A stretch of 42,424 nt of DNA from Gemmatimonadota bacterium (GTDB lineage: Bacteria; Gemmatimonadota; Gemmatimonadetes; Gemmatimonadales; GWC2-71-9): assembly GCA_039931815.1 (NCBI GenBank), contig JBDTRF010000002.1, positions 1 to 42,424 on the forward strand, in the 5' to 3' direction. This document shows, piece after piece, positions 1 through 42,424 of the stretch. The notes beneath the pieces are model-generated. The model saw nothing but the letters and a program-made list of their open reading frames with translations. It did no database searches and was not told the DNA's origin. The position numbers were made by a program, and so were the translations under genes. Every line of letters starts with the position of its first letter. Positions within the stretch are counted from its first letter, which is position 1.

Positions 1-737
1 TCGGTGATCGGGATCTGCCAGACCCAGCTGTTGGTGATGGGCAGGAAGTGGACATAGATGTAGTCCCCCTTCTGCTGCTCGCCCTTCATCGTCGACAAAC
101 GGTCATAATTGTCGAACCAGGTGTGAATGGCGTACTGATCGAACACCTTGTCCATGATCTTGAGTTTGAGCCGATTGCCGAGAAACGTCTTCCGTCCGCT
201 CGCGTCTGCGACAATCTTGCAGGTGACACTGGATTCAACCGGCCCGATCATGAACTTCATGCGCGGAAATGGACCGCTGAAATCGACATCCCTGACACCA
301 ACGCCCTCTACCACGGTGGCACCCAGGCTCTGCGCGTGCTGCAGCAGCAGGTTGTCGAACTTGCCGCGATCGACGTGGTACGTGTAGTTCTGCTCTACCC
401 CCGCCTGCTTCCGCTCCTCGAACCGGATGTCGGCGACGCAGTCGGCTTCCAGGCCATCCCACCCGTGCTCATAGGCCCGATTGCCGCCGGTGGCAGTCCA
501 GACGGCGCCAAACTTGTGGGGAAATTTTGCTTTCTCCATGACGGGGAGAAAATCGAGATCCCGAAAGACCCGGGTCGAGGAAGGCACCAGGGATTCGCCG
601 ACATGATGGCGGGGAAAGAGGTCTCGCTCGAACACGATGACCTTCTTGCCCGCCTTGGCGAGATACGAGGCTAGTGCGCCGCCCGCTGGGCCGCCGCCGA
701 CAATACCAACATCGAAATCCGGCTGTTCGTGCATCAT
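1..737 (-). CDS. FADH2-dependent halogenase, PltA-like (N-terminal 245 codons; the gene runs off the left edge and is absent from the supplied ORF track)
   Basis: Minus-strand ATG at 737-735. Own translation: MMHEQPDFDVGIVGGGPAGGALASYLAKAGKKVIVFERDLFPRHHVGESLVP..KFPHKFGAVW..YHVDRGKFD..IVADASGR..YVHFLPITNSWVWQIPIT, open to nt 3. It has a GxGxxG FAD fold, Lys75 at the position of the catalytic Lys of flavin halogenases, and a WxWxIP signature at nt 9-26. It runs nearly collinear with my recollection of pyoluteorin PltA. The + ORF 48-674 is its antisense shadow. Confidence 0.8.
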   Translation of the reverse strand, partial: MMHEQPDFDVGIVGGGPAGGALASYLAKAGKKVIVFERDLFPRHHVGESLVPSSTRVFRDLDFLPVMEKAKFPHKFGAVWTATGGNRAYEHGWDGLEADCVADIRFEERKQAGVEQNYTYHVDRGKFDNLLLQHAQSLGATVVEGVGVRDVDFSGPFPRMKFMIGPVESSVTCKIVADASGRKTFLGNRLKLKIMDKVFDQYAIHTWFDNYDRLSTMKGEQQKGDYIYVHFLPITNSWVWQIPIT

Positions 738-773
738 GGTCTCCTCAAATGCGTGATGGAGGCGTGTAATCGT

Positions 774-2093
774 TCAGGCGACCGGAGTTCCCCCGGTTTT
801 GCCAATCAGGCTTTCGGGGCCAAACGTAGCGGCATCCTCGGGATTCTCACCCGCCGCGGAAAGGATGCGCTCAAGGTCCATACGCTCATACCCTCCGCTC
901 AGCAGCACGATAAATCGCTCGCGCAGCAGGGGGATCTGGCGGGCCCGGCTGATGATGTTGTTAGCTTCCTTCTTGTCGAGAATGCTGTACCAGTTGTAGA
1001 TCATCCGGAAAATCGACAGCATCGGATGCTTGATCCGCTTTTCGTATGGCCGCAGCCGTTCGGCGCTGAAGTCGTTGTGCTTGAAACAATCGAGAATGCA
1101 CTCGGCCGAATACACTCCGGCGCGAGTGGCAAGCGTCACGCCCGCCGAGAAAATCGGGTCTACGAACATGGCCGCATCCCCGATGAGGACGAAGCCGTTC
1201 CCGACGAAGGATTCATTGAGATATGAAATGTTGGAAATGGTATGCATCTGCATTTCCTGTTTCGCGCCCTGCAACCAGTCCCGAATCTTGTCACATTTCG
1301 AGATCGCGTAGTCAAACCGCTCCTGCGGCCCCTTGATGTGGCCGGCCCACTTGGCGTCCAGCACGGCTCCCACGCTGACCACGTCCCCGCTCAGCGGGAT
1401 ATACCAGATCCAGCCACCCTCAATGGTGTGGATGTCGGTGGCGGTCGAGTTGGGAAGGATATCCGATACGTTGGTGAGCACGTCCCGCTGATCGCGGCGA
1501 TAGCCGCCATGGAAGTGGGTGAAATGGGCAATCTTGTTGAGCGCGGGATCGGGCTTTCTCCAGCCCATGCGGCGTGCGATAAGGCAATCACGGCCGGTCG
1601 CATCGACGACCATTTTCGCCTCGATCCGATGCGGTTCTTCCCCGTTGGGGCCAGCCAGGACACCCACGGCCCGGTCCCCCTCGAACAACACTTCCTTGAC
1701 CGTCCATTCTTCCCGGACTTCGGCGCCACGCTTGCGGGCATTGTTCAGCAGGATCTCGTCAAACTTCGCCCGTTCGACATGGTACGCGTAGGTTCGTCGG
1801 AACACCTCGGGGTATTCGGCCGTGAGGAGCTTGACATCCTCAGGCTGGTTGAACATCCCGAACATGATGCCCTGTTTGGGAGGGAACCCCGCGCTCTCGA
1901 TGGCCGGGACGGCCCCAATCTTCTCCCACAAGTCCCAAATCCCGGGAAGGAGAGACTCACCGATATGGAACCGGGGAAAGCGTTCCCGTTCGAGCACCAG
2001 GACACGCAGGCCCTCGGGGGCGAGCATGGCTGCCGAGCTCGAGCCACCGGGTCCTCCTCCCATGATGACCACGTCAAACTTTTCGACCTTCAT
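774..2093 (-). CDS. FADH2-dependent halogenase family protein (second, divergent copy)
   Basis: Track ORF 774-2183, with the start trimmed to ATG 2093 (MKVEKFDVVIMGGGPGG; GGAG about 8 nt upstream). Motifs: GxGxxG, HIGESLLP, a conserved Lys in GFPPKQG, GGWIWYIP (WxWxIP, nt 1395-1412) and FVDPIFSAG. Confidence 0.8.
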   Translation of the reverse strand: MKVEKFDVVIMGGGPGGSSSAAMLAPEGLRVLVLERERFPRFHIGESLLPGIWDLWEKIGAVPAIESAGFPPKQGIMFGMFNQPEDVKLLTAEYPEVFRRTYAYHVERAKFDEILLNNARKRGAEVREEWTVKEVLFEGDRAVGVLAGPNGEEPHRIEAKMVVDATGRDCLIARRMGWRKPDPALNKIAHFTHFHGGYRRDQRDVLTNVSDILPNSTATDIHTIEGGWIWYIPLSGDVVSVGAVLDAKWAGHIKGPQERFDYAISKCDKIRDWLQGAKQEMQMHTISNISYLNESFVGNGFVLIGDAAMFVDPIFSAGVTLATRAGVYSAECILDCFKHNDFSAERLRPYEKRIKHPMLSIFRMIYNWYSILDKKEANNIISRARQIPLLRERFIVLLSGGYERMDLERILSAAGENPEDAATFGPESLIGKTGGTPVA

Positions 2094-2525
2094 CTTTGGT
2101 CTCCGCGAAGTGAGGTGATACATGTTCCTGGTATGGCGAGTTGCACACAGCGCTGGCGATACCCGTTCGCCTCCCAGCCCCACGTGCTACCAGTAAAATA
2201 GAAGGTCGGATACACCCCTTGATGCTTCAGGCGCGAACCAGGGGGAAAGGCAATCGGCAACAGATGTTGCTCACCAGCAACACCGCAGGTCCCTGCGGGC
2301 AAGTCAAGGGGACTCACTTGCCAGTGGGGGTACCTTCCCGATATGGTGGCTCGATTTGCCGGCTGATCCGCTCCGACCCGACTGGAAATAGCACAAAATG
2401 TGCCTTAGCTCTCAAATGAAACTGAAAGAGAAAATCAGCCCCCGCAGCGACTTATCGGTATTGGGGTATGAGTCCTGCACGAAACTCCCTGATCATACCT
2501 ACCCGCAAACAACCCAGAGGTTTCC

Positions 2526-3677
2526 ATGGATTTCTCCTGGTCGAGCGAACAACTCGAATTCAGGCAGGCGGTCATCGATTTTGCCCATAAGGCCCTGCAG
2601 GACGACCTGATCAGCCGGGACCGGACCAGCGAATTCTCCCGCCGGATGTGGTCCCGATGTGGCGAGTTCGGCATCCAGGGCCTCCCCTTCCCCGAGGAAT
2701 ACGGGGGCGCCGGAAGCGACATCCTGACCACCATCCTGGCCATGGAAGCGCTGGGATATGGCTGCAAGGATAACGGCCTGCTCTTTGGTCTGGCCGCCCA
2801 GATGTGGAGTGTCCAGATGCCAATTTTCAAGTTTGGCTCGGATGCGGCCAAGGCAAAATACCTCCCTCTTCTCAATCGTGGGGAATGGATCGGTGCCCAT
2901 GGCATGAGCGAACCCGACTCAGGGTCCGATGCCTTTGCACTCCGGACCACGGCTGAGCGCCAGGGGGAGACGTACGTGCTGAACGGGACCAAGACTTTTG
3001 TAAGCAACGGGCCCGCCGCGGACCTTTTCCTGATCTTCGCCTCAATGGACCGAAGCAAGGGTTTTCTGGGCTTGACGGGCTTCCTGGTCGAACGCTCGAC
3101 GCCAGGCTTAACCGTGAGCAAAGAGATCGAGAAAATGGGCCTGCGCACTTCTCCCATGGCCGAAGTCGTCATGGATGGGTGCGTTATTCCTCTGGAGAAT
3201 CGGATTGGCCGAGAAGGTCGAGGAGGAGCGGTCTTTAATGATTCAATGGAGTGGGAGCGAGGCTGCATTCTGGCGAGTTACCTCGGGTCGATGGAGCGTC
3301 AACTGGAAACCTCCATCCGGTATGCCCAGGAGCGCCGTCAATTCGGGCATCCCATTGGACAGTTTCAGTCCGTCGCTAACAAGATGGTGGATATGAAGGT
3401 GAGGATGGAGACCGCCCGGCTGATCCTGTACAAAGCGGCGTGGAGCAAACAGCAGGGGACCGGCGCCCACCAGGGCGAGGATGCTGCCATTGCCAAACTC
3501 TACCTGAGCGAAGCCTGGGTAAAGTCCTGCCTCGATGCAGTTCAGATCCACGGTGGCTACGGGTTTACCACCGAATATGAAGTGGAACGGGATCTCCGAG
3601 ACTCGGTCGGGGGGACCCTCTATTCGGGCACGTCCGAGATCCAGAGAACCCTGATCGCCCGCCACCTCGGGCTCTAG
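2526..3677 (+). CDS. Acyl-CoA dehydrogenase family protein, probably acting on a carrier-protein-bound acyl or aminoacyl substrate
   Basis: 383-aa ORF with AGAGG upstream of the ATG. ACAD motifs present: GMSEPDSGSD, IHGGYGFTTEY and a C-terminal YSGTSEIQR. The canonical C-terminal catalytic Glu (YEGT) is Ser367 here, while Glu244 (MEWER) sits at the isovaleryl-CoA dehydrogenase-type base position. Confidence 0.85.
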   Translation: MDFSWSSEQLEFRQAVIDFAHKALQDDLISRDRTSEFSRRMWSRCGEFGIQGLPFPEEYGGAGSDILTTILAMEALGYGCKDNGLLFGLAAQMWSVQMPIFKFGSDAAKAKYLPLLNRGEWIGAHGMSEPDSGSDAFALRTTAERQGETYVLNGTKTFVSNGPAADLFLIFASMDRSKGFLGLTGFLVERSTPGLTVSKEIEKMGLRTSPMAEVVMDGCVIPLENRIGREGRGGAVFNDSMEWERGCILASYLGSMERQLETSIRYAQERRQFGHPIGQFQSVANKMVDMKVRMETARLILYKAAWSKQQGTGAHQGEDAAIAKLYLSEAWVKSCLDAVQIHGGYGFTTEYEVERDLRDSVGGTLYSGTSEIQRTLIARHLGL

Positions 3678-3994
3678 GCCACGTGGTGTGGGCAAATCGC
3701 AACATGCGGGGTAATTATCGGCCAGAATCAGCCGGATAAGACCACGGTAAATCATTACTACAAATTAGGTTACACTTAATTGTGATGCTGCTCACACCGT
3801 GGCACGGTGGTAGCAGAAACGGGTCAGGCTATCAGTCCCAGGTAGGCAGGGTACGTCAGAGCGCCGGCCGCGCGACTGTCACTGGAATATTTCCAGATCC
3901 GCCGACCAGCACCTCCATTTCACATTCGATGCACATGGCGTCTCCGCGATGGATCGGAGCCGCAGGGAAACGTGCTACTCAAGGAACCAGAGCC

Positions 3995-6508
3995 ATGACG
4001 GTTGGGAGTCTCACCGCCACGCCAGGCGAGGAAGTTCGCAGCCGGACGGCGTTGATCGAGGCCATTCGCCTGCTGGGGCTCTCGGCCCAGCTTGGCCTGG
4101 CCCTGCTCGTTATCCGCCTTTTTCATTTCGAGGGTCCGGCATTTAACCGGATGATCCTGCTGGCGTCGGCTGGCTTTGTGATCAATGCCGTCCTTCCACG
4201 CGCGCTTCGCCAGCCCTGGTTTATTCTGATCTCGCTGCTTGGCATCGGCGTGATTTTCGGGCTGCACGATGGGCTGTGGATGATCGGGATCGGCCTCGGT
4301 CTCATCGCGGTCTGCCATCTGCCAATGTCCTGGTGGTCCCGGGTTACGCTCGTCATTCTCGCGGGTGCCGGTCTGGCGGCCACGCGCATCGGCTGGCTCA
4401 CGCTGCCCTTCTCGCTCTCCGTGTGGCCGGTGCTGGGTTCGATGTTCATGTTTCGCCTGATGGTGTACCTCCACCACCTGCGGCACAATCCGACCAAAGT
4501 CTCGCCCCAGCGGGCGCTGGCCTACTTCTTCATGCTTCCCAATGTCTCGTTCCCCCTCTTCCCCGTGGTGGACTACAAGACGTTCGACACGACCTACTAC
4601 GATCAGGATGCGTACAAAACCTACCAGGCTGGCCTCCGCTACATCGCCCGGGGTTTGCTTCACCTCCTGATTTATCGCTACGTGTATTACTACGTCGCCA
4701 GAGATCCCGCCGAAGTGTCCAACCTGGGCGACCTGATGTTGTACGTTATTTCCACGTACCTCGTCTATGTCCGGGTATCCGGTCAATTTCACATTATTGT
4801 CGGCGTCCTCCACCTGTACGGCTGGAGAATGCCACCCGCGAACAATCTCTACTTCCTGGCCTCCGGCTTCACCGAGATCTGGCGCCGGAATAACATTTAC
4901 TGGAAAGACTTCATGATGAAGCTGGTGTACTATCCCAGCTTTTTCCGGTTTCGCAAATATGGCGGGACCATGGCGCTGATCGGCGCGACCATCCTGGTGT
5001 TCTTCCTCACCTGGCTGCTCCATTCCTACCAGTGGTTCTGGATTCGGGGCGAGTTCCCCATTACCCAGACCGACATTGCCTTCTGGGGGGCGATCGGCGG
5101 GTTCATGCTGTACGAAATGCTGCGCGAGAGCCGGAGGACCGCGGCCGGCGTTCGGGCCTCGGTTGTCCGCCGATGGAGCCTGGCGCGCGCGCTCCGCACC
5201 GTCGGGTTCTTCGCCCTCTTTTCGACCCTGTGGGCCCTCTGGGACAGCTCATCGATTGGCGATTTCGTTTCCCTCTGGGCCATGGCCACCCGCTTTGACA
5301 CTCACACGCTCGTCCTGGCCGGGGGAATCCTGGTCGCCGCGCTGATTTTCACTGGTTTTCCCTGGACTGTCCAGAGTCTCAAACCCCAGGCGACAAGCAC
5401 GTCCATCTGGGCGCGACAGGATGTTCAGACGGTGAGCCTGTGCGCCGGGCTTCTGCTCATCGGTATGCCAGGCGTTACCAACCTGTTCGGTCACTCCGTG
5501 ACTCAGTTCACCCAGTCTCTTCGCGAAACAAAGCTCAACGAGCGCGATGCGGCTTCCCAGCATCGCGGCTACTATGAGCAGCTCAACGTGCATACCAGTG
5601 CGGCGGACGGCGGCGAGTTGCGCCAGGCGAACGCGGATCGCCCCCAGGACTGGGTACCGTTGACCCAGACCGCGGTCTACCGCGAGCTCGATACGTTCCT
5701 CGGTGGCGAGCTGGTACCCCGGTCTCACGCCGACTTCAAGGGAGAAGTCCTCAACATCAATCGTTGGGGCATGCGCGATCGTGATTATACGGTTAACAAA
5801 CCAGCAGGAACCTACCGAATCGTCATCCTCGGGCCTTCGGATGTCATGGGTGCCGGAGTAGCCGACTCCCAGACCTTCGAGAACCTGGTCGAGGATCGGC
5901 TCAACCAGGCATCCCATGCTGGCGGCCGTCGGTATGAGATCCTGAATTTTTCCGTCGTGTCGTACAGCATGCTGCAACAGATGCAGATGCTCACCGAGCG
6001 GGTCGTCAGGTTCCAGCCGGACATGATTCTTGTTTCCTACCATCCGATTTCCGAATCACGCTTCTCGTTTCAATACCTGGCGAACCTTGCCCGTTTTGGG
6101 AAAGAGATTCCGTACCGGGAGCTGAAAGACATCGTGAAGCGGTCGGGAGTTCGCCGTGGCATGCAGCAGCCTGACGCCTTCCGCCGGATGAAACCGTTCG
6201 GCCCCGAGTTAGTGCAATGGGCGCTCGGCCGGGTCAAAGCCATGGGCGATTCCCTCGCAATCCCTGTCGGGATGTTCGTTCGCGACTTGCCGGCAGAGCG
6301 CTCGGAAATACCGAACGCGTCCATCGATTATGCCCGCACGACGGGGTTTCACATCTTCGACGTCCGGGGGATTTACGACGGACACGACCCGTCAACTCTG
6401 CTCCTCGCCTCCTGGGACAAGCACCCCAATGCACTGGGTCATCGCCTGATAGCCGATCGCCTCTTTGATGAGATGGTCGCTGACTCGACACTCAAGCTGA
6501 TTCCTTAG
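3995..6508 (+). CDS. MBOAT-family membrane acyltransferase fused to a C-terminal SGNH/GDSL-like domain (paralog 1)
   Basis: Track ORF 3782-6508. The start was moved to ATG 3995 (AAGGAA upstream) because the N-terminus then aligns with paralog 2. The protein is polytopic. Divergent MBOAT core: VSGQFHIIVG..FTEIWRRNNIYWKDFMMKLVYYP..TWLLHS, with Asn (nt 4892-4894) and His (nt 5021-5023) 43 residues apart. C-terminal SGNH-like blocks: RIVILGPSDVMGAGV, YEILNFSV and WDKHPNALGH. Confidence 0.75.
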   Translation: MTVGSLTATPGEEVRSRTALIEAIRLLGLSAQLGLALLVIRLFHFEGPAFNRMILLASAGFVINAVLPRALRQPWFILISLLGIGVIFGLHDGLWMIGIGLGLIAVCHLPMSWWSRVTLVILAGAGLAATRIGWLTLPFSLSVWPVLGSMFMFRLMVYLHHLRHNPTKVSPQRALAYFFMLPNVSFPLFPVVDYKTFDTTYYDQDAYKTYQAGLRYIARGLLHLLIYRYVYYYVARDPAEVSNLGDLMLYVISTYLVYVRVSGQFHIIVGVLHLYGWRMPPANNLYFLASGFTEIWRRNNIYWKDFMMKLVYYPSFFRFRKYGGTMALIGATILVFFLTWLLHSYQWFWIRGEFPITQTDIAFWGAIGGFMLYEMLRESRRTAAGVRASVVRRWSLARALRTVGFFALFSTLWALWDSSSIGDFVSLWAMATRFDTHTLVLAGGILVAALIFTGFPWTVQSLKPQATSTSIWARQDVQTVSLCAGLLLIGMPGVTNLFGHSVTQFTQSLRETKLNERDAASQHRGYYEQLNVHTSAADGGELRQANADRPQDWVPLTQTAVYRELDTFLGGELVPRSHADFKGEVLNINRWGMRDRDYTVNKPAGTYRIVILGPSDVMGAGVADSQTFENLVEDRLNQASHAGGRRYEILNFSVVSYSMLQQMQMLTERVVRFQPDMILVSYHPISESRFSFQYLANLARFGKEIPYRELKDIVKRSGVRRGMQQPDAFRRMKPFGPELVQWALGRVKAMGDSLAIPVGMFVRDLPAERSEIPNASIDYARTTGFHIFDVRGIYDGHDPSTLLLASWDKHPNALGHRLIADRLFDEMVADSTLKLIP

Positions 6509-6540
6509 CGAACCCGCTATTTGCGCAGGAAAGGTCTGGT

Positions 6541-9084
6541 ATGGCGACAGGCGCAATGGTCGTCGCTCGAGAGCGGGCGACTCACCTCCTCAACTGGACG
6601 ACCCTGAGCCGACTGCTGGCGACCACCCTGCAGTTAGGGCTTGCCGTGCTGATTGTTCGCCAGTTCCAGATCGAAAGCCGGGCCTTCTACAACCTGTCCC
6701 TGCTGGTCCTCGGCGGCTTCGTCCTTCATGTCGCGCTTCCCGCAGTGTACCGGCTGCCCTTTTTTGCGCTCCTCTCCCTGACGGGTACACTGGTCGTGCT
6801 GGGCATTGGAAACGGGCTCTGGGTGTTGGGATTGGGCGGGCTCCTCCTGGTGCTCTGCCACTTGCCCGCCCGGTTTGGTCTCCGCCTGGGCCTGATTCTT
6901 GGAGCCGCAATCCTCCTCGCTGCTTTTCGCACCCGGTTATTGCCCTCGGGCATTCCACTGGCAATCTGGCCTGTCCTGGCCTCGATGTTCATGTTCCGGA
7001 TGGCCATCTACCTGTACGATCTGAACCATTCGGAGAAGGCCGGCAGTCCAGCCCAGATCATAGCCTACTTCTTCATGCTTCCGAACACGGCATTCCCCCT
7101 TTTTCCTGTCGTGGACTACAAGACGTTCATCCGAACCTACTACGACGAGGACGAGTGGCAGATTTACCAGCGCGGGATGCAATGGATCCTCCGTGGCCTG
7201 CTCCATCTCATCGCCTATCGCCTGGTCTATCACTATCTCACGCTTGACCTGGCGGAGGTACGAACCGGACCGCAGGTCATCGAGTATATTTTTTCCTCAT
7301 TCATTCTGTACCTGCGCGTTTCAGGCATGTACCACATCGCCGTCGGCATCCTCCACCTGTTCGGTTTCCGGCTTCCCGAAACGAATCACTTCTGGTTGTT
7401 CTGCCAGAGCTTCACCGATCTCTGGCGGCGGATGAATATCTATTTCAAGGATTTCATGATGAAGCTGGTGTATTACCCCAGCTTCTTTCGCCTTCGCAGG
7501 ACGGGAAATCGGAAAGCCATCGCCCTGGCGCTTGTCGCGGTGTTTGTCATGACGTGGGCGCTCCACGCGGTGCAGTGGTTCTGGCTGCGAGGCGGCCTGT
7601 TGCTCACCTTCCAGGATATGCTTTTCTACGTCATCCTCGGATCACTGGTTATTTACCAGTCCCTCAAGGAAGCGAAACCGGGCCGCCGTCGGATGACCGA
7701 TACAGGCCAGGCCGGCTGGAGCGCCAGGCGGTCGCTCAACGCCTTCCTCACCATGGGCCTCCTCATGACCGTCTGGTCGTTCTGGACGGCGGACTCGGTG
7801 GATCAGTGGCTCGCGATGTGGTCCACGCTATCAGTCTGGCCGGCGAGGGGCACCGCGATCGTGGCCGTTTCCCTCATCGGCTACCTGGCGATGGCCGGGC
7901 TACCCTGGAGAGCGCCGGACCTGTCAGCCAGGAAACCGGCAGGACTCTTTCGCCCCGCCTTGCTGACGACCGGAGCGCTTTCCCTCATCTTTGTCGTCGG
8001 GCAGCCTCGGATCTATCAACGCCTGAGTCCCAGGACGGTGGCGGTGGTTCAGACGATCCAGGAGAATCGTCTCAACCAGCGGGACAATGCCATTCTCCTC
8101 CGCGGCTACTATGAAAAAGTGGACAACGGTAATCAGCTGGGAAGCCAGCTGTGGGAGGTCAAGGAAGGCGAACCCGATAACCTCCGTATCACCGAAACCG
8201 CCGCGTTTCGGGGGCGCGACGATTTCCTGGGTGGGGAGCTGATTCCGTCCATCAGCACGGTGTTCAAGGAACGGGAATTCCAGACCAATCGATGGGGAAT
8301 GCACGACCGTGATTACGAGCACGCCAAGGCGCCGGGAACCTGGCGCGTAACCCTGCTGGGACCATCCGATGTGATGGGCCCCGGTGTTGGGGAGGGCGAA
8401 ACGTTCGAAGCCCTGGTCGAGGAACGGCTCAATCGCGAACACCGTGGTGACAGGCACCAGCGCTACGAAATCCTCAACTTCGGCGTTGCCGCGTTTACGC
8501 TTCCTCAGCAGGTTGCCATGCTGGACCAGCGGGCACTCGAATTTGATCCTGACGCGGTTATGATCACCTTTCATCCTGCTTCCGACCCGCCTACCGCACT
8601 GCGTTATGTTACGGGCGCCGTCCTTCGCGGCACGGAGATTCCTTATCCGGAACTTCAGGGCTACATCCTGAAATCCGGGGTCACCCGTACGACCCGGGAA
8701 GCCAGCGCCAAGCGCCAGCTTTGGCCTTACGCCAACGCCATGCTGGAATGGAGTTTCCGGCAGATGGCCGAGGCCTGTCGCGCGCGGGGAATTCCGATCG
8801 TGCTGCTGGTCCTGGATGCCATCAACGAGCCTTCGGATCCTGAACAGCCGCTGATCCGCTACGCCGACAGCCTGGGTTACATCGTCGTTGACTTGCGAAA
8901 TGCGCCGAAAGGTCACGATCCCGGGAGCCTGATGCTGGCCGAGTGGGATCGCCACCCCAACAAGCTGGGCCACCGGCTGCTGGCCGATGCCCTGTACGGA
9001 CAGCTGGTTTCCCTCGGCGATACACTGGGACTCGGGCTCAAACCAACATCCACAGTTTCCCTTACCAACCAGGAGGAGCAGTGA
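6541..9084 (+). CDS. MBOAT-family membrane acyltransferase fused to a C-terminal SGNH/GDSL-like domain (paralog 2)
   Basis: 847-aa ORF with AGGAAAGG upstream of ATG 6541. Collinear with paralog 1: FFMLPN.(A/S)FPLFPVVDYKTF, VSGMYHIAVG, FTDLWRRMNIYFKDFMMKLVYYP, TWALHA, then RVTLLGPSDVMGPGV, YEILNFGV and WDRHPNKLGH. Its stop TGA 9082-9084 overlaps the GTG start of the next gene. Confidence 0.8.
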   Translation: MATGAMVVARERATHLLNWTTLSRLLATTLQLGLAVLIVRQFQIESRAFYNLSLLVLGGFVLHVALPAVYRLPFFALLSLTGTLVVLGIGNGLWVLGLGGLLLVLCHLPARFGLRLGLILGAAILLAAFRTRLLPSGIPLAIWPVLASMFMFRMAIYLYDLNHSEKAGSPAQIIAYFFMLPNTAFPLFPVVDYKTFIRTYYDEDEWQIYQRGMQWILRGLLHLIAYRLVYHYLTLDLAEVRTGPQVIEYIFSSFILYLRVSGMYHIAVGILHLFGFRLPETNHFWLFCQSFTDLWRRMNIYFKDFMMKLVYYPSFFRLRRTGNRKAIALALVAVFVMTWALHAVQWFWLRGGLLLTFQDMLFYVILGSLVIYQSLKEAKPGRRRMTDTGQAGWSARRSLNAFLTMGLLMTVWSFWTADSVDQWLAMWSTLSVWPARGTAIVAVSLIGYLAMAGLPWRAPDLSARKPAGLFRPALLTTGALSLIFVVGQPRIYQRLSPRTVAVVQTIQENRLNQRDNAILLRGYYEKVDNGNQLGSQLWEVKEGEPDNLRITETAAFRGRDDFLGGELIPSISTVFKEREFQTNRWGMHDRDYEHAKAPGTWRVTLLGPSDVMGPGVGEGETFEALVEERLNREHRGDRHQRYEILNFGVAAFTLPQQVAMLDQRALEFDPDAVMITFHPASDPPTALRYVTGAVLRGTEIPYPELQGYILKSGVTRTTREASAKRQLWPYANAMLEWSFRQMAEACRARGIPIVLLVLDAINEPSDPEQPLIRYADSLGYIVVDLRNAPKGHDPGSLMLAEWDRHPNKLGHRLLADALYGQLVSLGDTLGLGLKPTSTVSLTNQEEQ

Positions 9085-9344
9085 CCAACGACGAGATCAT
9101 GCGAACGGTGAAGGAATACATTCTCAAGACATTCCTTCCCGGAGAAGACCCCAAGGCGTTGACCGAGAGTACGCAGCTCATCACCGGCGGCGTCCTGGAC
9201 TCGCTGGCGACACTGGAGCTGGTTTCGTTTATCGAGCAGCAATACGGGATTGAACTCCAGGCGCACGAAGTCGACGCGGCAAACCTGGGAACCCTGCCGG
9301 CCATCGCGGCCCTGGTACAATCCAAGGTGGTCGCCCGCACGTGA
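9081..9344 (+). CDS. Small acyl/peptidyl carrier protein, DltC-like
   Basis: In-frame GTG 9081 lies just after AGGAGGAG (9071-9078), overlapping the upstream stop as GTGA. ATG 9099 is an alternative start. Phosphopantetheine site GGVLDSLATLELV (Ser codon 9201-9203). The pattern G.LDS..T.EL...IE..Y.I resembles DltC. About 87 aa. Confidence 0.8.
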   Translation: MTNDEIMRTVKEYILKTFLPGEDPKALTESTQLITGGVLDSLATLELVSFIEQQYGIELQAHEVDAANLGTLPAIAALVQSKVVART

Positions 9345-10909
9345 GCGATACCACGTTGCACCGGATGATGGAAACCGCGGCGCACCGGTTCCCCGATCGC
9401 ACCGCGGTAGATGATCCTGGCAAGGGTACGATGACCTACCAGGACCTGGCGCGCCTGTCAGATAAGCTTCGTGACAGGCTGGCCGGGATGGGGGTGAAGC
9501 CGGGAGATCGTGTCGGTCTCTACATGGCCAAATCCATTGACGCCATCGTATCCATCTTCGGCATTCTGAAGACTGGCGCAGCCTACGTGCCGGTTGATCC
9601 GGGCGCCCCCGCTCCCCGTTGCGCCTACATTCTCAACAACTGCTCCGTACGTGTCATTATCACTGAACGACGCCTGGCGGATGAGCTGACGGGGGAGCTG
9701 ACCGCCCTGGGGTCGGTGCCACCGCTCTTCATCATCGATGAGCCCCGCGACGGGGTTCTGCCTCTGTCACGACTGCTCCAGGCGGAGGACGAGAAAAACC
9801 CGGCGCCCGTAGTCGCCAGCGCCGATCCCGGACCCGACGGCCTGGCGTATATCCTTTATACGTCGGGATCGACCGGCAAGCCGAAGGGCGTCATGCTGAC
9901 CCACCGCTGTGCGGTCAGCTACGTCGATTGGTGCTCGGCCGTTTTTCTCCCCACTCCGGAAGACCGCTTCTCCTCACACGCCCCGCTTCACTTTGACCTC
10001 TCGATCCTCGACATCTACGTCCCGCTCAAGCACGGCGCGACGCTGATCCTGATTGGCGAGGAACTGGGGAAGGACCCGCTCAATCTCGCTCCGCTGATCG
10101 CGGAGAAGCGCATCACGGTATGGTACTCGACGCCTTCGATTCTGAGCCTGCTGGCGCAGTACGGCAAACTTGCCCGCCACGACTATTCCGCACTCCGATT
10201 TGTCTTTTTTGCGGGCGAGGTCTTTCCAGTACCGCAGCTGCGCGCGCTGCACGCGCTCTGGCCTCATCCCCGTTACTTCAATTTGTATGGCCCCACCGAG
10301 ACGAACGTGTGCACCTATTACGAGGTGCCTGCCCAGATACCGCCGGAGCGCACGGAGCCATTCCCGATTGGAAAGACCTGTGAGCACCTCGAGTGCAAGG
10401 TGGTCGACCTGGACGGATCGACTGTACCGCGGGGCGCGGAGGGAGAGCTGGTCGTGTGGGGACCCGGCGTCATGATCGGATACTGGAATCTCCCGGAACA
10501 GAACGCCGCAGCCTTCATGGTCGACCCCGATGGCAAGAAATGGTATCACACGGGAGACCTGGTCGTGGAGGAGCCGAACGGGGACTATATCTTCCACGGA
10601 CGGCGGGACCGGATGGTGAAGCGGCGTGGCTACCGGGTCGAGCTGGGCGAGATTGAGGCCGGCCTGGCGACCCATCCGCAAGCGAAAGAAGTGGCCGTCG
10701 TGGCGCTACCCGACAGAGACGCGGGAGTAAGGATCAAGGCATTCCTTTCCATCAAGAACGGAAAGGCGCCGAGTATCATCGAGATGAAACAGTTTTGTAT
10801 GGAAACGTTGCCGAAGTATATGGTACCCGACGTGTTTACCTTTCTCGAAGCGCTGCCAAGGACCTCGACCGACAAAATAGACTATCAGAAACTTAAAGAA
10901 ACCAACTGA
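9341..10909 (+). CDS. Stand-alone amino-acid adenylation enzyme (ANL superfamily; DltA/PltF-like carrier-protein ligase)
   Basis: GTG 9341 overlaps the carrier-gene stop as GTGA. NRPS A-domain cores are present: LAYILYTSGSTGKPKG (A3), HFDLSI (A4), NLYGPTE (A5), GELVVWGPGVMIGYW (A6), YHTGDL (A7), GRRDRMVKRRGYRVELGEIE (A8), LPKYMVP (A9) and TSTDKID (A10). There are no C, T or TE domains. Confidence 0.9.
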   Translation: MSDTTLHRMMETAAHRFPDRTAVDDPGKGTMTYQDLARLSDKLRDRLAGMGVKPGDRVGLYMAKSIDAIVSIFGILKTGAAYVPVDPGAPAPRCAYILNNCSVRVIITERRLADELTGELTALGSVPPLFIIDEPRDGVLPLSRLLQAEDEKNPAPVVASADPGPDGLAYILYTSGSTGKPKGVMLTHRCAVSYVDWCSAVFLPTPEDRFSSHAPLHFDLSILDIYVPLKHGATLILIGEELGKDPLNLAPLIAEKRITVWYSTPSILSLLAQYGKLARHDYSALRFVFFAGEVFPVPQLRALHALWPHPRYFNLYGPTETNVCTYYEVPAQIPPERTEPFPIGKTCEHLECKVVDLDGSTVPRGAEGELVVWGPGVMIGYWNLPEQNAAAFMVDPDGKKWYHTGDLVVEEPNGDYIFHGRRDRMVKRRGYRVELGEIEAGLATHPQAKEVAVVALPDRDAGVRIKAFLSIKNGKAPSIIEMKQFCMETLPKYMVPDVFTFLEALPRTSTDKIDYQKLKETN

Positions 10910-11057
10910 GAGTTGCTCAACGTAACTCAATGACATTGAGAATACTCGGCTCACACACTCCCGATTCGAACTCCGCACCATCGGTTCCGCGCCTTTACTT
11001 TCGGCTGTCTCTTCCTTTTCGCCTGCCTTTCTCCTCTCAGTTACTTTCTCCTGCCTG

Positions 11058-12026
11058 TTAACGGTCCACCCACTTCTCCTCTCCTGCCAGGTCCCGCGGC
11101 CGAGCCCAGAAGTACCAGAGACGAGGCGCCCGGACAATGCGTTCTTTCATATCCTCCGCAACCTGATGGGCCCGTCCTCGCAGCATCAACCCCGTGCTCG
11201 CCGGCGTGAGCGACGATTGGTAACCAAATTGCCGCATGACAGGGCCAGCCACGGTTTCGATCAGGCGGATCTGGTCCGGAGAAAGCTGGTCCTTCCACGC
11301 TCCTGATCGATCCTTGCTCAAGGCACCCTGGGCCCGCTCGAACCAGGGCTTGTCGGTTTTCGCTGGCTTCCCCGCATCAAGCATTATGGGGGTAAAAGGT
11401 TCGTTGATGAACCGGCAGATCTCTTCCAGCCCGGCTTCCGGGTTCGCGACAAGGTCCTCGTAGCGAATTCTCAGGTAGCGAGGATTCCCGTTCGATTTCT
11501 CGGCCGCCAGCGTGAGGCTCACCCAGAGCGCCGCATTAGCGGCCGCACTGCGACGTCCCCAGGGCACGTTGAACAACGAAGCGGTAACATCGCGAGGATC
11601 GCGGAGGAGATGGATGACGCGCCCCTCTGGATACCACTCGAGTAACTCGGCGGTATTCCACGCGTGGTGCGGGGTCTTCTCTCCGGGCCGAACCTTCCAC
11701 TGGGAATCCGCGTAGAATTGAATAACGCTGGCAAAGAAGGCCTGGTAGTCGGTTCCTTCGAGCATCAGGCGATCGCGGAGCGCATCAAGGTCCAGCTTGA
11801 GGCGCCGCATTCGTGACGTGGCGAAATAGCTGTCGATCAGGCGGCGGCGGTTCGATTCCTCGGCGAGGTCGCCGAAGGCTTTGCGCCGGATAAACACGTA
11901 ATAGAAGAAATACGTCTCGTCGCAGAGCCCGATACGAGGATGCCGGTTGAGCATGGCCCGCAGGAGGGTGGTTCCGCTGCGGGGAGCGCCAACGATGAAG
12001 ATTGGTTCAAAACGGGCAGTAATCAT
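11058..12026 (-). CDS. Sulfotransferase family protein
   Basis: 322-aa ORF. It has a 5'-PSB loop (FIVGAPRSGTTLL) and a 3'-PB motif (IHLLRDPRDV), typical of PAPS-dependent sulfotransferases. Confidence 0.8.
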   Translation of the reverse strand: MITARFEPIFIVGAPRSGTTLLRAMLNRHPRIGLCDETYFFYYVFIRRKAFGDLAEESNRRRLIDSYFATSRMRRLKLDLDALRDRLMLEGTDYQAFFASVIQFYADSQWKVRPGEKTPHHAWNTAELLEWYPEGRVIHLLRDPRDVTASLFNVPWGRRSAAANAALWVSLTLAAEKSNGNPRYLRIRYEDLVANPEAGLEEICRFINEPFTPIMLDAGKPAKTDKPWFERAQGALSKDRSGAWKDQLSPDQIRLIETVAGPVMRQFGYQSSLTPASTGLMLRGRAHQVAEDMKERIVRAPRLWYFWARPRDLAGEEKWVDR

Positions 12027-12162
12027 GGCCTATGGCGTATCGCGTAGGGCAATGTGACGGCGCCCATCCCGACGGGCTCCGGAATCAATGCTGTCAACAT
12101 CCTGTCGGCGGACGATATAATCAGCAACGATCACATTGCCATACGCCATTCGCCGTAATCGG

Positions 12163-13071
12163 TCACGGCTTGCCCGTGATATACCCGATCATCTCTCCCA
12201 ATGACCAGGTGGCGAGCAGCAGCAACACGACGGGAGATGCAACGATGAACTTGCCGATCGTTACCTTTTTCGCCAGCTGATGCCGGGCAAGGCGGTAGAA
12301 GAGCAGCAACGGGAGCGCGGGCGCGATGGCGGCCAGCACCAGCCTCTTTCCGAGCCCGCTTTCTCTCGCCCGCGTATAGGCAAAGAGTCGCCCCCACCCA
12401 ACCCGCTCCGAGACCAGGCGGCCGATCGTAAGGTCATCCCGCATCTGGTCCACCGCGAACTCATTGGACAGGTACAACGTCTCACCCGCCCGGGCGAGCG
12501 CCCAGTGTACCGTGGTTTCGTGATATCGCTCCTTCCAGAGTTCTCGCGTCTGCTCCAGGGCCCGCCGCTTGTAGCCAATATTGACGTCGGTCACATATTC
12601 GCGCGGACCGGGGTCGAGCGGCAGTTGATAGCGGCCGAAATCGCAGAAATATACCGCCCAGTTAAGCACGCGATCGCGTCCATTATCCACGCCGCCTCCG
12701 ATCACCGCGTGATCCAGGCGTTGATGAATAGCGGTCAGGTTGCGAGCCCAGTCCCGGCGAGGAACGCCTCGATCCTCCACGATGGCGACAAGATCACCCC
12801 GAGTACGGGCGAGTCCAGCCGACCGACGACGATCAAACAGCTCATGCTGTCCGGCGGGTCCGAATTTCGGGCGCGTGGTTGTGATCGTTCCCAGGGGGAC
12901 AAAGTGGAACGCCGGAAAGCGCGCCGCGATCGCGTCCATGCCGACTAGGCTGTCGTCGTAGGGAACCACCACGTCCAGTGGCGGCGCGGATTCCTGTTGC
13001 GTAAGGGCGGTTAGGCATCGAACCAGGGTGTCGCCACCATCGACAACCGTTACCATGACGGAAAGCAGCAT
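12163..13071 (-). CDS. Glycosyltransferase family 2-like protein with C-terminal membrane segments
   Basis: Track ORF 12163-13092 has a GTG start. I prefer ATG 13071 (MLLSVMVTVVDGG, GGAG upstream). It shows a GT-A-like N-terminus, VVVPYDDS, and hydrophobic C-terminal helices. The start is uncertain. Confidence 0.6.
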   Translation of the reverse strand: MLLSVMVTVVDGGDTLVRCLTALTQQESAPPLDVVVPYDDSLVGMDAIAARFPAFHFVPLGTITTTRPKFGPAGQHELFDRRRSAGLARTRGDLVAIVEDRGVPRRDWARNLTAIHQRLDHAVIGGGVDNGRDRVLNWAVYFCDFGRYQLPLDPGPREYVTDVNIGYKRRALEQTRELWKERYHETTVHWALARAGETLYLSNEFAVDQMRDDLTIGRLVSERVGWGRLFAYTRARESGLGKRLVLAAIAPALPLLLFYRLARHQLAKKVTIGKFIVASPVVLLLLATWSLGEMIGYITGKP

Positions 13072-13235
13072 AGACTCCGCGGGGATAGTCACTGATAAAA
13101 ACTGGAATCAATCAACACATTGGAGATGCCTCAACGAACCCGACGTAACTCCAGTGGAGCGAGCACCACGGATCATCTCAATAGCCGTCACAGGGGAGCG
13201 TGACCACTACCGGTCGGTGACCCGGCCCGGGCGAC

Positions 13236-14837
13236 CTACAAATTTGAAGCGATTCGCACGGCGTTTGCCATGAGTGTGTAGGTAAGATTTTTCGCCGGCA
13301 GGAACGGGAATGTAGCTCCATCGGCGAGTGTGAGGTTGGCAAAGTCATGACTGCGACAATCGGGCGACACCGTCAACGGCTTCGCCACCGGGGACATCGG
13401 CATCGTGCCAGCGTAATGGATGCTGGCGCCCTGGGGCAGAATCTTGGTCATGCCGGGCGGGATAATCGCACCCAGCTTCCAGAGCGCCTTCCGCATCGAT
13501 CGAAGTGCTCGCCGCACTCGCTCGCCGTCCTCGGCGTCCGGTGTGTAGCGAATGACGAGTTTCGTGCGCCCCGAGTCCCCTTCCGGCTGAATCGTCAGGA
13601 CGTTCTCGGCCCGGCGCCGGTCATGCAACCATACGTTCGCCACGCCAAGCGCGGCATGCGTTGCGCGAAAAATGCCGAGGGCCGAACGCATATCCACCGG
13701 CATGCTCTGGACGATAGGGTGAATCGCCGCGGCCTTGAGCGCCGTGACCTGGCCATGTACGTACTCGTCCGGCCGATTCCCTGTCATTCCGAGGGCAATC
13801 TGGTGAAACTGGTAACTATGCGTCGCGACCGGGCGGCCCAGCATCCTCAAAGTAATGAAAGGAATCATCATCTGGCGGTTGTCCATCAGTCCGCTCAGTT
13901 CCATCACCTGGCCGGTTGAACGATAGACCGATTCGAGCACAATGCGGGAGGTGCAAAGGGTCCCCGCGGCGAGCACATACTCATCGGCCGTGAACGTGAC
14001 CGTCTCACCCCCACCAACTGGAGTCGCTACCACGCCTGTTACCCGTCCCTCCTGCCGGGTAAAGTGCTCGACGTAGACCCCTGGTTGATAGCGGAAGCGG
14101 GGATGGGCCCGCAGCTGCCGCAGGGTCGCGCCGGGCGCGTAGAGCGATTCGCGGGGACAGCCCCACAGGCATCGACCGAGGTAGTCACACGCCTTCCGGT
14201 CGCCCAGGTCCCGACTCAGCACCGCCACTCTCGACCGGCCAAGGAAGAATCCCTGGCGGTTGAGGCTCGCGCGGGTCTTGTCGTAGCGGCGGAGCAGAAG
14301 TCTCGAGTGTTCGTCCGGGTCGAGCGGGGGTTGATATTCGGGCGAGAAGGGCGCGAAGCGAGCGATGTCATCGTTCGCGGCACTAATTCCGATGCGCCGG
14401 GCTACTTCCTGGTAGTGAGGTTCCAGGTCCTGATAGTTGCAGGGAAATTCAGCCAGCTCCGCATCGTTCAGCGAATAGACACCGCCAGTCCACGCTTCGG
14501 CCAGTCCGCCGGCCGCGAACGACGTGACCGGCTCAAACCCATTCGAATGGGTCGAGAATCGCGCAGGGCTGGCAAACACGTAGGACTTGCTGGGGGGAAA
14601 TCCGTAAAACTTTGCCTCCCGACTTGGATAGACCACGGTTTCGCCGTGGGGCCCAAGAAAATAGGAAACCGGATCGTCGAGATTTTCCTTGAGCCCGTTG
14701 AAATCCGCATCGGGAAGAACGGCGGCGGGGCGCTCATGTCCCACATCGAGCATCAGAACATCATGCCCCCTGGCCAGCGACGTCATCGCGAAATGGACCC
14801 CGGTGGCGCCTGATCCAACAATCAGAACTGTACTCAT
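13236..14837 (-). CDS. GMC-family FAD-dependent oxidoreductase
   Basis: Track ORF 13236-14909, trimmed to ATG 14837 (MSTVLIVGSGATGVHFA; GGAG upstream; ATGA overlap with the upstream stop). The C-terminal GMC signature is IHYAGTMPM...NLTLADGATFPFLPAKNLTYTLMANAVRIA. Confidence 0.8.
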   Translation of the reverse strand: MSTVLIVGSGATGVHFAMTSLARGHDVLMLDVGHERPAAVLPDADFNGLKENLDDPVSYFLGPHGETVVYPSREAKFYGFPPSKSYVFASPARFSTHSNGFEPVTSFAAGGLAEAWTGGVYSLNDAELAEFPCNYQDLEPHYQEVARRIGISAANDDIARFAPFSPEYQPPLDPDEHSRLLLRRYDKTRASLNRQGFFLGRSRVAVLSRDLGDRKACDYLGRCLWGCPRESLYAPGATLRQLRAHPRFRYQPGVYVEHFTRQEGRVTGVVATPVGGGETVTFTADEYVLAAGTLCTSRIVLESVYRSTGQVMELSGLMDNRQMMIPFITLRMLGRPVATHSYQFHQIALGMTGNRPDEYVHGQVTALKAAAIHPIVQSMPVDMRSALGIFRATHAALGVANVWLHDRRRAENVLTIQPEGDSGRTKLVIRYTPDAEDGERVRRALRSMRKALWKLGAIIPPGMTKILPQGASIHYAGTMPMSPVAKPLTVSPDCRSHDFANLTLADGATFPFLPAKNLTYTLMANAVRIASNL

Positions 14838-15307
14838 CGAGCTGCTCCGTTTCCATTGCGCAATCGGAGCAGGAGATGCAACGGACCGATGAGAACCAGA
14901 CCCGCGCACAGAGACCCCGCGAATCCCAGCAGGCTCAGGGTGATTCGAGCAGCGGCACCAGGCACGCTCCCAGCGACCATTCCACTCGTCAGGTCCGGAT
15001 AGAATGGGGGGGCGTGCTCAAGGACAGCGAGGAGAAGAGTCAGCTTCTGTCGGAGAATACCGTGGGGCCGGAACACTCGGGCATATGCATCGGCAACCCG
15101 GACGAATCCACCGCCGCGACGCGAAAAAAGTACGAGGGCCGCGTCCAGGGGATCGGTGGCCTGTTCGCGGCGAAATGGGATGGCAAGGTGCCCATCCTGG
15201 TACTTGCGGACGACATAATCGGTCGGGCCGCGCCCAGTGATATAGCGGGTGAATATCAGGCTCTCCCGGTCGAGGCCGGATAGAGCCGGAGAAGCCTCAG
15301 CGGACAC
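14834..15307 (-). CDS. Hypothetical protein with a hydrophobic C-terminus
   Basis: 157-aa ORF with a GTG start that overlaps the upstream gene by 11 nt. Its stop overlaps the GMC oxidoreductase ATG (ATGA). I recognised no family; it is supported only by operon context and coupling. Confidence 0.5.
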   Translation of the reverse strand: MSAEASPALSGLDRESLIFTRYITGRGPTDYVVRKYQDGHLAIPFRREQATDPLDAALVLFSRRGGGFVRVADAYARVFRPHGILRQKLTLLLAVLEHAPPFYPDLTSGMVAGSVPGAAARITLSLLGFAGSLCAGLVLIGPLHLLLRLRNGNGAAR

Positions 15308-16235
15308 TGGCCAGCCGCTGCAGCAGAGTGTCGAGAGGTCGCATCTGCGGCTTTAACTCCGTGGCCAGATCGCTGGGATCGGCCACGCCGTCGTTCAGAA
15401 AAGGGGAGAGCTGGCCGGGGCTGATTGGCAGCTTCGCGCCCAGGAACACACCCGCAATCTTGAGCAGGTGCCGGAGCGGGGAAACAGGAAGACGGGCAAT
15501 GGGTGCCTGACCGTTCCCTCCTCTGCTTGCCGCGCGGATCCTCCGCATGAGCGATTCGAAGGTCAGCACTTCGGGGCCGCCGAGTTCGATCACTTCGCTG
15601 GCAAAACGGAAACGTCGCAGGATGGCAAGAATACCCCGGGCGACATCCTCGACATCCACCGGTTGCACCCGGGTCTGCCCGGAGCCAAAGACCACGATCA
15701 GCGGGGCAGTGGCCAGCGTCCGAAGCTTCTGCCAGATCGGACTTCCGGTGCCCAGCACGATCGTCGGTCGAAGGATGGTGTACTCGAGGCCGCTCTGCCG
15801 CACGGCCGCCTCCGCTGCCACCTTCGACTGCCCGTAGGCATACCCCTCAAGATCGCGATACTTGGCCGCGATGGAACTGACGTAAAGGATATGGCGGACG
15901 CCCTGGCTTTCGCAGGCTTGAAGGAGCATGGCCGTCGCCTCGACATTGATCCGCCTGAGCGCATCATTGGAAGCACTGCCCGTCGCGGCGGCGAGATGCA
16001 CGACGACATCGACCCCGGCGAGGCTCGAGGCGTACGTCTCGGGATGGGCGAGATCGCCCAGTAGATATTTCCACCCAGGATCTGGATCGGAACTCGGTAG
16101 GGAGGGCGGGAGTTGCCGGGTGAGGCAGGTGACGTTGGACCATCCCTCCCGGCGCAAAGCGGCGAGGACGTGGCGACCGATGAACCCAGTGCCGCCAGTG
16201 ATAAATACGGAGCGATTCCGCTCCGTCCCGGGCAC
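15297..16235 (-). CDS. NAD-dependent epimerase/dehydratase (extended SDR)
   Basis: The track ORF extends to 16493, but that would overlap the upstream GT2 gene by about 220 nt. GTG 16235 gives VPGTERNRSVFITGGTGFIGRHV. A YxxxK motif is present in GYAYGQSK. The start is uncertain. Confidence 0.75.
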   Translation of the reverse strand: MPGTERNRSVFITGGTGFIGRHVLAALRREGWSNVTCLTRQLPPSLPSSDPDPGWKYLLGDLAHPETYASSLAGVDVVVHLAAATGSASNDALRRINVEATAMLLQACESQGVRHILYVSSIAAKYRDLEGYAYGQSKVAAEAAVRQSGLEYTILRPTIVLGTGSPIWQKLRTLATAPLIVVFGSGQTRVQPVDVEDVARGILAILRRFRFASEVIELGGPEVLTFESLMRRIRAASRGGNGQAPIARLPVSPLRHLLKIAGVFLGAKLPISPGQLSPFLNDGVADPSDLATELKPQMRPLDTLLQRLASVR

Positions 16236-16273
16236 CGGCGCGTTCTCAGGGTAGGGTGTGCCCGGGTCTCGAG

Positions 16274-17071
16274 TTACGATGCCGCTCGCTTTACGGTCGC
16301 CCGCTGCGCGGCCGGCATGAACATCTGGCGCCAGAGCTTCCAGCGAAGACGAAAAACTCCCTTGATGTCTTCCCACGCCGTCTTGACGATTTTGACTCGA
16401 CTGTCGTCGTCCTCGATCCAGATTACCGGAATGTCCTTGATCCGGTAGCCCTGTTTCTCCGCCAGCACCAGCAGCTCGGTGTCGAAGAACCACGACTGAT
16501 CCTTGATCTGTGGCACCAGGCCGGCAACCGCCTCCTTGCTCACGGCCTTAAAGCCACATTGGGCATCGCTGAACGAGGTAAAGAGGACGCACTTGATGAA
16601 GACATTATAACTACGGGAGATGAAATCACGCTTGAACCCGCGCTGCGTCCGCGATTCGCGCATCAGCCGCGAGCCGGTCGAGAGGTCATAACCGTCCTCG
16701 AGAATCGCCCGCACCATCTTGGGCAGCGCCGCCAGCTCGGTGGAAAGATCGACGTCGGTATAACACATCACGTCAGCATCACTCTGGGTCCAGGCATGAC
16801 GTAATGCCCGGCCACGGCCCCGCTGAGGCAGCTGGACAAATCGCACATTGTCAAATCGGGCGACCAGCTCCTGCGCGACGCGATCGGTTCCATCGGTCGA
16901 GCCATTGTCGACCACCACCACCCGCCACCGCCAGGATGGATGCTCGGCCAGAAACTGGCGGACCGCAGTCACACTCTTCTCGAGCACGTGCGCTTCATTG
17001 AGCACAGGAAACACGAGATCAACCAGGGGCTTCTGCAAGTCAGCCGGTGATGTCTCCGCCATCTGGTTCAT
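16274..17071 (-). CDS. GT2 glycosyltransferase, polyprenyl-phosphate sugar synthase-like (DPM1/GtrB-type catalytic domain)
   Basis: Track ORF 16274-17140 has a GTG start. ATG 17071 with an upstream GAGG is preferred. Motifs: VFPVLNEA, VVVVDNGSTDGT, YTDVDLS and QCGFK. Confidence 0.8.
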   Translation of the reverse strand: MNQMAETSPADLQKPLVDLVFPVLNEAHVLEKSVTAVRQFLAEHPSWRWRVVVVDNGSTDGTDRVAQELVARFDNVRFVQLPQRGRGRALRHAWTQSDADVMCYTDVDLSTELAALPKMVRAILEDGYDLSTGSRLMRESRTQRGFKRDFISRSYNVFIKCVLFTSFSDAQCGFKAVSKEAVAGLVPQIKDQSWFFDTELLVLAEKQGYRIKDIPVIWIEDDDSRVKIVKTAWEDIKGVFRLRWKLWRQMFMPAAQRATVKRAAS

Positions 17072-17259
17072 ATTTGCCTGGCCTCGGTTTCGCCCGCCTG
17101 AGGATGTGCCGCCCAATGAATTGGTGCGTGCGCGCAACACTACACCCGTAAATACTCGATGGACGACCCGTCAAAATCCGGGAGATCCAGCCAACCCATT
17201 GTAGTTAGTGATCTTATGCAGCTGAAGCTGGTGATCAAACGGGCAAGTTTGATACCAAA

Positions 17260-18798
17260 CTAGTTCATGTCGATTGTCCGCCTGCCCCCGGTTTCCGCTC
17301 GATCCCAGGGGCTCCAGGGATCGTCGATCTTCCAGATTACGTAGACCAGAGCGGCCGTCAGTACCAGGACGAACGTCGGCGATACGGTTTTGAGCCAGGG
17401 AGCATACTGCGATGCGGTCTTGCCAATTACCGTGAGCCAGGGAAGCTGGAATCCCTCCAGGAAAACCCGCTGCACGTTCTCAAACACCGTTCCCTGGCTT
17501 CGCACCATGGCGATAGACCAGTTGATAATGAGGGACAGGATTGCCAGGCCCATCGCGATCGCCCTGGGCAGCCGGAGAAACACTGCGGCAGCCGGCAGGA
17601 ACAGGAACGGGAGTATAGGTGCCAGATAGCGAATACCGGTGACCCATTGCAGCCGGGTGTACTGAACAAAGCTGAAAAAGACGATGAAGACGAGTGAAAT
17701 CACCAGGCAGAACCATGCCTCGCGTGCGGGGAGGAAGCTCTTGCCTTTGCGAACGACGAATGGCGCGGCGATCGCGAGCAGCAGCACGGGCGTGGTGACG
17801 AACAGTCCGAACTTGGGATCGACCAGCAGCATGCGAAAGAGGTCGAGGCCAAAACCGCCGACGCCCTGGTACCCGATATCAGCCCATTCGACCGGGGGCA
17901 TCCAGGCCTGCGGGGGACGAATAAAGCTGCCAAAGGCGGCCCACTGATACCACCAGAGGGCCAGGATCCCGGGAAGTGCGCCGAGGCCGTACCATAGTGA
18001 ATCCCGAAGGGCGCCAACCCAGGTTGTCGTGTCCCGGCGGCGAATCAGCGCATACAGTCCAAGGAGCCCCATGGCGAGCGCGCCACTATAGTCATAGAGA
18101 AATGCCAATCCGCCGAGCAGGCCCGCGAGCAGGTAGCGGGTCGGCAGGCTCATCCGACTTCTTTCTTCCGGATTCCAGATGAGGACGAAGGCAAAGAACG
18201 CGAGGAGGCCGAGCCCCAGGTTCTGATTGAGATAGCCGGTGCGGAAAAAGACAGGAGTACCAAAGGCGTAGAGCAGAGAGAGCACCAGGGCAATCCGTCG
18301 AGTGAGTCCCAGGGTCAGCAGGAGACCGAAGACCACCACGACGCTCAGTGCGCTGATCGGCGCCTGGAAAAAGACCTGGGTGATGGCGGCCACCAGGCCG
18401 AATCGCACATCAAGGCCGCGTTCCCGAACCTTTTTGTAAAACTCTACCCGGCGCCAGCGGGCATCCTCGTAGTTGACCGTGGTGTCCGGTTTGGCTTTTC
18501 GCATCGCGAGGTTGCGCTCGACGACCTTGTCGACCACCGGGCGAAGGATGGCGACCGGAAGCGCCGCGAGCATGGACACGCCCGGATTGGCCCCGTGATG
18601 CGCGCCTTGATGCGGTGCGCTGTCGGGATTCCAGAAGAGATCGACGTGGAGGTCGGCGTACGGATCCAGCCGGAACGTCGCATCCTGCGCGATGCTCAGA
18701 ACGAGATAGTGCTCCCGGACGAAGTCGGTCGCGAAATGGACCACGTAAATCATCCAGCACGTGAGAAACAGTCGCCACTTCATCGAGCGAGGTGTCAT
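17260..18798 (-). CDS. Polytopic membrane protein, GT-C-like glycosyltransferase candidate
   Basis: 512-aa ORF with at least 10 hydrophobic helices and an acidic first loop (HFATDFVREH). It lies immediately downstream of a polyprenyl-phosphate GT2. The function is inferred from topology and context only. Confidence 0.55.
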   Translation of the reverse strand: MTPRSMKWRLFLTCWMIYVVHFATDFVREHYLVLSIAQDATFRLDPYADLHVDLFWNPDSAPHQGAHHGANPGVSMLAALPVAILRPVVDKVVERNLAMRKAKPDTTVNYEDARWRRVEFYKKVRERGLDVRFGLVAAITQVFFQAPISALSVVVVFGLLLTLGLTRRIALVLSLLYAFGTPVFFRTGYLNQNLGLGLLAFFAFVLIWNPEERSRMSLPTRYLLAGLLGGLAFLYDYSGALAMGLLGLYALIRRRDTTTWVGALRDSLWYGLGALPGILALWWYQWAAFGSFIRPPQAWMPPVEWADIGYQGVGGFGLDLFRMLLVDPKFGLFVTTPVLLLAIAAPFVVRKGKSFLPAREAWFCLVISLVFIVFFSFVQYTRLQWVTGIRYLAPILPFLFLPAAAVFLRLPRAIAMGLAILSLIINWSIAMVRSQGTVFENVQRVFLEGFQLPWLTVIGKTASQYAPWLKTVSPTFVLVLTAALVYVIWKIDDPWSPWDRAETGGRRTIDMN

Positions 18799-18838
18799 AG
18801 TTCCAGGCGGATGACGTGAAACCTGCCACGCGCGGCGA

Positions 18839-19891
18839 TCACCGCTGCGCCGCCTGCTGACTCAACTTGACCGGCAGACCCGACTGGGTCGACTGATACA
18901 CGGCATTCGCCATTTCCACCGCGCGGAAGCCGGCAAGTCCATCGGCCAGGTTGGTCTTCTCTCCCCGCGTCATTTTCAGGAAGTCGACCAGCTCATCCTC
19001 AAAAGAGACGAGTGCCGTCGAGGTCCAACTCTTGAGTTTCTCCCGGACCATGATTTCCGGATAGAGTTTACGGGTCTTCTTCCGCGGCCCTCCGGGTTTG
19101 TCCTGGGTGACCAGCAGGTTCGACATCGGCGCGTAGTATCCGCGTACCATTCCCTTGTCCCCATAGACCTCGACAAAGAAGCGATACCCCTTCCACTCTG
19201 TCCAGGTGGCCTGGTACACCGCCGCGACACCGCTCGGGCTCTTGAAAATGGCGAGCGCGTTATCCTCGGAACCGGGAACGGACCAGACGCGGTTGGTGGC
19301 AACGCCATACACTTCGCTGACTTCACCCAGGACAAATCGGGCCAGGTCGGTCATGTGAATTCCGACGTCCATCATCGCGCCACCACCGGAGACCGGGGAC
19401 TTGTACTGCCAATCGGCCCGGAAGTTGTGGAGGCCATCGTGTCCGCCAAAAATGCGTACGTGATCGACCGTGCCGATTCGACCGTCGTCTACGGCCTGCT
19501 TGAGAAACTTCATCGACGGGTAGTAGCGATGATTGAACCCGGTGGCGAATGTTTTCTTTGCCGCCCGGGCGGCGTCCAGCATGCGCTGGCAGGCCTCGAC
19601 GGTGTTTGCGAGCGGTTTCTCGCAGAGCACATGCTTGCCCGCGGCGAAGGCCGCCAGGACCGCATCCTCGTGGAACTGGATAGGGGAAGAAACCATGACG
19701 GCATCCACGCCAGCCATGTCGATCGCTGACCGCCAGTCAGCGACCGCCTTGGCGCTGCTGCCCGCCACCGCACGTTCCGCCTGGGCGATCGTGGGATCGG
19801 CCACCACGAGCAACTCAGTGTCCGGGTTGGTTCGAATACTCTGGGCGCGCAGCTGTCCAATCGTTCCCGCACCGATGACTGCAAAACGCAT
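18839..19891 (-). CDS. Gfo/Idh/MocA family oxidoreductase
   Basis: 350-aa ORF. It has an N-terminal Rossmann motif (MRFAVIGAGTIG) and the EKPLA motif. Confidence 0.85.
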   Translation of the reverse strand: MRFAVIGAGTIGQLRAQSIRTNPDTELLVVADPTIAQAERAVAGSSAKAVADWRSAIDMAGVDAVMVSSPIQFHEDAVLAAFAAGKHVLCEKPLANTVEACQRMLDAARAAKKTFATGFNHRYYPSMKFLKQAVDDGRIGTVDHVRIFGGHDGLHNFRADWQYKSPVSGGGAMMDVGIHMTDLARFVLGEVSEVYGVATNRVWSVPGSEDNALAIFKSPSGVAAVYQATWTEWKGYRFFVEVYGDKGMVRGYYAPMSNLLVTQDKPGGPRKKTRKLYPEIMVREKLKSWTSTALVSFEDELVDFLKMTRGEKTNLADGLAGFRAVEMANAVYQSTQSGLPVKLSQQAAQR

Positions 19892-19994
19892 CTGGCTTCT
19901 CTTTCTCTAGGTGGAAGTAGGACGCCTGACCGTCCCGGCCCGCACGCGATTTTCAATGACTATGGCGGGTCACCAGGTCAGGTGGCATGACTGC

Positions 19995-21419
19995 TCAGTC
20001 TTCGACGACGTGGGTCGCAAAGATTTCCCGGTAATTGGCCCATTTCTTTTCGTCGAACTTCCCATCTACCAGGCAATCAACGGCGCTGTAGGCCATGAAC
20101 AAGGCGTGATGGGTGTTGTCATGGGCAAACAATCCCTGGCGCCCGTAGCTCAGGAGCCGGGGGACCTGCTCGACCCAGGCATCGAGACGCCCAAATGGCA
20201 CCTCGTAACCCTTAGTGTAGATCGGGTAGGCCTGGCGAAGCCGTCGGGTATGAACCCGTACCGGCGGCCTGGCCAGTGGCAGCCCGGCTCGGGCCAGATC
20301 CTCGGTCACCACTCGACCCAGCTCGTCATCCGTCATTGTCCACCAGGGATCATTCGGCGAACAGGGCAACTCGGCACAGAGCGTGGTCCGTCCCCGCGGC
20401 TCGGCCAGCGCCGCGTAGTTCTTCGGCTCGGACAGACGGGTAATCCTGATATCCGCGGCGGGAAAATAGTGGGCGTCGTACTCGGTGAACTGGTCGATAT
20501 CGAGCTCGAGGTAGACCAGCAGCATCGAGCGGTACTCGATGTTGTTGCCAGCCTCCAGCACGGTGTCCGGCACGCCGGACGACATGGTCCGGGCCAGAAT
20601 GGTGATCGGAATAGAGGACCAGACGTACTCCGCTTCCGCTGTCCTGGTCTCCCCGTTCCGCTCGGCCTGAATCCGCCAGGGCGAGGATGCGTCGGCGGGC
20701 GGTTCCAGTCGAGTGACTTTCCACCCCAGCCAGAAGTCGGCTCCCAGTTTCGTGGCCGCCTCGGCGTACGCCTCGGTAATCTGACCGAACCCGCGACGAG
20801 GATAGAAAAAACGTCCCGAGCCCGGCGGTTTGAGACCGGGGATGGCGGAGAGAACCTTCTTGATGAGTTTGCCGAACGACCCGGCGGAGACTCGACGCCG
20901 TGCCTGGATCCCGGAGAGGGTTTCCGGATCCCGGCCCCAGATCTTCCAGGCGTAAGGGAAATAGAAATCGCGACAGATGGTCGGCCCCAGATTGGCCATC
21001 AGCACCGAGGCGAAGCTATCGCCCTCATCCCGTTTCCGACCCAGCGCCTTCGATGCCATGTCCACCAACGTTCCCGCGGCAAAGCCCTTGTCGAGCCGGA
21101 GCAGCAGGTCGTGCGGCTTGAGCGGGAAATGCACCAGCTTTCCCCGCAGATGAATTCGGCCATGGCGTGGGCGATCGAGAAGGTCATCCCCGAGCAGGCT
21201 CCGAATGTCGGCCAGCAGATTGGGCTCGCAGGCGGGGTGCAAGCGATGACTTCCATAATCGAGACGTTGTCCCCCCGCCTCAAAGCTGCCAGCGTTTCCA
21301 CCGACAACGGGATTCTGCTCGATGACGGTTACACTCGCGCGGTTCTGCCGCCGCAACTGGTACGCGGCCCCGGCGCCAGCCGGCCCGGCGCCGAGTACCA
21401 CGATTCTTGGTTCAGACAT
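19995..21419 (-). CDS. NAD(P)/FAD-dependent oxidoreductase (amine-oxidase / protoporphyrinogen-oxidase-like fold)
   Basis: Track ORF 19995-21479, trimmed to ATG 21419 (MSEPRIVVLGAGPAGAGAAYQL..VIEQNPVVGGN). The start overlaps the upstream stop (ATGTCTGA). Confidence 0.75.
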   Translation of the reverse strand: MSEPRIVVLGAGPAGAGAAYQLRRQNRASVTVIEQNPVVGGNAGSFEAGGQRLDYGSHRLHPACEPNLLADIRSLLGDDLLDRPRHGRIHLRGKLVHFPLKPHDLLLRLDKGFAAGTLVDMASKALGRKRDEGDSFASVLMANLGPTICRDFYFPYAWKIWGRDPETLSGIQARRRVSAGSFGKLIKKVLSAIPGLKPPGSGRFFYPRRGFGQITEAYAEAATKLGADFWLGWKVTRLEPPADASSPWRIQAERNGETRTAEAEYVWSSIPITILARTMSSGVPDTVLEAGNNIEYRSMLLVYLELDIDQFTEYDAHYFPAADIRITRLSEPKNYAALAEPRGRTTLCAELPCSPNDPWWTMTDDELGRVVTEDLARAGLPLARPPVRVHTRRLRQAYPIYTKGYEVPFGRLDAWVEQVPRLLSYGRQGLFAHDNTHHALFMAYSAVDCLVDGKFDEKKWANYREIFATHVVED

Positions 21420-22386
21420 GAGCCGTCGATGTTCGGGTAGCTTTGGCAACCTCGAGTGTGCCGCGAAGATGAGAACCACGTCGGCGGCTCAGCACGAGCC
21501 AGACCAGCCCTCCGCAGAGACCACCAGCGATCAGGACACTTTGCCAGAGGAGTGAAGTCAGGACACCAAGCGCCAGGGGCACGCCGAAAGGAGCGAGGAG
21601 CGCTGCCAGGCTGGCTTCTCGAACCGCCAGTCCTCCTAGGCTGATCGGCATGAGGCTCGCGACCTTGGCAAGCGGCCACACCAGGAACCAGACGGAGAGC
21701 GGAACATGGACTCCGATATGATAGCCGAGCCAGGCGTTGAGCAGGACGAAGCTGCTTTGAATTCCAACGGACAGCGCGAGACCGGCCATGGCGGTGAGCG
21801 GACGACGAGCCAGGCGCCGAAGCGCCACGAGGCTCCGGGCCACGGGGCGCCGAACCTTCCTCGGCCACCACCTGAGTGGGCGCCGGAGAACGAACGGGAG
21901 GACGACAAAGGAACCGAAGACCGCGAGCACGATGGCCACGGTCAGGACCTGGGATCCCCAGCCAGGCAGCGCGTCCCGGGCCAGAAGACCCCCGACCGCG
22001 ACCAGGATCGCCATGGCGGTAATATCCGTCAGTCGATCGAGCACGCCGCCCCACAGGGCGGCTTCCGGCCGTTTGGTGATCTTACCAACCATCGCCATTC
22101 GGAGGACATCACCGCCCACGATGCTCGGCAGACAGAGGTTGGCAAACAGCCCGGCGGCGTAGCATTGGGCCGCATCGACCCCGGAGAGCGCCGCACGGCC
22201 CGCGTTGACGAAGAGACGCCACTTGATCACGCCGAGGGCGTGGCCCAGCACAAACCCGATCCATACCCCGACCCAGACCATGGGTGGGAGGTGTCGCAGC
22301 GCCTCCCAGACTTTGGCCCAGGGCAGCAGAATGAATATGAGAGCCAGGAGAGTGACACTGACTCCAACCTTGATCCAGACTTTCAC
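21412..22386 (-). CDS. Flippase-like membrane protein (lysylphosphatidylglycerol-synthase TM-region family)
   Basis: 324-aa polytopic ORF. Its GTG start overlaps the upstream stop as GTGA. The sequence is typical of LPG_synthase_TM/UPF0104 proteins found next to GT2 genes. Confidence 0.65.
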   Translation of the reverse strand: MKVWIKVGVSVTLLALIFILLPWAKVWEALRHLPPMVWVGVWIGFVLGHALGVIKWRLFVNAGRAALSGVDAAQCYAAGLFANLCLPSIVGGDVLRMAMVGKITKRPEAALWGGVLDRLTDITAMAILVAVGGLLARDALPGWGSQVLTVAIVLAVFGSFVVLPFVLRRPLRWWPRKVRRPVARSLVALRRLARRPLTAMAGLALSVGIQSSFVLLNAWLGYHIGVHVPLSVWFLVWPLAKVASLMPISLGGLAVREASLAALLAPFGVPLALGVLTSLLWQSVLIAGGLCGGLVWLVLSRRRGSHLRGTLEVAKATRTSTAHV

Positions 22387-23357
22387 CGGTTCATCGCCAT
22401 GCGGGAGTTCTGGTCGGCCAGGAGTCCAACGGCGAACACGATCATGGCACCGAGAAAGAGGAGCACCGCGCTTTCGGAGAGATTATCAACGGTGACATCG
22501 TAGGCAAACTTGGCCAGGCCGGCCACGGTAAGAAATGCCGCGATCGGGATAAAGACCTTGAGCGGGTTGAAAAACACGATGGTCCGGAGAATCAGGAGCG
22601 CAAAATCATAGGCGTGCCGCGGACGGATTTTCGATTCCCCGAGGCGGGCGAGATAGTTGATCGGGATGTATTCCACCGGATGTGAGTTGCAGGCCGCCGC
22701 AAGGGTGATGGTCGTGGTAAAGGAAAACCCCTCTGGCAGGAGATGGACATACTTCTGGATCAGGTCTCGGCGCATGAGGCGGAGCCCTGAGTTGATATCC
22801 GGAAGATGCTGGCCGGCGAGGTAGCTGGCGAGCGCGCGAAGAAATGCCTTGGCCGGTCGTCGGGCCAGGGGAATCCGCACCGTCTGGCCGGTGCGCGCCC
22901 CGACGACCATCGAGTTGAACTCGGAGGCGGCGAGCAGCACCGGGATCGACTCGGTCGGATAGGTTCCGTCGGCATCGGTAATGAGGATCCAGGGATACTT
23001 CGCGGCCCGCACGCCGAGCTTGAGGGCCGAGCCGTATCCGCGATTCTTGCGACGACGCAGGATTCTCGCCCCGGTCGTGGCGGCCTGTTCAGCCGTACCA
23101 TCGGCGCTACCGTCGTCCACCACGATGATCTCGTATTCCCATCCCGACGTCTTCATCACCTTTTCCACCGCCCGGACCTGTTCGGCCACGTGGGCAGCTT
23201 CGTTGTAGGCGGGAATCACAATGGTTACGGCTCGTTCGAGCACACCCGACTGATCTTCGACTATTTCTTCAATCACAATTGACCCTGTTCGCGGAGTGTT
23301 GCATGTCGAGCGTGCATTGGGCTTTTCACCTGTCGCGTTGGATGGCTCGATCAGCAT
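22383..23357 (-). CDS. GT2 polyprenyl-phosphate glycosyltransferase (GtrB/ArnC-like, with two C-terminal TM helices)
   Basis: 324-aa ORF. Motifs: VTIVIPAYNEA, IIVVDDGSADGT, ITDADGTYP, and C-terminal hydrophobic helices. GTG 23276 is a possible alternative start. Confidence 0.8.
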   Translation of the reverse strand: MLIEPSNATGEKPNARSTCNTPRTGSIVIEEIVEDQSGVLERAVTIVIPAYNEAAHVAEQVRAVEKVMKTSGWEYEIIVVDDGSADGTAEQAATTGARILRRRKNRGYGSALKLGVRAAKYPWILITDADGTYPTESIPVLLAASEFNSMVVGARTGQTVRIPLARRPAKAFLRALASYLAGQHLPDINSGLRLMRRDLIQKYVHLLPEGFSFTTTITLAAACNSHPVEYIPINYLARLGESKIRPRHAYDFALLILRTIVFFNPLKVFIPIAAFLTVAGLAKFAYDVTVDNLSESAVLLFLGAMIVFAVGLLADQNSRMAMNR

Positions 23358-23457
23358 GCGACTGGCGCCATACGTCCCTGCTGGACCTCACCCTGCCGAA
23401 TTCGGGACCAATTTCACCGCGCGTTCCGAAACTCGCAAAGTCTTCCCCTGTTTCCTG

Positions 23458-25125
23458 TCACTTCGAGCGCATCACCACAATGTCCCCACCACCTACCGTC
23501 CCCGGGAAATTGGCCGCCAGGGTATAGTGCTCCTGGATCCGTGCCCAGATCTCCGGCTCTACCACGGCGAGCCGGATGGGGAAGGTGTAGACCAGCCAGG
23601 TTCGGGTATGCTGCGCTTCGATTTCCCTGAGCACCGACAGGCTATCCACGGGCAGGTAGCTCGTGTGATAGAACTCGTGATAGGGATACCGGGTCAAATC
23701 GACGGTCACAACGGCGTCCGTGGCCCCGGCTTCCCGACTCAGGAATGTGCTCGCCCCGGTGTAGTCCTGCTTGGGACCCCAGGCCTTGGGGACGGTGATA
23801 GCGCTGGCGCAGATAACCAGAATCGTCCCGACAGGAGCGAGCACCCGAAATCGGGGTGGCAGCAGCCATTCAACCAGGGCATAGCCGCCCCGGATCAGAA
23901 TCAACACCCCGAATCCGGCAGAGAAGAAAAAGAATCGGGGCCACAGATTGTGCTTGAGCGCAATCAGCGCGAGGCCGCTCAGCACCGCCGGGAGCAGCAT
24001 GGTAACGAGACCAGCCCTGGTTCGCTTCCAGTAGCTGATGATTCCAGCCGCGATGACCACGAGCCCGAGTGCAAGGGTGATCCATCCACCCGGAATGCCT
24101 TCTCCCAGGCCCCGAAGCGATTCGGTCAGAAACCAGAGCGGGCTCTGCCAGGCAGTCTGCGCCGCTCCCCTGGGCGGATGAAGCACCGTGGCGAACATCT
24201 GCGGCAGCACGATCGCATACAGCTGCAGCGTGATCGTCGCCGCGAAGAGAATCCCCCATCCCGGCAACCACGCATCAAACCCGCGCGGGCGCTGCTTCAT
24301 GCGAAAGAGAAGCACGACCCAGATCAGGAAATGCGCGACCGAGACAATGACCGCGGTGATATGGGTGTAGGCCGCAAGGCCCATACACAGGCCATAGACG
24401 ATGGCCACCCCCCACGGATGACGGTACCGACCCGTCACCATGCGGATAAATGCCGCGCTCGCCAGCAGAGTCCAGAGCAGAAGCCCGGTGTATCCACGGG
24501 CGTTCTGGGAAAACCAGACATGATGGTACGAGAAGGCCAGAAATGCAGCGGCCAGCAAGGCTTCCGCTCGTCCCGTGATCAGCCGGGCGAAATAGTACAC
24601 CGCCCATACACTGGCAACACCGAACACCGCCGCCGGCAATCGAAGTGCACCGGCACTTTCTCCAAAAATGCTGATCGAGCAGCGAGCCAGCACCGAATAC
24701 AGCAGGTGCTGATTCTGGCTGTCATACGTCGTCAGGACCCGCCCCATCGGCAGCCGGACGTAGTCGACGAGGGTCTGGATCTCATCAAACCAGAGGCCGT
24801 TCGGCAAATCGTACAGCCGAAGCAGCAGGGCGACCAGAAGTATCGCCGCCAGGGTCGCCAGCTCCCAGCGACTGGCGCGTTGAAATGGCTCATCGGCAAA
24901 CGACGCCAACGCAGTGCCGCGCACATTCTTAAGCCCCAACCGCGGAATAATGATGAGAATCGCGGCGTGCAGCAGCAGCATGCCTTTGAGGCACCATACC
25001 CCATTTTGCACGGTGGCGAGCATCGCCGACCCTCCGCCGACCAGAAAGGCCGCGGTGGCATGGACCGGCAGGGCCAGACCGAGCAGGATCAGCACGGCGG
25101 CAAGGGCGATGCTAGTTCGTGACAT
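23458..25125 (-). CDS. GT-C glycosyltransferase, ArnT/PMT-like (GT39/GT83-type)
   Basis: 555-aa polytopic ORF. The first-loop LWFDE motif is typical of polyprenyl-phosphate-sugar-dependent GT-C enzymes, and there is a soluble C-terminal domain. Confidence 0.75.
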   Translation of the reverse strand: MSRTSIALAAVLILLGLALPVHATAAFLVGGGSAMLATVQNGVWCLKGMLLLHAAILIIIPRLGLKNVRGTALASFADEPFQRASRWELATLAAILLVALLLRLYDLPNGLWFDEIQTLVDYVRLPMGRVLTTYDSQNQHLLYSVLARCSISIFGESAGALRLPAAVFGVASVWAVYYFARLITGRAEALLAAAFLAFSYHHVWFSQNARGYTGLLLWTLLASAAFIRMVTGRYRHPWGVAIVYGLCMGLAAYTHITAVIVSVAHFLIWVVLLFRMKQRPRGFDAWLPGWGILFAATITLQLYAIVLPQMFATVLHPPRGAAQTAWQSPLWFLTESLRGLGEGIPGGWITLALGLVVIAAGIISYWKRTRAGLVTMLLPAVLSGLALIALKHNLWPRFFFFSAGFGVLILIRGGYALVEWLLPPRFRVLAPVGTILVICASAITVPKAWGPKQDYTGASTFLSREAGATDAVVTVDLTRYPYHEFYHTSYLPVDSLSVLREIEAQHTRTWLVYTFPIRLAVVEPEIWARIQEHYTLAANFPGTVGGGDIVVMRSK

Positions 25126-25357
25126 TCAAAGGCTTAGGAGGCCGGGATGCTACGGAATCGTGCCCGGTACAGAGCAATGTCCGTTCCAGTGATGCCCCTT
25201 GGGGGATCGGTAGGAATGCACTAAGATGTGTGGCGACACCGCAACAAACAAGGTACCAATGCCCGTCGCGACGTCTAGCATCTATCCTGCTGATACCGGC
25301 AAGGTGCAGGATCTGGGCGGCCGGTTCTCGAATTTCCCCCTCATTTGAAGCGCTCGT

Positions 25358-27205
25358 ATGAAACCAGGGTCCGACCCAGGCGCGGAACCAGTCACGGTTA
25401 ATGTCGCCAGCCCTACAGGAGCCAGGTTCTGGATTCCGGTCGGGGTGGCGGTTTCCGCCTGGCTGACGTATGTGCTGACCCTCGAAATGCGAAACCCCCG
25501 ACTGGTCGCGTCATGGCATGGGTTCCTTCATACTGCCATCGCCAATCGGTTCCCGACGTCAGCCTGGATTCCCGAGAATCCCTTCTTTGCGGGCGAGCCT
25601 TTACGCTACTACTGGGTTTTTCACCGTGGAGCTTCCGCGCTCTCCCGAGGATTGGGGGTAGACCCCCTCTCGGCGCTCCGAATGCTCACCCTGGTCGGAT
25701 TGGTGCTCCTCGTCGGCTTCGCCTTCCTTATTGGGCGACGGGTCTGCCGTTCAACCGGCGCCGGGTTTCTCATTGGATTCCTGGCGCTTGCGGGGCTCAA
25801 CCCTTTGGGACCGGCCATCGCCATCGCACGGCACGAGACGCAGGGTCTGATCCTGCTTGAGAAGGAGGCTGGAGCCCCGTCGGTGGAGACGGTGTTTACC
25901 GGGAACGAGGCCGCCGATCAGTTCATGGGGAGGAATCTCCTGGGTGCGATGTACTTCTCCACCGACTGGAGACACGGCGAGAACATTGTCTGGTTCTTCG
26001 ATATTTCGTCGAGAGGTCTTTCCCTCGCCGCGCTGTTGGCCCTGGTCCTCCTCGTGTTACCGCCCGAACGCGGCGCGTTTCGACTGGTCCTGATTGGCGT
26101 GACCACGGCCCTGCTTGCCGCGCTCAACCCTATCGTGGGCCTGGCGAGCGCCATGATGCTCGGATTCTCCCTTCTTTTTATCGACGCGATGGATTTGCGG
26201 CGGGCAACGGGAAAATTCGGCCTCCCATCCCGATCACTCATCATGACGGTCGGGGCGCTGGCCCTGGGAGTGATTCTCGCCGTTCCGACTTTTTACCACC
26301 TCTTCGCCAGCGGCGGGGGCGGCACCTCGATCAACCCCCCGGGAGTGATCGCGATGAAGCTGGTCAACATGGGGGTCAATTTCATCGTCCTGCTTCCGCT
26401 TGCCTTGCTGTCCACCCGGGTCCAACTACCCGGCCTCACCACCATCCTTCGTGCCTTCGTGGTGACGGCAGGACTGCTCCTGATCATCATGCTCACCGTT
26501 CACCTCGAAGAAGGCAACGAGCACAACCTGACCAACACCGCCCAGGTCCTGCTGGCTCTGCCCGCCGTCGTCGCGCTCGCGTTTCAGCGGAACGGCAGGC
26601 CGCGGAGGAATCGAGCCGCCATATTCGCGGTGACAACCGCGGCCTTCCTTCCCGTGACCGCTGCCACCTGGGTCGCGTTCGATGGTCGGCCCGCGCTCCC
26701 GTTTCAGGCCGCTCATGGTGTGCTGGAACGGACCCCATCGAACGCCCCCCTTGCCGAACTCTATCGCTGGATCATGCGGGAAACCGGGCGCGATGCGGTG
26801 TTCGTCGTTGACCCCTCGGAGCCCGTGAAAATGTCCGGCAACGTGTCCGAGCTGCCGGCGTTTACCGGTCGATCACTCCTTACCGACCAGCCCAGCTATC
26901 TCACGACGCCCTACCCCGATTCCCCGAGGCGTACGGCCATCGCGTTGGCGATGGTGCACGGTGAGAAACTGACGGCCCCCGACTCGGCATATCTTTGGCG
27001 GCTGGCAAGGCCAGCTTCGCATAACGCTCGCGAGATTGACGTGATTACATATCATGCTGACCACGGTGACCTGATGGACACGCTCGAGTTGCGCTATGGA
27101 CCCGCACGATTCCACCAGGGCTTTACCGCCGTCTTCTCCTATGACTCCGGCGGCAACCGGATACATTCCGACTCAACCGGTGCAAACGGAGCTCGCGGAC
27201 AATGA
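25358..27205 (+). CDS. Polytopic membrane protein with a soluble C-terminal domain; candidate GT-C arabinosyltransferase or polymerase
   Basis: 615-aa ORF from ATG 25358 with at least 10 hydrophobic helices, directly upstream of the UbiA/DprE1/DprE2 cassette on the same strand. I recognised no family motif; the function is inferred from context. Confidence 0.45.
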   Translation: MKPGSDPGAEPVTVNVASPTGARFWIPVGVAVSAWLTYVLTLEMRNPRLVASWHGFLHTAIANRFPTSAWIPENPFFAGEPLRYYWVFHRGASALSRGLGVDPLSALRMLTLVGLVLLVGFAFLIGRRVCRSTGAGFLIGFLALAGLNPLGPAIAIARHETQGLILLEKEAGAPSVETVFTGNEAADQFMGRNLLGAMYFSTDWRHGENIVWFFDISSRGLSLAALLALVLLVLPPERGAFRLVLIGVTTALLAALNPIVGLASAMMLGFSLLFIDAMDLRRATGKFGLPSRSLIMTVGALALGVILAVPTFYHLFASGGGGTSINPPGVIAMKLVNMGVNFIVLLPLALLSTRVQLPGLTTILRAFVVTAGLLLIIMLTVHLEEGNEHNLTNTAQVLLALPAVVALAFQRNGRPRRNRAAIFAVTTAAFLPVTAATWVAFDGRPALPFQAAHGVLERTPSNAPLAELYRWIMRETGRDAVFVVDPSEPVKMSGNVSELPAFTGRSLLTDQPSYLTTPYPDSPRRTAIALAMVHGEKLTAPDSAYLWRLARPASHNAREIDVITYHADHGDLMDTLELRYGPARFHQGFTAVFSYDSGGNRIHSDSTGANGARGQ

Positions 27206-27281
27206 TTCGGCAACCAACGACCGCGGGAAATGAGAACGAAGTTCTTCCCCGGCGGGGTCGCGGAAGAGCGCGTTTCCCGGC

Positions 27282-28148
27282 GTGGCCTGGTTCCGGGAGA
27301 TTCGGCCCCATCAATGGGCCAAGAATTTTCTCATCTTCCTCCCTGCCATGGCGGCCCACCTGCAGTGGAACCGGGAGCAGCTGACGGATCTCCTGGCCGG
27401 GTTCATTGCCTTTTCGTTCCTCGCCTCCGCGGTCTATGTCGTCAACGACCTGGTCGACCTGCCCAACGACCGGCAACACGCCACCAAGCGCAACCGGCCC
27501 ATCGCCGCGGGGCTGATCTCTCCACCGGCAGCCATCGCAGGGGCTGCGGTCCTTGTGGTCATATCGGCAGTGGCTGCGCTGCAGCTTCCCCGTATTTTTC
27601 AACTGACACTCCTGGTCTACCTGGCGATTACCACCGCGTACTCGTTCGCGCTCAAACGGCGCGTCCTGCTGGATGTGATCTGCCTGGCGGGGCTGTATAC
27701 CATTCGCGTCGTCGCCGGCTCCACCCTGGTGGATGCCCCGCTGTCCCAGTGGTTCCTCGCCTTTTCCATCTTTTTCTTCTTTGCGCTGGCACTGGTGAAG
27801 CGAGTCGCCGAACTCCGGCCATTGCTGTCGGAACCGGGTCAGGTCGTCGCCGGACGGGGCTATGCTGCGCCGGACGTGCCGATGCTGACATCCCTCGGTA
27901 CCGGTGCGTCGATGGCAAGCGCGCTGGTGTATTGCCTCTACATCACCAGCACCGAGGTCACCAGACTCTATCATCACCCGAAACTGCTCTGGATCGGCCT
28001 GCCGCTGTTCCTGTACTGGATCACCCGCGTCTGGCTGCTGACGGCACGAGGGAGAATGAACGAGGATCCAGTGGTATTCGCCCTGCGGGATCGCATGAGC
28101 TACCTCATCGCTTTCGGGTTCCTGGTGACCATCTGGCTCGCGGCATGA
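27282..28148 (+). CDS. UbiA-family prenyltransferase, decaprenyl-phosphate phosphoribosyltransferase-like
   Basis: 288-aa ORF with a GTG start. Motifs: IRPHQWAKN and an Asp-rich VVNDLVDLPNDRQH, on a polytopic protein. Its stop overlaps the next ATG (ATGA at 28145-28148). Confidence 0.8.
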   Translation: MAWFREIRPHQWAKNFLIFLPAMAAHLQWNREQLTDLLAGFIAFSFLASAVYVVNDLVDLPNDRQHATKRNRPIAAGLISPPAAIAGAAVLVVISAVAALQLPRIFQLTLLVYLAITTAYSFALKRRVLLDVICLAGLYTIRVVAGSTLVDAPLSQWFLAFSIFFFFALALVKRVAELRPLLSEPGQVVAGRGYAAPDVPMLTSLGTGASMASALVYCLYITSTEVTRLYHHPKLLWIGLPLFLYWITRVWLLTARGRMNEDPVVFALRDRMSYLIAFGFLVTIWLAA

Positions 28149-29509
28149 ATGGAACTCTTCCCCCCCAGCAGATTTCCGGCTGGGGACGATATCCCACCGG
28201 CACCAGCCAACTGGCCCGACCCGAACAGGTTCGAGGTATCACGGACCTGGTGGGCGCCCATCGCTATGTCATCGCGCGCGGCCTCGGCCGGAGTTATGGC
28301 GACGCCGCCATCAATGAAGCCGGCGTCACCCTGCTGCTCGAACGCTTCAACCGGTTTCTCAGCTTTGATTCGGCCACCGGGATGGTTCGCTGTGAAGCGG
28401 GAGTCACCATCGCCGATCTGCTGACCCATTTTCTTCCCCGCGGATTTTTTCCCCCGGTGACACCCGGCACCAGGTTCGTGACCCTGGGCGGGGCTCTCGC
28501 CGCCGATGTGCACGGTAAGAATCATCATAAGGATGGATCCTTCTCGCGCCACGTCGAAGAGTTCAATCTGCTCACGGCCGAGGGCGGGATACTTCGGTGC
28601 AGCCGGCAGGAGAACGCCGACGTGTTCTGGGCTACAATGGGAGGCATGGGCCTCACCGGAATCGTGACCGAGATCAGCTTTCGAATGAAGCGGGTGGAAA
28701 GTGCCTACGTCTCTGTGGACTACGACCAGGCACCCAATCTCGACGCCGCGCTCGCGCTCTTCGAAAATTCGGACCAGGGTTACACCCACTCCGTGGCATG
28801 GATCGACTGCCTCGCCCGCGGGCGGAACCTTGGGCGGAGCGTACTCATGCGCGGCAACTGGGCGACGCCATCCAAACTTCACCGGCGGCAGGCCGAGAAT
28901 CCGCATGCGCTGCCCCCAGCCAGGGGCCTTGGCGTTCCCTTTGACGCACCCCGGTTCTTACTCAACCCCGCCAGCGTCCGGCTATTTAACTCCGCCTTCT
29001 ATCATCGGCACCGCACTCGGCACGATGTGGTCGTGCCGTATGAGCCGTTTTTCTATCCCCTCGACAAGATCCGGCATTGGAATCGGTTGTATGGCAACCG
29101 CGGCTTCCTTCAGTATCAATGCGTCCTTCCCCTCGGCTCCAGTCGGGATGGGATGATCCGGATGCTGGAACTGCTCTCCTCCGAAGGACACGCCTCGTTT
29201 CTCGCGGTGCTCAAACGATTCGGTGAAACCGAAGGCGAACAGCTGCTGTCTTTTCCCCGACCCGGCTATACCCTGGCGGTCGATCTCCCCCGGAATGGCG
29301 AGCGACAGGACCGGTTGCTCAAGGAACTGGACCAGGTGGTCCTGAAGGCAGGAGGCCGCGTGTACCTGGCCAAGGATGCCCGGCTCTCCAGCGAGAGTTT
29401 CCAGGCGATGTACCCCGAATTGCCCCGCTGGCTCGCCATCAAGCGTCGGGTTGATCCGAACCGACGATTCACTTCCTCGCTCTCGCGCCGCCTGGGGCTC
29501 GACGGATGA
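28145..29509 (+). CDS. dprE1: FAD-linked oxidase, DprE1-like (polyprenylphosphoryl-beta-D-ribose 2'-oxidase)
   Basis: Internal ATG 28145 of track ORF 27230-29509, whose 5' part is an out-of-frame overlap of the UbiA gene. Collinear with remembered M. tuberculosis DprE1: ISGWGRYP, ARGLGRSYGD, PGTRFVTLGGALAADVHGKNHH, FWATMGGMGLTGI, FLQYQ and RVYLAKDARL. Confidence 0.85.
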   Translation: MNGTLPPQQISGWGRYPTGTSQLARPEQVRGITDLVGAHRYVIARGLGRSYGDAAINEAGVTLLLERFNRFLSFDSATGMVRCEAGVTIADLLTHFLPRGFFPPVTPGTRFVTLGGALAADVHGKNHHKDGSFSRHVEEFNLLTAEGGILRCSRQENADVFWATMGGMGLTGIVTEISFRMKRVESAYVSVDYDQAPNLDAALALFENSDQGYTHSVAWIDCLARGRNLGRSVLMRGNWATPSKLHRRQAENPHALPPARGLGVPFDAPRFLLNPASVRLFNSAFYHRHRTRHDVVVPYEPFFYPLDKIRHWNRLYGNRGFLQYQCVLPLGSSRDGMIRMLELLSSEGHASFLAVLKRFGETEGEQLLSFPRPGYTLAVDLPRNGERQDRLLKELDQVVLKAGGRVYLAKDARLSSESFQAMYPELPRWLAIKRRVDPNRRFTSSLSRRLGLDG

Positions 29510-30270
29510 TCGTCATCCCCAGGAGCAATCACGGCACCGTGCTCATCGCCGGTGCGACATCCAGCATTGCCCGAGGCGTCGCGGCCGGGTTCGCCCGCCG
29601 GGGATATGATCTCTGCCTGGCCGGCCGGGACCTGGACGAAGTGCGGCGGGTGGCCAGCGATATTGCCGTTCGGCACCAGGTGAACGTCAGTGCCGTCCGC
29701 TTCGAGGCCAGCGACGCGGCATCACATGCTGGAGTGCTGGAACGACTGATGGACGAGGGAAGCGCCGAACTGGTTGGGGCCGTGCTCTGTTTCGGCGTCC
29801 TTGGGGAACAGTCTGTCGCCGAGAGTGATTTTCCCTACGCCCGGGAGATCATTGCCGTCAATTTTATGGCGGCGGTGGCGCTGCTGACACCGCTCGGGAC
29901 TTATTTCCACGCACGAAAACGCGGCTTTATCGGTGCGATCGCCTCCGTGGCCGGCGATCGCGGCCGCCAGAGCAACTATGTCTACGGTGCCGCCAAGGGC
30001 GGACTGGCTATTTTTCTCCAGGGCATGCGGCAGCGGCTGGCCAAGCATGGCGTGAGCGTGACAACGATCAAGCCCGGCTTCGTGGATACGAAGATGACCT
30101 TCGGCCTGCCGGGAATGTTCCTGGTTGCCAGGCCCGAGGACGTCGGAGAGGCGATTGTGGCCGCGGTCTTGAAGGGTCGAACGGTGGCCTACATTCCCGG
30201 CTTCTGGAAATGGATCATGCTCATTATCAAATCGATCCCGGAACACGTCTTTGTGAAACTGAAATTGTAA
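29506..30270 (+). CDS. dprE2: Short-chain dehydrogenase/reductase, DprE2-like
   Basis: 254-aa ORF whose ATG overlaps the upstream stop (ATGA). Motifs: LIAGATSSIARG and a YxxxK in YVYGAAKGG. The position after the DprE1-like gene matches the epimerase pair. Confidence 0.75.
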   Translation: MIVIPRSNHGTVLIAGATSSIARGVAAGFARRGYDLCLAGRDLDEVRRVASDIAVRHQVNVSAVRFEASDAASHAGVLERLMDEGSAELVGAVLCFGVLGEQSVAESDFPYAREIIAVNFMAAVALLTPLGTYFHARKRGFIGAIASVAGDRGRQSNYVYGAAKGGLAIFLQGMRQRLAKHGVSVTTIKPGFVDTKMTFGLPGMFLVARPEDVGEAIVAAVLKGRTVAYIPGFWKWIMLIIKSIPEHVFVKLKL

Positions 30271-30397
30271 GTCAGATGGTGACGATTACCCGGTGACAGT
30301 GACTCGAGACGGGTAGGAGGTGAAAAGGGCGCGATCAGAGATTGCCTTTTGTAGTTAAGCGACCCAGACACGATCCCTCTGCATTCGCTCGTCCTGG

Positions 30398-31132
30398 TTA
30401 CGGGTCGCGCTTGTTGTATTTCGCAAACGTCCTGAATCCAATAAACCAATCCCGCATTCCGATCTTCTTGCCCTCGGCCTTACTCCGGGGAAAATACCTG
30501 ATCGGCACTTCCCTGATGGTGCACCCGCGAGCCAGGATCCGGGCGGTGATTTCATGATCCAGTTCGAACCCCGACGTTTCCAGGGGAAGGGCCTTGATCA
30601 GATTCGACCGGAAGAGCTTCAACGCCGTAACCGTATCCGACAGGTAGGAACCAGTGAAGAAAAGCGCGATGAAACTGAGGCTCTGTCCGCCGAGATAGGC
30701 CATCAGGCCCTGGTTCGCATGCTTCCCGGTGACCAGGTTCGCCAGCTTTCCCTTGTCCGGGTACTTCATGTAGCGGCTCCCGTACACCGCGTCGACGCCC
30801 GGCTCCTGCAGCTTTCTGAACATGGGGATATAGTCCGCCGGGTCATACTCCAGGTCTGCGTCCTGGATGATGAGATACTCACCGGTCGCTAACGCGATCC
30901 CGGCGCGAACCGCAGCCCCCTTCCCCGCGTTGACCGGCTGATTGTGCAGCCGAACCTGGGGAAAGCCCGCCACCACGCCAGCCGTCCCATCCCTGGAACA
31001 GTCATTCACCACGATGATTTCTTTCTCGAGCCCGAGGGCAGACAGGTCGAGCCGGATAATACGCTCCAGCAGGGTCCCGATGAATCGCTCTTCGTTGTAT
31101 GCCGGAATAATGATCGAGAGGGTTTCTGGCAT
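30398..31132 (-). CDS. GT2 glycosyltransferase (DPM1-like soluble catalytic domain)
   Basis: 244-aa ORF. Motifs: LSIIIPAYNEE, IIVVNDCSRDGT and IIQDADLEYDP. Confidence 0.8.
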   Translation of the reverse strand: MPETLSIIIPAYNEERFIGTLLERIIRLDLSALGLEKEIIVVNDCSRDGTAGVVAGFPQVRLHNQPVNAGKGAAVRAGIALATGEYLIIQDADLEYDPADYIPMFRKLQEPGVDAVYGSRYMKYPDKGKLANLVTGKHANQGLMAYLGGQSLSFIALFFTGSYLSDTVTALKLFRSNLIKALPLETSGFELDHEITARILARGCTIREVPIRYFPRSKAEGKKIGMRDWFIGFRTFAKYNKRDP

Positions 31133-31246
31133 CAGATGTTACCCGGTGAAAAGACAGGTGCCAGGCCAACGGCTACAGCAGGAACGAAAAGGGGAGAAAT
31201 GGAATTACCTGGCACCCGGGATGAAGGGGGGCCTGGTGGCCAGTAT

Positions 31247-31996
31247 TCAGCGAGAGCCCGAGCCGAGATACTGGGACACTTTCTCCAGCTCCTCTTCCGT
31301 ATTAATGCCAATCGCTTCGATCGGCGCAGTGGCCCGAATGGTTCGCACCGAACCTCGCGACGCCAGCCATGGAATGAATGGCAGGAAGTTCCGTTCGCCG
31401 GTCAACCGCCCGAGTGGCGCCGCCTCCGCGTACTGGGGAAGCAAGTCGAGGTACGTCGCGGCCGTCAGGGCGAACAGTCCAATATCCCCTTCGCCATGTT
31501 CCGGCATGGTGTCGCCCTCCCGCCGGTGTAGAACCTCTGCAATCCCCCCGTCCGGATGGCGGGCAAAGTGAATGTAGGGCGCGCCAAGAATCACGGTAGG
31601 AAGTCCCAGCGCCGGTATCCGTGCGGTTCCCATCAGGCTGGCGAGGCGTCGAACTGTCTCGGATTCAACCGCCACCTGGTCACACCAGGTGATCCACACT
31701 TCGTCGGGATGGAGTTGCCGAACCCGCTCACACGGGATCAGAATGGCATCCAGCATCCCCGTTGGAGACTCCTGGACGAGGATTTCAATCTTTTCCTCTC
31801 GGCCCTTGAGGTGGGATCGCACCGCCGATTCGGCTCCTGGGCTTACGACCAGGAGAAAGACCGATGCCACGTCGCGATAGCGCTGGAAGAGGTAGTCAAT
31901 CATGGGACGGCCGTTGACCGGCACCAGGAGCTTGGGAAGGTTCGATCCCAGTCGCGAGCCGCGGCCGGCGGCCGGAATGACGATGATCCGGTTCAT
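31247..31996 (-). CDS. Nucleotidyltransferase family protein (sugar- or hydroxyacid-phosphate NTP transferase fold)
   Basis: 249-aa ORF with the N-terminal motif IIVIPAAGRGSRLGSNLPKLLVPVNGRPMI. Its ATG overlaps the upstream stop (ATGA). Confidence 0.75.
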   Translation of the reverse strand: MNRIIVIPAAGRGSRLGSNLPKLLVPVNGRPMIDYLFQRYRDVASVFLLVVSPGAESAVRSHLKGREEKIEILVQESPTGMLDAILIPCERVRQLHPDEVWITWCDQVAVESETVRRLASLMGTARIPALGLPTVILGAPYIHFARHPDGGIAEVLHRREGDTMPEHGEGDIGLFALTAATYLDLLPQYAEAAPLGRLTGERNFLPFIPWLASRGSVRTIRATAPIEAIGINTEEELEKVSQYLGSGSR

Positions 31997-32658
31997 CGGC
32001 GTTTTGCCGCGTCCGACGTTATCGCCGCGAGCATCATGTTCAGGTCGGGAAAGGCGCCGATAAACCTGGCATGGTCGATGGTTTCACCCGTCCGCACTGA
32101 CGCCGTCGCCGCCCCCGCGGCGTCCCCAGCCTGGAGGCCTGCGGCACTGTCTTCCACGACCAGGCTTCGTTCCGGTCGGCCATTCGCCAACCTGATGGCT
32201 CGTGCGTACGTCTCCGGATTCGGCTTCCCCTCGAGAACGTCATCTGCCGTTACCATGACTGGAAGCAATGGCGCGAGCCCGGTCTGGTTCAGCAACATGG
32301 TCGCGGTCTGCCGTGAGGCACCCGTTCCCAATGCCAGCTGGTAACCCTGCCGGGAAAGCGCCTGGAGAACGGGCAACGCATCCGGAAACGCGGCGGTGGT
32401 GCGCAAGTACTCCCGCGCGCGTTCCTGCTTATACCGCGTCCAGCTTTCGATCTGGGGGCGGGATGGCTTGCTGGCGGCGGTGAATTCCCGAACGACAGAC
32501 TCGGTCGAACGCCCTGCGATTGCTGGATAGGCGGGAGGATGAGTGACCCCCGCGAATGACCAGAGATCGGCGAAAGCGCGCGCGTGACACCCCGAACTAT
32601 CGGTGAGAACGCCGTCCATGTCGAAGACGATGAGATCGAATCGGCCGACCCGGTTCAC
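31993..32658 (-). CDS. HAD-superfamily hydrolase (beta-phosphoglucomutase/phosphatase-like)
   Basis: 221-aa ORF whose GTG start overlaps the upstream stop (GTGA). It has the DxDxT/V motif (LIVFDMDGVLTDS) and a later VVEDSAAG. Confidence 0.8.
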   Translation of the reverse strand: MNRVGRFDLIVFDMDGVLTDSSGCHARAFADLWSFAGVTHPPAYPAIAGRSTESVVREFTAASKPSRPQIESWTRYKQERAREYLRTTAAFPDALPVLQALSRQGYQLALGTGASRQTATMLLNQTGLAPLLPVMVTADDVLEGKPNPETYARAIRLANGRPERSLVVEDSAAGLQAGDAAGAATASVRTGETIDHARFIGAFPDLNMMLAAITSDAAKRR

Positions 32659-34721
32659 TTGTGGCTGGTCGCGGTTTCGGTACCGAACATGTCGGCAGGT
32701 CCGGATTCAACCATGCCTTCCAGCACCGATGGAGTGCCGCGGGAAGACAGGCGCCGCCAGCGGCCGGCCAGGATGGTCATCAGCGAGCGAAGGCCTTCCA
32801 TGACCGTGGTCCGGCGGATTTTCTGAGGCGAGATCGGGAAGTAATACACTGGCGTCTCGAACACTTCGGCCCGCTGGCGAAGCAGATTGGAAAGGACCTG
32901 CTGATTGAAATCTCGTCGCCGATAGTCCAGGGACGCATCCCGCAACAGCGAGGATCGAATCACCTTGACGCCGGAGAGAGTATCCGAAATGTACCGCCCG
33001 TACAGCGACAGGTATGCGAGGCTCAGCACCTGACTCCCGACATAGCTCACCGCCGCCTTTATTCGCTTGTGACGGTATACCAGCCGATAGGCCTGCTTGA
33101 TATCATTGACGGAAAGGCGCCGACTGCCCCATACGGCGTCCAGCCGCTCACCAGTCAGATGTGATGCGAGATTGACGATATCGTCACCCCGGTACATCCC
33201 CGACGATTCAAAGAGCATGACGTAGTCGAAATGCGGGTCATGGGCGACCCGGGTAAAGGCGTCCGCGCTGCTCGATCCCTGGGTCGAAAGGTTCCGGACA
33301 CCAAACGGCAGCGAGGCCACGAATTCCGGGGAGAACGATTCGGGGCTTTCATAGAAGACCGTAAGCAGGAGCGGGTATGATTCAATGCCCGCCCTGACCA
33401 TTTCGACGATCGATTCCGCCACCTTGTTGAGCGATTCCGCGTCCACCAGGAGCACCGCCAGCCTGGTTCTCTCCCCTCGACGGAGCAGCGCCTTGATAAA
33501 CGGGGTGAGCACCTTGGTCGCATCGTGCCGGCCGCTCACGCCTTCCTCATAGTTCCCGATTCGCACCAGGCGCGGATCTTCCAGGGTGTCCAGGTGGCCC
33601 AGCGGCACATAGGAGCGCGACTCGGCCATACCCGGCTCATTCAGCACATAGTGGGTGATGAGACAGGGAGTGGGAAGCGCAAGCCGATCCTTCTCGCGGA
33701 GATAAAAGAGCGCCTTGTTGATCAGGTCAACGGCGCTGTTCCCGCTGATCTCGGCGTCCTCCTGGAGGTTAGTGATCAGCACCTTGACGGCTTTGAGATT
33801 CTGGGCGATCGCGGCGCCTATGCCGGGCGTCAAATACGACGGGAACAGGCTGGAATGCTGGGTGCCAGGCGCGTAGACGATGAGGTCCGCCTGGGCAATT
33901 TTCGCGAGCAATCGAGGGTTAGGGGCGAGAGTGACCGCGCGCGCATTGAGATAGGATGCAAGACCAGTCCGACCCGCCCGGACGATGTCCTGTCGTTCCT
34001 CGTCGTTCAGGAGGCGATCCAGCAGGTACAGGTCCTTGATGTTCTGGGGCTTTTCCGCCGTGACAATTTCAGCTTCGGTGGCGAGCAGCCGATCGTGCTG
34101 GTCAACGGCCACGAGGCAGGCATTGCGCCCATCCGTGACGTTCTCAATCATGCCGGCCGGGATGCCGAGCAGCGAACAGTAGTCGCCAACGGCCTCATTG
34201 AATTGCCGACCCACATGGAGGAAGCATCCGGCAAAAACCAGGTTGCCGAGGCTGCAATCGGCAAAGCGGAATTCTCGCCCGGACGCCTCAGCCTCGAAGC
34301 AATCCAGCCGAATCGCCAACGCAGCCTTCAGCCGGCGATCCAGACCGGACACCAGTGCGCTGAGTTCACGCTGGAAATCGTCCTGGGAGGGAACGCCCGA
34401 TTCACGGACCAGGCGGAAGGCCTGGCTCGCCTCGGCGATGGTATAGCTGTCCGGCATTCTGAGATCCAGCATCGCGACCAGGCGCTCATCGCAGGTACGC
34501 AGTTTCGACGCGAGGCGAGAGGCATTCTTTCTGAAGTCGGATGGTCCCAGGCAGTCGCCCAGAAATCGGCGAACCTCGCCAGTCGAGAGCCCGTCGTCGT
34601 ATCCGTTGATGGCAAGGGTGAGCGCAACCCGGTCACCCTTGATCAGTTCAGCGGAGAGCACACTGGAGCCCCGGCCACCGGTAAAGAGGACGACCTGGAC
34701 CTGCGCGTTGGGGTCAGTCAT
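32655..34721 (-). CDS. Fusion protein: N-terminal CofD/YvcK-like (UPF0052) domain plus C-terminal GT-A/GT2-like domain
   Basis: Track ORF 32655-34790 has a TTG start; it is trimmed to ATG 34721 (MTDPNAQVQVVLFTGGRGSS). The N-terminal domain matches remembered YvcK: GG.G.SVL...L..(I/L)T.(A/I)(I/V)...DDG.S.G..R and ADLIVYAPGTQHSSLFPSYLTPGI. The C-terminal roughly 250 aa are GT2-like (GSRR, SDTLSGVK). Confidence 0.7.
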   Translation of the reverse strand: MTDPNAQVQVVLFTGGRGSSVLSAELIKGDRVALTLAINGYDDGLSTGEVRRFLGDCLGPSDFRKNASRLASKLRTCDERLVAMLDLRMPDSYTIAEASQAFRLVRESGVPSQDDFQRELSALVSGLDRRLKAALAIRLDCFEAEASGREFRFADCSLGNLVFAGCFLHVGRQFNEAVGDYCSLLGIPAGMIENVTDGRNACLVAVDQHDRLLATEAEIVTAEKPQNIKDLYLLDRLLNDEERQDIVRAGRTGLASYLNARAVTLAPNPRLLAKIAQADLIVYAPGTQHSSLFPSYLTPGIGAAIAQNLKAVKVLITNLQEDAEISGNSAVDLINKALFYLREKDRLALPTPCLITHYVLNEPGMAESRSYVPLGHLDTLEDPRLVRIGNYEEGVSGRHDATKVLTPFIKALLRRGERTRLAVLLVDAESLNKVAESIVEMVRAGIESYPLLLTVFYESPESFSPEFVASLPFGVRNLSTQGSSSADAFTRVAHDPHFDYVMLFESSGMYRGDDIVNLASHLTGERLDAVWGSRRLSVNDIKQAYRLVYRHKRIKAAVSYVGSQVLSLAYLSLYGRYISDTLSGVKVIRSSLLRDASLDYRRRDFNQQVLSNLLRQRAEVFETPVYYFPISPQKIRRTTVMEGLRSLMTILAGRWRRLSSRGTPSVLEGMVESGPADMFGTETATSHK

Positions 34722-34734
34722 GGCCGAAAGGAGT

Positions 34735-36003
34735 TCATGCTGATGCAAGCTGACGGAACAGAAAATCCCGGCGGAACCAGAGAAATCCAAGGTAGGCGAG
34801 AAGCGGTCCCGCTTTGAGAATGCTCACGATCAACAGTCCCGCAAAACTGGAGACCGGGAGATGGTCACGGACATACAGCACCAGGACCAGGTTCTGCAGC
34901 ACGCATAGCCCAAGGATGATGCCGAGGTGCGCCCGCTCGGCGAACTTCATCCGGGGAAACAGGGCCACGAGAAAAGAAAGCGGGATGAAGAGCACCGCGA
35001 GATAGTGCTCCCAGACCACCTGGGAAATCAGCAGGCAGAACGACACGGACAGGAGATACCAGAACAGGCGACGTCGGTCCGCGGTCCATTCCTGTCCCAG
35101 GCTTTGCGCGCCCAGAAAAACAAATGTGCCGAGTACCATGAGCTTCATGATGGTTCGAAGAAAATCAGGGAACCAGCCTCCGGAGCGCGGGACGGGAATT
35201 GAATGGGCCCGGTTCCGGAAAGCATCCGCCACAATGTATAGCGAGCTGTTGAACGGCCAGGGCGACGGTTTGCCGCTCCCTCGACGGAGGATCTCCAGGA
35301 ACTCACGATGAATCGGCCAGCCCAGCAGGAGTATCGAGACTGCGGCGGTGGTTAGAAAGACCGTCGCCAGCGCCAGAAAGAATCGCCGTCCCGACACCAG
35401 GCCCAGAAACGCGGGTACAAAAAGGAAAGCGGGCTTGACCAGCACCACGAAGAGCATACAGATCGCTGCGGCCCAGATCCGGTCACGGAGATAACACATC
35501 AGCCCCAGGACCAGGAGAAGAAACACGATCGGCGTCGTCTGACCACCGACGCGATAAATCGTCCAGAAGGGCTGATAGAGGAGAATCAGCAGCGCGAAAA
35601 CAGGGGCAAACCAGAACGAAGTCGGTCCGTTCTGGCTGGCGAATGGCAGCATTTCCCGGTAAAGGAGAAGGAGGCCAGCGGCGAAGGCAAGCGAGGCGAC
35701 GAGTTTGAGAAGGATGAGTGCGACGTGCGGCGGGAACAGGCTCAAGGGGGCGTAGAACCAGGCCGAAATCGGCGCGCCCCAGAAGGACATCTGCCCCTGG
35801 GGCGAGCCGCCGCCTATGAGCGCTGAGGGATTGTAGATGTCCTGCAGCTGACCCGCGGCGGCTCGCCGGCCCGTGTCATAGAAATTCGCGAAGTCCCACC
35901 CGCGCCCCGCCGGAATGAGTACCGCGGCAATTGCCGCCAGGACAATCAGGGCGAGCAATACCCGCAGAAGAACTCGCTGAGCGCGGGCCGGATCATTCGC
36001 CAT
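34735..36003 (-). CDS. GT87/DUF2029-like polytopic glycosyltransferase (PimE-type, polyprenyl-phosphate-sugar dependent)
   Basis: 422-aa polytopic ORF. The N-terminal loop WDFANFYDTGRRAAAG resembles the D..(F/Y)Y.AG motif of the DUF2029 family. Confidence 0.6.
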   Translation of the reverse strand: MANDPARAQRVLLRVLLALIVLAAIAAVLIPAGRGWDFANFYDTGRRAAAGQLQDIYNPSALIGGGSPQGQMSFWGAPISAWFYAPLSLFPPHVALILLKLVASLAFAAGLLLLYREMLPFASQNGPTSFWFAPVFALLILLYQPFWTIYRVGGQTTPIVFLLLVLGLMCYLRDRIWAAAICMLFVVLVKPAFLFVPAFLGLVSGRRFFLALATVFLTTAAVSILLLGWPIHREFLEILRRGSGKPSPWPFNSSLYIVADAFRNRAHSIPVPRSGGWFPDFLRTIMKLMVLGTFVFLGAQSLGQEWTADRRRLFWYLLSVSFCLLISQVVWEHYLAVLFIPLSFLVALFPRMKFAERAHLGIILGLCVLQNLVLVLYVRDHLPVSSFAGLLIVSILKAGPLLAYLGFLWFRRDFLFRQLASA

Positions 36004-36053
36004 GGATTGACGCGCGCCCTTTCGGCGCCGGACCGCAAGTTGAAAACCGTCGC

Positions 36054-36221
36054 TTAGACGGCGGTGTCCTTACGTTTGGAAAAGAGGGAACCGATCCGCT
36101 TGAAGAAACTGACGACATGGCGCCAGAAGATCAGGAGCGCCCCACCGATGGCACCCAGAATCGAGGTCAACGGGAGAATCTGATCCGGCCCGACATACAG
36201 CAAATTGATGAGATGCAACAT
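36054..36221 (-). CDS. Small (55-aa) single-pass membrane protein, unknown function
   Basis: ATG 36221 with an upstream GAAAGG. Sequence: MLHLINLLYVGPDQILPLTSILGAIGGALLIFWRHVVSFFKRIGSLFSKRKDTAV. It has one hydrophobic helix and a basic tail, and lies between the flippase and GT87 genes. Confidence 0.4.
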   Translation of the reverse strand: MLHLINLLYVGPDQILPLTSILGAIGGALLIFWRHVVSFFKRIGSLFSKRKDTAV

Positions 36222-36518
36222 CGGATAAAACCTTTCTGAGCGGAGGCAGTTCGTTCGGAATCGAGCCGACAAGGCCACGCCATTCGAGCGTCATGTTCAG
36301 GTCGGGACTAGAATCGCCAAAGCAGGGTGTGCGGGAAGGACCGGTAACATCAGCCTTGGCTAGCAACCCCTATGCCAGCAACAACATAGTACATACTTTC
36401 TCAACGCCGAGGCCTAGGGAGAGGCGGAGCCTTAAGATGGGTCCTCGGGCAGCGAAACGCCATTCCAGAAAGCCACCCTGGAGTGTGGCGTCCACCCTAC
36501 ACCCACGACATCGCCGCG

Positions 36519-37937
36519 TCACACTGACAGGGCGGGCAAGCTCCCCCGGCTCACCCTGATCCCGCCGACCAAGACCAGGAGGAGGAGATACGCGGCCGTC
36601 CCCGCTATAAGGGAAGGCCAGAGTCCGCGGGAGCCAACCAGATACACGACCAGTCCCATTCCCCCGCCAGCGACCAGGGTTCTCCAAAGTCGCCCAAATC
36701 GCGGCAGATGAAATCCTTCCTTTCTCGCGAATACCAGGGCGAGTCCGGTCCGGACGATTTCGGTACCGAGCGTTGCGGCTGCCGCTCCCACCATGCCATA
36801 CGCTGGTATGATCAAAATGTTGAGGGCCAGGTTGAGCATCGCTGAGACGAACGTGATGCGAAGGACACGATCCTGTCGCCCCGCGGAAATCAGGGCCATC
36901 TGGGGGACGTTTCGATAGAATGCGACCGGTATGGTCCAGATCAGGATCTGCAGGGCGATGACCGAGCGTTCATACCCGGGACCGAAGACGAAGCCAATAA
37001 TTCCCGGGGCGAGAAGATATCCCCCGACGGCGAGCGGAAACGATGCCGCAAACACCTGCGCCATTGCGGTCTGATAGAGAGCTTGCTGCCGGGGAGGCTC
37101 CCCCGCCAGGCGGGTCAGCGTCGGCAGCAGGCTCTGGCTATAAGCGATACCCAGGTTCAGCAGAAAGCTGATGAGCGTATACGCCGCGACGTAGTGCCCC
37201 ACGTCCGCGGCGGTCTGAAAAGCCCGCAGAAATATCAGGTCCGAATTGTAGATCATCAGTCCCAGCAACGCGTGCAGGACCAGGGGAAACGCCCGGTGAA
37301 AGACCGGGCCGGCCGATCGCCAGTCCCACCGGAGGTTGAGCGACACACCGCGGCGGCGCAGCCAGATGGCGAGCAGGCTCATGGCCAGCATGTCGCCGGT
37401 AAACTGGGCCAGCGGCACCCGGGCAATGTCTCCCGCGGAACGAACCAGCAGGACGACCAGGAGGACCATCGTGGATTCCCCGGCAATTCGGGCCAGGGCT
37501 ACCCGGGATGCGTCTTCCAGTCCAATGTGAATCCACCGGGTGTTGGCGGCAACGCCAAGGAGGGTGAGGCCATAGACCGCGAGGATGGCGCCGTCCGGTT
37601 GGGGCATGAAAAGAAGGCCCGCGACAGCGACGGCGACAGCAAGTATGGCGGCAACGGCCAGGCGGAGGGTGAGAACCGCTGGCGCCAGGGTCTGGACGCG
37701 GCGGTGATCGGCGGCGATCTCCCGCACTCCCAGCGTCTCGATGCCGCAATCAGCGAGATAGGTGAAATAGAGGAGGACAGCCGTTGCGAGGCCGATGACG
37801 CCGTAGGACCCGGCACCCAGGGTGCGCGCCAGGTAGACCGTCGCGCCGAATGCCACCAGCCGGGCGACGGCTTCGCCGGCCCCCAGCGCGAGGAAGTTTC
37901 GGCCTACGGTTCGGTCGGAATCGTGGGTCACGACCAC
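36519..37937 (-). CDS. Oligosaccharide/polysaccharide flippase (MOP superfamily, Wzx-like)
   Basis: 472-aa ORF with a GTG start and about 12-14 TM helices. The N-terminus NFLALGAGEAVARLVAFGATVYLARTLG is typical of polysaccharide-biosynthesis flippases. Confidence 0.75.
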   Translation of the reverse strand: MVVTHDSDRTVGRNFLALGAGEAVARLVAFGATVYLARTLGAGSYGVIGLATAVLLYFTYLADCGIETLGVREIAADHRRVQTLAPAVLTLRLAVAAILAVAVAVAGLLFMPQPDGAILAVYGLTLLGVAANTRWIHIGLEDASRVALARIAGESTMVLLVVLLVRSAGDIARVPLAQFTGDMLAMSLLAIWLRRRGVSLNLRWDWRSAGPVFHRAFPLVLHALLGLMIYNSDLIFLRAFQTAADVGHYVAAYTLISFLLNLGIAYSQSLLPTLTRLAGEPPRQQALYQTAMAQVFAASFPLAVGGYLLAPGIIGFVFGPGYERSVIALQILIWTIPVAFYRNVPQMALISAGRQDRVLRITFVSAMLNLALNILIIPAYGMVGAAAATLGTEIVRTGLALVFARKEGFHLPRFGRLWRTLVAGGGMGLVVYLVGSRGLWPSLIAGTAAYLLLLVLVGGIRVSRGSLPALSV

Positions 37938-37986
37938 AATCTAGCGATGAGGGGAGCGTTCATGCGTCGTTGGTCTATTTCTCCGG

Positions 37987-39297
37987 GTGGGTCTGCTCGG
38001 CCTGGCCGGCGCGGAATGCCGGGGCGGTCGGAGCGAGGACGCGACCATCCGGGTCGATGTCGCCGTCAGCTACCAGACGATCTCAGGTTGGGAAGCGTCG
38101 GAATCCTTCGCCTGGCGGAGTCCCAAAGCAGCCATGGATTCCCTGATGTCGGTCACGGTGAACGACCTTAGCATCAACCGGCTCAGGCTCTCGTTTCCCG
38201 GCAACATGGTGGAAAGCAGGGACACGGTGACCATGCCCAATGAACTGCGCGAAGGCACCAATGACAACGCCGATCCCCATGTGCTGAACCCGGCGGGTTT
38301 CCGCTGGGAGCTGGAGGACTACCTGGTGGAGACCTTTGTCCTGCCGATGAAACGGCGGGTCGAAGCCCGGGGCGAGCCGTTCATCCTGACCGCGACCTAC
38401 GTCGGGTCCCGGACAACTTCCCAGTATCAGCAGAAGGATTCGGCGGAATACAACGAGTTCATGCTGGCGGTACTCGATCACCTGAAGACGAAATACGGAA
38501 TCGTACCGGACATATGGGAGATTCGGCTGGAGCCGGATCACGGCCGGAATCAGATGACCCCGCGGCAGCAGGGGATTCTCCTGGCAGGCGCCGGGGCCGC
38601 GGTGCGGGCCGCCGGCTATGACAAGCTCACGTTCAGCGTGCCCTCCACCGCGGTTCCCCACCGCACGGTCCAGTATCTCCAGGGCATTCTCTCATCACCG
38701 GGAACTGCGGAGTACATCGGCGAGATCGGCTTTCACCAGTACTCCGCTCCTTCGAGCGAAATGCTGACCGGTATTCGCGACGCGGCGATGAAACTGGGAG
38801 TTCCCACCGGAATGATGGAATACAACAAGGGCACCGAACGCGAGCTGTACCAGGACCTGACGCCGGCGAATGTCTCGGTGTGGTCCCGCTTTTCGCTGGC
38901 CGGCAATGTCGGCGGGCCGGATGTCGGCGGCCAGTACTTCTACGTGGACGTTCCCGATTCCAGCTTCCGGTACCGACCCTCGACCTGGCCGCTCCGGCAA
39001 TACTTCAAGTATGTTCGCCCCGGGTACGTCCGGGTGGCGGCCAAGGCCGACGACGACCGGGTTCAACCGACCGCCTTCCGCCGTCCGGATGGCGGCGTCA
39101 TTGTGGTCGCCAACCTGGCGGATTCGGCGACGACTCGGGTGAGAGGACTTCCGGCTGGGCGCTACTTGGTCACTTGGGCGAGCACTGCGGGGCGGGGAGA
39201 TCCGGGCCCACCGGTGACGGTCGGGCGAGGTGGCATTCTTACCATGTCAATCCCGAGGGCAGCCACCGTGACCGTGTCTCCGGCGGATGAACGGTAG
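37987..39297 (+). CDS. Glycoside hydrolase, GH30-like (TIM barrel plus C-terminal beta-sandwich)
   Basis: 436-aa ORF starting at the first in-frame canonical start, GTG 37987. Features: IRVDVAVSYQTISGWEAS at the N-terminus, WEIRLEPD as a candidate acid/base strand, GMMEYN as a candidate nucleophile strand, and a C-terminal AFRRPDGGVIVVANL pattern. The start and signal peptide are problematic (see findings). Confidence 0.5.
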   Translation: MGLLGLAGAECRGGRSEDATIRVDVAVSYQTISGWEASESFAWRSPKAAMDSLMSVTVNDLSINRLRLSFPGNMVESRDTVTMPNELREGTNDNADPHVLNPAGFRWELEDYLVETFVLPMKRRVEARGEPFILTATYVGSRTTSQYQQKDSAEYNEFMLAVLDHLKTKYGIVPDIWEIRLEPDHGRNQMTPRQQGILLAGAGAAVRAAGYDKLTFSVPSTAVPHRTVQYLQGILSSPGTAEYIGEIGFHQYSAPSSEMLTGIRDAAMKLGVPTGMMEYNKGTERELYQDLTPANVSVWSRFSLAGNVGGPDVGGQYFYVDVPDSSFRYRPSTWPLRQYFKYVRPGYVRVAAKADDDRVQPTAFRRPDGGVIVVANLADSATTRVRGLPAGRYLVTWASTAGRGDPGPPVTVGRGGILTMSIPRAATVTVSPADER

Positions 39298-39356
39298 TCG
39301 TTTGCCGGCTGATAATAAGCATTCGGTCAAGGGTGTTTACATACCGTCTTACCGCC

Positions 39357-40511
39357 CTACTGCCTTTTGGTGAGCCGGGCCTCGAGGATCGGGGCCACGA
39401 TGTCTGCCATTCGCTCGGCGACCACCCGGTTGGCCTCTTCGGTAAGGTGCGAGTGCCGGTCCACGAACCGGGTAACCGTGTCCTGGTCGAAGTAGCGGTA
39501 GGCCCGGAAGTAATGGGTCCCGTTCCAGTCCGTCATCAGCGAGTCAATTTCCTGGGTGCAGCGCCGGAACGCGGGATCCTGCTTGAGGCCGGTTTCGTGC
39601 TTGCTGAGCGGCTTCGCAGTGAGATAGTGCATCGGCTGCATGAAATAGAATACTTCGAATCCGAATCCCTTTCCAATCGCAGCGTTCTCCTCGGCAATCC
39701 GGTGGTAGTACTCCGCGACGGCCGGGCAGGGCGCCGATTTGTCAGCGGTCGACCCGCCTCCTTCGTCATCGACGACGGCTCCGGGAGAGAACCGCTGAAT
39801 CAGCCGTGACTGCATGCTGAGCGCTGCGACCTGGCGCCAGAAGCCGGCATTCGCGAGGTCCACCTTCTGCTGGGTCCGTTGCAGGTCGTACACCATACCC
39901 GGCTGCTTCCACTGGAACGCCGTCGCAATGTCGTTGTAGCCGTCCAGAAAGACGGCCGCGTCCGGCGTATTGCCCTTCGCAATCTCGTAGAGCAGCGTGG
40001 TCGCTTCCTGGGTGGAGTTGTAGCCCGACTCCGCGAGGTTCAGAACTTCGACATCGTTCAATCCCCGCTGCTTGAGCGCCTGGGCGAACAACGATGGAAT
40101 GGTGAACGAGTCCCGCACGGTGAATCCCCACATTGCCGACCCGCCCAGCAGGAACACGTGGAGCCGCGCGTCATGGCGCGGCGCCGACCAGGCGGTGAAC
40201 CGGTGGCCCAGCGAGTCCACGTGGATGAACAGGGTGCTGATCGGGGCGAGGCGATGGAAACGGTAAGGATCAAGCAGGTACTTGCGGGCGTTGGGCCCGT
40301 CCGGTCCCGTGTTAAAAGCCGCATACCAGTCGGAGTGGTAGTAGGGATGGGTCGGCGGGAACGGCGTGGCCTGGGTCGGGCTCGGCGCCCCGGCATACAG
40401 GCGATAGCCGAACTCCAAGCCCAGGAACATCAGGACCACAATTCCCAGGATCAGCCACCCATCCCGCACGACGCCAAGCACGCGGAGGACGGGACCGGGA
40501 CGTTCGGGCAT
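39357..40511 (-). CDS. Membrane-anchored SGNH/GDSL-like esterase or acyltransferase (DltD-like architecture)
   Basis: 384-aa ORF with one N-terminal TM helix (WLILGIVVLMFLGL). SGNH-like blocks: VFLLGGSAMWG, EVLNLAESGYNSTQ, FLDGYND and DRHSHLT. The block order resembles the C-terminal domains of the two MBOAT fusions. Confidence 0.65.
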   Translation of the reverse strand: MPERPGPVLRVLGVVRDGWLILGIVVLMFLGLEFGYRLYAGAPSPTQATPFPPTHPYYHSDWYAAFNTGPDGPNARKYLLDPYRFHRLAPISTLFIHVDSLGHRFTAWSAPRHDARLHVFLLGGSAMWGFTVRDSFTIPSLFAQALKQRGLNDVEVLNLAESGYNSTQEATTLLYEIAKGNTPDAAVFLDGYNDIATAFQWKQPGMVYDLQRTQQKVDLANAGFWRQVAALSMQSRLIQRFSPGAVVDDEGGGSTADKSAPCPAVAEYYHRIAEENAAIGKGFGFEVFYFMQPMHYLTAKPLSKHETGLKQDPAFRRCTQEIDSLMTDWNGTHYFRAYRYFDQDTVTRFVDRHSHLTEEANRVVAERMADIVAPILEARLTKRQ

Positions 40512-40732
40512 TACCAGCCTCCGATGGGCGCAAGCGGGTTGTAAAGGATCAACCTGGTGTGGTACCCGGAAGTTGATTTCGTTTCTGGCACTGCCAGTCT
40601 CCTGGCATCCCTCCGCGGGCTTTGCGGTGAGGCTGTTCAGTTACTCATCGAACATTCCGGGACAGCAGACTAGATGCAGCCTGCCCACGCCTTTCGCAAG
40701 TGTCGCGAGGCCGCTACAGTGGGTGTATTCGA

Positions 40733-40771
40733 GGCGGACCTTACACAGGCGGACCTACTGGCGGACCTTAC
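40733..40771. repeat. Three direct copies of GGCGGACCT(T)AC in a divergent intergenic region; candidate transcription-factor binding array
   Basis: Copies start at 40733 (GGCGGACCTTAC), 40748 (GGCGGACCTAC) and 40760 (GGCGGACCTTAC), with spacings of 15 and 12 nt. They lie about 100 nt upstream of the carbamoyltransferase ATG and about 220 nt upstream of the divergent SGNH gene. Confidence 0.5.
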
Positions 40772-40870
40772 TATTAAGATCCGAGGGCTGCTTCGAATCG
40801 GTTCGTAGTGGCGCCGGAATTGCAATATTGCGATATAGTGTAGGTCACCCCAACAACTCCCCGACAACTA

Positions 40871-42424
40871 ATGCCGAAGCCTGCTGCAACCAGCATTCTC
40901 GGGATCTCCGCGTATTACCACGATAGCGCCGCGTGCCTGGTGCGCGACGGCGATATCGTCGCGGCCGGCCAGGAAGAACGGTTCACGCGGGTCAAGGGAG
41001 ACTCGAGCTTTCCGGACCAGTCGGTGGAGTATTGCCTGAAGACTGCGGGGCTCCAGGTCTCCGACCTGAGCGCGGTGGCCTTCTACGACAAACCACTGCT
41101 CAAGTTCGAACGAATCCTGGAGACCTACCTGGGAGTGGTTCCCGCTGGCGTCCGCTCCTTCCTGCTGGCCGGCCCGCTCTGGGTCAAGGAGAAGCTGTAT
41201 CTCGAGAAACAGCTCAGGACCGCGCTGGACTATAAGGGTCCCCTGCTCTTCGCCGAGCATCACGAATCCCACGCAGCGAGCGCCTTTTTCCCTTCCCCCT
41301 TCCAGGAGGCGGCCATCCTGACGATGGACGGGGTTGGTGAATGGGCAACCGCGTCGCTGGGCGTGGGCCGGGGGAGCGAAATCGAGATCCTGAAGGAACT
41401 GCACTGGCCGGACTCGCTGGGCCTCCTTTACTCCGCCTTTACCTACTACACCGGCTTCAAGGTCAACTCCGGCGAATACAAGGTCATGGGTCTCGCGCCC
41501 TATGGCGAGCCCCGATTCGTGGACCTCATCTACCGGGAGCTGATCGACCTGAAGGAAGACGGCTCGTTCAAGCTGAATCAGAAATACTTTAACTACCTCG
41601 CGGGCCTCACCATGACGAACGCGGCATTCGCCGAGCTGTTCGGCGGCCCGGCCCGGGTCCCGGAGGCCAGGCTGACTCAGCGGGAGATGGACCTCGCCCG
41701 TTCGGTCCAGGTGGTCTGCGAAGAGATCATGCTGCGGATGACCCGCTCGATTCACCGGGAGACCGGCCTCGAGAACCTCTGCTTGGCCGGCGGAGTGGCG
41801 CTCAACTGCGTGGGCAATGGCCGAATCCTTCGCGAGGGGCCGTTCAAGAACCTGTGGATCCAGCCGGCGTCCGGCGATGCCGGCGGCGCCCTCGGCGTGG
41901 CCCAGCTGGCCTGGCACCGGCATTTCAAGGGCGGTCGCACCGTGGCCAGGGGCGACAGCATGAAGGGCGCCTATCTCGGCCCCCAGTTCAGTGCAACGGA
42001 AATCGCGACCGAGATGGACCAGGTTGGCGCGGTGTACCGCAAGCTGGAGCGGGAGGACCTGCTCCGCACCGCGGCCGGCCTGCTGGCCAGTGAAAAAGTC
42101 GTCGGCTGGTTCGATGGACGCATGGAATTCGGCCCCCGCGCGCTGGGCGCCCGCAGTATCCTGGGCGACCCCCGAAGCCCGCGGATGCAGGCCGAGATGA
42201 ACATCAAGATCAAGTTCCGCGAGGGATTCCGCCCCTTCGCCCCCAGCGTGCTCCGGGAGCGGGTGAGCGAGTACTTCGAACTCGACGCCGAGTCCCCCTA
42301 CATGCTGCTGGTCGCTCCGATCCAGCCGAGCCGCCGGATTCCGATGACCGAAGAACAGCGGAAGCTCTGGGGCATCGAGCAGCTCAACGTCCCCCGCTCC
42401 GACCTTCCGGCCATTACCCATATC
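40871..42424 (+). CDS. Carbamoyltransferase, NodU/CmcH family (5' 518 codons; the gene runs off the right edge and is absent from the supplied ORF track)
   Basis: Own translation from ATG 40871: MPKPAATSILGISAYYHDSAACLVRDGDIVAAGQEERFTRVKGDSSFP...HHESHAASAFF...MDGVGEW...YKVMGLAPYG...LAGGVALNC...QPASGDAGGALG...EFGPRALG. The frame is open to the window end. The 517-aa minus ORF 40868-42421 is its antisense shadow. Confidence 0.85.
   Translation, partial: MPKPAATSILGISAYYHDSAACLVRDGDIVAAGQEERFTRVKGDSSFPDQSVEYCLKTAGLQVSDLSAVAFYDKPLLKFERILETYLGVVPAGVRSFLLAGPLWVKEKLYLEKQLRTALDYKGPLLFAEHHESHAASAFFPSPFQEAAILTMDGVGEWATASLGVGRGSEIEILKELHWPDSLGLLYSAFTYYTGFKVNSGEYKVMGLAPYGEPRFVDLIYRELIDLKEDGSFKLNQKYFNYLAGLTMTNAAFAELFGGPARVPEARLTQREMDLARSVQVVCEEIMLRMTRSIHRETGLENLCLAGGVALNCVGNGRILREGPFKNLWIQPASGDAGGALGVAQLAWHRHFKGGRTVARGDSMKGAYLGPQFSATEIATEMDQVGAVYRKLEREDLLRTAAGLLASEKVVGWFDGRMEFGPRALGARSILGDPRSPRMQAEMNIKIKFREGFRPFAPSVLRERVSEYFELDAESPYMLLVAPIQPSRRIPMTEEQRKLWGIEQLNVPRSDLPAITHI

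What the first reader, a model, noticed from the sequence alone, without database searches (positions are those of the whole stretch)
1..10909. Pyrrolyl-carrier-protein halogenation chemistry merged with a Dlt-like MBOAT export module
Seen in sequence: seven adjacent genes. There are two flavin halogenases with WxWxIP and the catalytic-position Lys (1-737, 774-2093, minus strand). Divergently transcribed on the plus strand are an ACAD (2526-3677), two MBOAT-SGNH fusions (3995-6508, 6541-9084), a DltC-like carrier (9081-9344) and a stand-alone adenylase (9341-10909). The last three junctions are GTGA start/stop overlaps. Established knowledge: (i) Pro-AMP ligase + carrier + ACAD-type dehydrogenase + FADH2 halogenase is the canonical route to (halo)pyrrolyl-2-carboxyl-S-carrier protein (PltF/PltL/PltE/PltA in pyoluteorin, Bmp1-4, hormaomycin HrmK-Q). 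(ii) Adenylase + small carrier + MBOAT + SGNH-like protein is the Dlt D-alanylation logic (DltA/C/B/D), where the MBOAT passes the carrier-bound acyl group across the membrane. Inference: the window contains no condensation domain, ketosynthase, thioesterase or soluble acyltransferase. The only candidate acceptors for the tailored carrier thioester are therefore the MBOAT-SGNH proteins. That predicts O-acylation of an extracytoplasmic glycan or lipid, probably the product of the surrounding glycosylation locus, with a dehydrogenated and possibly halogenated aminoacyl or pyrrolyl group. I know of no described example of this combination.
Basis: partly seen in the sequence, partly recalled or inferred. 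Interest (0 to 1): 0.92.

Follow-up and report, generated by a model that had tools for sequence, protein, structure and literature searches.

The report
Proline-derived pyrrole acylation of envelope glycans
Seven adjacent genes appear to turn proline into a (probably halogenated) pyrrole acid on a small carrier protein. They then pass it to two membrane enzymes of the kind that decorate cell-surface polymers, a conserved pairing found across many bacterial phyla that I could not find described in the literature.

Summary
The seven genes are real and lie at the stated coordinates.

**Corrections to the observation**
- Halogenase 1 is cut by the window edge.
- Only two junctions, not three, are GTGA overlaps.
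- The membrane domains match no Pfam MBOAT model. They are MBOAT-like by predicted fold only (best hit DltB).
- The carrier resembles prolyl carriers more than DltC.

**Evidence on the parts**
- The adenylase binding pocket matches the proline ligase PltF at 9 of 10 code positions. The family majority matches all positions compared.
- The dehydrogenase belongs to the prolyl-carrier dehydrogenase clade.
- The full-length orthologue of halogenase 1 scores 559-588 bits against Mpy16, ChlB4 and PltA, which halogenate pyrrolyl carriers.

**Conservation**
- In a survey of 79 species genomes, 42 of 43 loci with enough flanking DNA carry at least one cassette partner beside the MBOAT-SGNH gene. Thirty-four carry carrier, adenylase and dehydrogenase together.
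- Halogenases occur in a minority of loci.
- No condensation, ketosynthase or thioesterase partner was found.

**Best reading**
This is a Dlt-like, carrier-dependent transfer of a proline-derived acyl group across the membrane onto an envelope glycan.

**Main uncertainties**
- The oxidation state is open, because AnaB, a two-electron oxidase, nests inside the dehydrogenase clade.
- The acceptor is unknown.

I judge it a new variant of a known kind, of high interest.

The parts
3..737 (-). Halogenase 1. This is the N-terminal 245 aa of a PltA/Mpy16/ChlB4-type flavin-dependent halogenase; the rest lies beyond the left edge of the window.
   Evidence: Pfam Trp_halogenase match. Motifs: GGGPAG at 681-698, Lys in FPHKFG at 507-524, WVWQIP at 9-26. 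The 89%-identical full-length orthologue L001:4418-5767 scores 588, 580 and 559 bits against Mpy16 (5buk), ChlB4 (7fco) and PltA (5dbj).
774..2093 (-). Halogenase 2, a second and more divergent flavin-dependent halogenase of 439 aa, counted from ATG 2093. The ORF extends to GTG 2183.
   Evidence: Pfam Trp_halogenase at 115 bits. Best PDB matches are CndH (3e1t, 209 bits), 8zop, PltA (190 bits) and ChlB4. Motifs: Lys in FPPKQG at 1869-1886 and WIWYIP at 1395-1412. It is 31% identical to halogenase 1.
2526..3677 (+). Prolyl-carrier-protein dehydrogenase (ACAD fold, 383 aa).
   Evidence: NCBIfam PigA model 453 bits and RedW model 422 bits. PDB matches: AnaB 475 bits, Bmp3 337, 5zw0 327, against about 285 for generic ACADs. 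A neighbour-joining tree puts it in one clade with AnaB.
3800..3815 (+). Sigma-54-type -24/-12 promoter-like element, TGGCACGGTGGTAGCA, upstream of mb1.
   Evidence: It is the only match in the window (0.03 expected by chance) and is conserved in the same intergenic region of L001, L002, L005 and L007.
3995..6508 (+). mb1: an MBOAT-like membrane domain fused to an extracytoplasmic SGNH domain (837 aa).
   Evidence: 41% identical to mb2. It keeps every invariant column of the family: WRRNN at 4880-4894, His in WLLHSYQW at 5012-5035, RGYYEQL at 5564-5584, GPSDVMG at 5831-5851 and WDKHPN at 6413-6430. Orthologues are present in L001, L002, L005, L007 and L008.
6541..9084 (+). mb2: the second MBOAT-like/SGNH fusion (847 aa).
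   Evidence: AlphaFold model pLDDT 84.9. Foldseek finds DltB first (E 6e-8), then HHAT. The C-terminal domain matches SGNH esterases. Invariant motifs: WRRMN at 7423-7437, His342 at 7555-7578, RGYYEKV at 8101-8121 in a flexible linker, Ser609 in GPSDVMG at 8359-8379, and D803/H805 at 8944-8961. The positively charged loops 379-394 and 453-469 place the SGNH domain outside the cell.
9081..9344 (+). Small carrier protein (87 aa). The phosphopantetheine-attachment Ser lies in LDSLA at 9195-9209.
   Evidence: Pfam PP-binding match. Best PDB matches are prolyl-type carriers: Bmp1 carrier, PigG and PltL. Its GTG start overlaps the mb2 stop codon.
9341..10909 (+). Stand-alone adenylating enzyme (522 aa) predicted to activate L-proline.
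   Evidence: TIGR01733 at 383 bits. PltF (6o6e) scores 350 bits against 215 for DltA. The specificity code is DLLSFALVCK, against PltF residues DLLSLALVC. Its GTG start overlaps the carrier stop codon.

Best explanation
The locus encodes a carrier-protein-dependent system that acylates an envelope component across the membrane, with a proline-derived acyl group.

Proposed steps:
1. The adenylase activates L-proline and loads it onto the 87-aa carrier. This is supported by sequence.
2. The ACAD-type dehydrogenase oxidises prolyl-S-carrier, most likely to pyrrole-2-carboxyl-S-carrier. The family assignment is shown; the number of oxidations is inferred.
3. The PltA-type halogenase 1 and the divergent halogenase 2 halogenate the pyrrole ring while it is on the carrier. 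This is inferred from about 60% identity to enzymes of known function.
4. The acyl-carrier docks on the cytoplasmic face of the MBOAT-like domain of mb1 and/or mb2. The invariant His catalyses transfer of the acyl group to the outer face, probably onto an invariant Tyr in the flexible linker motif RGYYExL. This step is inferred by analogy with DltB/DltX and PatA.
5. The fused SGNH domain takes the acyl group on its Ser and transfers it to a hydroxyl of an extracytoplasmic acceptor. The acceptor is most likely the sulfated, polyprenol-phosphate-assembled glycan made by the neighbouring genes. This step is inferred.

The four-gene core without halogenases is a widespread module inserted into varied polysaccharide loci.
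For: **Proline activation.** PltF is the best stand-alone PDB match (350 bits, against 215 for DltA). Nine of ten specificity-code positions equal those of PltF. The family majority code, DLLSLALVCK, equals PltF at all nine pocket positions compared, in 43 of 59 loci.

**Dehydrogenase.** It matches the PigA and RedW models and the AnaB structure far better than generic ACADs.

**Halogenases.** The halogenase 1 orthologue scores 559-588 bits against Mpy16, ChlB4 and PltA. Both halogenases have the Lys and the WxWxIP motif.

**MBOAT and SGNH domains.** DltB is the best structural match, and the SGNH fold is recovered for the C-terminal domain. The His, Asn, YY and Ser/Asp/His columns are invariant in 54 homologues. 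Charge distribution places the SGNH domain outside the cell.

**Functional coupling.**
- Start and stop codons overlap at mb2/carrier and carrier/adenylase.
- Of 43 species-level loci with at least 6 kb on both sides, 42 carry a carrier, adenylase or ACAD next to the MBOAT-SGNH gene. Thirty-four carry all three at stringent cut-offs.
- Seventy of all 79 loci have the carrier.

**No competing acceptor.** No C, KS or TE gene lies in the window or in the syntenic flanks. No multimodular NRPS signal appears in the surveyed loci.

**Glycan context.** Recurrent neighbours are GT4 and GT-C glycosyltransferases, a carbamoyltransferase, a polysaccharide deacetylase, asparagine synthase and Wzm/Wzt. In this window the neighbours are a sulfotransferase, GT2s, a Wzx-like flippase and GT-C enzymes.

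**Mechanistic precedent.** The Dlt and PatAB acyl-Tyr shuttle is described in PMC12148441.
Against: - No biochemical step has been tested.
- The MBOAT assignment is by fold only. Pfam and HMMER profiles find nothing.
- The closest characterised dehydrogenase is AnaB. It nests inside the cassette ACAD clade in 60 of 60 bootstraps and stops at 1-pyrroline-5-carboxyl-ACP (PMC6053186). The pyrrole-forming Bmp3 and the 5zw0 enzyme lie outside that clade.
- The linker motif GYYExL only loosely resembles FxYxxF.
- The SGNH domain resembles generic esterases such as TesA and acetylxylan esterases. DltD and PatB are not among the 50 matches listed, so hydrolysis rather than transfer is not excluded.
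- The acceptor is unknown.
- No flavin reductase gene was identified in the window.
- The genome beyond the left edge of the window is unseen.
Confidence: 0.55

Rival explanations
1. The pathway logic is the same, but the transferred group is not a pyrrole. The dehydrogenase performs a single two-electron oxidation, as AnaB does, and the MBOAT-SGNH enzymes transfer a 1-pyrroline-5-carboxyl (dehydroprolyl) group. This would apply at least in the majority of loci that lack halogenases.
For: AnaB is the closest characterised homologue: 475 bits and about 54% identity, against 327-337 bits for pyrrole-forming enzymes. AnaB falls inside the cassette clade in 60 of 60 bootstraps. AnaB makes P5C-ACP (PMC6053186). 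Most cassettes carry no halogenase.
Against: In this window, halogenase 1 is about 60% identical to enzymes known only to act on pyrrolyl-S-carriers. Halogenase-bearing loci are scattered across the ACAD tree. That pattern suggests cassette ACADs in general supply the halogenase substrate. An imine thioester would also be a reactive, unstable decoration; this last point rests on my own chemical knowledge.
Confidence: 0.22
2. The MBOAT-SGNH proteins act as an export and release device rather than a polymer acyltransferase. The SGNH domain would hydrolyse the acyl intermediate, or transfer it to a small molecule or lipid, releasing a free or lipid-bound (halo)pyrrole-2-carboxylate outside the cell as a signal or antimicrobial.
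For: The best structural matches of the SGNH domain are esterases and thioesterases (TesA, acetylxylan esterases), not DltD or PatB. Free halopyrroles are known bioactive products of the related Bmp pathway (my own knowledge). No acceptor has been identified.
Against: The cassette is embedded in polysaccharide loci of varied types across phyla. Every characterised bacterial MBOAT/SGNH pair acylates a polymer (PMC12148441). A soluble thioesterase would be a far simpler way to release the acid.
Confidence: 0.13
3. The pyrrolyl carrier feeds an unseen PKS or NRPS elsewhere in the genome to make a conventional halopyrrole natural product. On this reading the MBOAT-SGNH genes belong only to the neighbouring glycan locus and use acetyl-CoA.
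For: Canonical pyrrole pathways do hand the carrier to a KS or C domain (my own knowledge). The window is cut at its left edge.
Against: Carrier, adenylase and ACAD sit directly beside the MBOAT-SGNH gene in nearly all informative loci across phyla. Here the stop and start codons overlap. In L001 the left flank is a Na+/H+ exchanger and an ECF sigma factor, not a synthase. No multimodular synthase signal was seen in the 83 loci.
Confidence: 0.05

Closest known systems
Dlt D-alanylation pathway (DltA, DltC, DltB, DltX, DltD) of Gram-positive teichoic acids
   Same: A stand-alone adenylase loads a small carrier. An MBOAT-fold membrane protein is present, and DltB is its best structural hit. An extracytoplasmic SGNH-type partner is present. 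PMC12148441 treats Dlt as the only MBOAT/SGNH pathway that uses a carrier protein instead of acyl-CoA.
   Different: The adenylase is PltF-like and proline-specific, not DltA. The acyl group is tailored on the carrier by a dehydrogenase and halogenases. MBOAT and SGNH are fused into one polypeptide. There is no separate DltX; an invariant GYYExL motif sits in the linker instead. The hosts are mostly diderm phyla that lack teichoic acids. The membrane domain is too divergent for the Pfam MBOAT model.
PatA/PatB, AlgI/AlgJ/AlgX and WssH-type MBOAT/SGNH O-acetylation of peptidoglycan, alginate and cellulose
   Same: The MBOAT core is followed by extra transmembrane helices and an outward-facing Tyr-containing segment, then an SGNH transferase acting on an extracytoplasmic glycan.
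   Different: Those systems use acetyl-CoA, have no carrier protein, and encode MBOAT and SGNH as separate proteins (PMC12148441).
Pyrrolyl-S-carrier pathways: PltF/PltL/PltE/PltA (pyoluteorin), Mpy15/16 (marinopyrrole), ChlB (chlorizidine), Bmp1-4
   Same: The chemical logic matches: a proline ligase, a type II carrier, an ACAD-type dehydrogenase and an FADH2-dependent halogenase. Halogenase 1 is about 60% identical to Mpy16, ChlB4 and PltA, and the adenylase pocket matches PltF.
   Different: No ketosynthase, condensation or thioesterase domain takes the product. MBOAT-SGNH genes occupy that position in the operon instead. The dehydrogenase is closer to AnaB than to Bmp3 or the 5zw0 enzyme.
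AnaC/AnaD/AnaB starter module of anatoxin-a biosynthesis
   Same: AnaB falls inside the cassette dehydrogenase clade with about 54% identity. Both systems oxidise prolyl-S-carrier.
   Different: AnaB stops at 1-pyrroline-5-carboxyl-ACP, and its product goes to a PKS (PMC6053186). The ana system has no MBOAT and no halogenase.
Clorobiocin/coumermycin 5-methylpyrrole-2-carboxyl transfer to noviose (CloN1-7). This comparison rests on my own knowledge and was not tested here.
   Same: A pyrrole-2-carboxyl group made on a carrier ends up as an ester on a sugar hydroxyl.
   Different: That transfer is cytoplasmic, uses soluble acyltransferases, and targets a small-molecule antibiotic rather than an envelope polymer.

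Membership tests
Dlt-type carrier-dependent MBOAT/SGNH acylation pathway | A stand-alone adenylating enzyme and a small phosphopantetheinyl carrier are encoded with the MBOAT gene. | tested here: met
   Matches to AMP-binding/TIGR01733 and PP-binding. The genes overlap the mb2 stop codon and each other. The carrier lies beside the MBOAT-SGNH gene in 70 of 79 loci.
Dlt-type carrier-dependent MBOAT/SGNH acylation pathway | The adenylase is a D-alanine-specific DltA orthologue. | tested here: not met
   The DltA models score 274-284 bits, below their cut-offs of 476 and 560. PltF scores 350 bits against 215 for DltA. The pocket code equals PltF at 9 of 10 positions, and DltA differs at several.
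Dlt-type carrier-dependent MBOAT/SGNH acylation pathway | A Tyr-containing acyl-shuttle motif FxYxxF, on DltX or at the MBOAT C-terminus. | tested here: inconclusive
   An invariant [RK]GYYEx[LVI] motif lies in a low-confidence (flexible) linker between the last transmembrane helix and the SGNH domain. The Tyr and the hydrophobic residue at +3 match; the first Phe does not.
MBOAT superfamily | A sequence match to the curated family model (Pfam PF03062). | tested here: not met
   The two window proteins give no hit at E<=10. None of 54 homologues gives a hit at E<=1. A family profile finds no MBOAT in the PDB.
MBOAT superfamily | The MBOAT fold, with an invariant catalytic His and an upstream Asn, Asp or His. 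| tested here: met
   The Foldseek top hits are DltB (E 6e-8, TM 0.57 over all of DltB), HHAT and DGAT1. N299 (in WRRxN) and H342 are invariant in 54 sequences. The residue-level structural alignment was not inspected.
SGNH hydrolase/transferase family | A Ser-Asp-His triad, the block III Asn and the SGNH fold. | tested here: met
   Weak Lipase_GDSL_2 hits occur in 48 of 54 members. TM is about 0.7 to TesA-type structures. S609, N646, D803 and H805 are invariant.
Pyrrolyl-S-carrier (Plt/Bmp/Mpy-type) tailoring pathway | An L-proline-specific stand-alone adenylase. | tested here: met
   This is a sequence-based prediction only.
Pyrrolyl-S-carrier (Plt/Bmp/Mpy-type) tailoring pathway | A prolyl-carrier dehydrogenase that performs the four-electron oxidation to pyrrole. 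| not testable with these tools
   Family membership is clear. However, the nearest characterised member, AnaB, performs only a two-electron oxidation.
Pyrrolyl-S-carrier (Plt/Bmp/Mpy-type) tailoring pathway | A carrier-dependent FADH2 halogenase with the catalytic Lys and the WxWxIP motif. | tested here: met
   
Pyrrolyl-S-carrier (Plt/Bmp/Mpy-type) tailoring pathway | Hand-over of the pyrrolyl group to a KS, C or TE domain in the same cluster. | tested here: not met
   No such domain appears among the ORFs of 150 aa or more in the window or in the syntenic flanks. No multimodular synthase signal was found in 83 loci.
AT3-SGNH (OatA-type) acyltransferases | [quoted passage not shown] | tested here: not met
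   There is no Acyl_transf_3 hit. The fold matches MBOAT proteins. Only the fused architecture is shared.

The most novel reading that the evidence does not exclude
A widespread family of carrier-protein-dependent MBOAT-SGNH fusion enzymes esterifies extracytoplasmic glycans with pyrrole-2-carboxyl groups made from proline. The family spans Gemmatimonadota, Betaproteobacteria including Accumulibacter, Acidobacteriota, Chloroflexota, Verrucomicrobiota and an alphaproteobacterial megaplasmid. In this lineage the groups would be chloro- or bromopyrrole esters. If so, this would be the second carrier-dependent MBOAT pathway after Dlt, the first heteroaromatic decoration of a bacterial envelope polymer, and the first enzymatically halogenated one. 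The anatoxin starter enzymes would be an offshoot of the same cassette.
Probability: 0.4. Interest if true: 0.92.

Novelty: new variant of a known kind. Interest (0 to 1): 0.82.

Why it matters
If correct, this links two fields that have been studied separately: type II NRPS tailoring of carrier-bound amino acids, and MBOAT/SGNH acylation of envelope polymers.

- It would extend carrier-dependent MBOAT chemistry beyond D-alanine. The 2025 mechanistic paper on these systems treats Dlt as the only such pathway.
- It predicts a new, UV-absorbing and possibly halogenated modification of surface glycans. The hosts are environmentally important, mostly uncultured phyla and wastewater organisms.
- The family is large: more than 2,500 protein clusters, and 497 hits among species-representative genomes. 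An uncharacterised envelope modification of this reach would affect how polysaccharide loci are annotated, and possibly surface properties, phage or predator resistance and organohalogen budgets.
- It offers a natural fused MBOAT-SGNH protein for mechanistic and structural work on the acyl-Tyr shuttle.

Tried and rejected
**Searches that found nothing**
- Pfam and NCBIfam scans of the membrane domains gave no MBOAT hit.
- A phmmer search with mb2 and a family profile, both against the PDB, gave no MBOAT hit. The MBOAT call therefore had to rest on fold.
- A tblastn search of the membrane domain against plasmids found only the Microvirga orthologue and no annotated MBOAT.
- A literature search for the specificity-code strings returned nothing relevant. 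I read the PltF residues from a PDB alignment of the pocket segment instead.
- An Rfam scan of the whole window gave no match.
- A UAS-like pattern drawn from the majority consensus of the relatives' intergenic regions has no exact match in the window.
- Five literature searches for any prior link between MBOAT or Dlt and prolyl, pyrrolyl or halogenase chemistry, or for pyrrole-carboxyl esters on polysaccharides, found none.

**Ideas considered and rejected**
- Ornithine-lipid pathway. The carrier's best NCBIfam hit is the OlsHI-associated ACP (98 bits, below the cut-off of 130). I rejected this because no OlsH (GH3-like) or OlsI gene was found in the window.
- AT3-SGNH (OatA-type) architecture. 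Rejected on domain and fold evidence.
- A conserved fifth partner gene. Clustering the neighbouring ORFs across 83 loci found none beyond the four core genes and the halogenases. That ORF calling was crude and produced antisense artefacts.

**Not attempted**
- Multimer modelling of the carrier with the MBOAT. The tool does not offer it.

Full report
**1. The observation**

ORF listing confirms seven adjacent genes:
- halogenase 1 (3-737, minus strand, cut by the window edge)
- halogenase 2 (774-2093, minus strand; the ORF extends to 2183)
- an acyl-CoA-dehydrogenase-fold gene (2526-3677, plus strand)
- two large membrane proteins (3995-6508 and 6541-9084)
- an 87-aa carrier (9081-9344)
- an adenylating enzyme (9341-10909)

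Pfam and NCBIfam confirm the halogenase, ACAD, PP-binding and AMP-binding assignments. Both halogenases carry GxGxxG, the Lys at the expected position (FPHKFG and FPPKQG) and WxWxIP.

Two details in the finding are wrong or overstated. First, only the mb2/carrier and carrier/adenylase junctions are GTGA overlaps; mb1 and mb2 are separated by 32 nt. Second, the MBOAT identity cannot be read from ordinary sequence models:
- Neither window protein hits a Pfam MBOAT model, even at E<=10.
- None of 54 homologues hits one at E<=1.
- A family HMM finds no MBOAT structure in the PDB.

**2. What the two membrane proteins are**

A search of the large protein collection returned more than 2,500 relatives of mb2. 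Nearly all are 830-970 aa long. Where JGI names them, it calls them "DltB (MBOAT superfamily)" or "AlgI".

An alignment of 54 of them (A1) has these invariant columns:
- in the membrane part: H265, N299 (within WRRxN) and H342
- in the linker: an invariant G522-Y523-Y524-E525 motif
- in the C-terminal domain: S609 (GPS), N646 and D803/H805

An AlphaFold model built on this alignment has mean pLDDT 84.9. Foldseek against the PDB ranks DltB first (8jem and 6bug, E 6e-8 to 2e-7, TM 0.57 over the full length of DltB). HHAT comes next, and DGAT1 further down. The C-terminal domain matches SGNH esterases with TM about 0.7.

The linker that holds the YY motif (517-543) is the only internal segment with pLDDT below 50, apart from one cytoplasmic loop. 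The loops at 379-394 and 453-469 are rich in Arg and Lys, which places the SGNH domain outside the cytoplasmic membrane.

So these are fused MBOAT-fold/SGNH proteins. The membrane domain is a divergent branch that curated models miss. The 2025 mechanistic paper on these systems describes MBOAT and SGNH as separate proteins and reserves fusion for AT3-SGNH enzymes. It states that MBOAT/SGNH pathways other than Dlt lack a carrier protein. It also shows that the acyl group travels on an invariant Tyr in an FxYxxF motif (PMC12148441). The invariant GYYEx[LVI] in the flexible linker is a plausible counterpart, but that is inference.

**3. The cytoplasmic chemistry**

*Adenylase.*
- Its best stand-alone match in the PDB is the proline ligase PltF (350 bits). 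DltA structures score 173-215 bits.
- In the pocket-forming segment PltF scores 128 bits, PigI 75 and DltA 64.
- I read the ten specificity positions from that alignment, using the GrsA motif positions from my own knowledge. The window enzyme is DLLSFALVCK. PltF has D-L-L-S-L-A-L-V-C at the same positions.
- Across 59 cassette adenylases, 43 have exactly DLLSLALVCK.

*Carrier.* Its best PDB hits are prolyl-type carriers (Bmp1 carrier, PigG, PltL), with DltC lower. All of these scores are weak.

*Dehydrogenase.*
- It scores 453 bits on NCBIfam's PigA model and 422 on the RedW model.
- Against structures it scores 475 bits to AnaB, 337 to Bmp3 and 327 to the 5zw0 prolyl-PCP dehydrogenase, compared with about 285 for generic ACADs.

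*Halogenases.*
- Halogenase 1 is truncated here. Its 89%-identical full-length orthologue in L001 scores 588, 580 and 559 bits against Mpy16, ChlB4 and PltA. From my own knowledge, these are the characterised pyrrolyl-S-carrier halogenases.
- Halogenase 2 is more distant. Its best hits are CndH at 209 bits and PltA at 190.

**4. Are the two halves functionally linked?**

*Close relatives.* The close relatives in metagenomes (L001, L002, L005, L007, L008; Gemmatimonadota and Gemmatimonadales MAGs) keep the gene set and the downstream sulfotransferase/GT2/GMC-oxidoreductase/epimerase genes.
- In L001 the left flank is a Na+/H+ exchanger and an ECF sigma/anti-sigma pair, not a synthase.
- In L002 an ABC transporter and a porin are inserted between the halogenases and the ACAD.
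- L005 has a third halogenase and an O-methyltransferase.

*Species-level survey.* I scanned one genome per species, which gave 497 confirmed relatives, and kept the best 79 loci. I scored these by tblastn with the window proteins.
- 70 of 79 loci have the carrier, 62 the ACAD and 54 the adenylase.
- Among the 43 loci with at least 6 kb on both sides, 42 have at least one of the three and 34 have all three at stringent thresholds. Three others carry a more divergent adenylase paralogue.
- The usual order is MBOAT-SGNH, then carrier, then adenylase, then ACAD.
- Halogenase 1- or 2-type genes (at least 40% identity) occur in 13 of 79 loci.

*Taxonomic spread.* The cassette occurs in Betaproteobacteria (Accumulibacter, Rhodoferax, Aromatoleum, Pseudothauera), Gammaproteobacteria (Methylomonas), Acidobacteriota, Chloroflexota, Verrucomicrobiota, Methylomirabilota and Gemmatimonadota. 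It also sits on a megaplasmid of the cultured Microvirga sp. VF16.

*Neighbours.* Clustering of neighbouring ORFs found no further conserved partner. The recurrent neighbours are GT4 and GT-C glycosyltransferases, a carbamoyltransferase, a polysaccharide deacetylase, asparagine synthase and Wzm/Wzt. No multimodular synthase signal was seen.

*This window.* The rest of the window holds no condensation, ketosynthase or thioesterase gene. It encodes:
- a sulfotransferase and several GT2 glycosyltransferases
- LPG_synthase_TM
- a DprE1/DprE2-like pair
- PMT_2 and GT87 GT-C enzymes
- a Wzx-like flippase

**5. Mechanism**

The best-supported reading has five steps.
1. Proline is adenylated and loaded on the carrier.
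2. It is oxidised by the ACAD.
3. In this lineage it is halogenated on the carrier.
4. It passes through the MBOAT-fold domain to an outward-facing Tyr.
5. It is picked up by the fused SGNH Ser and esterified onto an extracytoplasmic acceptor, most likely the glycan made by the surrounding genes.

Steps 1-3 rest on strong sequence similarity to characterised enzymes. Steps 4-5 rest on fold, invariant residues, operon structure, conserved synteny and analogy with Dlt and PatAB. The presence of two paralogues (41% identical) may reflect two acceptors or two acyl forms, but this is not resolved.

**6. The main chemical uncertainty**

In a neighbour-joining tree of 66 cassette ACADs plus references, AnaB falls inside the cassette clade, next to the Microvirga enzyme. 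In bootstraps run on a subsample of about 30 of those sequences plus the references, AnaB groups with the window enzyme to the exclusion of Bmp3 and the 5zw0 enzyme in 60 of 60 replicates. The whole cassette-plus-AnaB group excludes them in 54 of 60.

AnaB is reported to stop at 1-pyrroline-5-carboxyl-ACP (PMC6053186). A dehydroprolyl rather than pyrrolyl group is therefore a serious rival, especially for the cassettes that lack halogenases.

Two points argue against this for the present window. A PltA-family halogenase is present, and halogenase-bearing loci are scattered across the ACAD tree. Together these suggest that cassette ACADs generally supply a pyrrole.

The other rivals are less likely, for the reasons given in their entries:
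- hydrolytic release of a free halopyrrole acid
- a distant PKS or NRPS partner

**7. Novelty**

Five full-text searches found no paper that connects MBOAT or Dlt-type proteins with prolyl or pyrrolyl carriers or with halogenases, and none describing pyrrole-carboxyl esters on polysaccharides. The library does not cover most subscription journals, so this is absence in what was searched.

I classify the system as a new variant of a known kind. It follows Dlt-like logic with three differences: a tailored heterocyclic acyl group, a fused MBOAT-SGNH architecture, and a wide distribution outside the Firmicutes.

**8. Limits**

- Nothing here is biochemical.
- The MBOAT call depends on a predicted structure.
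- The tree is neighbour-joining, uses reference sequences transcribed from printed alignments, and was bootstrapped on a subsample.
- The co-occurrence counts use tblastn thresholds on loci of unequal length.
- The source genome beyond the left edge of the window is unknown.

Noticed in passing
window 3800-3815 (+): A sigma-54-type -24/-12 element, TGGCACGGTGGTAGCA, lies about 180 nt upstream of mb1. It is the only match in the window (0.03 expected by chance). It is conserved in the ACAD-to-mb1 spacer of L001, L002, L005 and L007, next to a second conserved block (TTGCAACATGC) just after the ACAD stop codon.
   Followed up: partly
L001 1754-3049; L029, L041, L044, L069 (4236-5702), L078: A Na+/H+ exchanger family gene (PF00999) recurs beside the halogenase genes in six halogenase-bearing loci. 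The ORF clustering did not pick it up in halogenase-free loci. It may be linked to halide or ion supply.
   Followed up: partly
L002 1579-5576: In one close relative, an ABC transporter (NMT1/phosphonate-type binding protein, permease and ATPase) and an Alginate_exp-type porin are inserted between the halogenases and the ACAD.
   Followed up: no
L005 1-4436 and 14363-15412: Another relative has a third halogenase and a radical SAM gene upstream, plus an O-methyltransferase directly after the adenylase. This suggests further tailoring of the acyl group.
   Followed up: no
window 23458-30270 and 34735-37937: A DprE1-like FAD oxidase (27230-29509, about 320 aa longer at the N-terminus than the matched domain) and a DprE2-like SDR (29506-30270) sit with GT-C enzymes (PMT_2, GT87, DUF2298) and a Wzx-like flippase. 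This resembles a polyprenyl-phosphate sugar epimerisation route, like the one that makes decaprenyl-phospho-arabinose, in a Gemmatimonadota-like genome.
   Followed up: no
window 39357-40511 (-): A separate, stand-alone GDSL/SGNH-like protein is encoded at the far end of the glycan locus. Stand-alone membrane-anchored GDSL genes also recur in the Chloroflexota cassette loci (for example L041 14955-16076).
   Followed up: no
PDB 4irn (AnaB) versus cassette ACADs in L001-L085: The anatoxin enzyme AnaB nests inside the cassette dehydrogenase clade. The anatoxin starter module may therefore have been recruited from this envelope-acylation cassette, or the reverse.
   Followed up: partly
L069 (4 copies), L071 (3 copies), L070 (2 copies): Some Cytophagia-like and unclassified MAGs carry arrays of three or four MBOAT-SGNH paralogues in one locus, with up to three halogenase-like genes.
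   Followed up: no
L020, L043, L053, L078, L084: Several loci, mostly Chloroflexota, carry an adenylase paralogue about 42-46% identical to the window enzyme. Where the pocket code could be read (L020, L043, L078) it is DLFSLALVCK. In L053, L078 and L084 it lies beside a closer (62-70%) copy.
   Followed up: no
window 9081-9344: The carrier's best NCBIfam hit is the ACP associated with the recently described planctomycete OlsH/OlsI ornithine-lipid pathway (98 bits, below the cut-off of 130). No OlsH or OlsI homologue was found in the window.
   Followed up: partly

Follow-up and report, generated by a model that had tools for sequence, protein, structure and literature searches.

Tandem proteins with predicted MBOAT and SGNH domains adjoin a proline-to-pyrrole carrier-protein cassette: a candidate route for acylation of bacterial surface glycans

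We analysed a 42,424-nucleotide stretch of a Gemmatimonadota genome (GenBank assembly GCA_039931815.1, contig JBDTRF010000002.1, positions 1 to 42,424; referred to here as the window). Two long genes lie in tandem, with genes for two halogenases and a dehydrogenase on one side and genes for a small carrier protein and an adenylating ligase on the other (Table 1). The operon is compact, with gaps of 32 nt and 14 nt around the second paralog, and the start of the ligase gene overlaps the stop codon of the carrier protein gene by 4 nt. A glycan-assembly region follows at ~11-38 kb, in which Pfam detected glycosyltransferases of the GT2 and GT-C classes and a Wzx flippase. Pfam scans found no polyketide synthase (PKS) or non-ribosomal peptide synthetase (NRPS) in the window. 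No Rfam match was obtained at gathering thresholds across the whole window, and a generic scan for sigma-70 promoters and terminators gave background levels only.

Table 1. Coordinates of the genes, key codons and promoter motif in the window.
Feature	Position	Strand	Remark
Halogenase 2, PltA/Mpy16-type FADH2-dependent, N-terminal ~245 aa	1..737	-	Runs off window start
Halogenase 1, FAD-dependent, carrier-tethered-substrate class	774..2093	-	Pfam Trp_halogenase, E 5.5e-33
Prolyl-S-carrier-protein dehydrogenase, acyl-CoA dehydrogenase fold	2526..3677	+	PDB and NCBIfam matches
Sigma-54-type promoter motif TGGCACGGTGGTAGCA	3800..3815	+	5' of paralog 1
Paralog 1, predicted MBOAT-SGNH fusion	3995..6508	+	ATG start, 837 aa
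Paralog 1, MBOAT key residues	N300 4892-4894; H343 5021-5023	+	Coordinates checked
Paralog 1, linker tyrosines	Y526/Y527 5570-5575	+	Coordinates checked
Paralog 1, SGNH key residues	S615 5837-5839; D808 6416-6418; H810 6422-6424	+	
Paralog 2, predicted MBOAT-SGNH fusion	6541..9084	+	ATG start, 847 aa
Paralog 2, MBOAT key residues	N299 7435-7437; H342 7564-7566	+	Coordinates checked
Paralog 2, linker tyrosines	Y523/Y524 8107-8112	+	Coordinates checked
Paralog 2, SGNH key residues	S609 8365-8367; D803 8947-8949; H805 8953-8955	+	
Carrier protein, 81 aa	9099..9344	+	Ser35 in GVLDSL (9201-9203)
PltF-like L-proline adenylating ligase	9341..10909	+	Pfam AMP-binding; PltF best match
Sulfotransferase, first gene of glycan-assembly region	11058..12026	-	Pfam

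The enzymes next to the tandem genes have the components of a thiotemplated pyrrole-2-carboxyl cassette, namely a proline ligase, a carrier protein, a dehydrogenase and a carrier-dependent halogenase. The best single-domain PDB match of the ligase was PltF (6o6e, 350 bits, as against ~214 bits for DltA), and its pocket region scored 154 bits to PltF compared to 101 bits for the next match. Its specificity code, DLLYFALVC, is close to the DLLYLALVC found in PltF and in 49 of 62 cassette ligases, while the NCBIfam models for D-alanine-specific DltA gave 274-284 bits, under their cut-offs of 476 and 560. The carrier protein has its phosphopantetheine-attachment serine, Ser35, in a DSL motif. Its best PDB match was 6cxt_A (E 2.6e-7), the small chain from the crystal structure that also contains the dehydrogenase 6cxt_B, followed by PigG, and DltC and PltL matched more weakly; we take its closest relatives to be Bmp1-ACP and PigG. 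An NCBIfam match of the carrier protein to the 'ACP for OlsHI' (94 bits, cut-off 130) was set aside as general carrier-protein similarity, since the OlsH/OlsI ornithine-lipid pathway uses neither an MBOAT nor an SGNH protein.

The dehydrogenase matched the prolyl-ACP dehydrogenase AnaB (4irn) with 475 bits (E 1.5e-141), and then 6cxt_B (337 bits) and 5zw0 (327 bits). Among NCBIfam models it scored 453 bits to PigA and 422 bits to RedW, with the next family at 315 bits; these scores fall below the equivalog cut-offs (500 and 650 bits, respectively) and thus place the enzyme in the same clade rather than proving it an orthologue. The closest solved dehydrogenase, AnaB, carries out only a two-electron oxidation and yields a pyrroline, so the acyl group in lineages that have no halogenase may not be a pyrrole. 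Halogenase 2, which starts with an ATG at 737-735, matched Mpy16 (5buk, 282 bits) and PltA (5dbj, 272 bits) over 241 aa in phmmer searches. For halogenase 1 the best PDB matches were CndH (3e1t, 208 bits) and PltA (188 bits); its catalytic lysine (PPKQG) aligns with the lysines of CndH and PltA, and the GWxWxIP motif is present. The similarity of a halogenase to PltA and Mpy16 argues for a pyrrole product, and does so for this Gemmatimonadota lineage only.

BLASTP of paralog 1 against paralog 2 gave 327 identities over 807 residues (41%), with 61% positives, 8 gaps and E = 0. The similarity is far above chance and runs collinearly from residue 25 to 829, in agreement with the first-pass annotation, which had described full-length collinear tandem paralogs and proposed this alignment as a check. 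All six blocks that it had listed are found in both proteins: FFMLPN..FPLFPVVDYKTF, WRR.NIY.KDFMMKLVYYPSFFR, RWGM.DRDY, LGPSDVMG.GV, YEILNF and WD.HPN.LGHRL. The two codons it had singled out in paralog 1 indeed read AAC (Asn300) and CAT (His343), 43 residues apart. In paralog 2, the numbering of which is used below, residues ~1-507 form the predicted MBOAT portion, 508-555 a linker and ~556-830 the SGNH portion. Eight residues (N299, H342, Y523, Y524, S609, N646, D803 and H805) are invariant in 45/45 fusion sequences. Both paralogs retain every family-invariant residue, and we therefore rejected a reading in which one of them has decayed into a copy without catalytic activity. A longer reading frame for paralog 1 beginning with GTG at 3782 was also considered unlikely, because the conserved sigma-54-type promoter motif falls within the extension. 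This motif is the sole match in the window to the pattern TGGCAC-N5-TWGCW (0.08 expected by chance); it is conserved across four related loci, and is invariant in the equivalent intergenic region of L001, L004 and L005.

Standard models do not recognise the N-terminal half of the fusions. Neither Pfam MBOAT family (PF03062 or PF13813) matched the two window proteins or any of 45 family members at E<1; no NCBIfam MBOAT model matched the fusions, and searches of PDB sequences with phmmer and a HMMER family profile found no DltB match and only a weak SGNH match (E 0.0035). However, profile-profile alignment by hhalign of the fusion family with 28 canonical PF03062 AlgI-type proteins gave a probability of 91.5% (E 8.6e-7, 326 columns). 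N299 was paired with the canonical H290 and H342 with the canonical H330, which brings WRRxN299 opposite FWRRWH and TWxLH342 opposite LWHG. An AlphaFold2 model of paralog 2 (pLDDT 84.1, pTM 0.76) was used as a Foldseek query. The top-ranked structures were those of DltB (8jem/6bug, E 9e-8 to 3e-7, target TM 0.58), followed by HHAT (target TM 0.56) and then SGNH esterases, with DGAT1 and LPCAT3 lower.

These results support the N-terminal half as a very divergent MBOAT domain, with a predicted DltB/AlgI fold. The first-pass annotation had named the absence of a significant MBOAT HMM hit as evidence against this assignment, and that is literally what the HMM searches returned; the assignment therefore stands on the profile-profile and fold evidence. 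The Asn and His pair that it had pointed out aligns with the two canonical histidines, and the MBOAT hallmark of an invariant H342 in a membrane helix with N299 43 residues upstream is present in all 45 sequences. In DltB the pair is H336/H289, while eukaryotic MBOATs carry Asn/His pairs (PMC11035591). The last membrane helices and linker did not align significantly with the canonical MBOAT C-terminus (hhalign E 0.045, probability 1%). The linker contains an internal GYYE that is invariant in the family but does not match the FxYxxF motif, and because this C-terminal sub-alignment is not significant, homology between the two is unproven. In JGI annotation many family members are labelled AlgI or DltB. 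At one locus, L022, a separate canonical AlgI with an FIYFNF C-terminus coexists with the fusion.

The C-terminal half is supported, from sequence profiles and the predicted model, as an SGNH fold with the serine first. Pfam Lipase_GDSL_2 matched 40 of the 45 family members (best E 1e-8). The scores of the two window proteins, 24.4 and 18.1 bits, fall short of the gathering score (32.9). Foldseek aligned the model to TesA-type SGNH structures with target TM values of 0.70-0.75. Block I (GPS609DVMG.GV) and block II (LN646FG) have invariant S609 and N646. After strand 672-677 the 45-member alignment has no conserved Asn corresponding to that of block III (GxND). Block V reads W-D803-x-H805-P-N, that is, DxH instead of the usual DxxH, as had been noticed from the sequence; both the DxH and the loss of the block III Asn are known in AlgX-family transferases (PMC9487903). 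The description of this half as DltD-like holds in so far as it is an SGNH domain, of a generic GDSL_2/TesA type. It does not extend to family membership and is an analogy only: the DltD family (PF04914) matched neither the window proteins nor the 45 members. In the structure comparison that had been suggested, DltB did rank first, but PatB and AlgX, like DltD, were absent from the best 50 Foldseek matches.

Loops with basic residues (319-327, 379-394 and 453-469) take turns with loops that carry no charge, in a positive-inside pattern. This loop-charge pattern would put the SGNH domain and the His342 end on the same outer side, and the charge bias thus favours the placement of the SGNH domain outside the cytoplasmic membrane that had been proposed earlier. 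Foldseek, hhalign and the loop charges agree in combining a membrane-transfer step and an extracytoplasmic step in one polypeptide. The best reading is that each paralog begins with an MBOAT domain, continues through ~4 additional membrane helices and a flexible linker, and ends in an SGNH transferase domain at the outer face of the cytoplasmic membrane.

The nature of this SGNH domain bears on the fate of the acyl group. Its nearest structures by Foldseek are the hydrolases TesA, LAE5 and Axe2, halopyrroles are typically diffusible natural products served by halogenases of the PltA/Mpy16 type, and the glycan acceptor in our preferred reading is itself deduced. The fusions could therefore serve to export a (halo)pyrrolyl group, which the SGNH domain would then hydrolyse; a diffusible metabolite, either (halo)pyrrole-2-carboxylic acid in free form or a small ester, would leave the cell, and polymers would stay undecorated. 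We consider such release quite improbable. The DxH block V and the absent block III Asn are traits of AlgX-family transferases and not of hydrolases (PMC9487903), and all characterised MBOAT/SGNH pairs are transferases (PMC12148441). In addition, the cassette lies among polysaccharide genes in different phyla, and a cytoplasmic thioesterase would be a far simpler means of releasing an acid.

The fusion family comprises ~1000 clusters at 50% identity and crosses phyla. The loci analysed belong to Gemmatimonadota, Burkholderiales, Acidobacteriota, Chloroflexota, Planctomycetota, Verrucomicrobiota and others, and nearly all of them come from metagenome assemblies. Linkage was counted in the 39 loci where the fusion is flanked by 6 kb or more on either side. 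A carrier protein was found nearby in 37/39, the dehydrogenase in 35/39 and the ligase in 33/39, with all three present in 33/39, and these well-flanked loci represent more than 10 phyla. An adenylating ligase and a small carrier protein thus adjoin the fusions, as in a Dlt-type system, although the window holds no DltX-type small ORF with an FxYxxF-like end. This linkage weighs heavily against the proteins being ordinary acetyl-CoA-dependent acetyltransferases, equivalent to a fused AlgI/AlgJ-type pair, which the pyrrole cassette adjoins by chance. The AlgI and DltB labels in JGI favour that view, as does the use of acetyl-CoA by every characterised bacterial MBOAT except DltB (PMC12148441). 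On the other hand, the ORFs of these operonic genes overlap or nearly abut, L022 already holds a canonical AlgI, and there is no nearby PKS or NRPS that would otherwise consume a pyrrolyl-S-carrier protein. A chance association is therefore very improbable.

The cassette usually lies within polysaccharide loci, and the settings in relatives include a Wzm/Wzt locus, a PEP-CTERM exopolysaccharide locus and a Wzx locus. The sulfotransferase gene that opens the glycan-assembly region of the window is syntenic in L001, L004 and L005, and the acceptor is probably made by this region. The same carrier-dependent transfer could instead be directed to a lipid of the membrane, to a protein (a lipoprotein or a secreted one) or to a small molecule in the periplasm. 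MBOATs generally acylate lipids and proteins, with HHAT, DGAT1 and LPCAT3 among the fold matches here; the substrate of DltB is a lipid-anchored polymer; and L086 has no obvious glycan genes across ~10 kb downstream of its cassette. Nevertheless, an acceptor other than a glycan appears unlikely, given that at most of the loci examined the cassette is surrounded by a glycan-assembly cluster, with genes for flippases, glycosyltransferases, Wzm/Wzt or PEP-CTERM exopolysaccharide, and that the SGNH partners of bacterial MBOATs are glycan or teichoic-acid transferases (PMC12148441).

Taken together, these results lead us to favour, with a probability of roughly 60%, a Dlt-like transmembrane route in which a proline-derived pyrrole-2-carboxyl group, halogenated in this lineage, is transferred onto an extracytoplasmic glycan. 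In the cytoplasm, the PltF-like ligase would load L-proline onto the 81-aa carrier protein, the dehydrogenase would oxidise the prolyl group to pyrrole-2-carboxyl-S-carrier protein, and halogenation of the pyrrole by the two halogenases would follow in this Gemmatimonadota lineage. The carrier protein would dock at the cytoplasmic face of the MBOAT, and Asn299 and His342, at the floor of an outward-facing funnel, may take the acyl group off the thioester. In the Dlt and PatAB systems the relay runs from the MBOAT His through an acyl-Tyr to the SGNH Ser (PMC12148441). Here the invariant linker tyrosines Tyr523/Tyr524 are possible receivers of the acyl group, and a candidate counterpart of the FxYxxF acyl-shuttle. 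Ser609, with His805 and Asp803, would then accept the acyl group and esterify the extracytoplasmic glycan of the surrounding polysaccharide locus. The duplication may serve different acyl variants or acceptor positions; the proposal of the first-pass annotation, different acceptors or differently halogenated acyl groups, is compatible with the data; two halogenases lie beside the two paralogs, and there are clade-specific changes near the MBOAT active site.

With partner enzymes predicted to convert carrier-bound proline into (halogenated) pyrrole-2-carboxylate, the fusions point to a widespread and undescribed form of surface-glycan decoration. We suggest more tentatively, at somewhat below even odds, that the MBOAT-SGNH family as a whole carries out a previously unknown envelope modification across phyla, with glycans esterified by a carrier-delivered, proline-derived pyrrole-2-carboxyl group that is halogenated in some Gemmatimonadota. 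Literature searches combining MBOAT with halogenase, MBOAT with pyrrole-2-carboxyl, and prolyl with DltB and pyrrole, and searches for pyrrole-carboxylated polysaccharides, returned nothing relevant; a sample of the papers that name both MBOAT and SGNH contained no fused MBOAT-SGNH protein and no proline-derived donor. In 2025, bacterial transmembrane acylation of polymers was described as the work of an MBOAT with a separate SGNH protein or of an AT3-SGNH fusion, with Dlt alone using a carrier protein (PMC12148441). The present family departs from that picture in its fusion of MBOAT and SGNH, in a proposed carrier-protein donor outside Firmicutes and in an acyl group that is apparently a proline-derived aromatic heterocycle. 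If correct, our reading would mean that the surface polysaccharides of bacteria carry a chemical group of a new kind in lineages that are abundant in soil and wastewater (Gemmatimonadota, Acidobacteriota, Accumulibacter and Chloroflexota). This group could alter biofilm matrix properties, interactions with phages and predators, and antigenicity, and it would tie 'natural-product' halopyrrole chemistry directly to the decoration of cell-surface polymers. The complete acyl relay from MBOAT to SGNH, with its Tyr-Tyr shuttle inside the protein, would moreover be available as a self-contained model, a simpler experimental system in which acyl passage through the membrane could be studied with one protein. 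For annotation, it means that standard MBOAT HMMs overlook an entire branch of the superfamily.

Among known systems, the Dlt pathway for teichoic acid D-alanylation (DltA, DltC, DltB, DltX and DltD) shares the logic of ligase, carrier, MBOAT and extracytoplasmic SGNH protein, and DltB is the best structural match to the N-terminal half of the fusions. The differences are that MBOAT and SGNH domains form one polypeptide and no DltX-like ORF is seen; a PltF-like ligase whose code is that for proline stands in place of DltA; the acyl group would be tailored by an additional dehydrogenase and, in this lineage, by halogenases; Asn, the residue of eukaryotic MBOATs, holds the first catalytic position instead of the His289 of DltB; the SGNH part is outside the DltD family; and the hosts are diderm phyla, with the genes in polysaccharide loci. 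The acetyl-CoA-dependent systems PatA/PatB, AlgI/AlgJ/AlgX and WssH/WssI have an MBOAT core homologous to that of the fusions (hhalign E 8.6e-7), and likewise an extracytoplasmic SGNH transferase and a polysaccharide locus, with a block V DxH in the AlgX family. In those systems the SGNH protein is separate, whereas here it is fused and the proposed donor is a carrier protein. The fusions also differ in having the internal invariant GYYE as the only candidate in place of a C-terminal FxYxxF, in an SGNH motif order that is not circularly permuted, and in being missed by PF03062. AT3-SGNH fusions of the OatA/OafA type similarly place a membrane acyl-translocating domain before an extracytoplasmic SGNH domain in one polypeptide; the membrane domain here is of MBOAT fold and not AT3, and the proposed donor is an acyl-carrier protein instead of acetyl-CoA. 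A Tyr intermediate between the two domains is described for OatA (PMC12148441). The nearest kin of the partner enzymes are the pyrrole cassettes PltF/PltL/PltE/PltA, Bmp1-4, PigI/PigG/PigA and Mpy, together with AnaB/C/D. In known pyrrole pathways the pyrrolyl-S-carrier protein is passed to a PKS, an NRPS or a soluble cytoplasmic acyltransferase, whereas the window has neither a PKS nor an NRPS, and it is the predicted membrane MBOAT-SGNH fusion that is conserved as the downstream partner.

Paralog 1 and paralog 2, the two neighbouring MBOAT-SGNH fusions, are adjacent and collinear, and BLASTP aligned them with 41% identity and 61% similarity across 807 residues, with 8 gap positions (E = 0). 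This bears out the description of collinear tandem paralogs in the first-pass annotation. All six sequence blocks that it had quoted as shared were found in both proteins, and the codons to which it had assigned the Asn and His of paralog 1 were exact, at 4892-4894 (AAC, N300) and 5021-5023 (CAT, H343), with a spacing of 43 residues. Other residue numbers refer to paralog 2. The operon runs in the order dehydrogenase, fusion 1, fusion 2, carrier protein and ligase, with intergenic gaps of 32 and 14 nt and a 4-nt overlap between the carrier-protein stop and the ligase start.

Genes of the operon and its upstream region, and predicted topology of residues 319-486 of the membrane domain
Feature	Coordinates	Strand, side or direction	Remark
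Halogenase 2, PltA/Mpy16-like, cut by window edge	nt 1-737	-	divergent, upstream of operon
Halogenase 1	nt 774-2093	-	divergent, upstream of operon
Dehydrogenase	nt 2526-3677		operon member
Paralog 1, MBOAT-SGNH fusion, 837 aa	nt 3995-6508	+	ORF
Paralog 2, MBOAT-SGNH fusion, 847 aa	nt 6541-9084	+	ORF
Carrier protein	nt 9099-9344		operon member
Ligase	nt 9341-10909		operon member
Basic tip RLRRTGNRK	residues 319-327	inside	loop charge
Helix, H342 near far end	residues 323-350	inside to outside	
Uncharged loop	residues 351-356	outside	
Helix	residues 357-378	outside to inside	
Loop, four Lys/Arg	residues 379-394	inside	loop charge
Helix	residues 395-416	inside to outside	
Helix	residues 435-452	outside to inside	
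Loop, three Lys/Arg	residues 453-469	inside	loop charge
Helix	residues 470-486	inside to outside	

At 3800-3815 (+ strand), 180 nt before paralog 1, there is a sigma-54-type -24/-12 motif, TGGCACGGTGGTAGCA. It is the sole match of its kind in 42 kb, where 0.08 would be expected by chance. Three related loci that carry fusion-family members (L001, L004 and L005) have it unchanged in the corresponding intergenic region; the operon may depend on RpoN. A GTG at 3782 would give paralog 1 a longer ORF, but this start is unlikely to be real because the motif sits within the extension. About 100 nt further upstream, an invariant GCAACAT block (about 3699-3705) is common to the same three loci. A sigma-54 activator is present in the EPS locus of L084, another locus of the family.

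No Pfam MBOAT match was obtained at E<1 for the two window proteins or any of the 45 members of the family alignment, and a family HMMER profile searched against the PDB did not reach DltB. We then built an AlphaFold2 model from the 45-sequence alignment (mean pLDDT 84, pTM 0.76) and compared it with the PDB using Foldseek. The top matches were DltB structures (8jem, 6bug; E 9e-8 to 3e-7, target-normalised TM 0.58), followed by HHAT and then TesA-type SGNH esterases (TM 0.70-0.75), with DGAT1 and LPCAT3 lower. The central claim of the first-pass annotation, that an MBOAT and an SGNH part are fused in one polypeptide, is thus supported for both folds by the predicted structure, and for the MBOAT half also by an independent sequence test. 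For this, PF03062 homologues of a canonical AlgI-type MBOAT were gathered, and their profile was aligned with that of the fusions using hhalign (probability 91.5%, E 8.6e-7, 326 columns). The alignment paired SFTDLWRRMN299IY of the fusions with NISEFWRRWH290MT, TWALH342 with GLWH330G, and the SG(M/Q)(Y/F)H265 block with FSGYSD. At the level of sequence profiles, this match identifies the N-terminal half as a true but very divergent MBOAT. Replacement of the usual FW.RWH.SLS motif had been read correctly, with WRRMN299 set opposite WRRWH290. The first catalytic MBOAT position in the fusions is therefore Asn, which is the eukaryotic state, whereas DltB and AlgI have His (PMC11035591). The canonical MBOAT that seeded this comparison (L022:3794-5275, + strand, C-terminal FIYFNF), from a Limnobacter MAG, lies ~5 kb upstream of a fusion gene, so classical and fused systems coexist in one locus.

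Helix predictions and the charges of the loops gave a consistent topology for the membrane domain towards its C-terminus. Every solved MBOAT has its catalytic His oriented towards the extracytoplasmic or luminal side (PMC11035591), and with the same outward orientation of H342, we infer from the charge bias that the linker (508-555) and the SGNH domain would lie outside the membrane.

In bacterial MBOAT/SGNH systems, as PMC12148441 shows, the acyl group is relayed via the Tyr of an FxYxxF motif, located at the MBOAT C-terminus in PatA and AlgI and in the DltX microprotein in Dlt. FxYxxF is absent from the fusions, and no DltX-like ORF was found in the window. In the stretch that joins the SGNH domain to the last membrane helix, only L511, D515 and G522-Y523-Y524-E525 are invariant, within a segment that is modelled with low confidence and is probably flexible. 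Picked out solely by conservation and position, Y523/Y524 would be candidates for the shuttle; a profile comparison of this segment with the canonical MBOAT C-terminus was not significant.

The C-terminal half has the SGNH fold. Lipase_GDSL_2 matched the window fusions only below the Pfam threshold, and was matched at E<1 by 40 of the 45 family members (best 1e-8). The family alignment contains an invariant block I Ser (GPS609D), an invariant LN646FG and an invariant block V, W-D803-x-H805-P-N, with no conserved block III Asn. A DxH motif and a lost block III Asn are described as hallmarks of the MBOAT-partner O-acetyltransferases AlgX/AlgJ in a published review (PMC9487903). The SGNH motif order there is circularly permuted, unlike that of the fusion family. 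No match to DltD, PatB or AlgX was found for this half among the HMMs or structures searched, so while the SGNH assignment of the first-pass annotation holds, its term 'DltD-like' describes no more than a functional analogy.

The ligase scored 350 bits against PltF, an L-proline-[carrier protein] ligase, versus about 214 bits against DltA; in the pocket region PltF scored 154 bits and the next match 101 bits. At what we take to be the Stachelhaus positions (GrsA numbering, mapped onto the alignment of the PltF and ligase pockets), the code reads DLLYFALVC in the window ligase and DLLYLALVC in PltF. An exact match to the PltF code occurs in 49 of the 62 ligases taken from cassettes at other loci. 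The differing residue, 289 of the ligase (position 299), is Phe in the window enzyme and three relatives, and Leu in PltF and those 49; other cassette ligases have Asn or His at position 299, or His or Phe at position 239. The dehydrogenase scored 475 bits against the AnaB prolyl-ACP dehydrogenase, 337 bits against 6cxt_B and 327 bits against an L-prolyl-PCP dehydrogenase, and within NCBIfam 453 bits against PigA and 422 bits against RedW (next family, 315 bits). Among solved structures, the carrier protein was closest to 6cxt_A, a small chain whose crystal partner is 6cxt_B, and to PigG, with DltC and PltL weaker. The nearest relatives of halogenase 1 are CndH and PltA, and both the catalytic Lys and the GWxWxIP motif are retained in it; halogenase 2 scored 282 bits against Mpy16 (5buk) and 272 bits against PltA across 241 residues. 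With this truncated gene, two tandem halogenases face an operon of two fusion paralogs; L001 likewise has two. Taken together, these sequence affinities suggest a thiotemplated route from proline to a pyrrole-2-carboxyl group that is halogenated while attached to the carrier protein.

The family is widespread, with at least 2542 matches in a 90%-clustered database and 966 representatives at 50% identity (E ≤ 1e-30), nearly all of 830-900 aa and matching end to end. At least 568 species-level genomes have a member. Hosts include Gemmatimonadota, Acidobacteriota, Chloroflexota, Planctomycetota, Verrucomicrobiota, Myxococcota, Calditrichota and KSB1, as well as Burkholderiales (Accumulibacter, Rhodoferax, Pseudothauera and Pelomicrobium). 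Examples available in culture are Pseudothauera rhizosphaerae CC-YHH848 (L034) and Pelomicrobium sp. G1 (L055). Linkage was counted in the 39 of 82 loci flanked by 6 kb or more on each side: 37 have the carrier protein, 35 the dehydrogenase and 33 the ligase, and 33 have the full set of three. Halogenase homologues occurred in 9 of these 39 loci (16/82 of all loci). Close homologues (66-73% identity) were confined to the Gemmatimonadota loci L004, L005, L033 and L072, and matches in other loci, including L001, were 25-34% identical. In halogenase-free lineages the acyl group may be either a pyrrole or an AnaB-type pyrroline. Directly after the cassette in L084 (15632-19184) lie a B12-binding radical SAM enzyme and a two-subunit Rieske ring-hydroxylating oxygenase, which may take over from halogenases in tailoring the acyl group on the carrier.

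The sampled contexts are glycan loci, with Wzm/Wzt and aminosugar genes, PEP-CTERM/exosortase-type EPS genes or Wzx/GT4. Gemmatimonadota loci syntenic with the window contain, among other genes, an alginate-export-type porin and sulfate-activation genes. No PKS or NRPS was found in the rest of the window, which encodes a sulfotransferase, five GT2 and three GT-C-type genes, a Wzx flippase and sugar-modifying oxidoreductases. The sulfotransferase gene (11058-12026, - strand) is a conserved neighbour of the ligase gene in three close relatives (L001, L004 and L005), and APS kinase, PAPS-reductase-like and sulfatase genes lie upstream in L083 (1-6625), which may mean that the acceptor glycan is sulfated. 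A trio of genes for a UbiA prenyltransferase, a DprE1-like FAD oxidase (FAD_binding_4 + ALO) and an SDR resembles the mycobacterial decaprenyl-phospho-arabinose donor pathway and adjoins GT-C enzymes (PMT_2, DUF2298, GT87), the whole set lying at 27282-30270 (+ strand), with 23458-27205 and 34735-36003. The locus also contains a 711-aa CofD-domain (2-phospho-L-lactate transferase) protein (32655-34790, - strand) and a 384-aa ORF (39357-40511, - strand) with a weak Lipase_GDSL_2 match (E 3e-4), which may be another SGNH protein of the same glycan region, for example an esterase or transferase.

Neighbour-joining placed the clades of paralog 1 and paralog 2 as sisters within a wider clade that has halogenases at every member locus examined, and orthologous pairs occur on the same contig in several assemblies. 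Every invariant residue is kept in both copies. Among the 28 positions fixed differently between the two clades, 22 fall in the MBOAT half, including the residue directly before the catalytic Asn. There, paralog 1 has Asn and paralog 2 has Met, against Ile in other family members. This pattern is consistent with subfunctionalisation of the copies on the donor side of the active site, but points to no particular division of labour. Multiple fusions per locus recur independently elsewhere, as in L043, a Cytophagia MAG with three fusion genes in tandem and two genes for carrier proteins (1560-9676); ligase and dehydrogenase were not detected on its 11.8 kb contig.

A targeted literature search found no description of a fused MBOAT-SGNH family, and a 2025 mechanistic paper (PMC12148441) still treats MBOAT and SGNH as separate proteins, with Dlt as the only carrier-protein-dependent case. 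The fusion system has in common with Dlt the logic of ligase, carrier protein, MBOAT and SGNH, but DltA specificity, DltX and DltD were not recognised in it. It resembles OatA in its fused architecture only. Its cytoplasmic half corresponds to a pyrrole cassette of the Plt/Bmp/Pig type, redirected to a membrane enzyme.

Follow-up and report, generated by a model that had tools for sequence, protein, structure and literature searches.

A 688-aa protein, in which an N-terminal domain with the YvcK/CofD (UPF0052) fold is fused to a C-terminal GT-A domain, marks a widespread and unstudied gene module whose most likely role is to make a lipid-linked sugar ready for extracytoplasmic glycosylation. 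The protein is encoded in the 42,424-nucleotide stretch of DNA analysed here (termed the window), and its family is carried by Gemmatimonadota, Acidobacteriota, Verrucomicrobiota and others; Synoicihabitans lomoniglobus is a carrier in culture. The initial annotation had not recognised the fusion as a characterised arrangement, and a literature search found no paper describing a YvcK/CofD::GT-A fusion.

The fusion gene occupies positions 32655–34721 of the minus strand and starts with an ATG at 34721. A longer reading frame from a TTG at 34790 would run into the upstream gene, and the end-to-end alignment of more than 100 homologues of 660–716 aa speaks for the ATG instead. The fusion stop overlaps the start of a HAD hydrolase gene (aaGTGAacc, 32655–32658), and the HAD stop overlaps the start of a nucleotidyltransferase (NTase) gene (cgATGAacc, 31993–31996), such that HAD is coupled translationally on both sides. 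Both overlaps, first noted in the initial annotation, are real, and the two CofD/YvcK motifs quoted there are found at residues 13–52 (FTGGRGSSVL...LAINGYDDGLSTGEVRR) and 278–301 (ADLIVYAPGTQHSSLFPSYLTPGI). The concern that the two halves might be separate genes, joined or split by a sequencing frameshift, is answered by the presence of the two-domain architecture in hundreds of independent contigs. The domains and neighbouring genes are outlined in table 1.

Table 1. Domains of the fusion protein and associated genes in the window.
Feature	Position	Strand	Evidence
N-domain, YvcK/CofD (UPF0052) fold, residues 1–345	33687..34721	-	Pfam, NCBIfam, Foldseek, conservation
End of YvcK-like domain and linker, residues 346–414	33480..33686	-	Conservation profile, pLDDT
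C-domain, degenerate GT-A (polyprenyl-phosphate glycosyltransferase type), residues 415–655	32757..33479	-	Foldseek, hhalign, motif table, PfDPMS Arg117 mapping
HAD-IA hydrolase, beta-phosphoglucomutase / sugar-phosphatase / BT2127-pyrophosphatase subfamily	31993..32658	-	Pfam HAD_2 and Hydrolase, NCBIfam, PDB
NTase, GlmU N-terminal (sugar-1-phosphate uridylyltransferase)-like	31247..31996	-	Pfam NTP_transf_3, NCBIfam, PDB
Free canonical GT2, 244 aa, DPMS/AglJ/PpgS-like	30398..31132	-	Pfam GT2 106.7 bits, NCBIfam, PDB
GT87-type GT-C membrane glycosyltransferase	34735..36003	-	Pfam GT87 40.8 bits (cut-off 25); 10 predicted TM segments
Wzx/MOP-family flippase, upstream of GT87, same strand	36519..37937	-	Pfam Polysacc_synt 86 bits

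The HMM search that had been suggested for the N-domain gives a match to Pfam CofD (PF01933) over residues 10–344 (E 1.7e-18, 67.3 bits, cut-off 30). The original CofD/YvcK assignment therefore stands at the level of the family and can be narrowed, as in both sequence and modelled structure the domain resembles YvcK/GlmR more than CofD. Its PDB sequence and profile matches are YvcK/UPF0052 proteins throughout, it has all YvcK motifs, and Foldseek places it on 2o2z with an E-value of 2e-10 (TM-score on target 0.69), compared with approximately 1e-4 for CofD/FbiA structures 3c3d and 6uw7 (CofD 1.2e-4). The NCBIfam models TIGR04357 (74 bits) and TIGR01826 (55 bits) each score under their own cut-off. 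A helical insertion of approximately 65 residues is located at about residues 75–150. Among 114 diverse relatives with 25–56% identity, 19 N-domain positions are invariant, including D42, S46, R51, D62, R64, K65, E216 and D322, while D43 is conserved in at least 90%. The D42/D43 pair is the counterpart of D40/D41, which are needed for catalysis by GlmR (PMC10128056), and Asn217 of YvcK, a ligand of the bound dinucleotide (PMC5482804), is kept as N318. The N-domain appears to keep the full set of active-site residues. The segment that follows (residues 346–414) is also highly conserved, with THY, Y371, DPRL and G.H motifs, and is modelled by AlphaFold2 with low confidence across residues 349–400 (pLDDT below 50 at 349–367 and 381–400).

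The C-domain had been described as GT2-like, which is right for fold and paralogy, because Foldseek places the fold and the adjacent GT2 is homologous, but not for a normal GT2. There is no Pfam GT2 match at E<=0.01, and the only sequence-profile signal is a weak NCBIfam AglJ match (2.5e-4, residues 478–634), whereas the AlphaFold2 model, when compared using Foldseek, superimposes residues ~415–655 on the GT-A fold of ArnC, DPMS and GtrB (E 1.7e-6 to 4e-5). By alignment, the C-domain and the neighbouring 244-aa GT2 are paralogues (BLASTP 1e-16; hhalign against the free GT2 family 99.1%, E 1.4e-18, 199 columns), and the fusion of a CofD-like domain to a GT-A-type domain is thereby borne out by Pfam, predicted fold and paralogy. 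Counterparts of PfDPMS Asp39, Asp89/Asp91/Gln93 and Arg202 (the nucleotide/base-binding Asp, DXD and A-loop Arg) are missing; FESSGMY stands where QDADLEY would be, and WGSRR and SDT are retained. The counterpart of PfDPMS Arg117, which binds the phosphate of dolichyl phosphate (PMC5526996), is kept. Across 85 sequences, FESSGMY and WGSRR are each conserved to at least 97%, which argues for an altered functional site and not for decay.

The neighbouring genes point to sugar activation and lipid loading. HAD matches PDB structures 3dv9 (2.5e-19) and 3qu2 (1e-15), and scores below the NCBIfam cut-offs for TIGR02009 (109.6 bits, cut-off 153) and NF053653 (84.7 bits, cut-off 245). NTase matches Pfam NTP_transf_3 with 60 bits, NCBIfam GlmU models span its residues 3–243 and its PDB matches are GlmU structures, while the CofC family is absent from its Pfam, NCBIfam and PDB matches. 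The initial annotation had left the substrate as a phospho-sugar or a phospho-hydroxyacid; since NTase is GlmU-like over its full length and has no CofC match, a sugar-1-phosphate is favoured and a hydroxyacid is less likely. AglJ (4.9e-21, residues 6–238), Dol-P-hexose transferase and PpgS models cover nearly the whole of the free GT2, which also matches PfDPMS 5mlz (1.2e-12, residues 5–225). The DAD motif of this GT2 is intact, and no TM segment is predicted; by sequence, it is the active member of the paralogous pair that it forms with the fused C-domain. The GT87 gene, which ends 13 nt upstream of the fusion ATG, encodes the enzyme that probably consumes the lipid-linked donor. The Wzx-type protein possibly flips the lipid-linked product; its position is matched in four related loci (L007, L012, L014 and L018) and it is found in one of 62 loci at the threshold used, and its membership of the module is uncertain. 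The window also contains a classical three-component set (a GT2 with two TM segments, a flippase-like protein and PMT_2) and a UbiA-DprE1-DprE2 arabinofuranose branch.

Conservation of the gene neighbourhood indicates that the proteins work together. In 62 loci of close relatives with flanking sequence, NTase is adjacent in all, the free GT2 is present in 60, HAD in 23 and GT87 in 21, with GT87 co-varying with HAD; in a more distant clade, HAD and NTase are each found in 34 of 35 loci and the free GT2 in 33. The proposed trio of fusion, HAD and NTase is therefore genuinely linked, but the unit is larger than first described, as the free GT2 and the upstream GT87 GT-C had been missed. Natural fusions join the same components: HAD::NTase in 12 of the 35 distant-clade loci, NTase::GT2 among relatives, GT87::CofD-GT in some genomes (P0047, P0071), and single polypeptides of NTase::CofD, NTase::CofD::GT2 and HAD::NTase::CofD::GT2. 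GT-C membrane transferases (GT87, DUF2298 or PMT_2) are usually encoded near the fusion, the GT-C assignment of many of these membrane proteins being based on weak PMT or PMT_2 matches.

A module-level scheme of NDP-sugar synthesis, lipid loading, flipping and use by a GT-C is well supported by comparative genomics, and we infer that the pathway resembles Gtr/Arn. HAD and the GlmU-like NTase would convert a sugar phosphate to an NDP-sugar, the TM-less DPMS/AglJ-like GT2 would load the sugar onto polyprenyl phosphate, and the product would be flipped over the membrane and consumed by a GT-C, here of the GT87 type. For the fusion itself we tentatively propose a role as the signature component of this cytoplasmic module, which supplies a polyprenyl-phosphate-linked sugar to the periplasmic GT-C, with the YvcK/CofD domain performing a CofD-type transfer; this is a plausible reading and not a confident one. 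In this lineage the fused GT-A domain seems to have lost donor and metal binding while keeping the lipid-phosphate Arg, and may tether the YvcK/CofD domain to the membrane and to the head group of the lipid phosphate. The YvcK/CofD domain would use a nucleotide-activated donor and pass the beta-phosphoryl group with its substituent to an acceptor, with NMP leaving. Direct transfer onto the growing glycan, as initially suggested, is not favoured; a polyprenyl-phosphate-linked intermediate, destined for the periplasmic GT-C, is the likely acceptor and may be decorated or extended via a phosphodiester or diphosphate bond before flipping. The CofD reaction is established transferase chemistry within this superfamily, a GlmU-type NTase already in the operon would make a second NTase activity redundant, and the action of ArnD on Und-P-Ara4FN provides a precedent for modification of a lipid-linked sugar in the cytoplasm before flipping. 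Against CofD-type transfer, we know of no YvcK protein with reported phospho-group transferase activity, and the N-domain is nearer to YvcK/GlmR than to CofD and carries the YvcK motif set. YvcK proteins are reported as UDP-sugar binders and regulators (PMC5482804, PMC7525490) or as accessory uridylyltransferases (PMC10128056). Fusion of NTase to GT2 suggests that the free GT2 receives the NDP-sugar, which need not pass to the CofD-like domain. Most fused GT-A domains of the wider family (class 2) match Pfam GT2 and look able to catalyse, so their role may be catalysis and not lipid presentation.

The reported behaviour of GlmR, which binds UDP-GlcNAc and UDP-Glc and works via protein-protein contacts (PMC5482804, PMC7525490), lends some weight to a regulatory or scaffolding pseudo-enzyme, a possible but rather unlikely alternative. 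Here the YvcK-like domain would merely bind an NDP-sugar, as the conserved N318 would allow, and the degenerate GT-A domain, from which donor-binding residues are gone, would hetero-oligomerise with the free GT2; the fusion would tether, stabilise or feedback-regulate the GT2 and couple it to the GT-C. The free GT2 lacks a TM anchor, compared with two TM segments in the GtrB-like GT2 at 22383–23357, and a GT87 fusion would anchor such a complex. An enzyme is suggested instead by very strong conservation of charged residues of the kind used in catalysis, the DD pair among them, as it is by single polypeptides that fuse the CofD-like domain to the metabolic enzymes NTase and HAD, and the existence of stand-alone CofD-like and NTase::CofD proteins with no GT-A domain. 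In CofD chemistry the beta-phosphate is attacked and NMP leaves, and the same chemistry would serve a new type of phosphoglycosyl transferase, in which the CofD-like domain acts on GT-A-presented polyprenyl phosphate and an NDP-sugar to give polyprenyl-PP-sugar and NMP, with GT2 domains extending the product and Wzx flipping it. The retained lipid-phosphate Arg, the Wzx-type gene upstream here and in the four loci named above, and the lack of Pfam matches to Bac_transf or Glycos_transf_4 (classical phosphoglycosyl transferases) in the 37 window ORFs are consistent with this. We consider it improbable, given that both GT-A domains resemble polyprenyl-monophosphate glycosyltransferases across almost their entire length, and not enzymes acting in this way on Und-PP-glycans, that the membrane proteins found with them belong to GT-C types normally using polyprenyl-P-monosaccharides, and that classical phosphoglycosyl transferases occur near some relatives.

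Two further readings concern the substrate of the CofD-like domain. A strict CofC/CofD analogue, in which NTase activates a small phosphorylated hydroxyacid or alcohol (of the lactate, glycerate or glycerol type) and the CofD-like domain attaches a phosphodiester substituent, accords with the NTase::CofD fusions and with distant loci that contain a methyltransferase (12 of 17) or a B12-radical-SAM enzyme (4 of 17), as enzymes of the Fom1/Fom3 kind are known to use small phospho(no) compounds activated by a nucleotide. There is little likelihood of this being correct: NTase is GlmU-type over residues 3–243, the best radical-SAM matches, to P- and C-methyltransferase families, lie far under the family cut-offs (130 bits compared with 575), and methyltransferase and radical-SAM genes are absent from the window. 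More doubtful still is an upstream role on a soluble precursor, as a second GlmR-like NTase or as a phosphotransferase making a sugar-1-phosphate or bisphosphate that is trimmed by HAD and activated by NTase. NDP-heptose synthesis has the order kinase-phosphatase-NTase, which such a pathway would share, and the HAD::NTase fusions suggest a precursor-supply branch. Formation of UDP-GlcNAc from UTP and GlcNAc-1-P has also been reported for GlmR orthologues (PMC10128056). This role would nonetheless be redundant with a dedicated, always adjacent NTase, and leaves the fusion to a lipid-type GT-A or to GT87 unexplained. Moreover, we know of no kinase activity described for the YvcK/CofD fold. A genuine F420 CofD sitting by chance in a glycan locus is effectively refuted: Pfam CofD is the sole Pfam match of the fusion protein, but there is no NCBIfam CofD equivalog match (the best are TIGR04357 and the YvcK model, below cut-offs), the motifs are YvcK-type, CofC, CofE, CofG and CofH have no Pfam match in the 37 window ORFs, and the gene always lies within NTase/GT2/GT-C contexts.

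The closest known systems each share part of the module. IPCT/DIPPS pathways build phosphodiesters by the successive action of an NTase, an NMP-releasing phosphotransferase and a phosphatase; the module would contain the same trio of activities if the proposed transferase step is correct, and NTase::transferase fusions occur in both, but the IPCT/DIPPS transferase is an integral-membrane CDP-alcohol phosphotransferase and not a YvcK/CofD fold, making this an analogy only. CofD/FbiA (LPPG:Fo 2-phospho-L-lactate transferase, with NTase CofC/FbiD) belongs to the same PF01933 superfamily, and the fusion is likewise always paired with a nucleotidyltransferase, including as NTase::CofD; it differs in not being an equivalog, in its GlmU-like partner, in the lack of F420 genes in the window and in its lipid-linked glycan context. 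YvcK/GlmR (UPF0052; Bacillus subtilis and Listeria monocytogenes; 2o2z, 2hzb, 2ppv) has the same fold as the N-domain and shares the GGxG, DDGxSxGxxR, xLGNL, GPGxxxSSxxP and xN motifs (with GPSDxRK compared with PPGDxRN), the DD pair for GlmR activity and Asn217. The fusion nevertheless falls far short of the cut-off for the YvcK family (55 compared with 196 bits), has the ~65-residue helical insertion, an Arg in place of Thr13 (GGRG) and the added GT-A domain, and is found in NTase/GT2/GT-C contexts instead of yvcJ-yvcK-whiA, and outside the Firmicutes and Actinobacteria in which YvcK occurs. The C-domain has the GT-A fold and interface-helix region of PfDPMS, GtrB and ArnC (GT2), with the GSR Arg (Arg117) and downstream Asp of PfDPMS conserved, but lacks the DXD, base-binding Asp, A-loop Arg, TM helices and Pfam GT2 match. 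Three-component periplasmic systems (GtrA/B/V; ArnC/E/F/T; CsbB/GtcA/YfhO; and the pentofuranose system of Kelly et al. 2024, PMC11127046) likewise combine a DPMS/GtrB/ArnC-like GT2 with a GT-C and a candidate flippase. A YvcK/CofD-type component is reported in none of those described, whereas the module here, with its GT2 free of a TM anchor, always adds the YvcK/CofD::GT-A fusion and its own NTase, and usually HAD.

Six genes of the minus strand, encoding a Wzx-type candidate flippase, a GT87-type GT-C membrane protein, the 688-aa fusion protein, a HAD hydrolase, a nucleotidyltransferase (NTase) and a free 244-aa GT2, follow one another in this transcription order (see table). The ATG of the fusion (34721) lies 13 nt beyond the GT87 stop codon, and the overlaps reported in the initial annotation, GTGA between fusion and HAD and ATGA between HAD and NTase, were recovered exactly. 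No transmembrane segment is predicted in any of the four cytoplasmic proteins (fusion, HAD, NTase and free GT2). A scan of 30000-38200 for promoters and terminators was uninformative, with counts at chance level. The nearest relatives of the fusion come from Gemmatimonadota MAGs (77-78% identity). The possibility that its halves are two separate genes joined by a frameshift is ruled out; the full-length two-domain architecture is repeated in hundreds of contigs, and the protein is one real fusion.

Coordinates of the module and of other genes noted in the window
Feature	Position	Strand	Remarks
Wzx/MOP flippase	36519-37937	-	first in transcription order
GT87-type GT-C membrane protein	34735-36003	-	10 predicted transmembrane segments
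688-aa fusion protein	32655-34721	-	CofD/UPF0052 N-terminal part, GT-A C-terminal part
HAD-IA hydrolase	31993-32658	-	
NTase	31247-31996	-	
244-aa free GT2	30398-31132	-	114-nt gap between NTase and GT2
DprE2	29506-30270	+	
DprE1	about 28220-29509	+	
UbiA	27282-28148	+	
DUF2298-like GT-C	25358-27205	+	
PMT_2 GT-C	23458-25125	-	
GtrB/AglJ-like GT2	22383-23357	-	two C-terminal transmembrane segments
Flippase-like LPG_synthase_TM protein	21412-22386	-	
Amine-oxidase/GLF-like flavoprotein	19995-21479	-	
IolG/GFO-like dehydrogenase	18839-19891	-	
Sulfotransferase	11058-12026	-	Sulfotransfer_3, E 3.5e-35
AMP-binding acyl-activating enzyme	9341-10909	+	
Acyl-CoA dehydrogenase	2526-3677	+	
Two adjacent large proteins	3782-9084	+	908 and 847 aa
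GDSL-like protein	39357-40511	-	384 aa
Tryptophan-halogenase-like protein	774-2183	-	Trp_halogenase, E 5.5e-33

The N-terminal assignment to CofD/UPF0052 is borne out by Pfam PF01933, which matches residues 10-344 with 67.3 bits (cut-off 30). Membership does not extend from superfamily to family level: NCBIfam TIGR01826 (YvcK) scores 55.4 bits (cut-off 196) and TIGR04357 ('GAK system CofD-like') 74 bits (cut-off 340), and these alone are listed at E<=0.01, the CofD equivalog being absent. Sequence and profile searches of the PDB with the N-terminal domain return YvcK-type structures only, aligning in three motif blocks. An AlphaFold2 model of the fusion (32 homologues, mean pLDDT 72.5) finds B. 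halodurans YvcK as its best Foldseek match (2o2z, E 2e-10), with CofD/FbiA far weaker at about 1e-4. Relative to YvcK, the domain carries an extra helical insertion of ~65 residues around 75-150.

The phosphate loop of this domain reads GGRG, and nineteen positions, including D42, S46, R51, D62, R64, K65, E216 and D322, are invariant among 114 representatives of 25-56% identity. The conserved D42 and D43 are counterparts of D40 and D41 in GlmR, whose uridylyltransferase activity drops about 100-fold when these are mutated together with N198 (PMC10128056). The conserved N318 aligns with Asn217 of B. halodurans YvcK, where this residue takes part in binding the dinucleotide (PMC5482804). The UDP-sugar ligand Thr13 of that YvcK is replaced by R17, and a PDB search with fusion residues 336-416 (81 aa), for counterparts of Tyr264/Arg300 (GlmR Tyr265/Arg301), gave no match. 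The segment 349-400 (window 33522-33675) includes several of the family's best conserved residues (THY, Y371, DPRL, G.H), yet its AlphaFold2 pLDDT is below 50; no PDB sequence match to it is detectable, and it may fold only upon ligand or partner binding.

The C-terminal half had been called GT2-like, which holds for its fold and ancestry, although it has neither a Pfam GT2 match nor a DXD motif. Residues ~415-655 of the model superpose on the polyprenyl-phosphate glycosyltransferases ArnC, PfDPMS and GtrB, and Foldseek places the domain in the GT-A fold (ArnC 9asc, 1.7e-6; DPMS 5mm1, 2.9e-5; GtrB 9nyf, 3.7e-5). It is a paralogue of the adjoining 244-aa GT2, with 27% identity over 131 residues by BLASTP (E 1e-16) and a profile-profile match of 99.1% (E 1.4e-18, 199 columns). 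Residues were mapped by aligning the free GT2 to PfDPMS, with roles taken from PMC5526996. The donor site has been lost from the fused domain: the base-binding Asp is gone (VVNDCS to YESPES), as are the DXD(Q) metal/diphosphate site (QDADLEY to FESSGMY) and the A-loop Arg202 (PRS to PIS). A WGSRR motif, aligning with GSR of PfDPMS and the free GT2, keeps the lipid-phosphate arginine (Arg117 of PfDPMS, a ligand of the dolichyl-phosphate group; PMC5526996), and the downstream SDT aspartate is also kept. Across 85 sequences, conservation of both FESSGMY and WGSRR is 97% or higher, which argues for a remodelled site and against drift. An ordinary GT2 is ruled out for the window lineage, with the DXD and the nucleotide-binding Asp both missing. 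Assignment of the 114 representatives with phmmer and mafft divides the fused GT-A domain into four motif classes: the canonical class 1 has DAD; class 2 (FPSDGEY) is Pfam GT2 positive and keeps one Asp; class 3 (FESSGMY) is the window type; and class 4 reads LTGDGEYR.

The free GT2 scores 106.7 bits with Pfam GT2, aligns over residues 6-238 with AglJ (NCBIfam) and over residues 5-225 with PfDPMS, where the aligned DAD indicates an intact DXD. Its likeness to DPMS, AglJ and PpgS is nearly full length, all NCBIfam scores being under the equivalog cut-offs, and we infer a putative polyprenyl-phosphate sugar synthase. The NTase resembles the N-domain of GlmU over residues 3-243, has no CofC-family match among its Pfam, NCBIfam and PDB hits, and would make the NDP-sugar for the free GT2. 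The HAD, of the beta-phosphoglucomutase / sugar-phosphatase / BT2127-pyrophosphatase subfamily, could be a phosphatase, mutase or pyrophosphatase; since it is often fused to the NTase, it may act in the precursor branch or pull the NTase reaction forward.

Of 185,579 species genomes examined by pattern scan, 310 contain a relative. The best 80 loci among these were analysed; all come from MAGs, chiefly of Gemmatimonadales and Acidobacteriota, with Eisenbacteria, Nitrospirales and Calditrichaceae once each and a few proteobacterial MAGs. Partners within 10 kb were counted in a non-redundant set of 62 loci, each flanked by 2.5 kb or more on either side. The NTase is present in all 62 and the free GT2 in 60, GT87 in 21, HAD and GT87 together in 19, and DprE1/DprE2/UbiA in one. 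Conservation of HAD and NTase with the fusion, one of the points on which the initial annotation made its reading depend, holds for the NTase in all 62 loci; the HAD is found in 23 of the 62, but in 34 of 35 class-2 loci. The class-2 survey covered 80 metagenome loci, 35 with usable flanks, which also hold the NTase (34/35), a separate canonical GT2 (33/35) and true HAD::NTase fusions (12/35). As class-2 loci also hold a separate GT2, the presence of two GT-A domains is ancient and general in the module, the fused copy having degenerated in some lineages. The module often has GT-C types nearby. In 11 of 13 class-2 loci, large polytopic membrane proteins are encoded no more than 8 kb away (weak PMT or PMT_2 matches in 6 of 10 tested), and in a Vicinamibacterales locus without GT87 a PA14 + PMT_2 GT-C protein adjoins the module in its place. 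The candidate flippase is conserved among the closest relatives only.

An exhaustive HMMER search with the N-terminal domain (E<=1e-3) returned 1,425 cluster representatives at 50% identity, and carriers span several phyla (at least 1,400 such representatives). The arrangements recorded were CofD::GT2 (87 representatives), CofD alone, fragments among them (52), NTase::CofD::GT2 (5), NTase::CofD (1), HAD::NTase::CofD::GT2 (1; protein P0227, 1148 aa) and others (4). Fusions of GT87 to CofD-GT (homologues P0047 and P0071) and of NTase to GT2 were also seen. The module and its fusions are conserved.

A cultured carrier, Synoicihabitans lomoniglobus (locus L167), holds the module inside an LPS/O-antigen region, in the operon order B12-radical-SAM, methyltransferase, HAD, NTase, CofD::GT2, GT2. 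The methyltransferase accompanies the module in 12 of 17 class-2 loci and in 8 of 54 loci of the window type, against 4 of 17 class-2 loci for the rarer radical-SAM gene; neither is in the window. An orthologous ~315-aa SAM methyltransferase occurs in many distant relatives of the module (L167; L087-L166; some of L041-L082). Some distant loci also hold a radical-SAM enzyme of ~505 aa that binds B12 (in L167 the two genes occupy 6073-8530); the NCBIfam families closest to it, at scores far below cut-offs, are P-methyltransferase (Sden_1168, PhpK) and HpnJ. These genes suggest that the module product is methylated in those lineages. The L167 methyltransferase (7571-8530) matches the 'DVU_1556 family methyltransferase' model (E 9e-14) and the window NTase weakly matches the 'DVU_1551 family NTP transferase' model (E 3.7e-4); these neighbouring locus tags may point to a related gene cluster.

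The window holds further genes of note. The plus-strand genes at 25358-30270 run divergently from the free GT2 and look like a branch for polyprenyl-phosphate arabinofuranose. DprE1 scores 474 bits with NF053785 (cut-off 500), DprE2 182 bits with NF053786 (cut-off 250), and UbiA 373 bits with NF006088 and 156 bits with the decaprenyl-phosphate phosphoribosyltransferase model; UbiA covers only positions 194-480 of the 482 in NF006088, so that roughly the first 190 residues of the model are missing. A dedicated phosphoribose phosphatase could not be recognised. The shortened UbiA led to the HAD being considered for that step, but this is rejected as its primary role, as the HAD accompanies the CofD module in loci without DprE genes, DprE1/E2/UbiA being present in just 1 of the 62. 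A second, classical-looking lipid-linked glycosylation set occupies 18839-25125 on the minus strand; several MAGs of Gemmatimonadales (loci L005, L008, L010, L013 and L085) keep this whole block in synteny with the CofD module. The sulfotransferase lies amid GT2 and epimerase genes, a setting that hints at a sulfated glycan, with an acyl-activating enzyme and an acyl-CoA dehydrogenase nearby. The two adjacent large proteins show weak C-terminal GDSL-lipase-like matches and otherwise no family match; a role as O-acyl esterases or transferases acting on glycans is possible for these and for the further GDSL-like protein. At the border of the glycan locus, one gene encodes a flavin-dependent tryptophan-halogenase-like protein.

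The initial annotation had proposed that fusion, HAD and NTase activate a phospho-sugar or phospho-hydroxyacid and transfer a phospho-substituent or sugar onto a growing glycan; the observation is confirmed, the interpretation in part only. The most economical reading is that the YvcK/CofD domain would act in the manner of CofD, using a nucleotide-activated donor and releasing NMP as it transfers to a lipid-linked intermediate held by the GT-A domain, and that the GT-C would then spend the lipid-linked sugar outside the cytoplasm, by analogy with Gtr, Arn and pentofuranose systems. In the main rival reading the domain is non-catalytic and would sense NDP-sugars or serve as a scaffold, a role proposed for B. 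subtilis GlmR (PMC7525490); the degenerate GT-A would then pair with its active paralogue. CofD-type transfer is favoured because a dedicated NTase is always there, which would make a second one redundant, because the N-terminal domain is fused to a lipid-phosphate-type GT-A and sometimes to the GT-C itself, and because its charged active-site residues are invariant. We regard as improbable a further-reaching reading, in which the YvcK/CofD fold would be catalytic and peripheral to the membrane, moving a sugar phosphate (or a phospho-substituent) to polyprenyl phosphate or a polyprenyl-phosphate sugar; it would then be a third, soluble phosphoglycosyl-type class with the GT-A as lipid-phosphate adaptor.

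In Firmicutes and mycobacteria, YvcK/GlmR/CuvA proteins are important for an intact cell wall and for virulence, and their activity is disputed between UDP-sugar sensor and accessory uridylyltransferase. Through repeated fusions, the module links a YvcK-type domain to nucleotide-sugar synthesis, polyprenyl-phosphate glycosyltransferases and GT-C. A soluble phosphoglycosyl-type transferase, if real, would give a biochemical rationale for the long-debated role of these proteins in cell-envelope homeostasis, and the module would bring a component not recognised so far into lipid-linked glycosylation outside the cytoplasm. Four soluble proteins of small size and the existence of at least one cultured carrier make the question open to direct in vitro testing. 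The phyla concerned, Acidobacteriota, Gemmatimonadota and Verrucomicrobiota, are abundant in soil, and to our knowledge little is known of their envelope glycans.

We found no publication on a YvcK/CofD::GT-A fusion. With CofD/FbiA, the F420-0 synthase, the fusion shares the superfamily but not the equivalog level, and its partner NTase is GlmU-like, whereas that of CofD/FbiA is CofC/FbiD. A true F420 CofD is ruled out: Pfam scans of the 37 window ORFs gave no match to the CofC/FbiD, CofE or CofG/H families. With YvcK/GlmR, the fusion has fold and motif set in common, but yvcK is seemingly always associated with the rapZ-like yvcJ (PMC7525490), and none was called in the window or next to the fusion in relatives' loci L001-L006. 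Since neither the cut-offs nor the synteny of these families is matched, the fusion lies outside both equivalog families. Of the components of a Gtr/Arn-type system (polyprenyl-phosphate sugar synthase, flippase and GT-C), a putative synthase-like GT2 and a GT-C (GT87) are neighbours in the window, and the Wzx is the candidate flippase. In Gtr, Arn and pentofuranose systems a lipid-linked sugar is used outside the cytoplasm (PMC11127046), and the module would resemble such three-component lipid-linked glycosylation systems in its working, with the addition of an obligatory YvcK/CofD::GT-A protein and precursor enzymes of its own.
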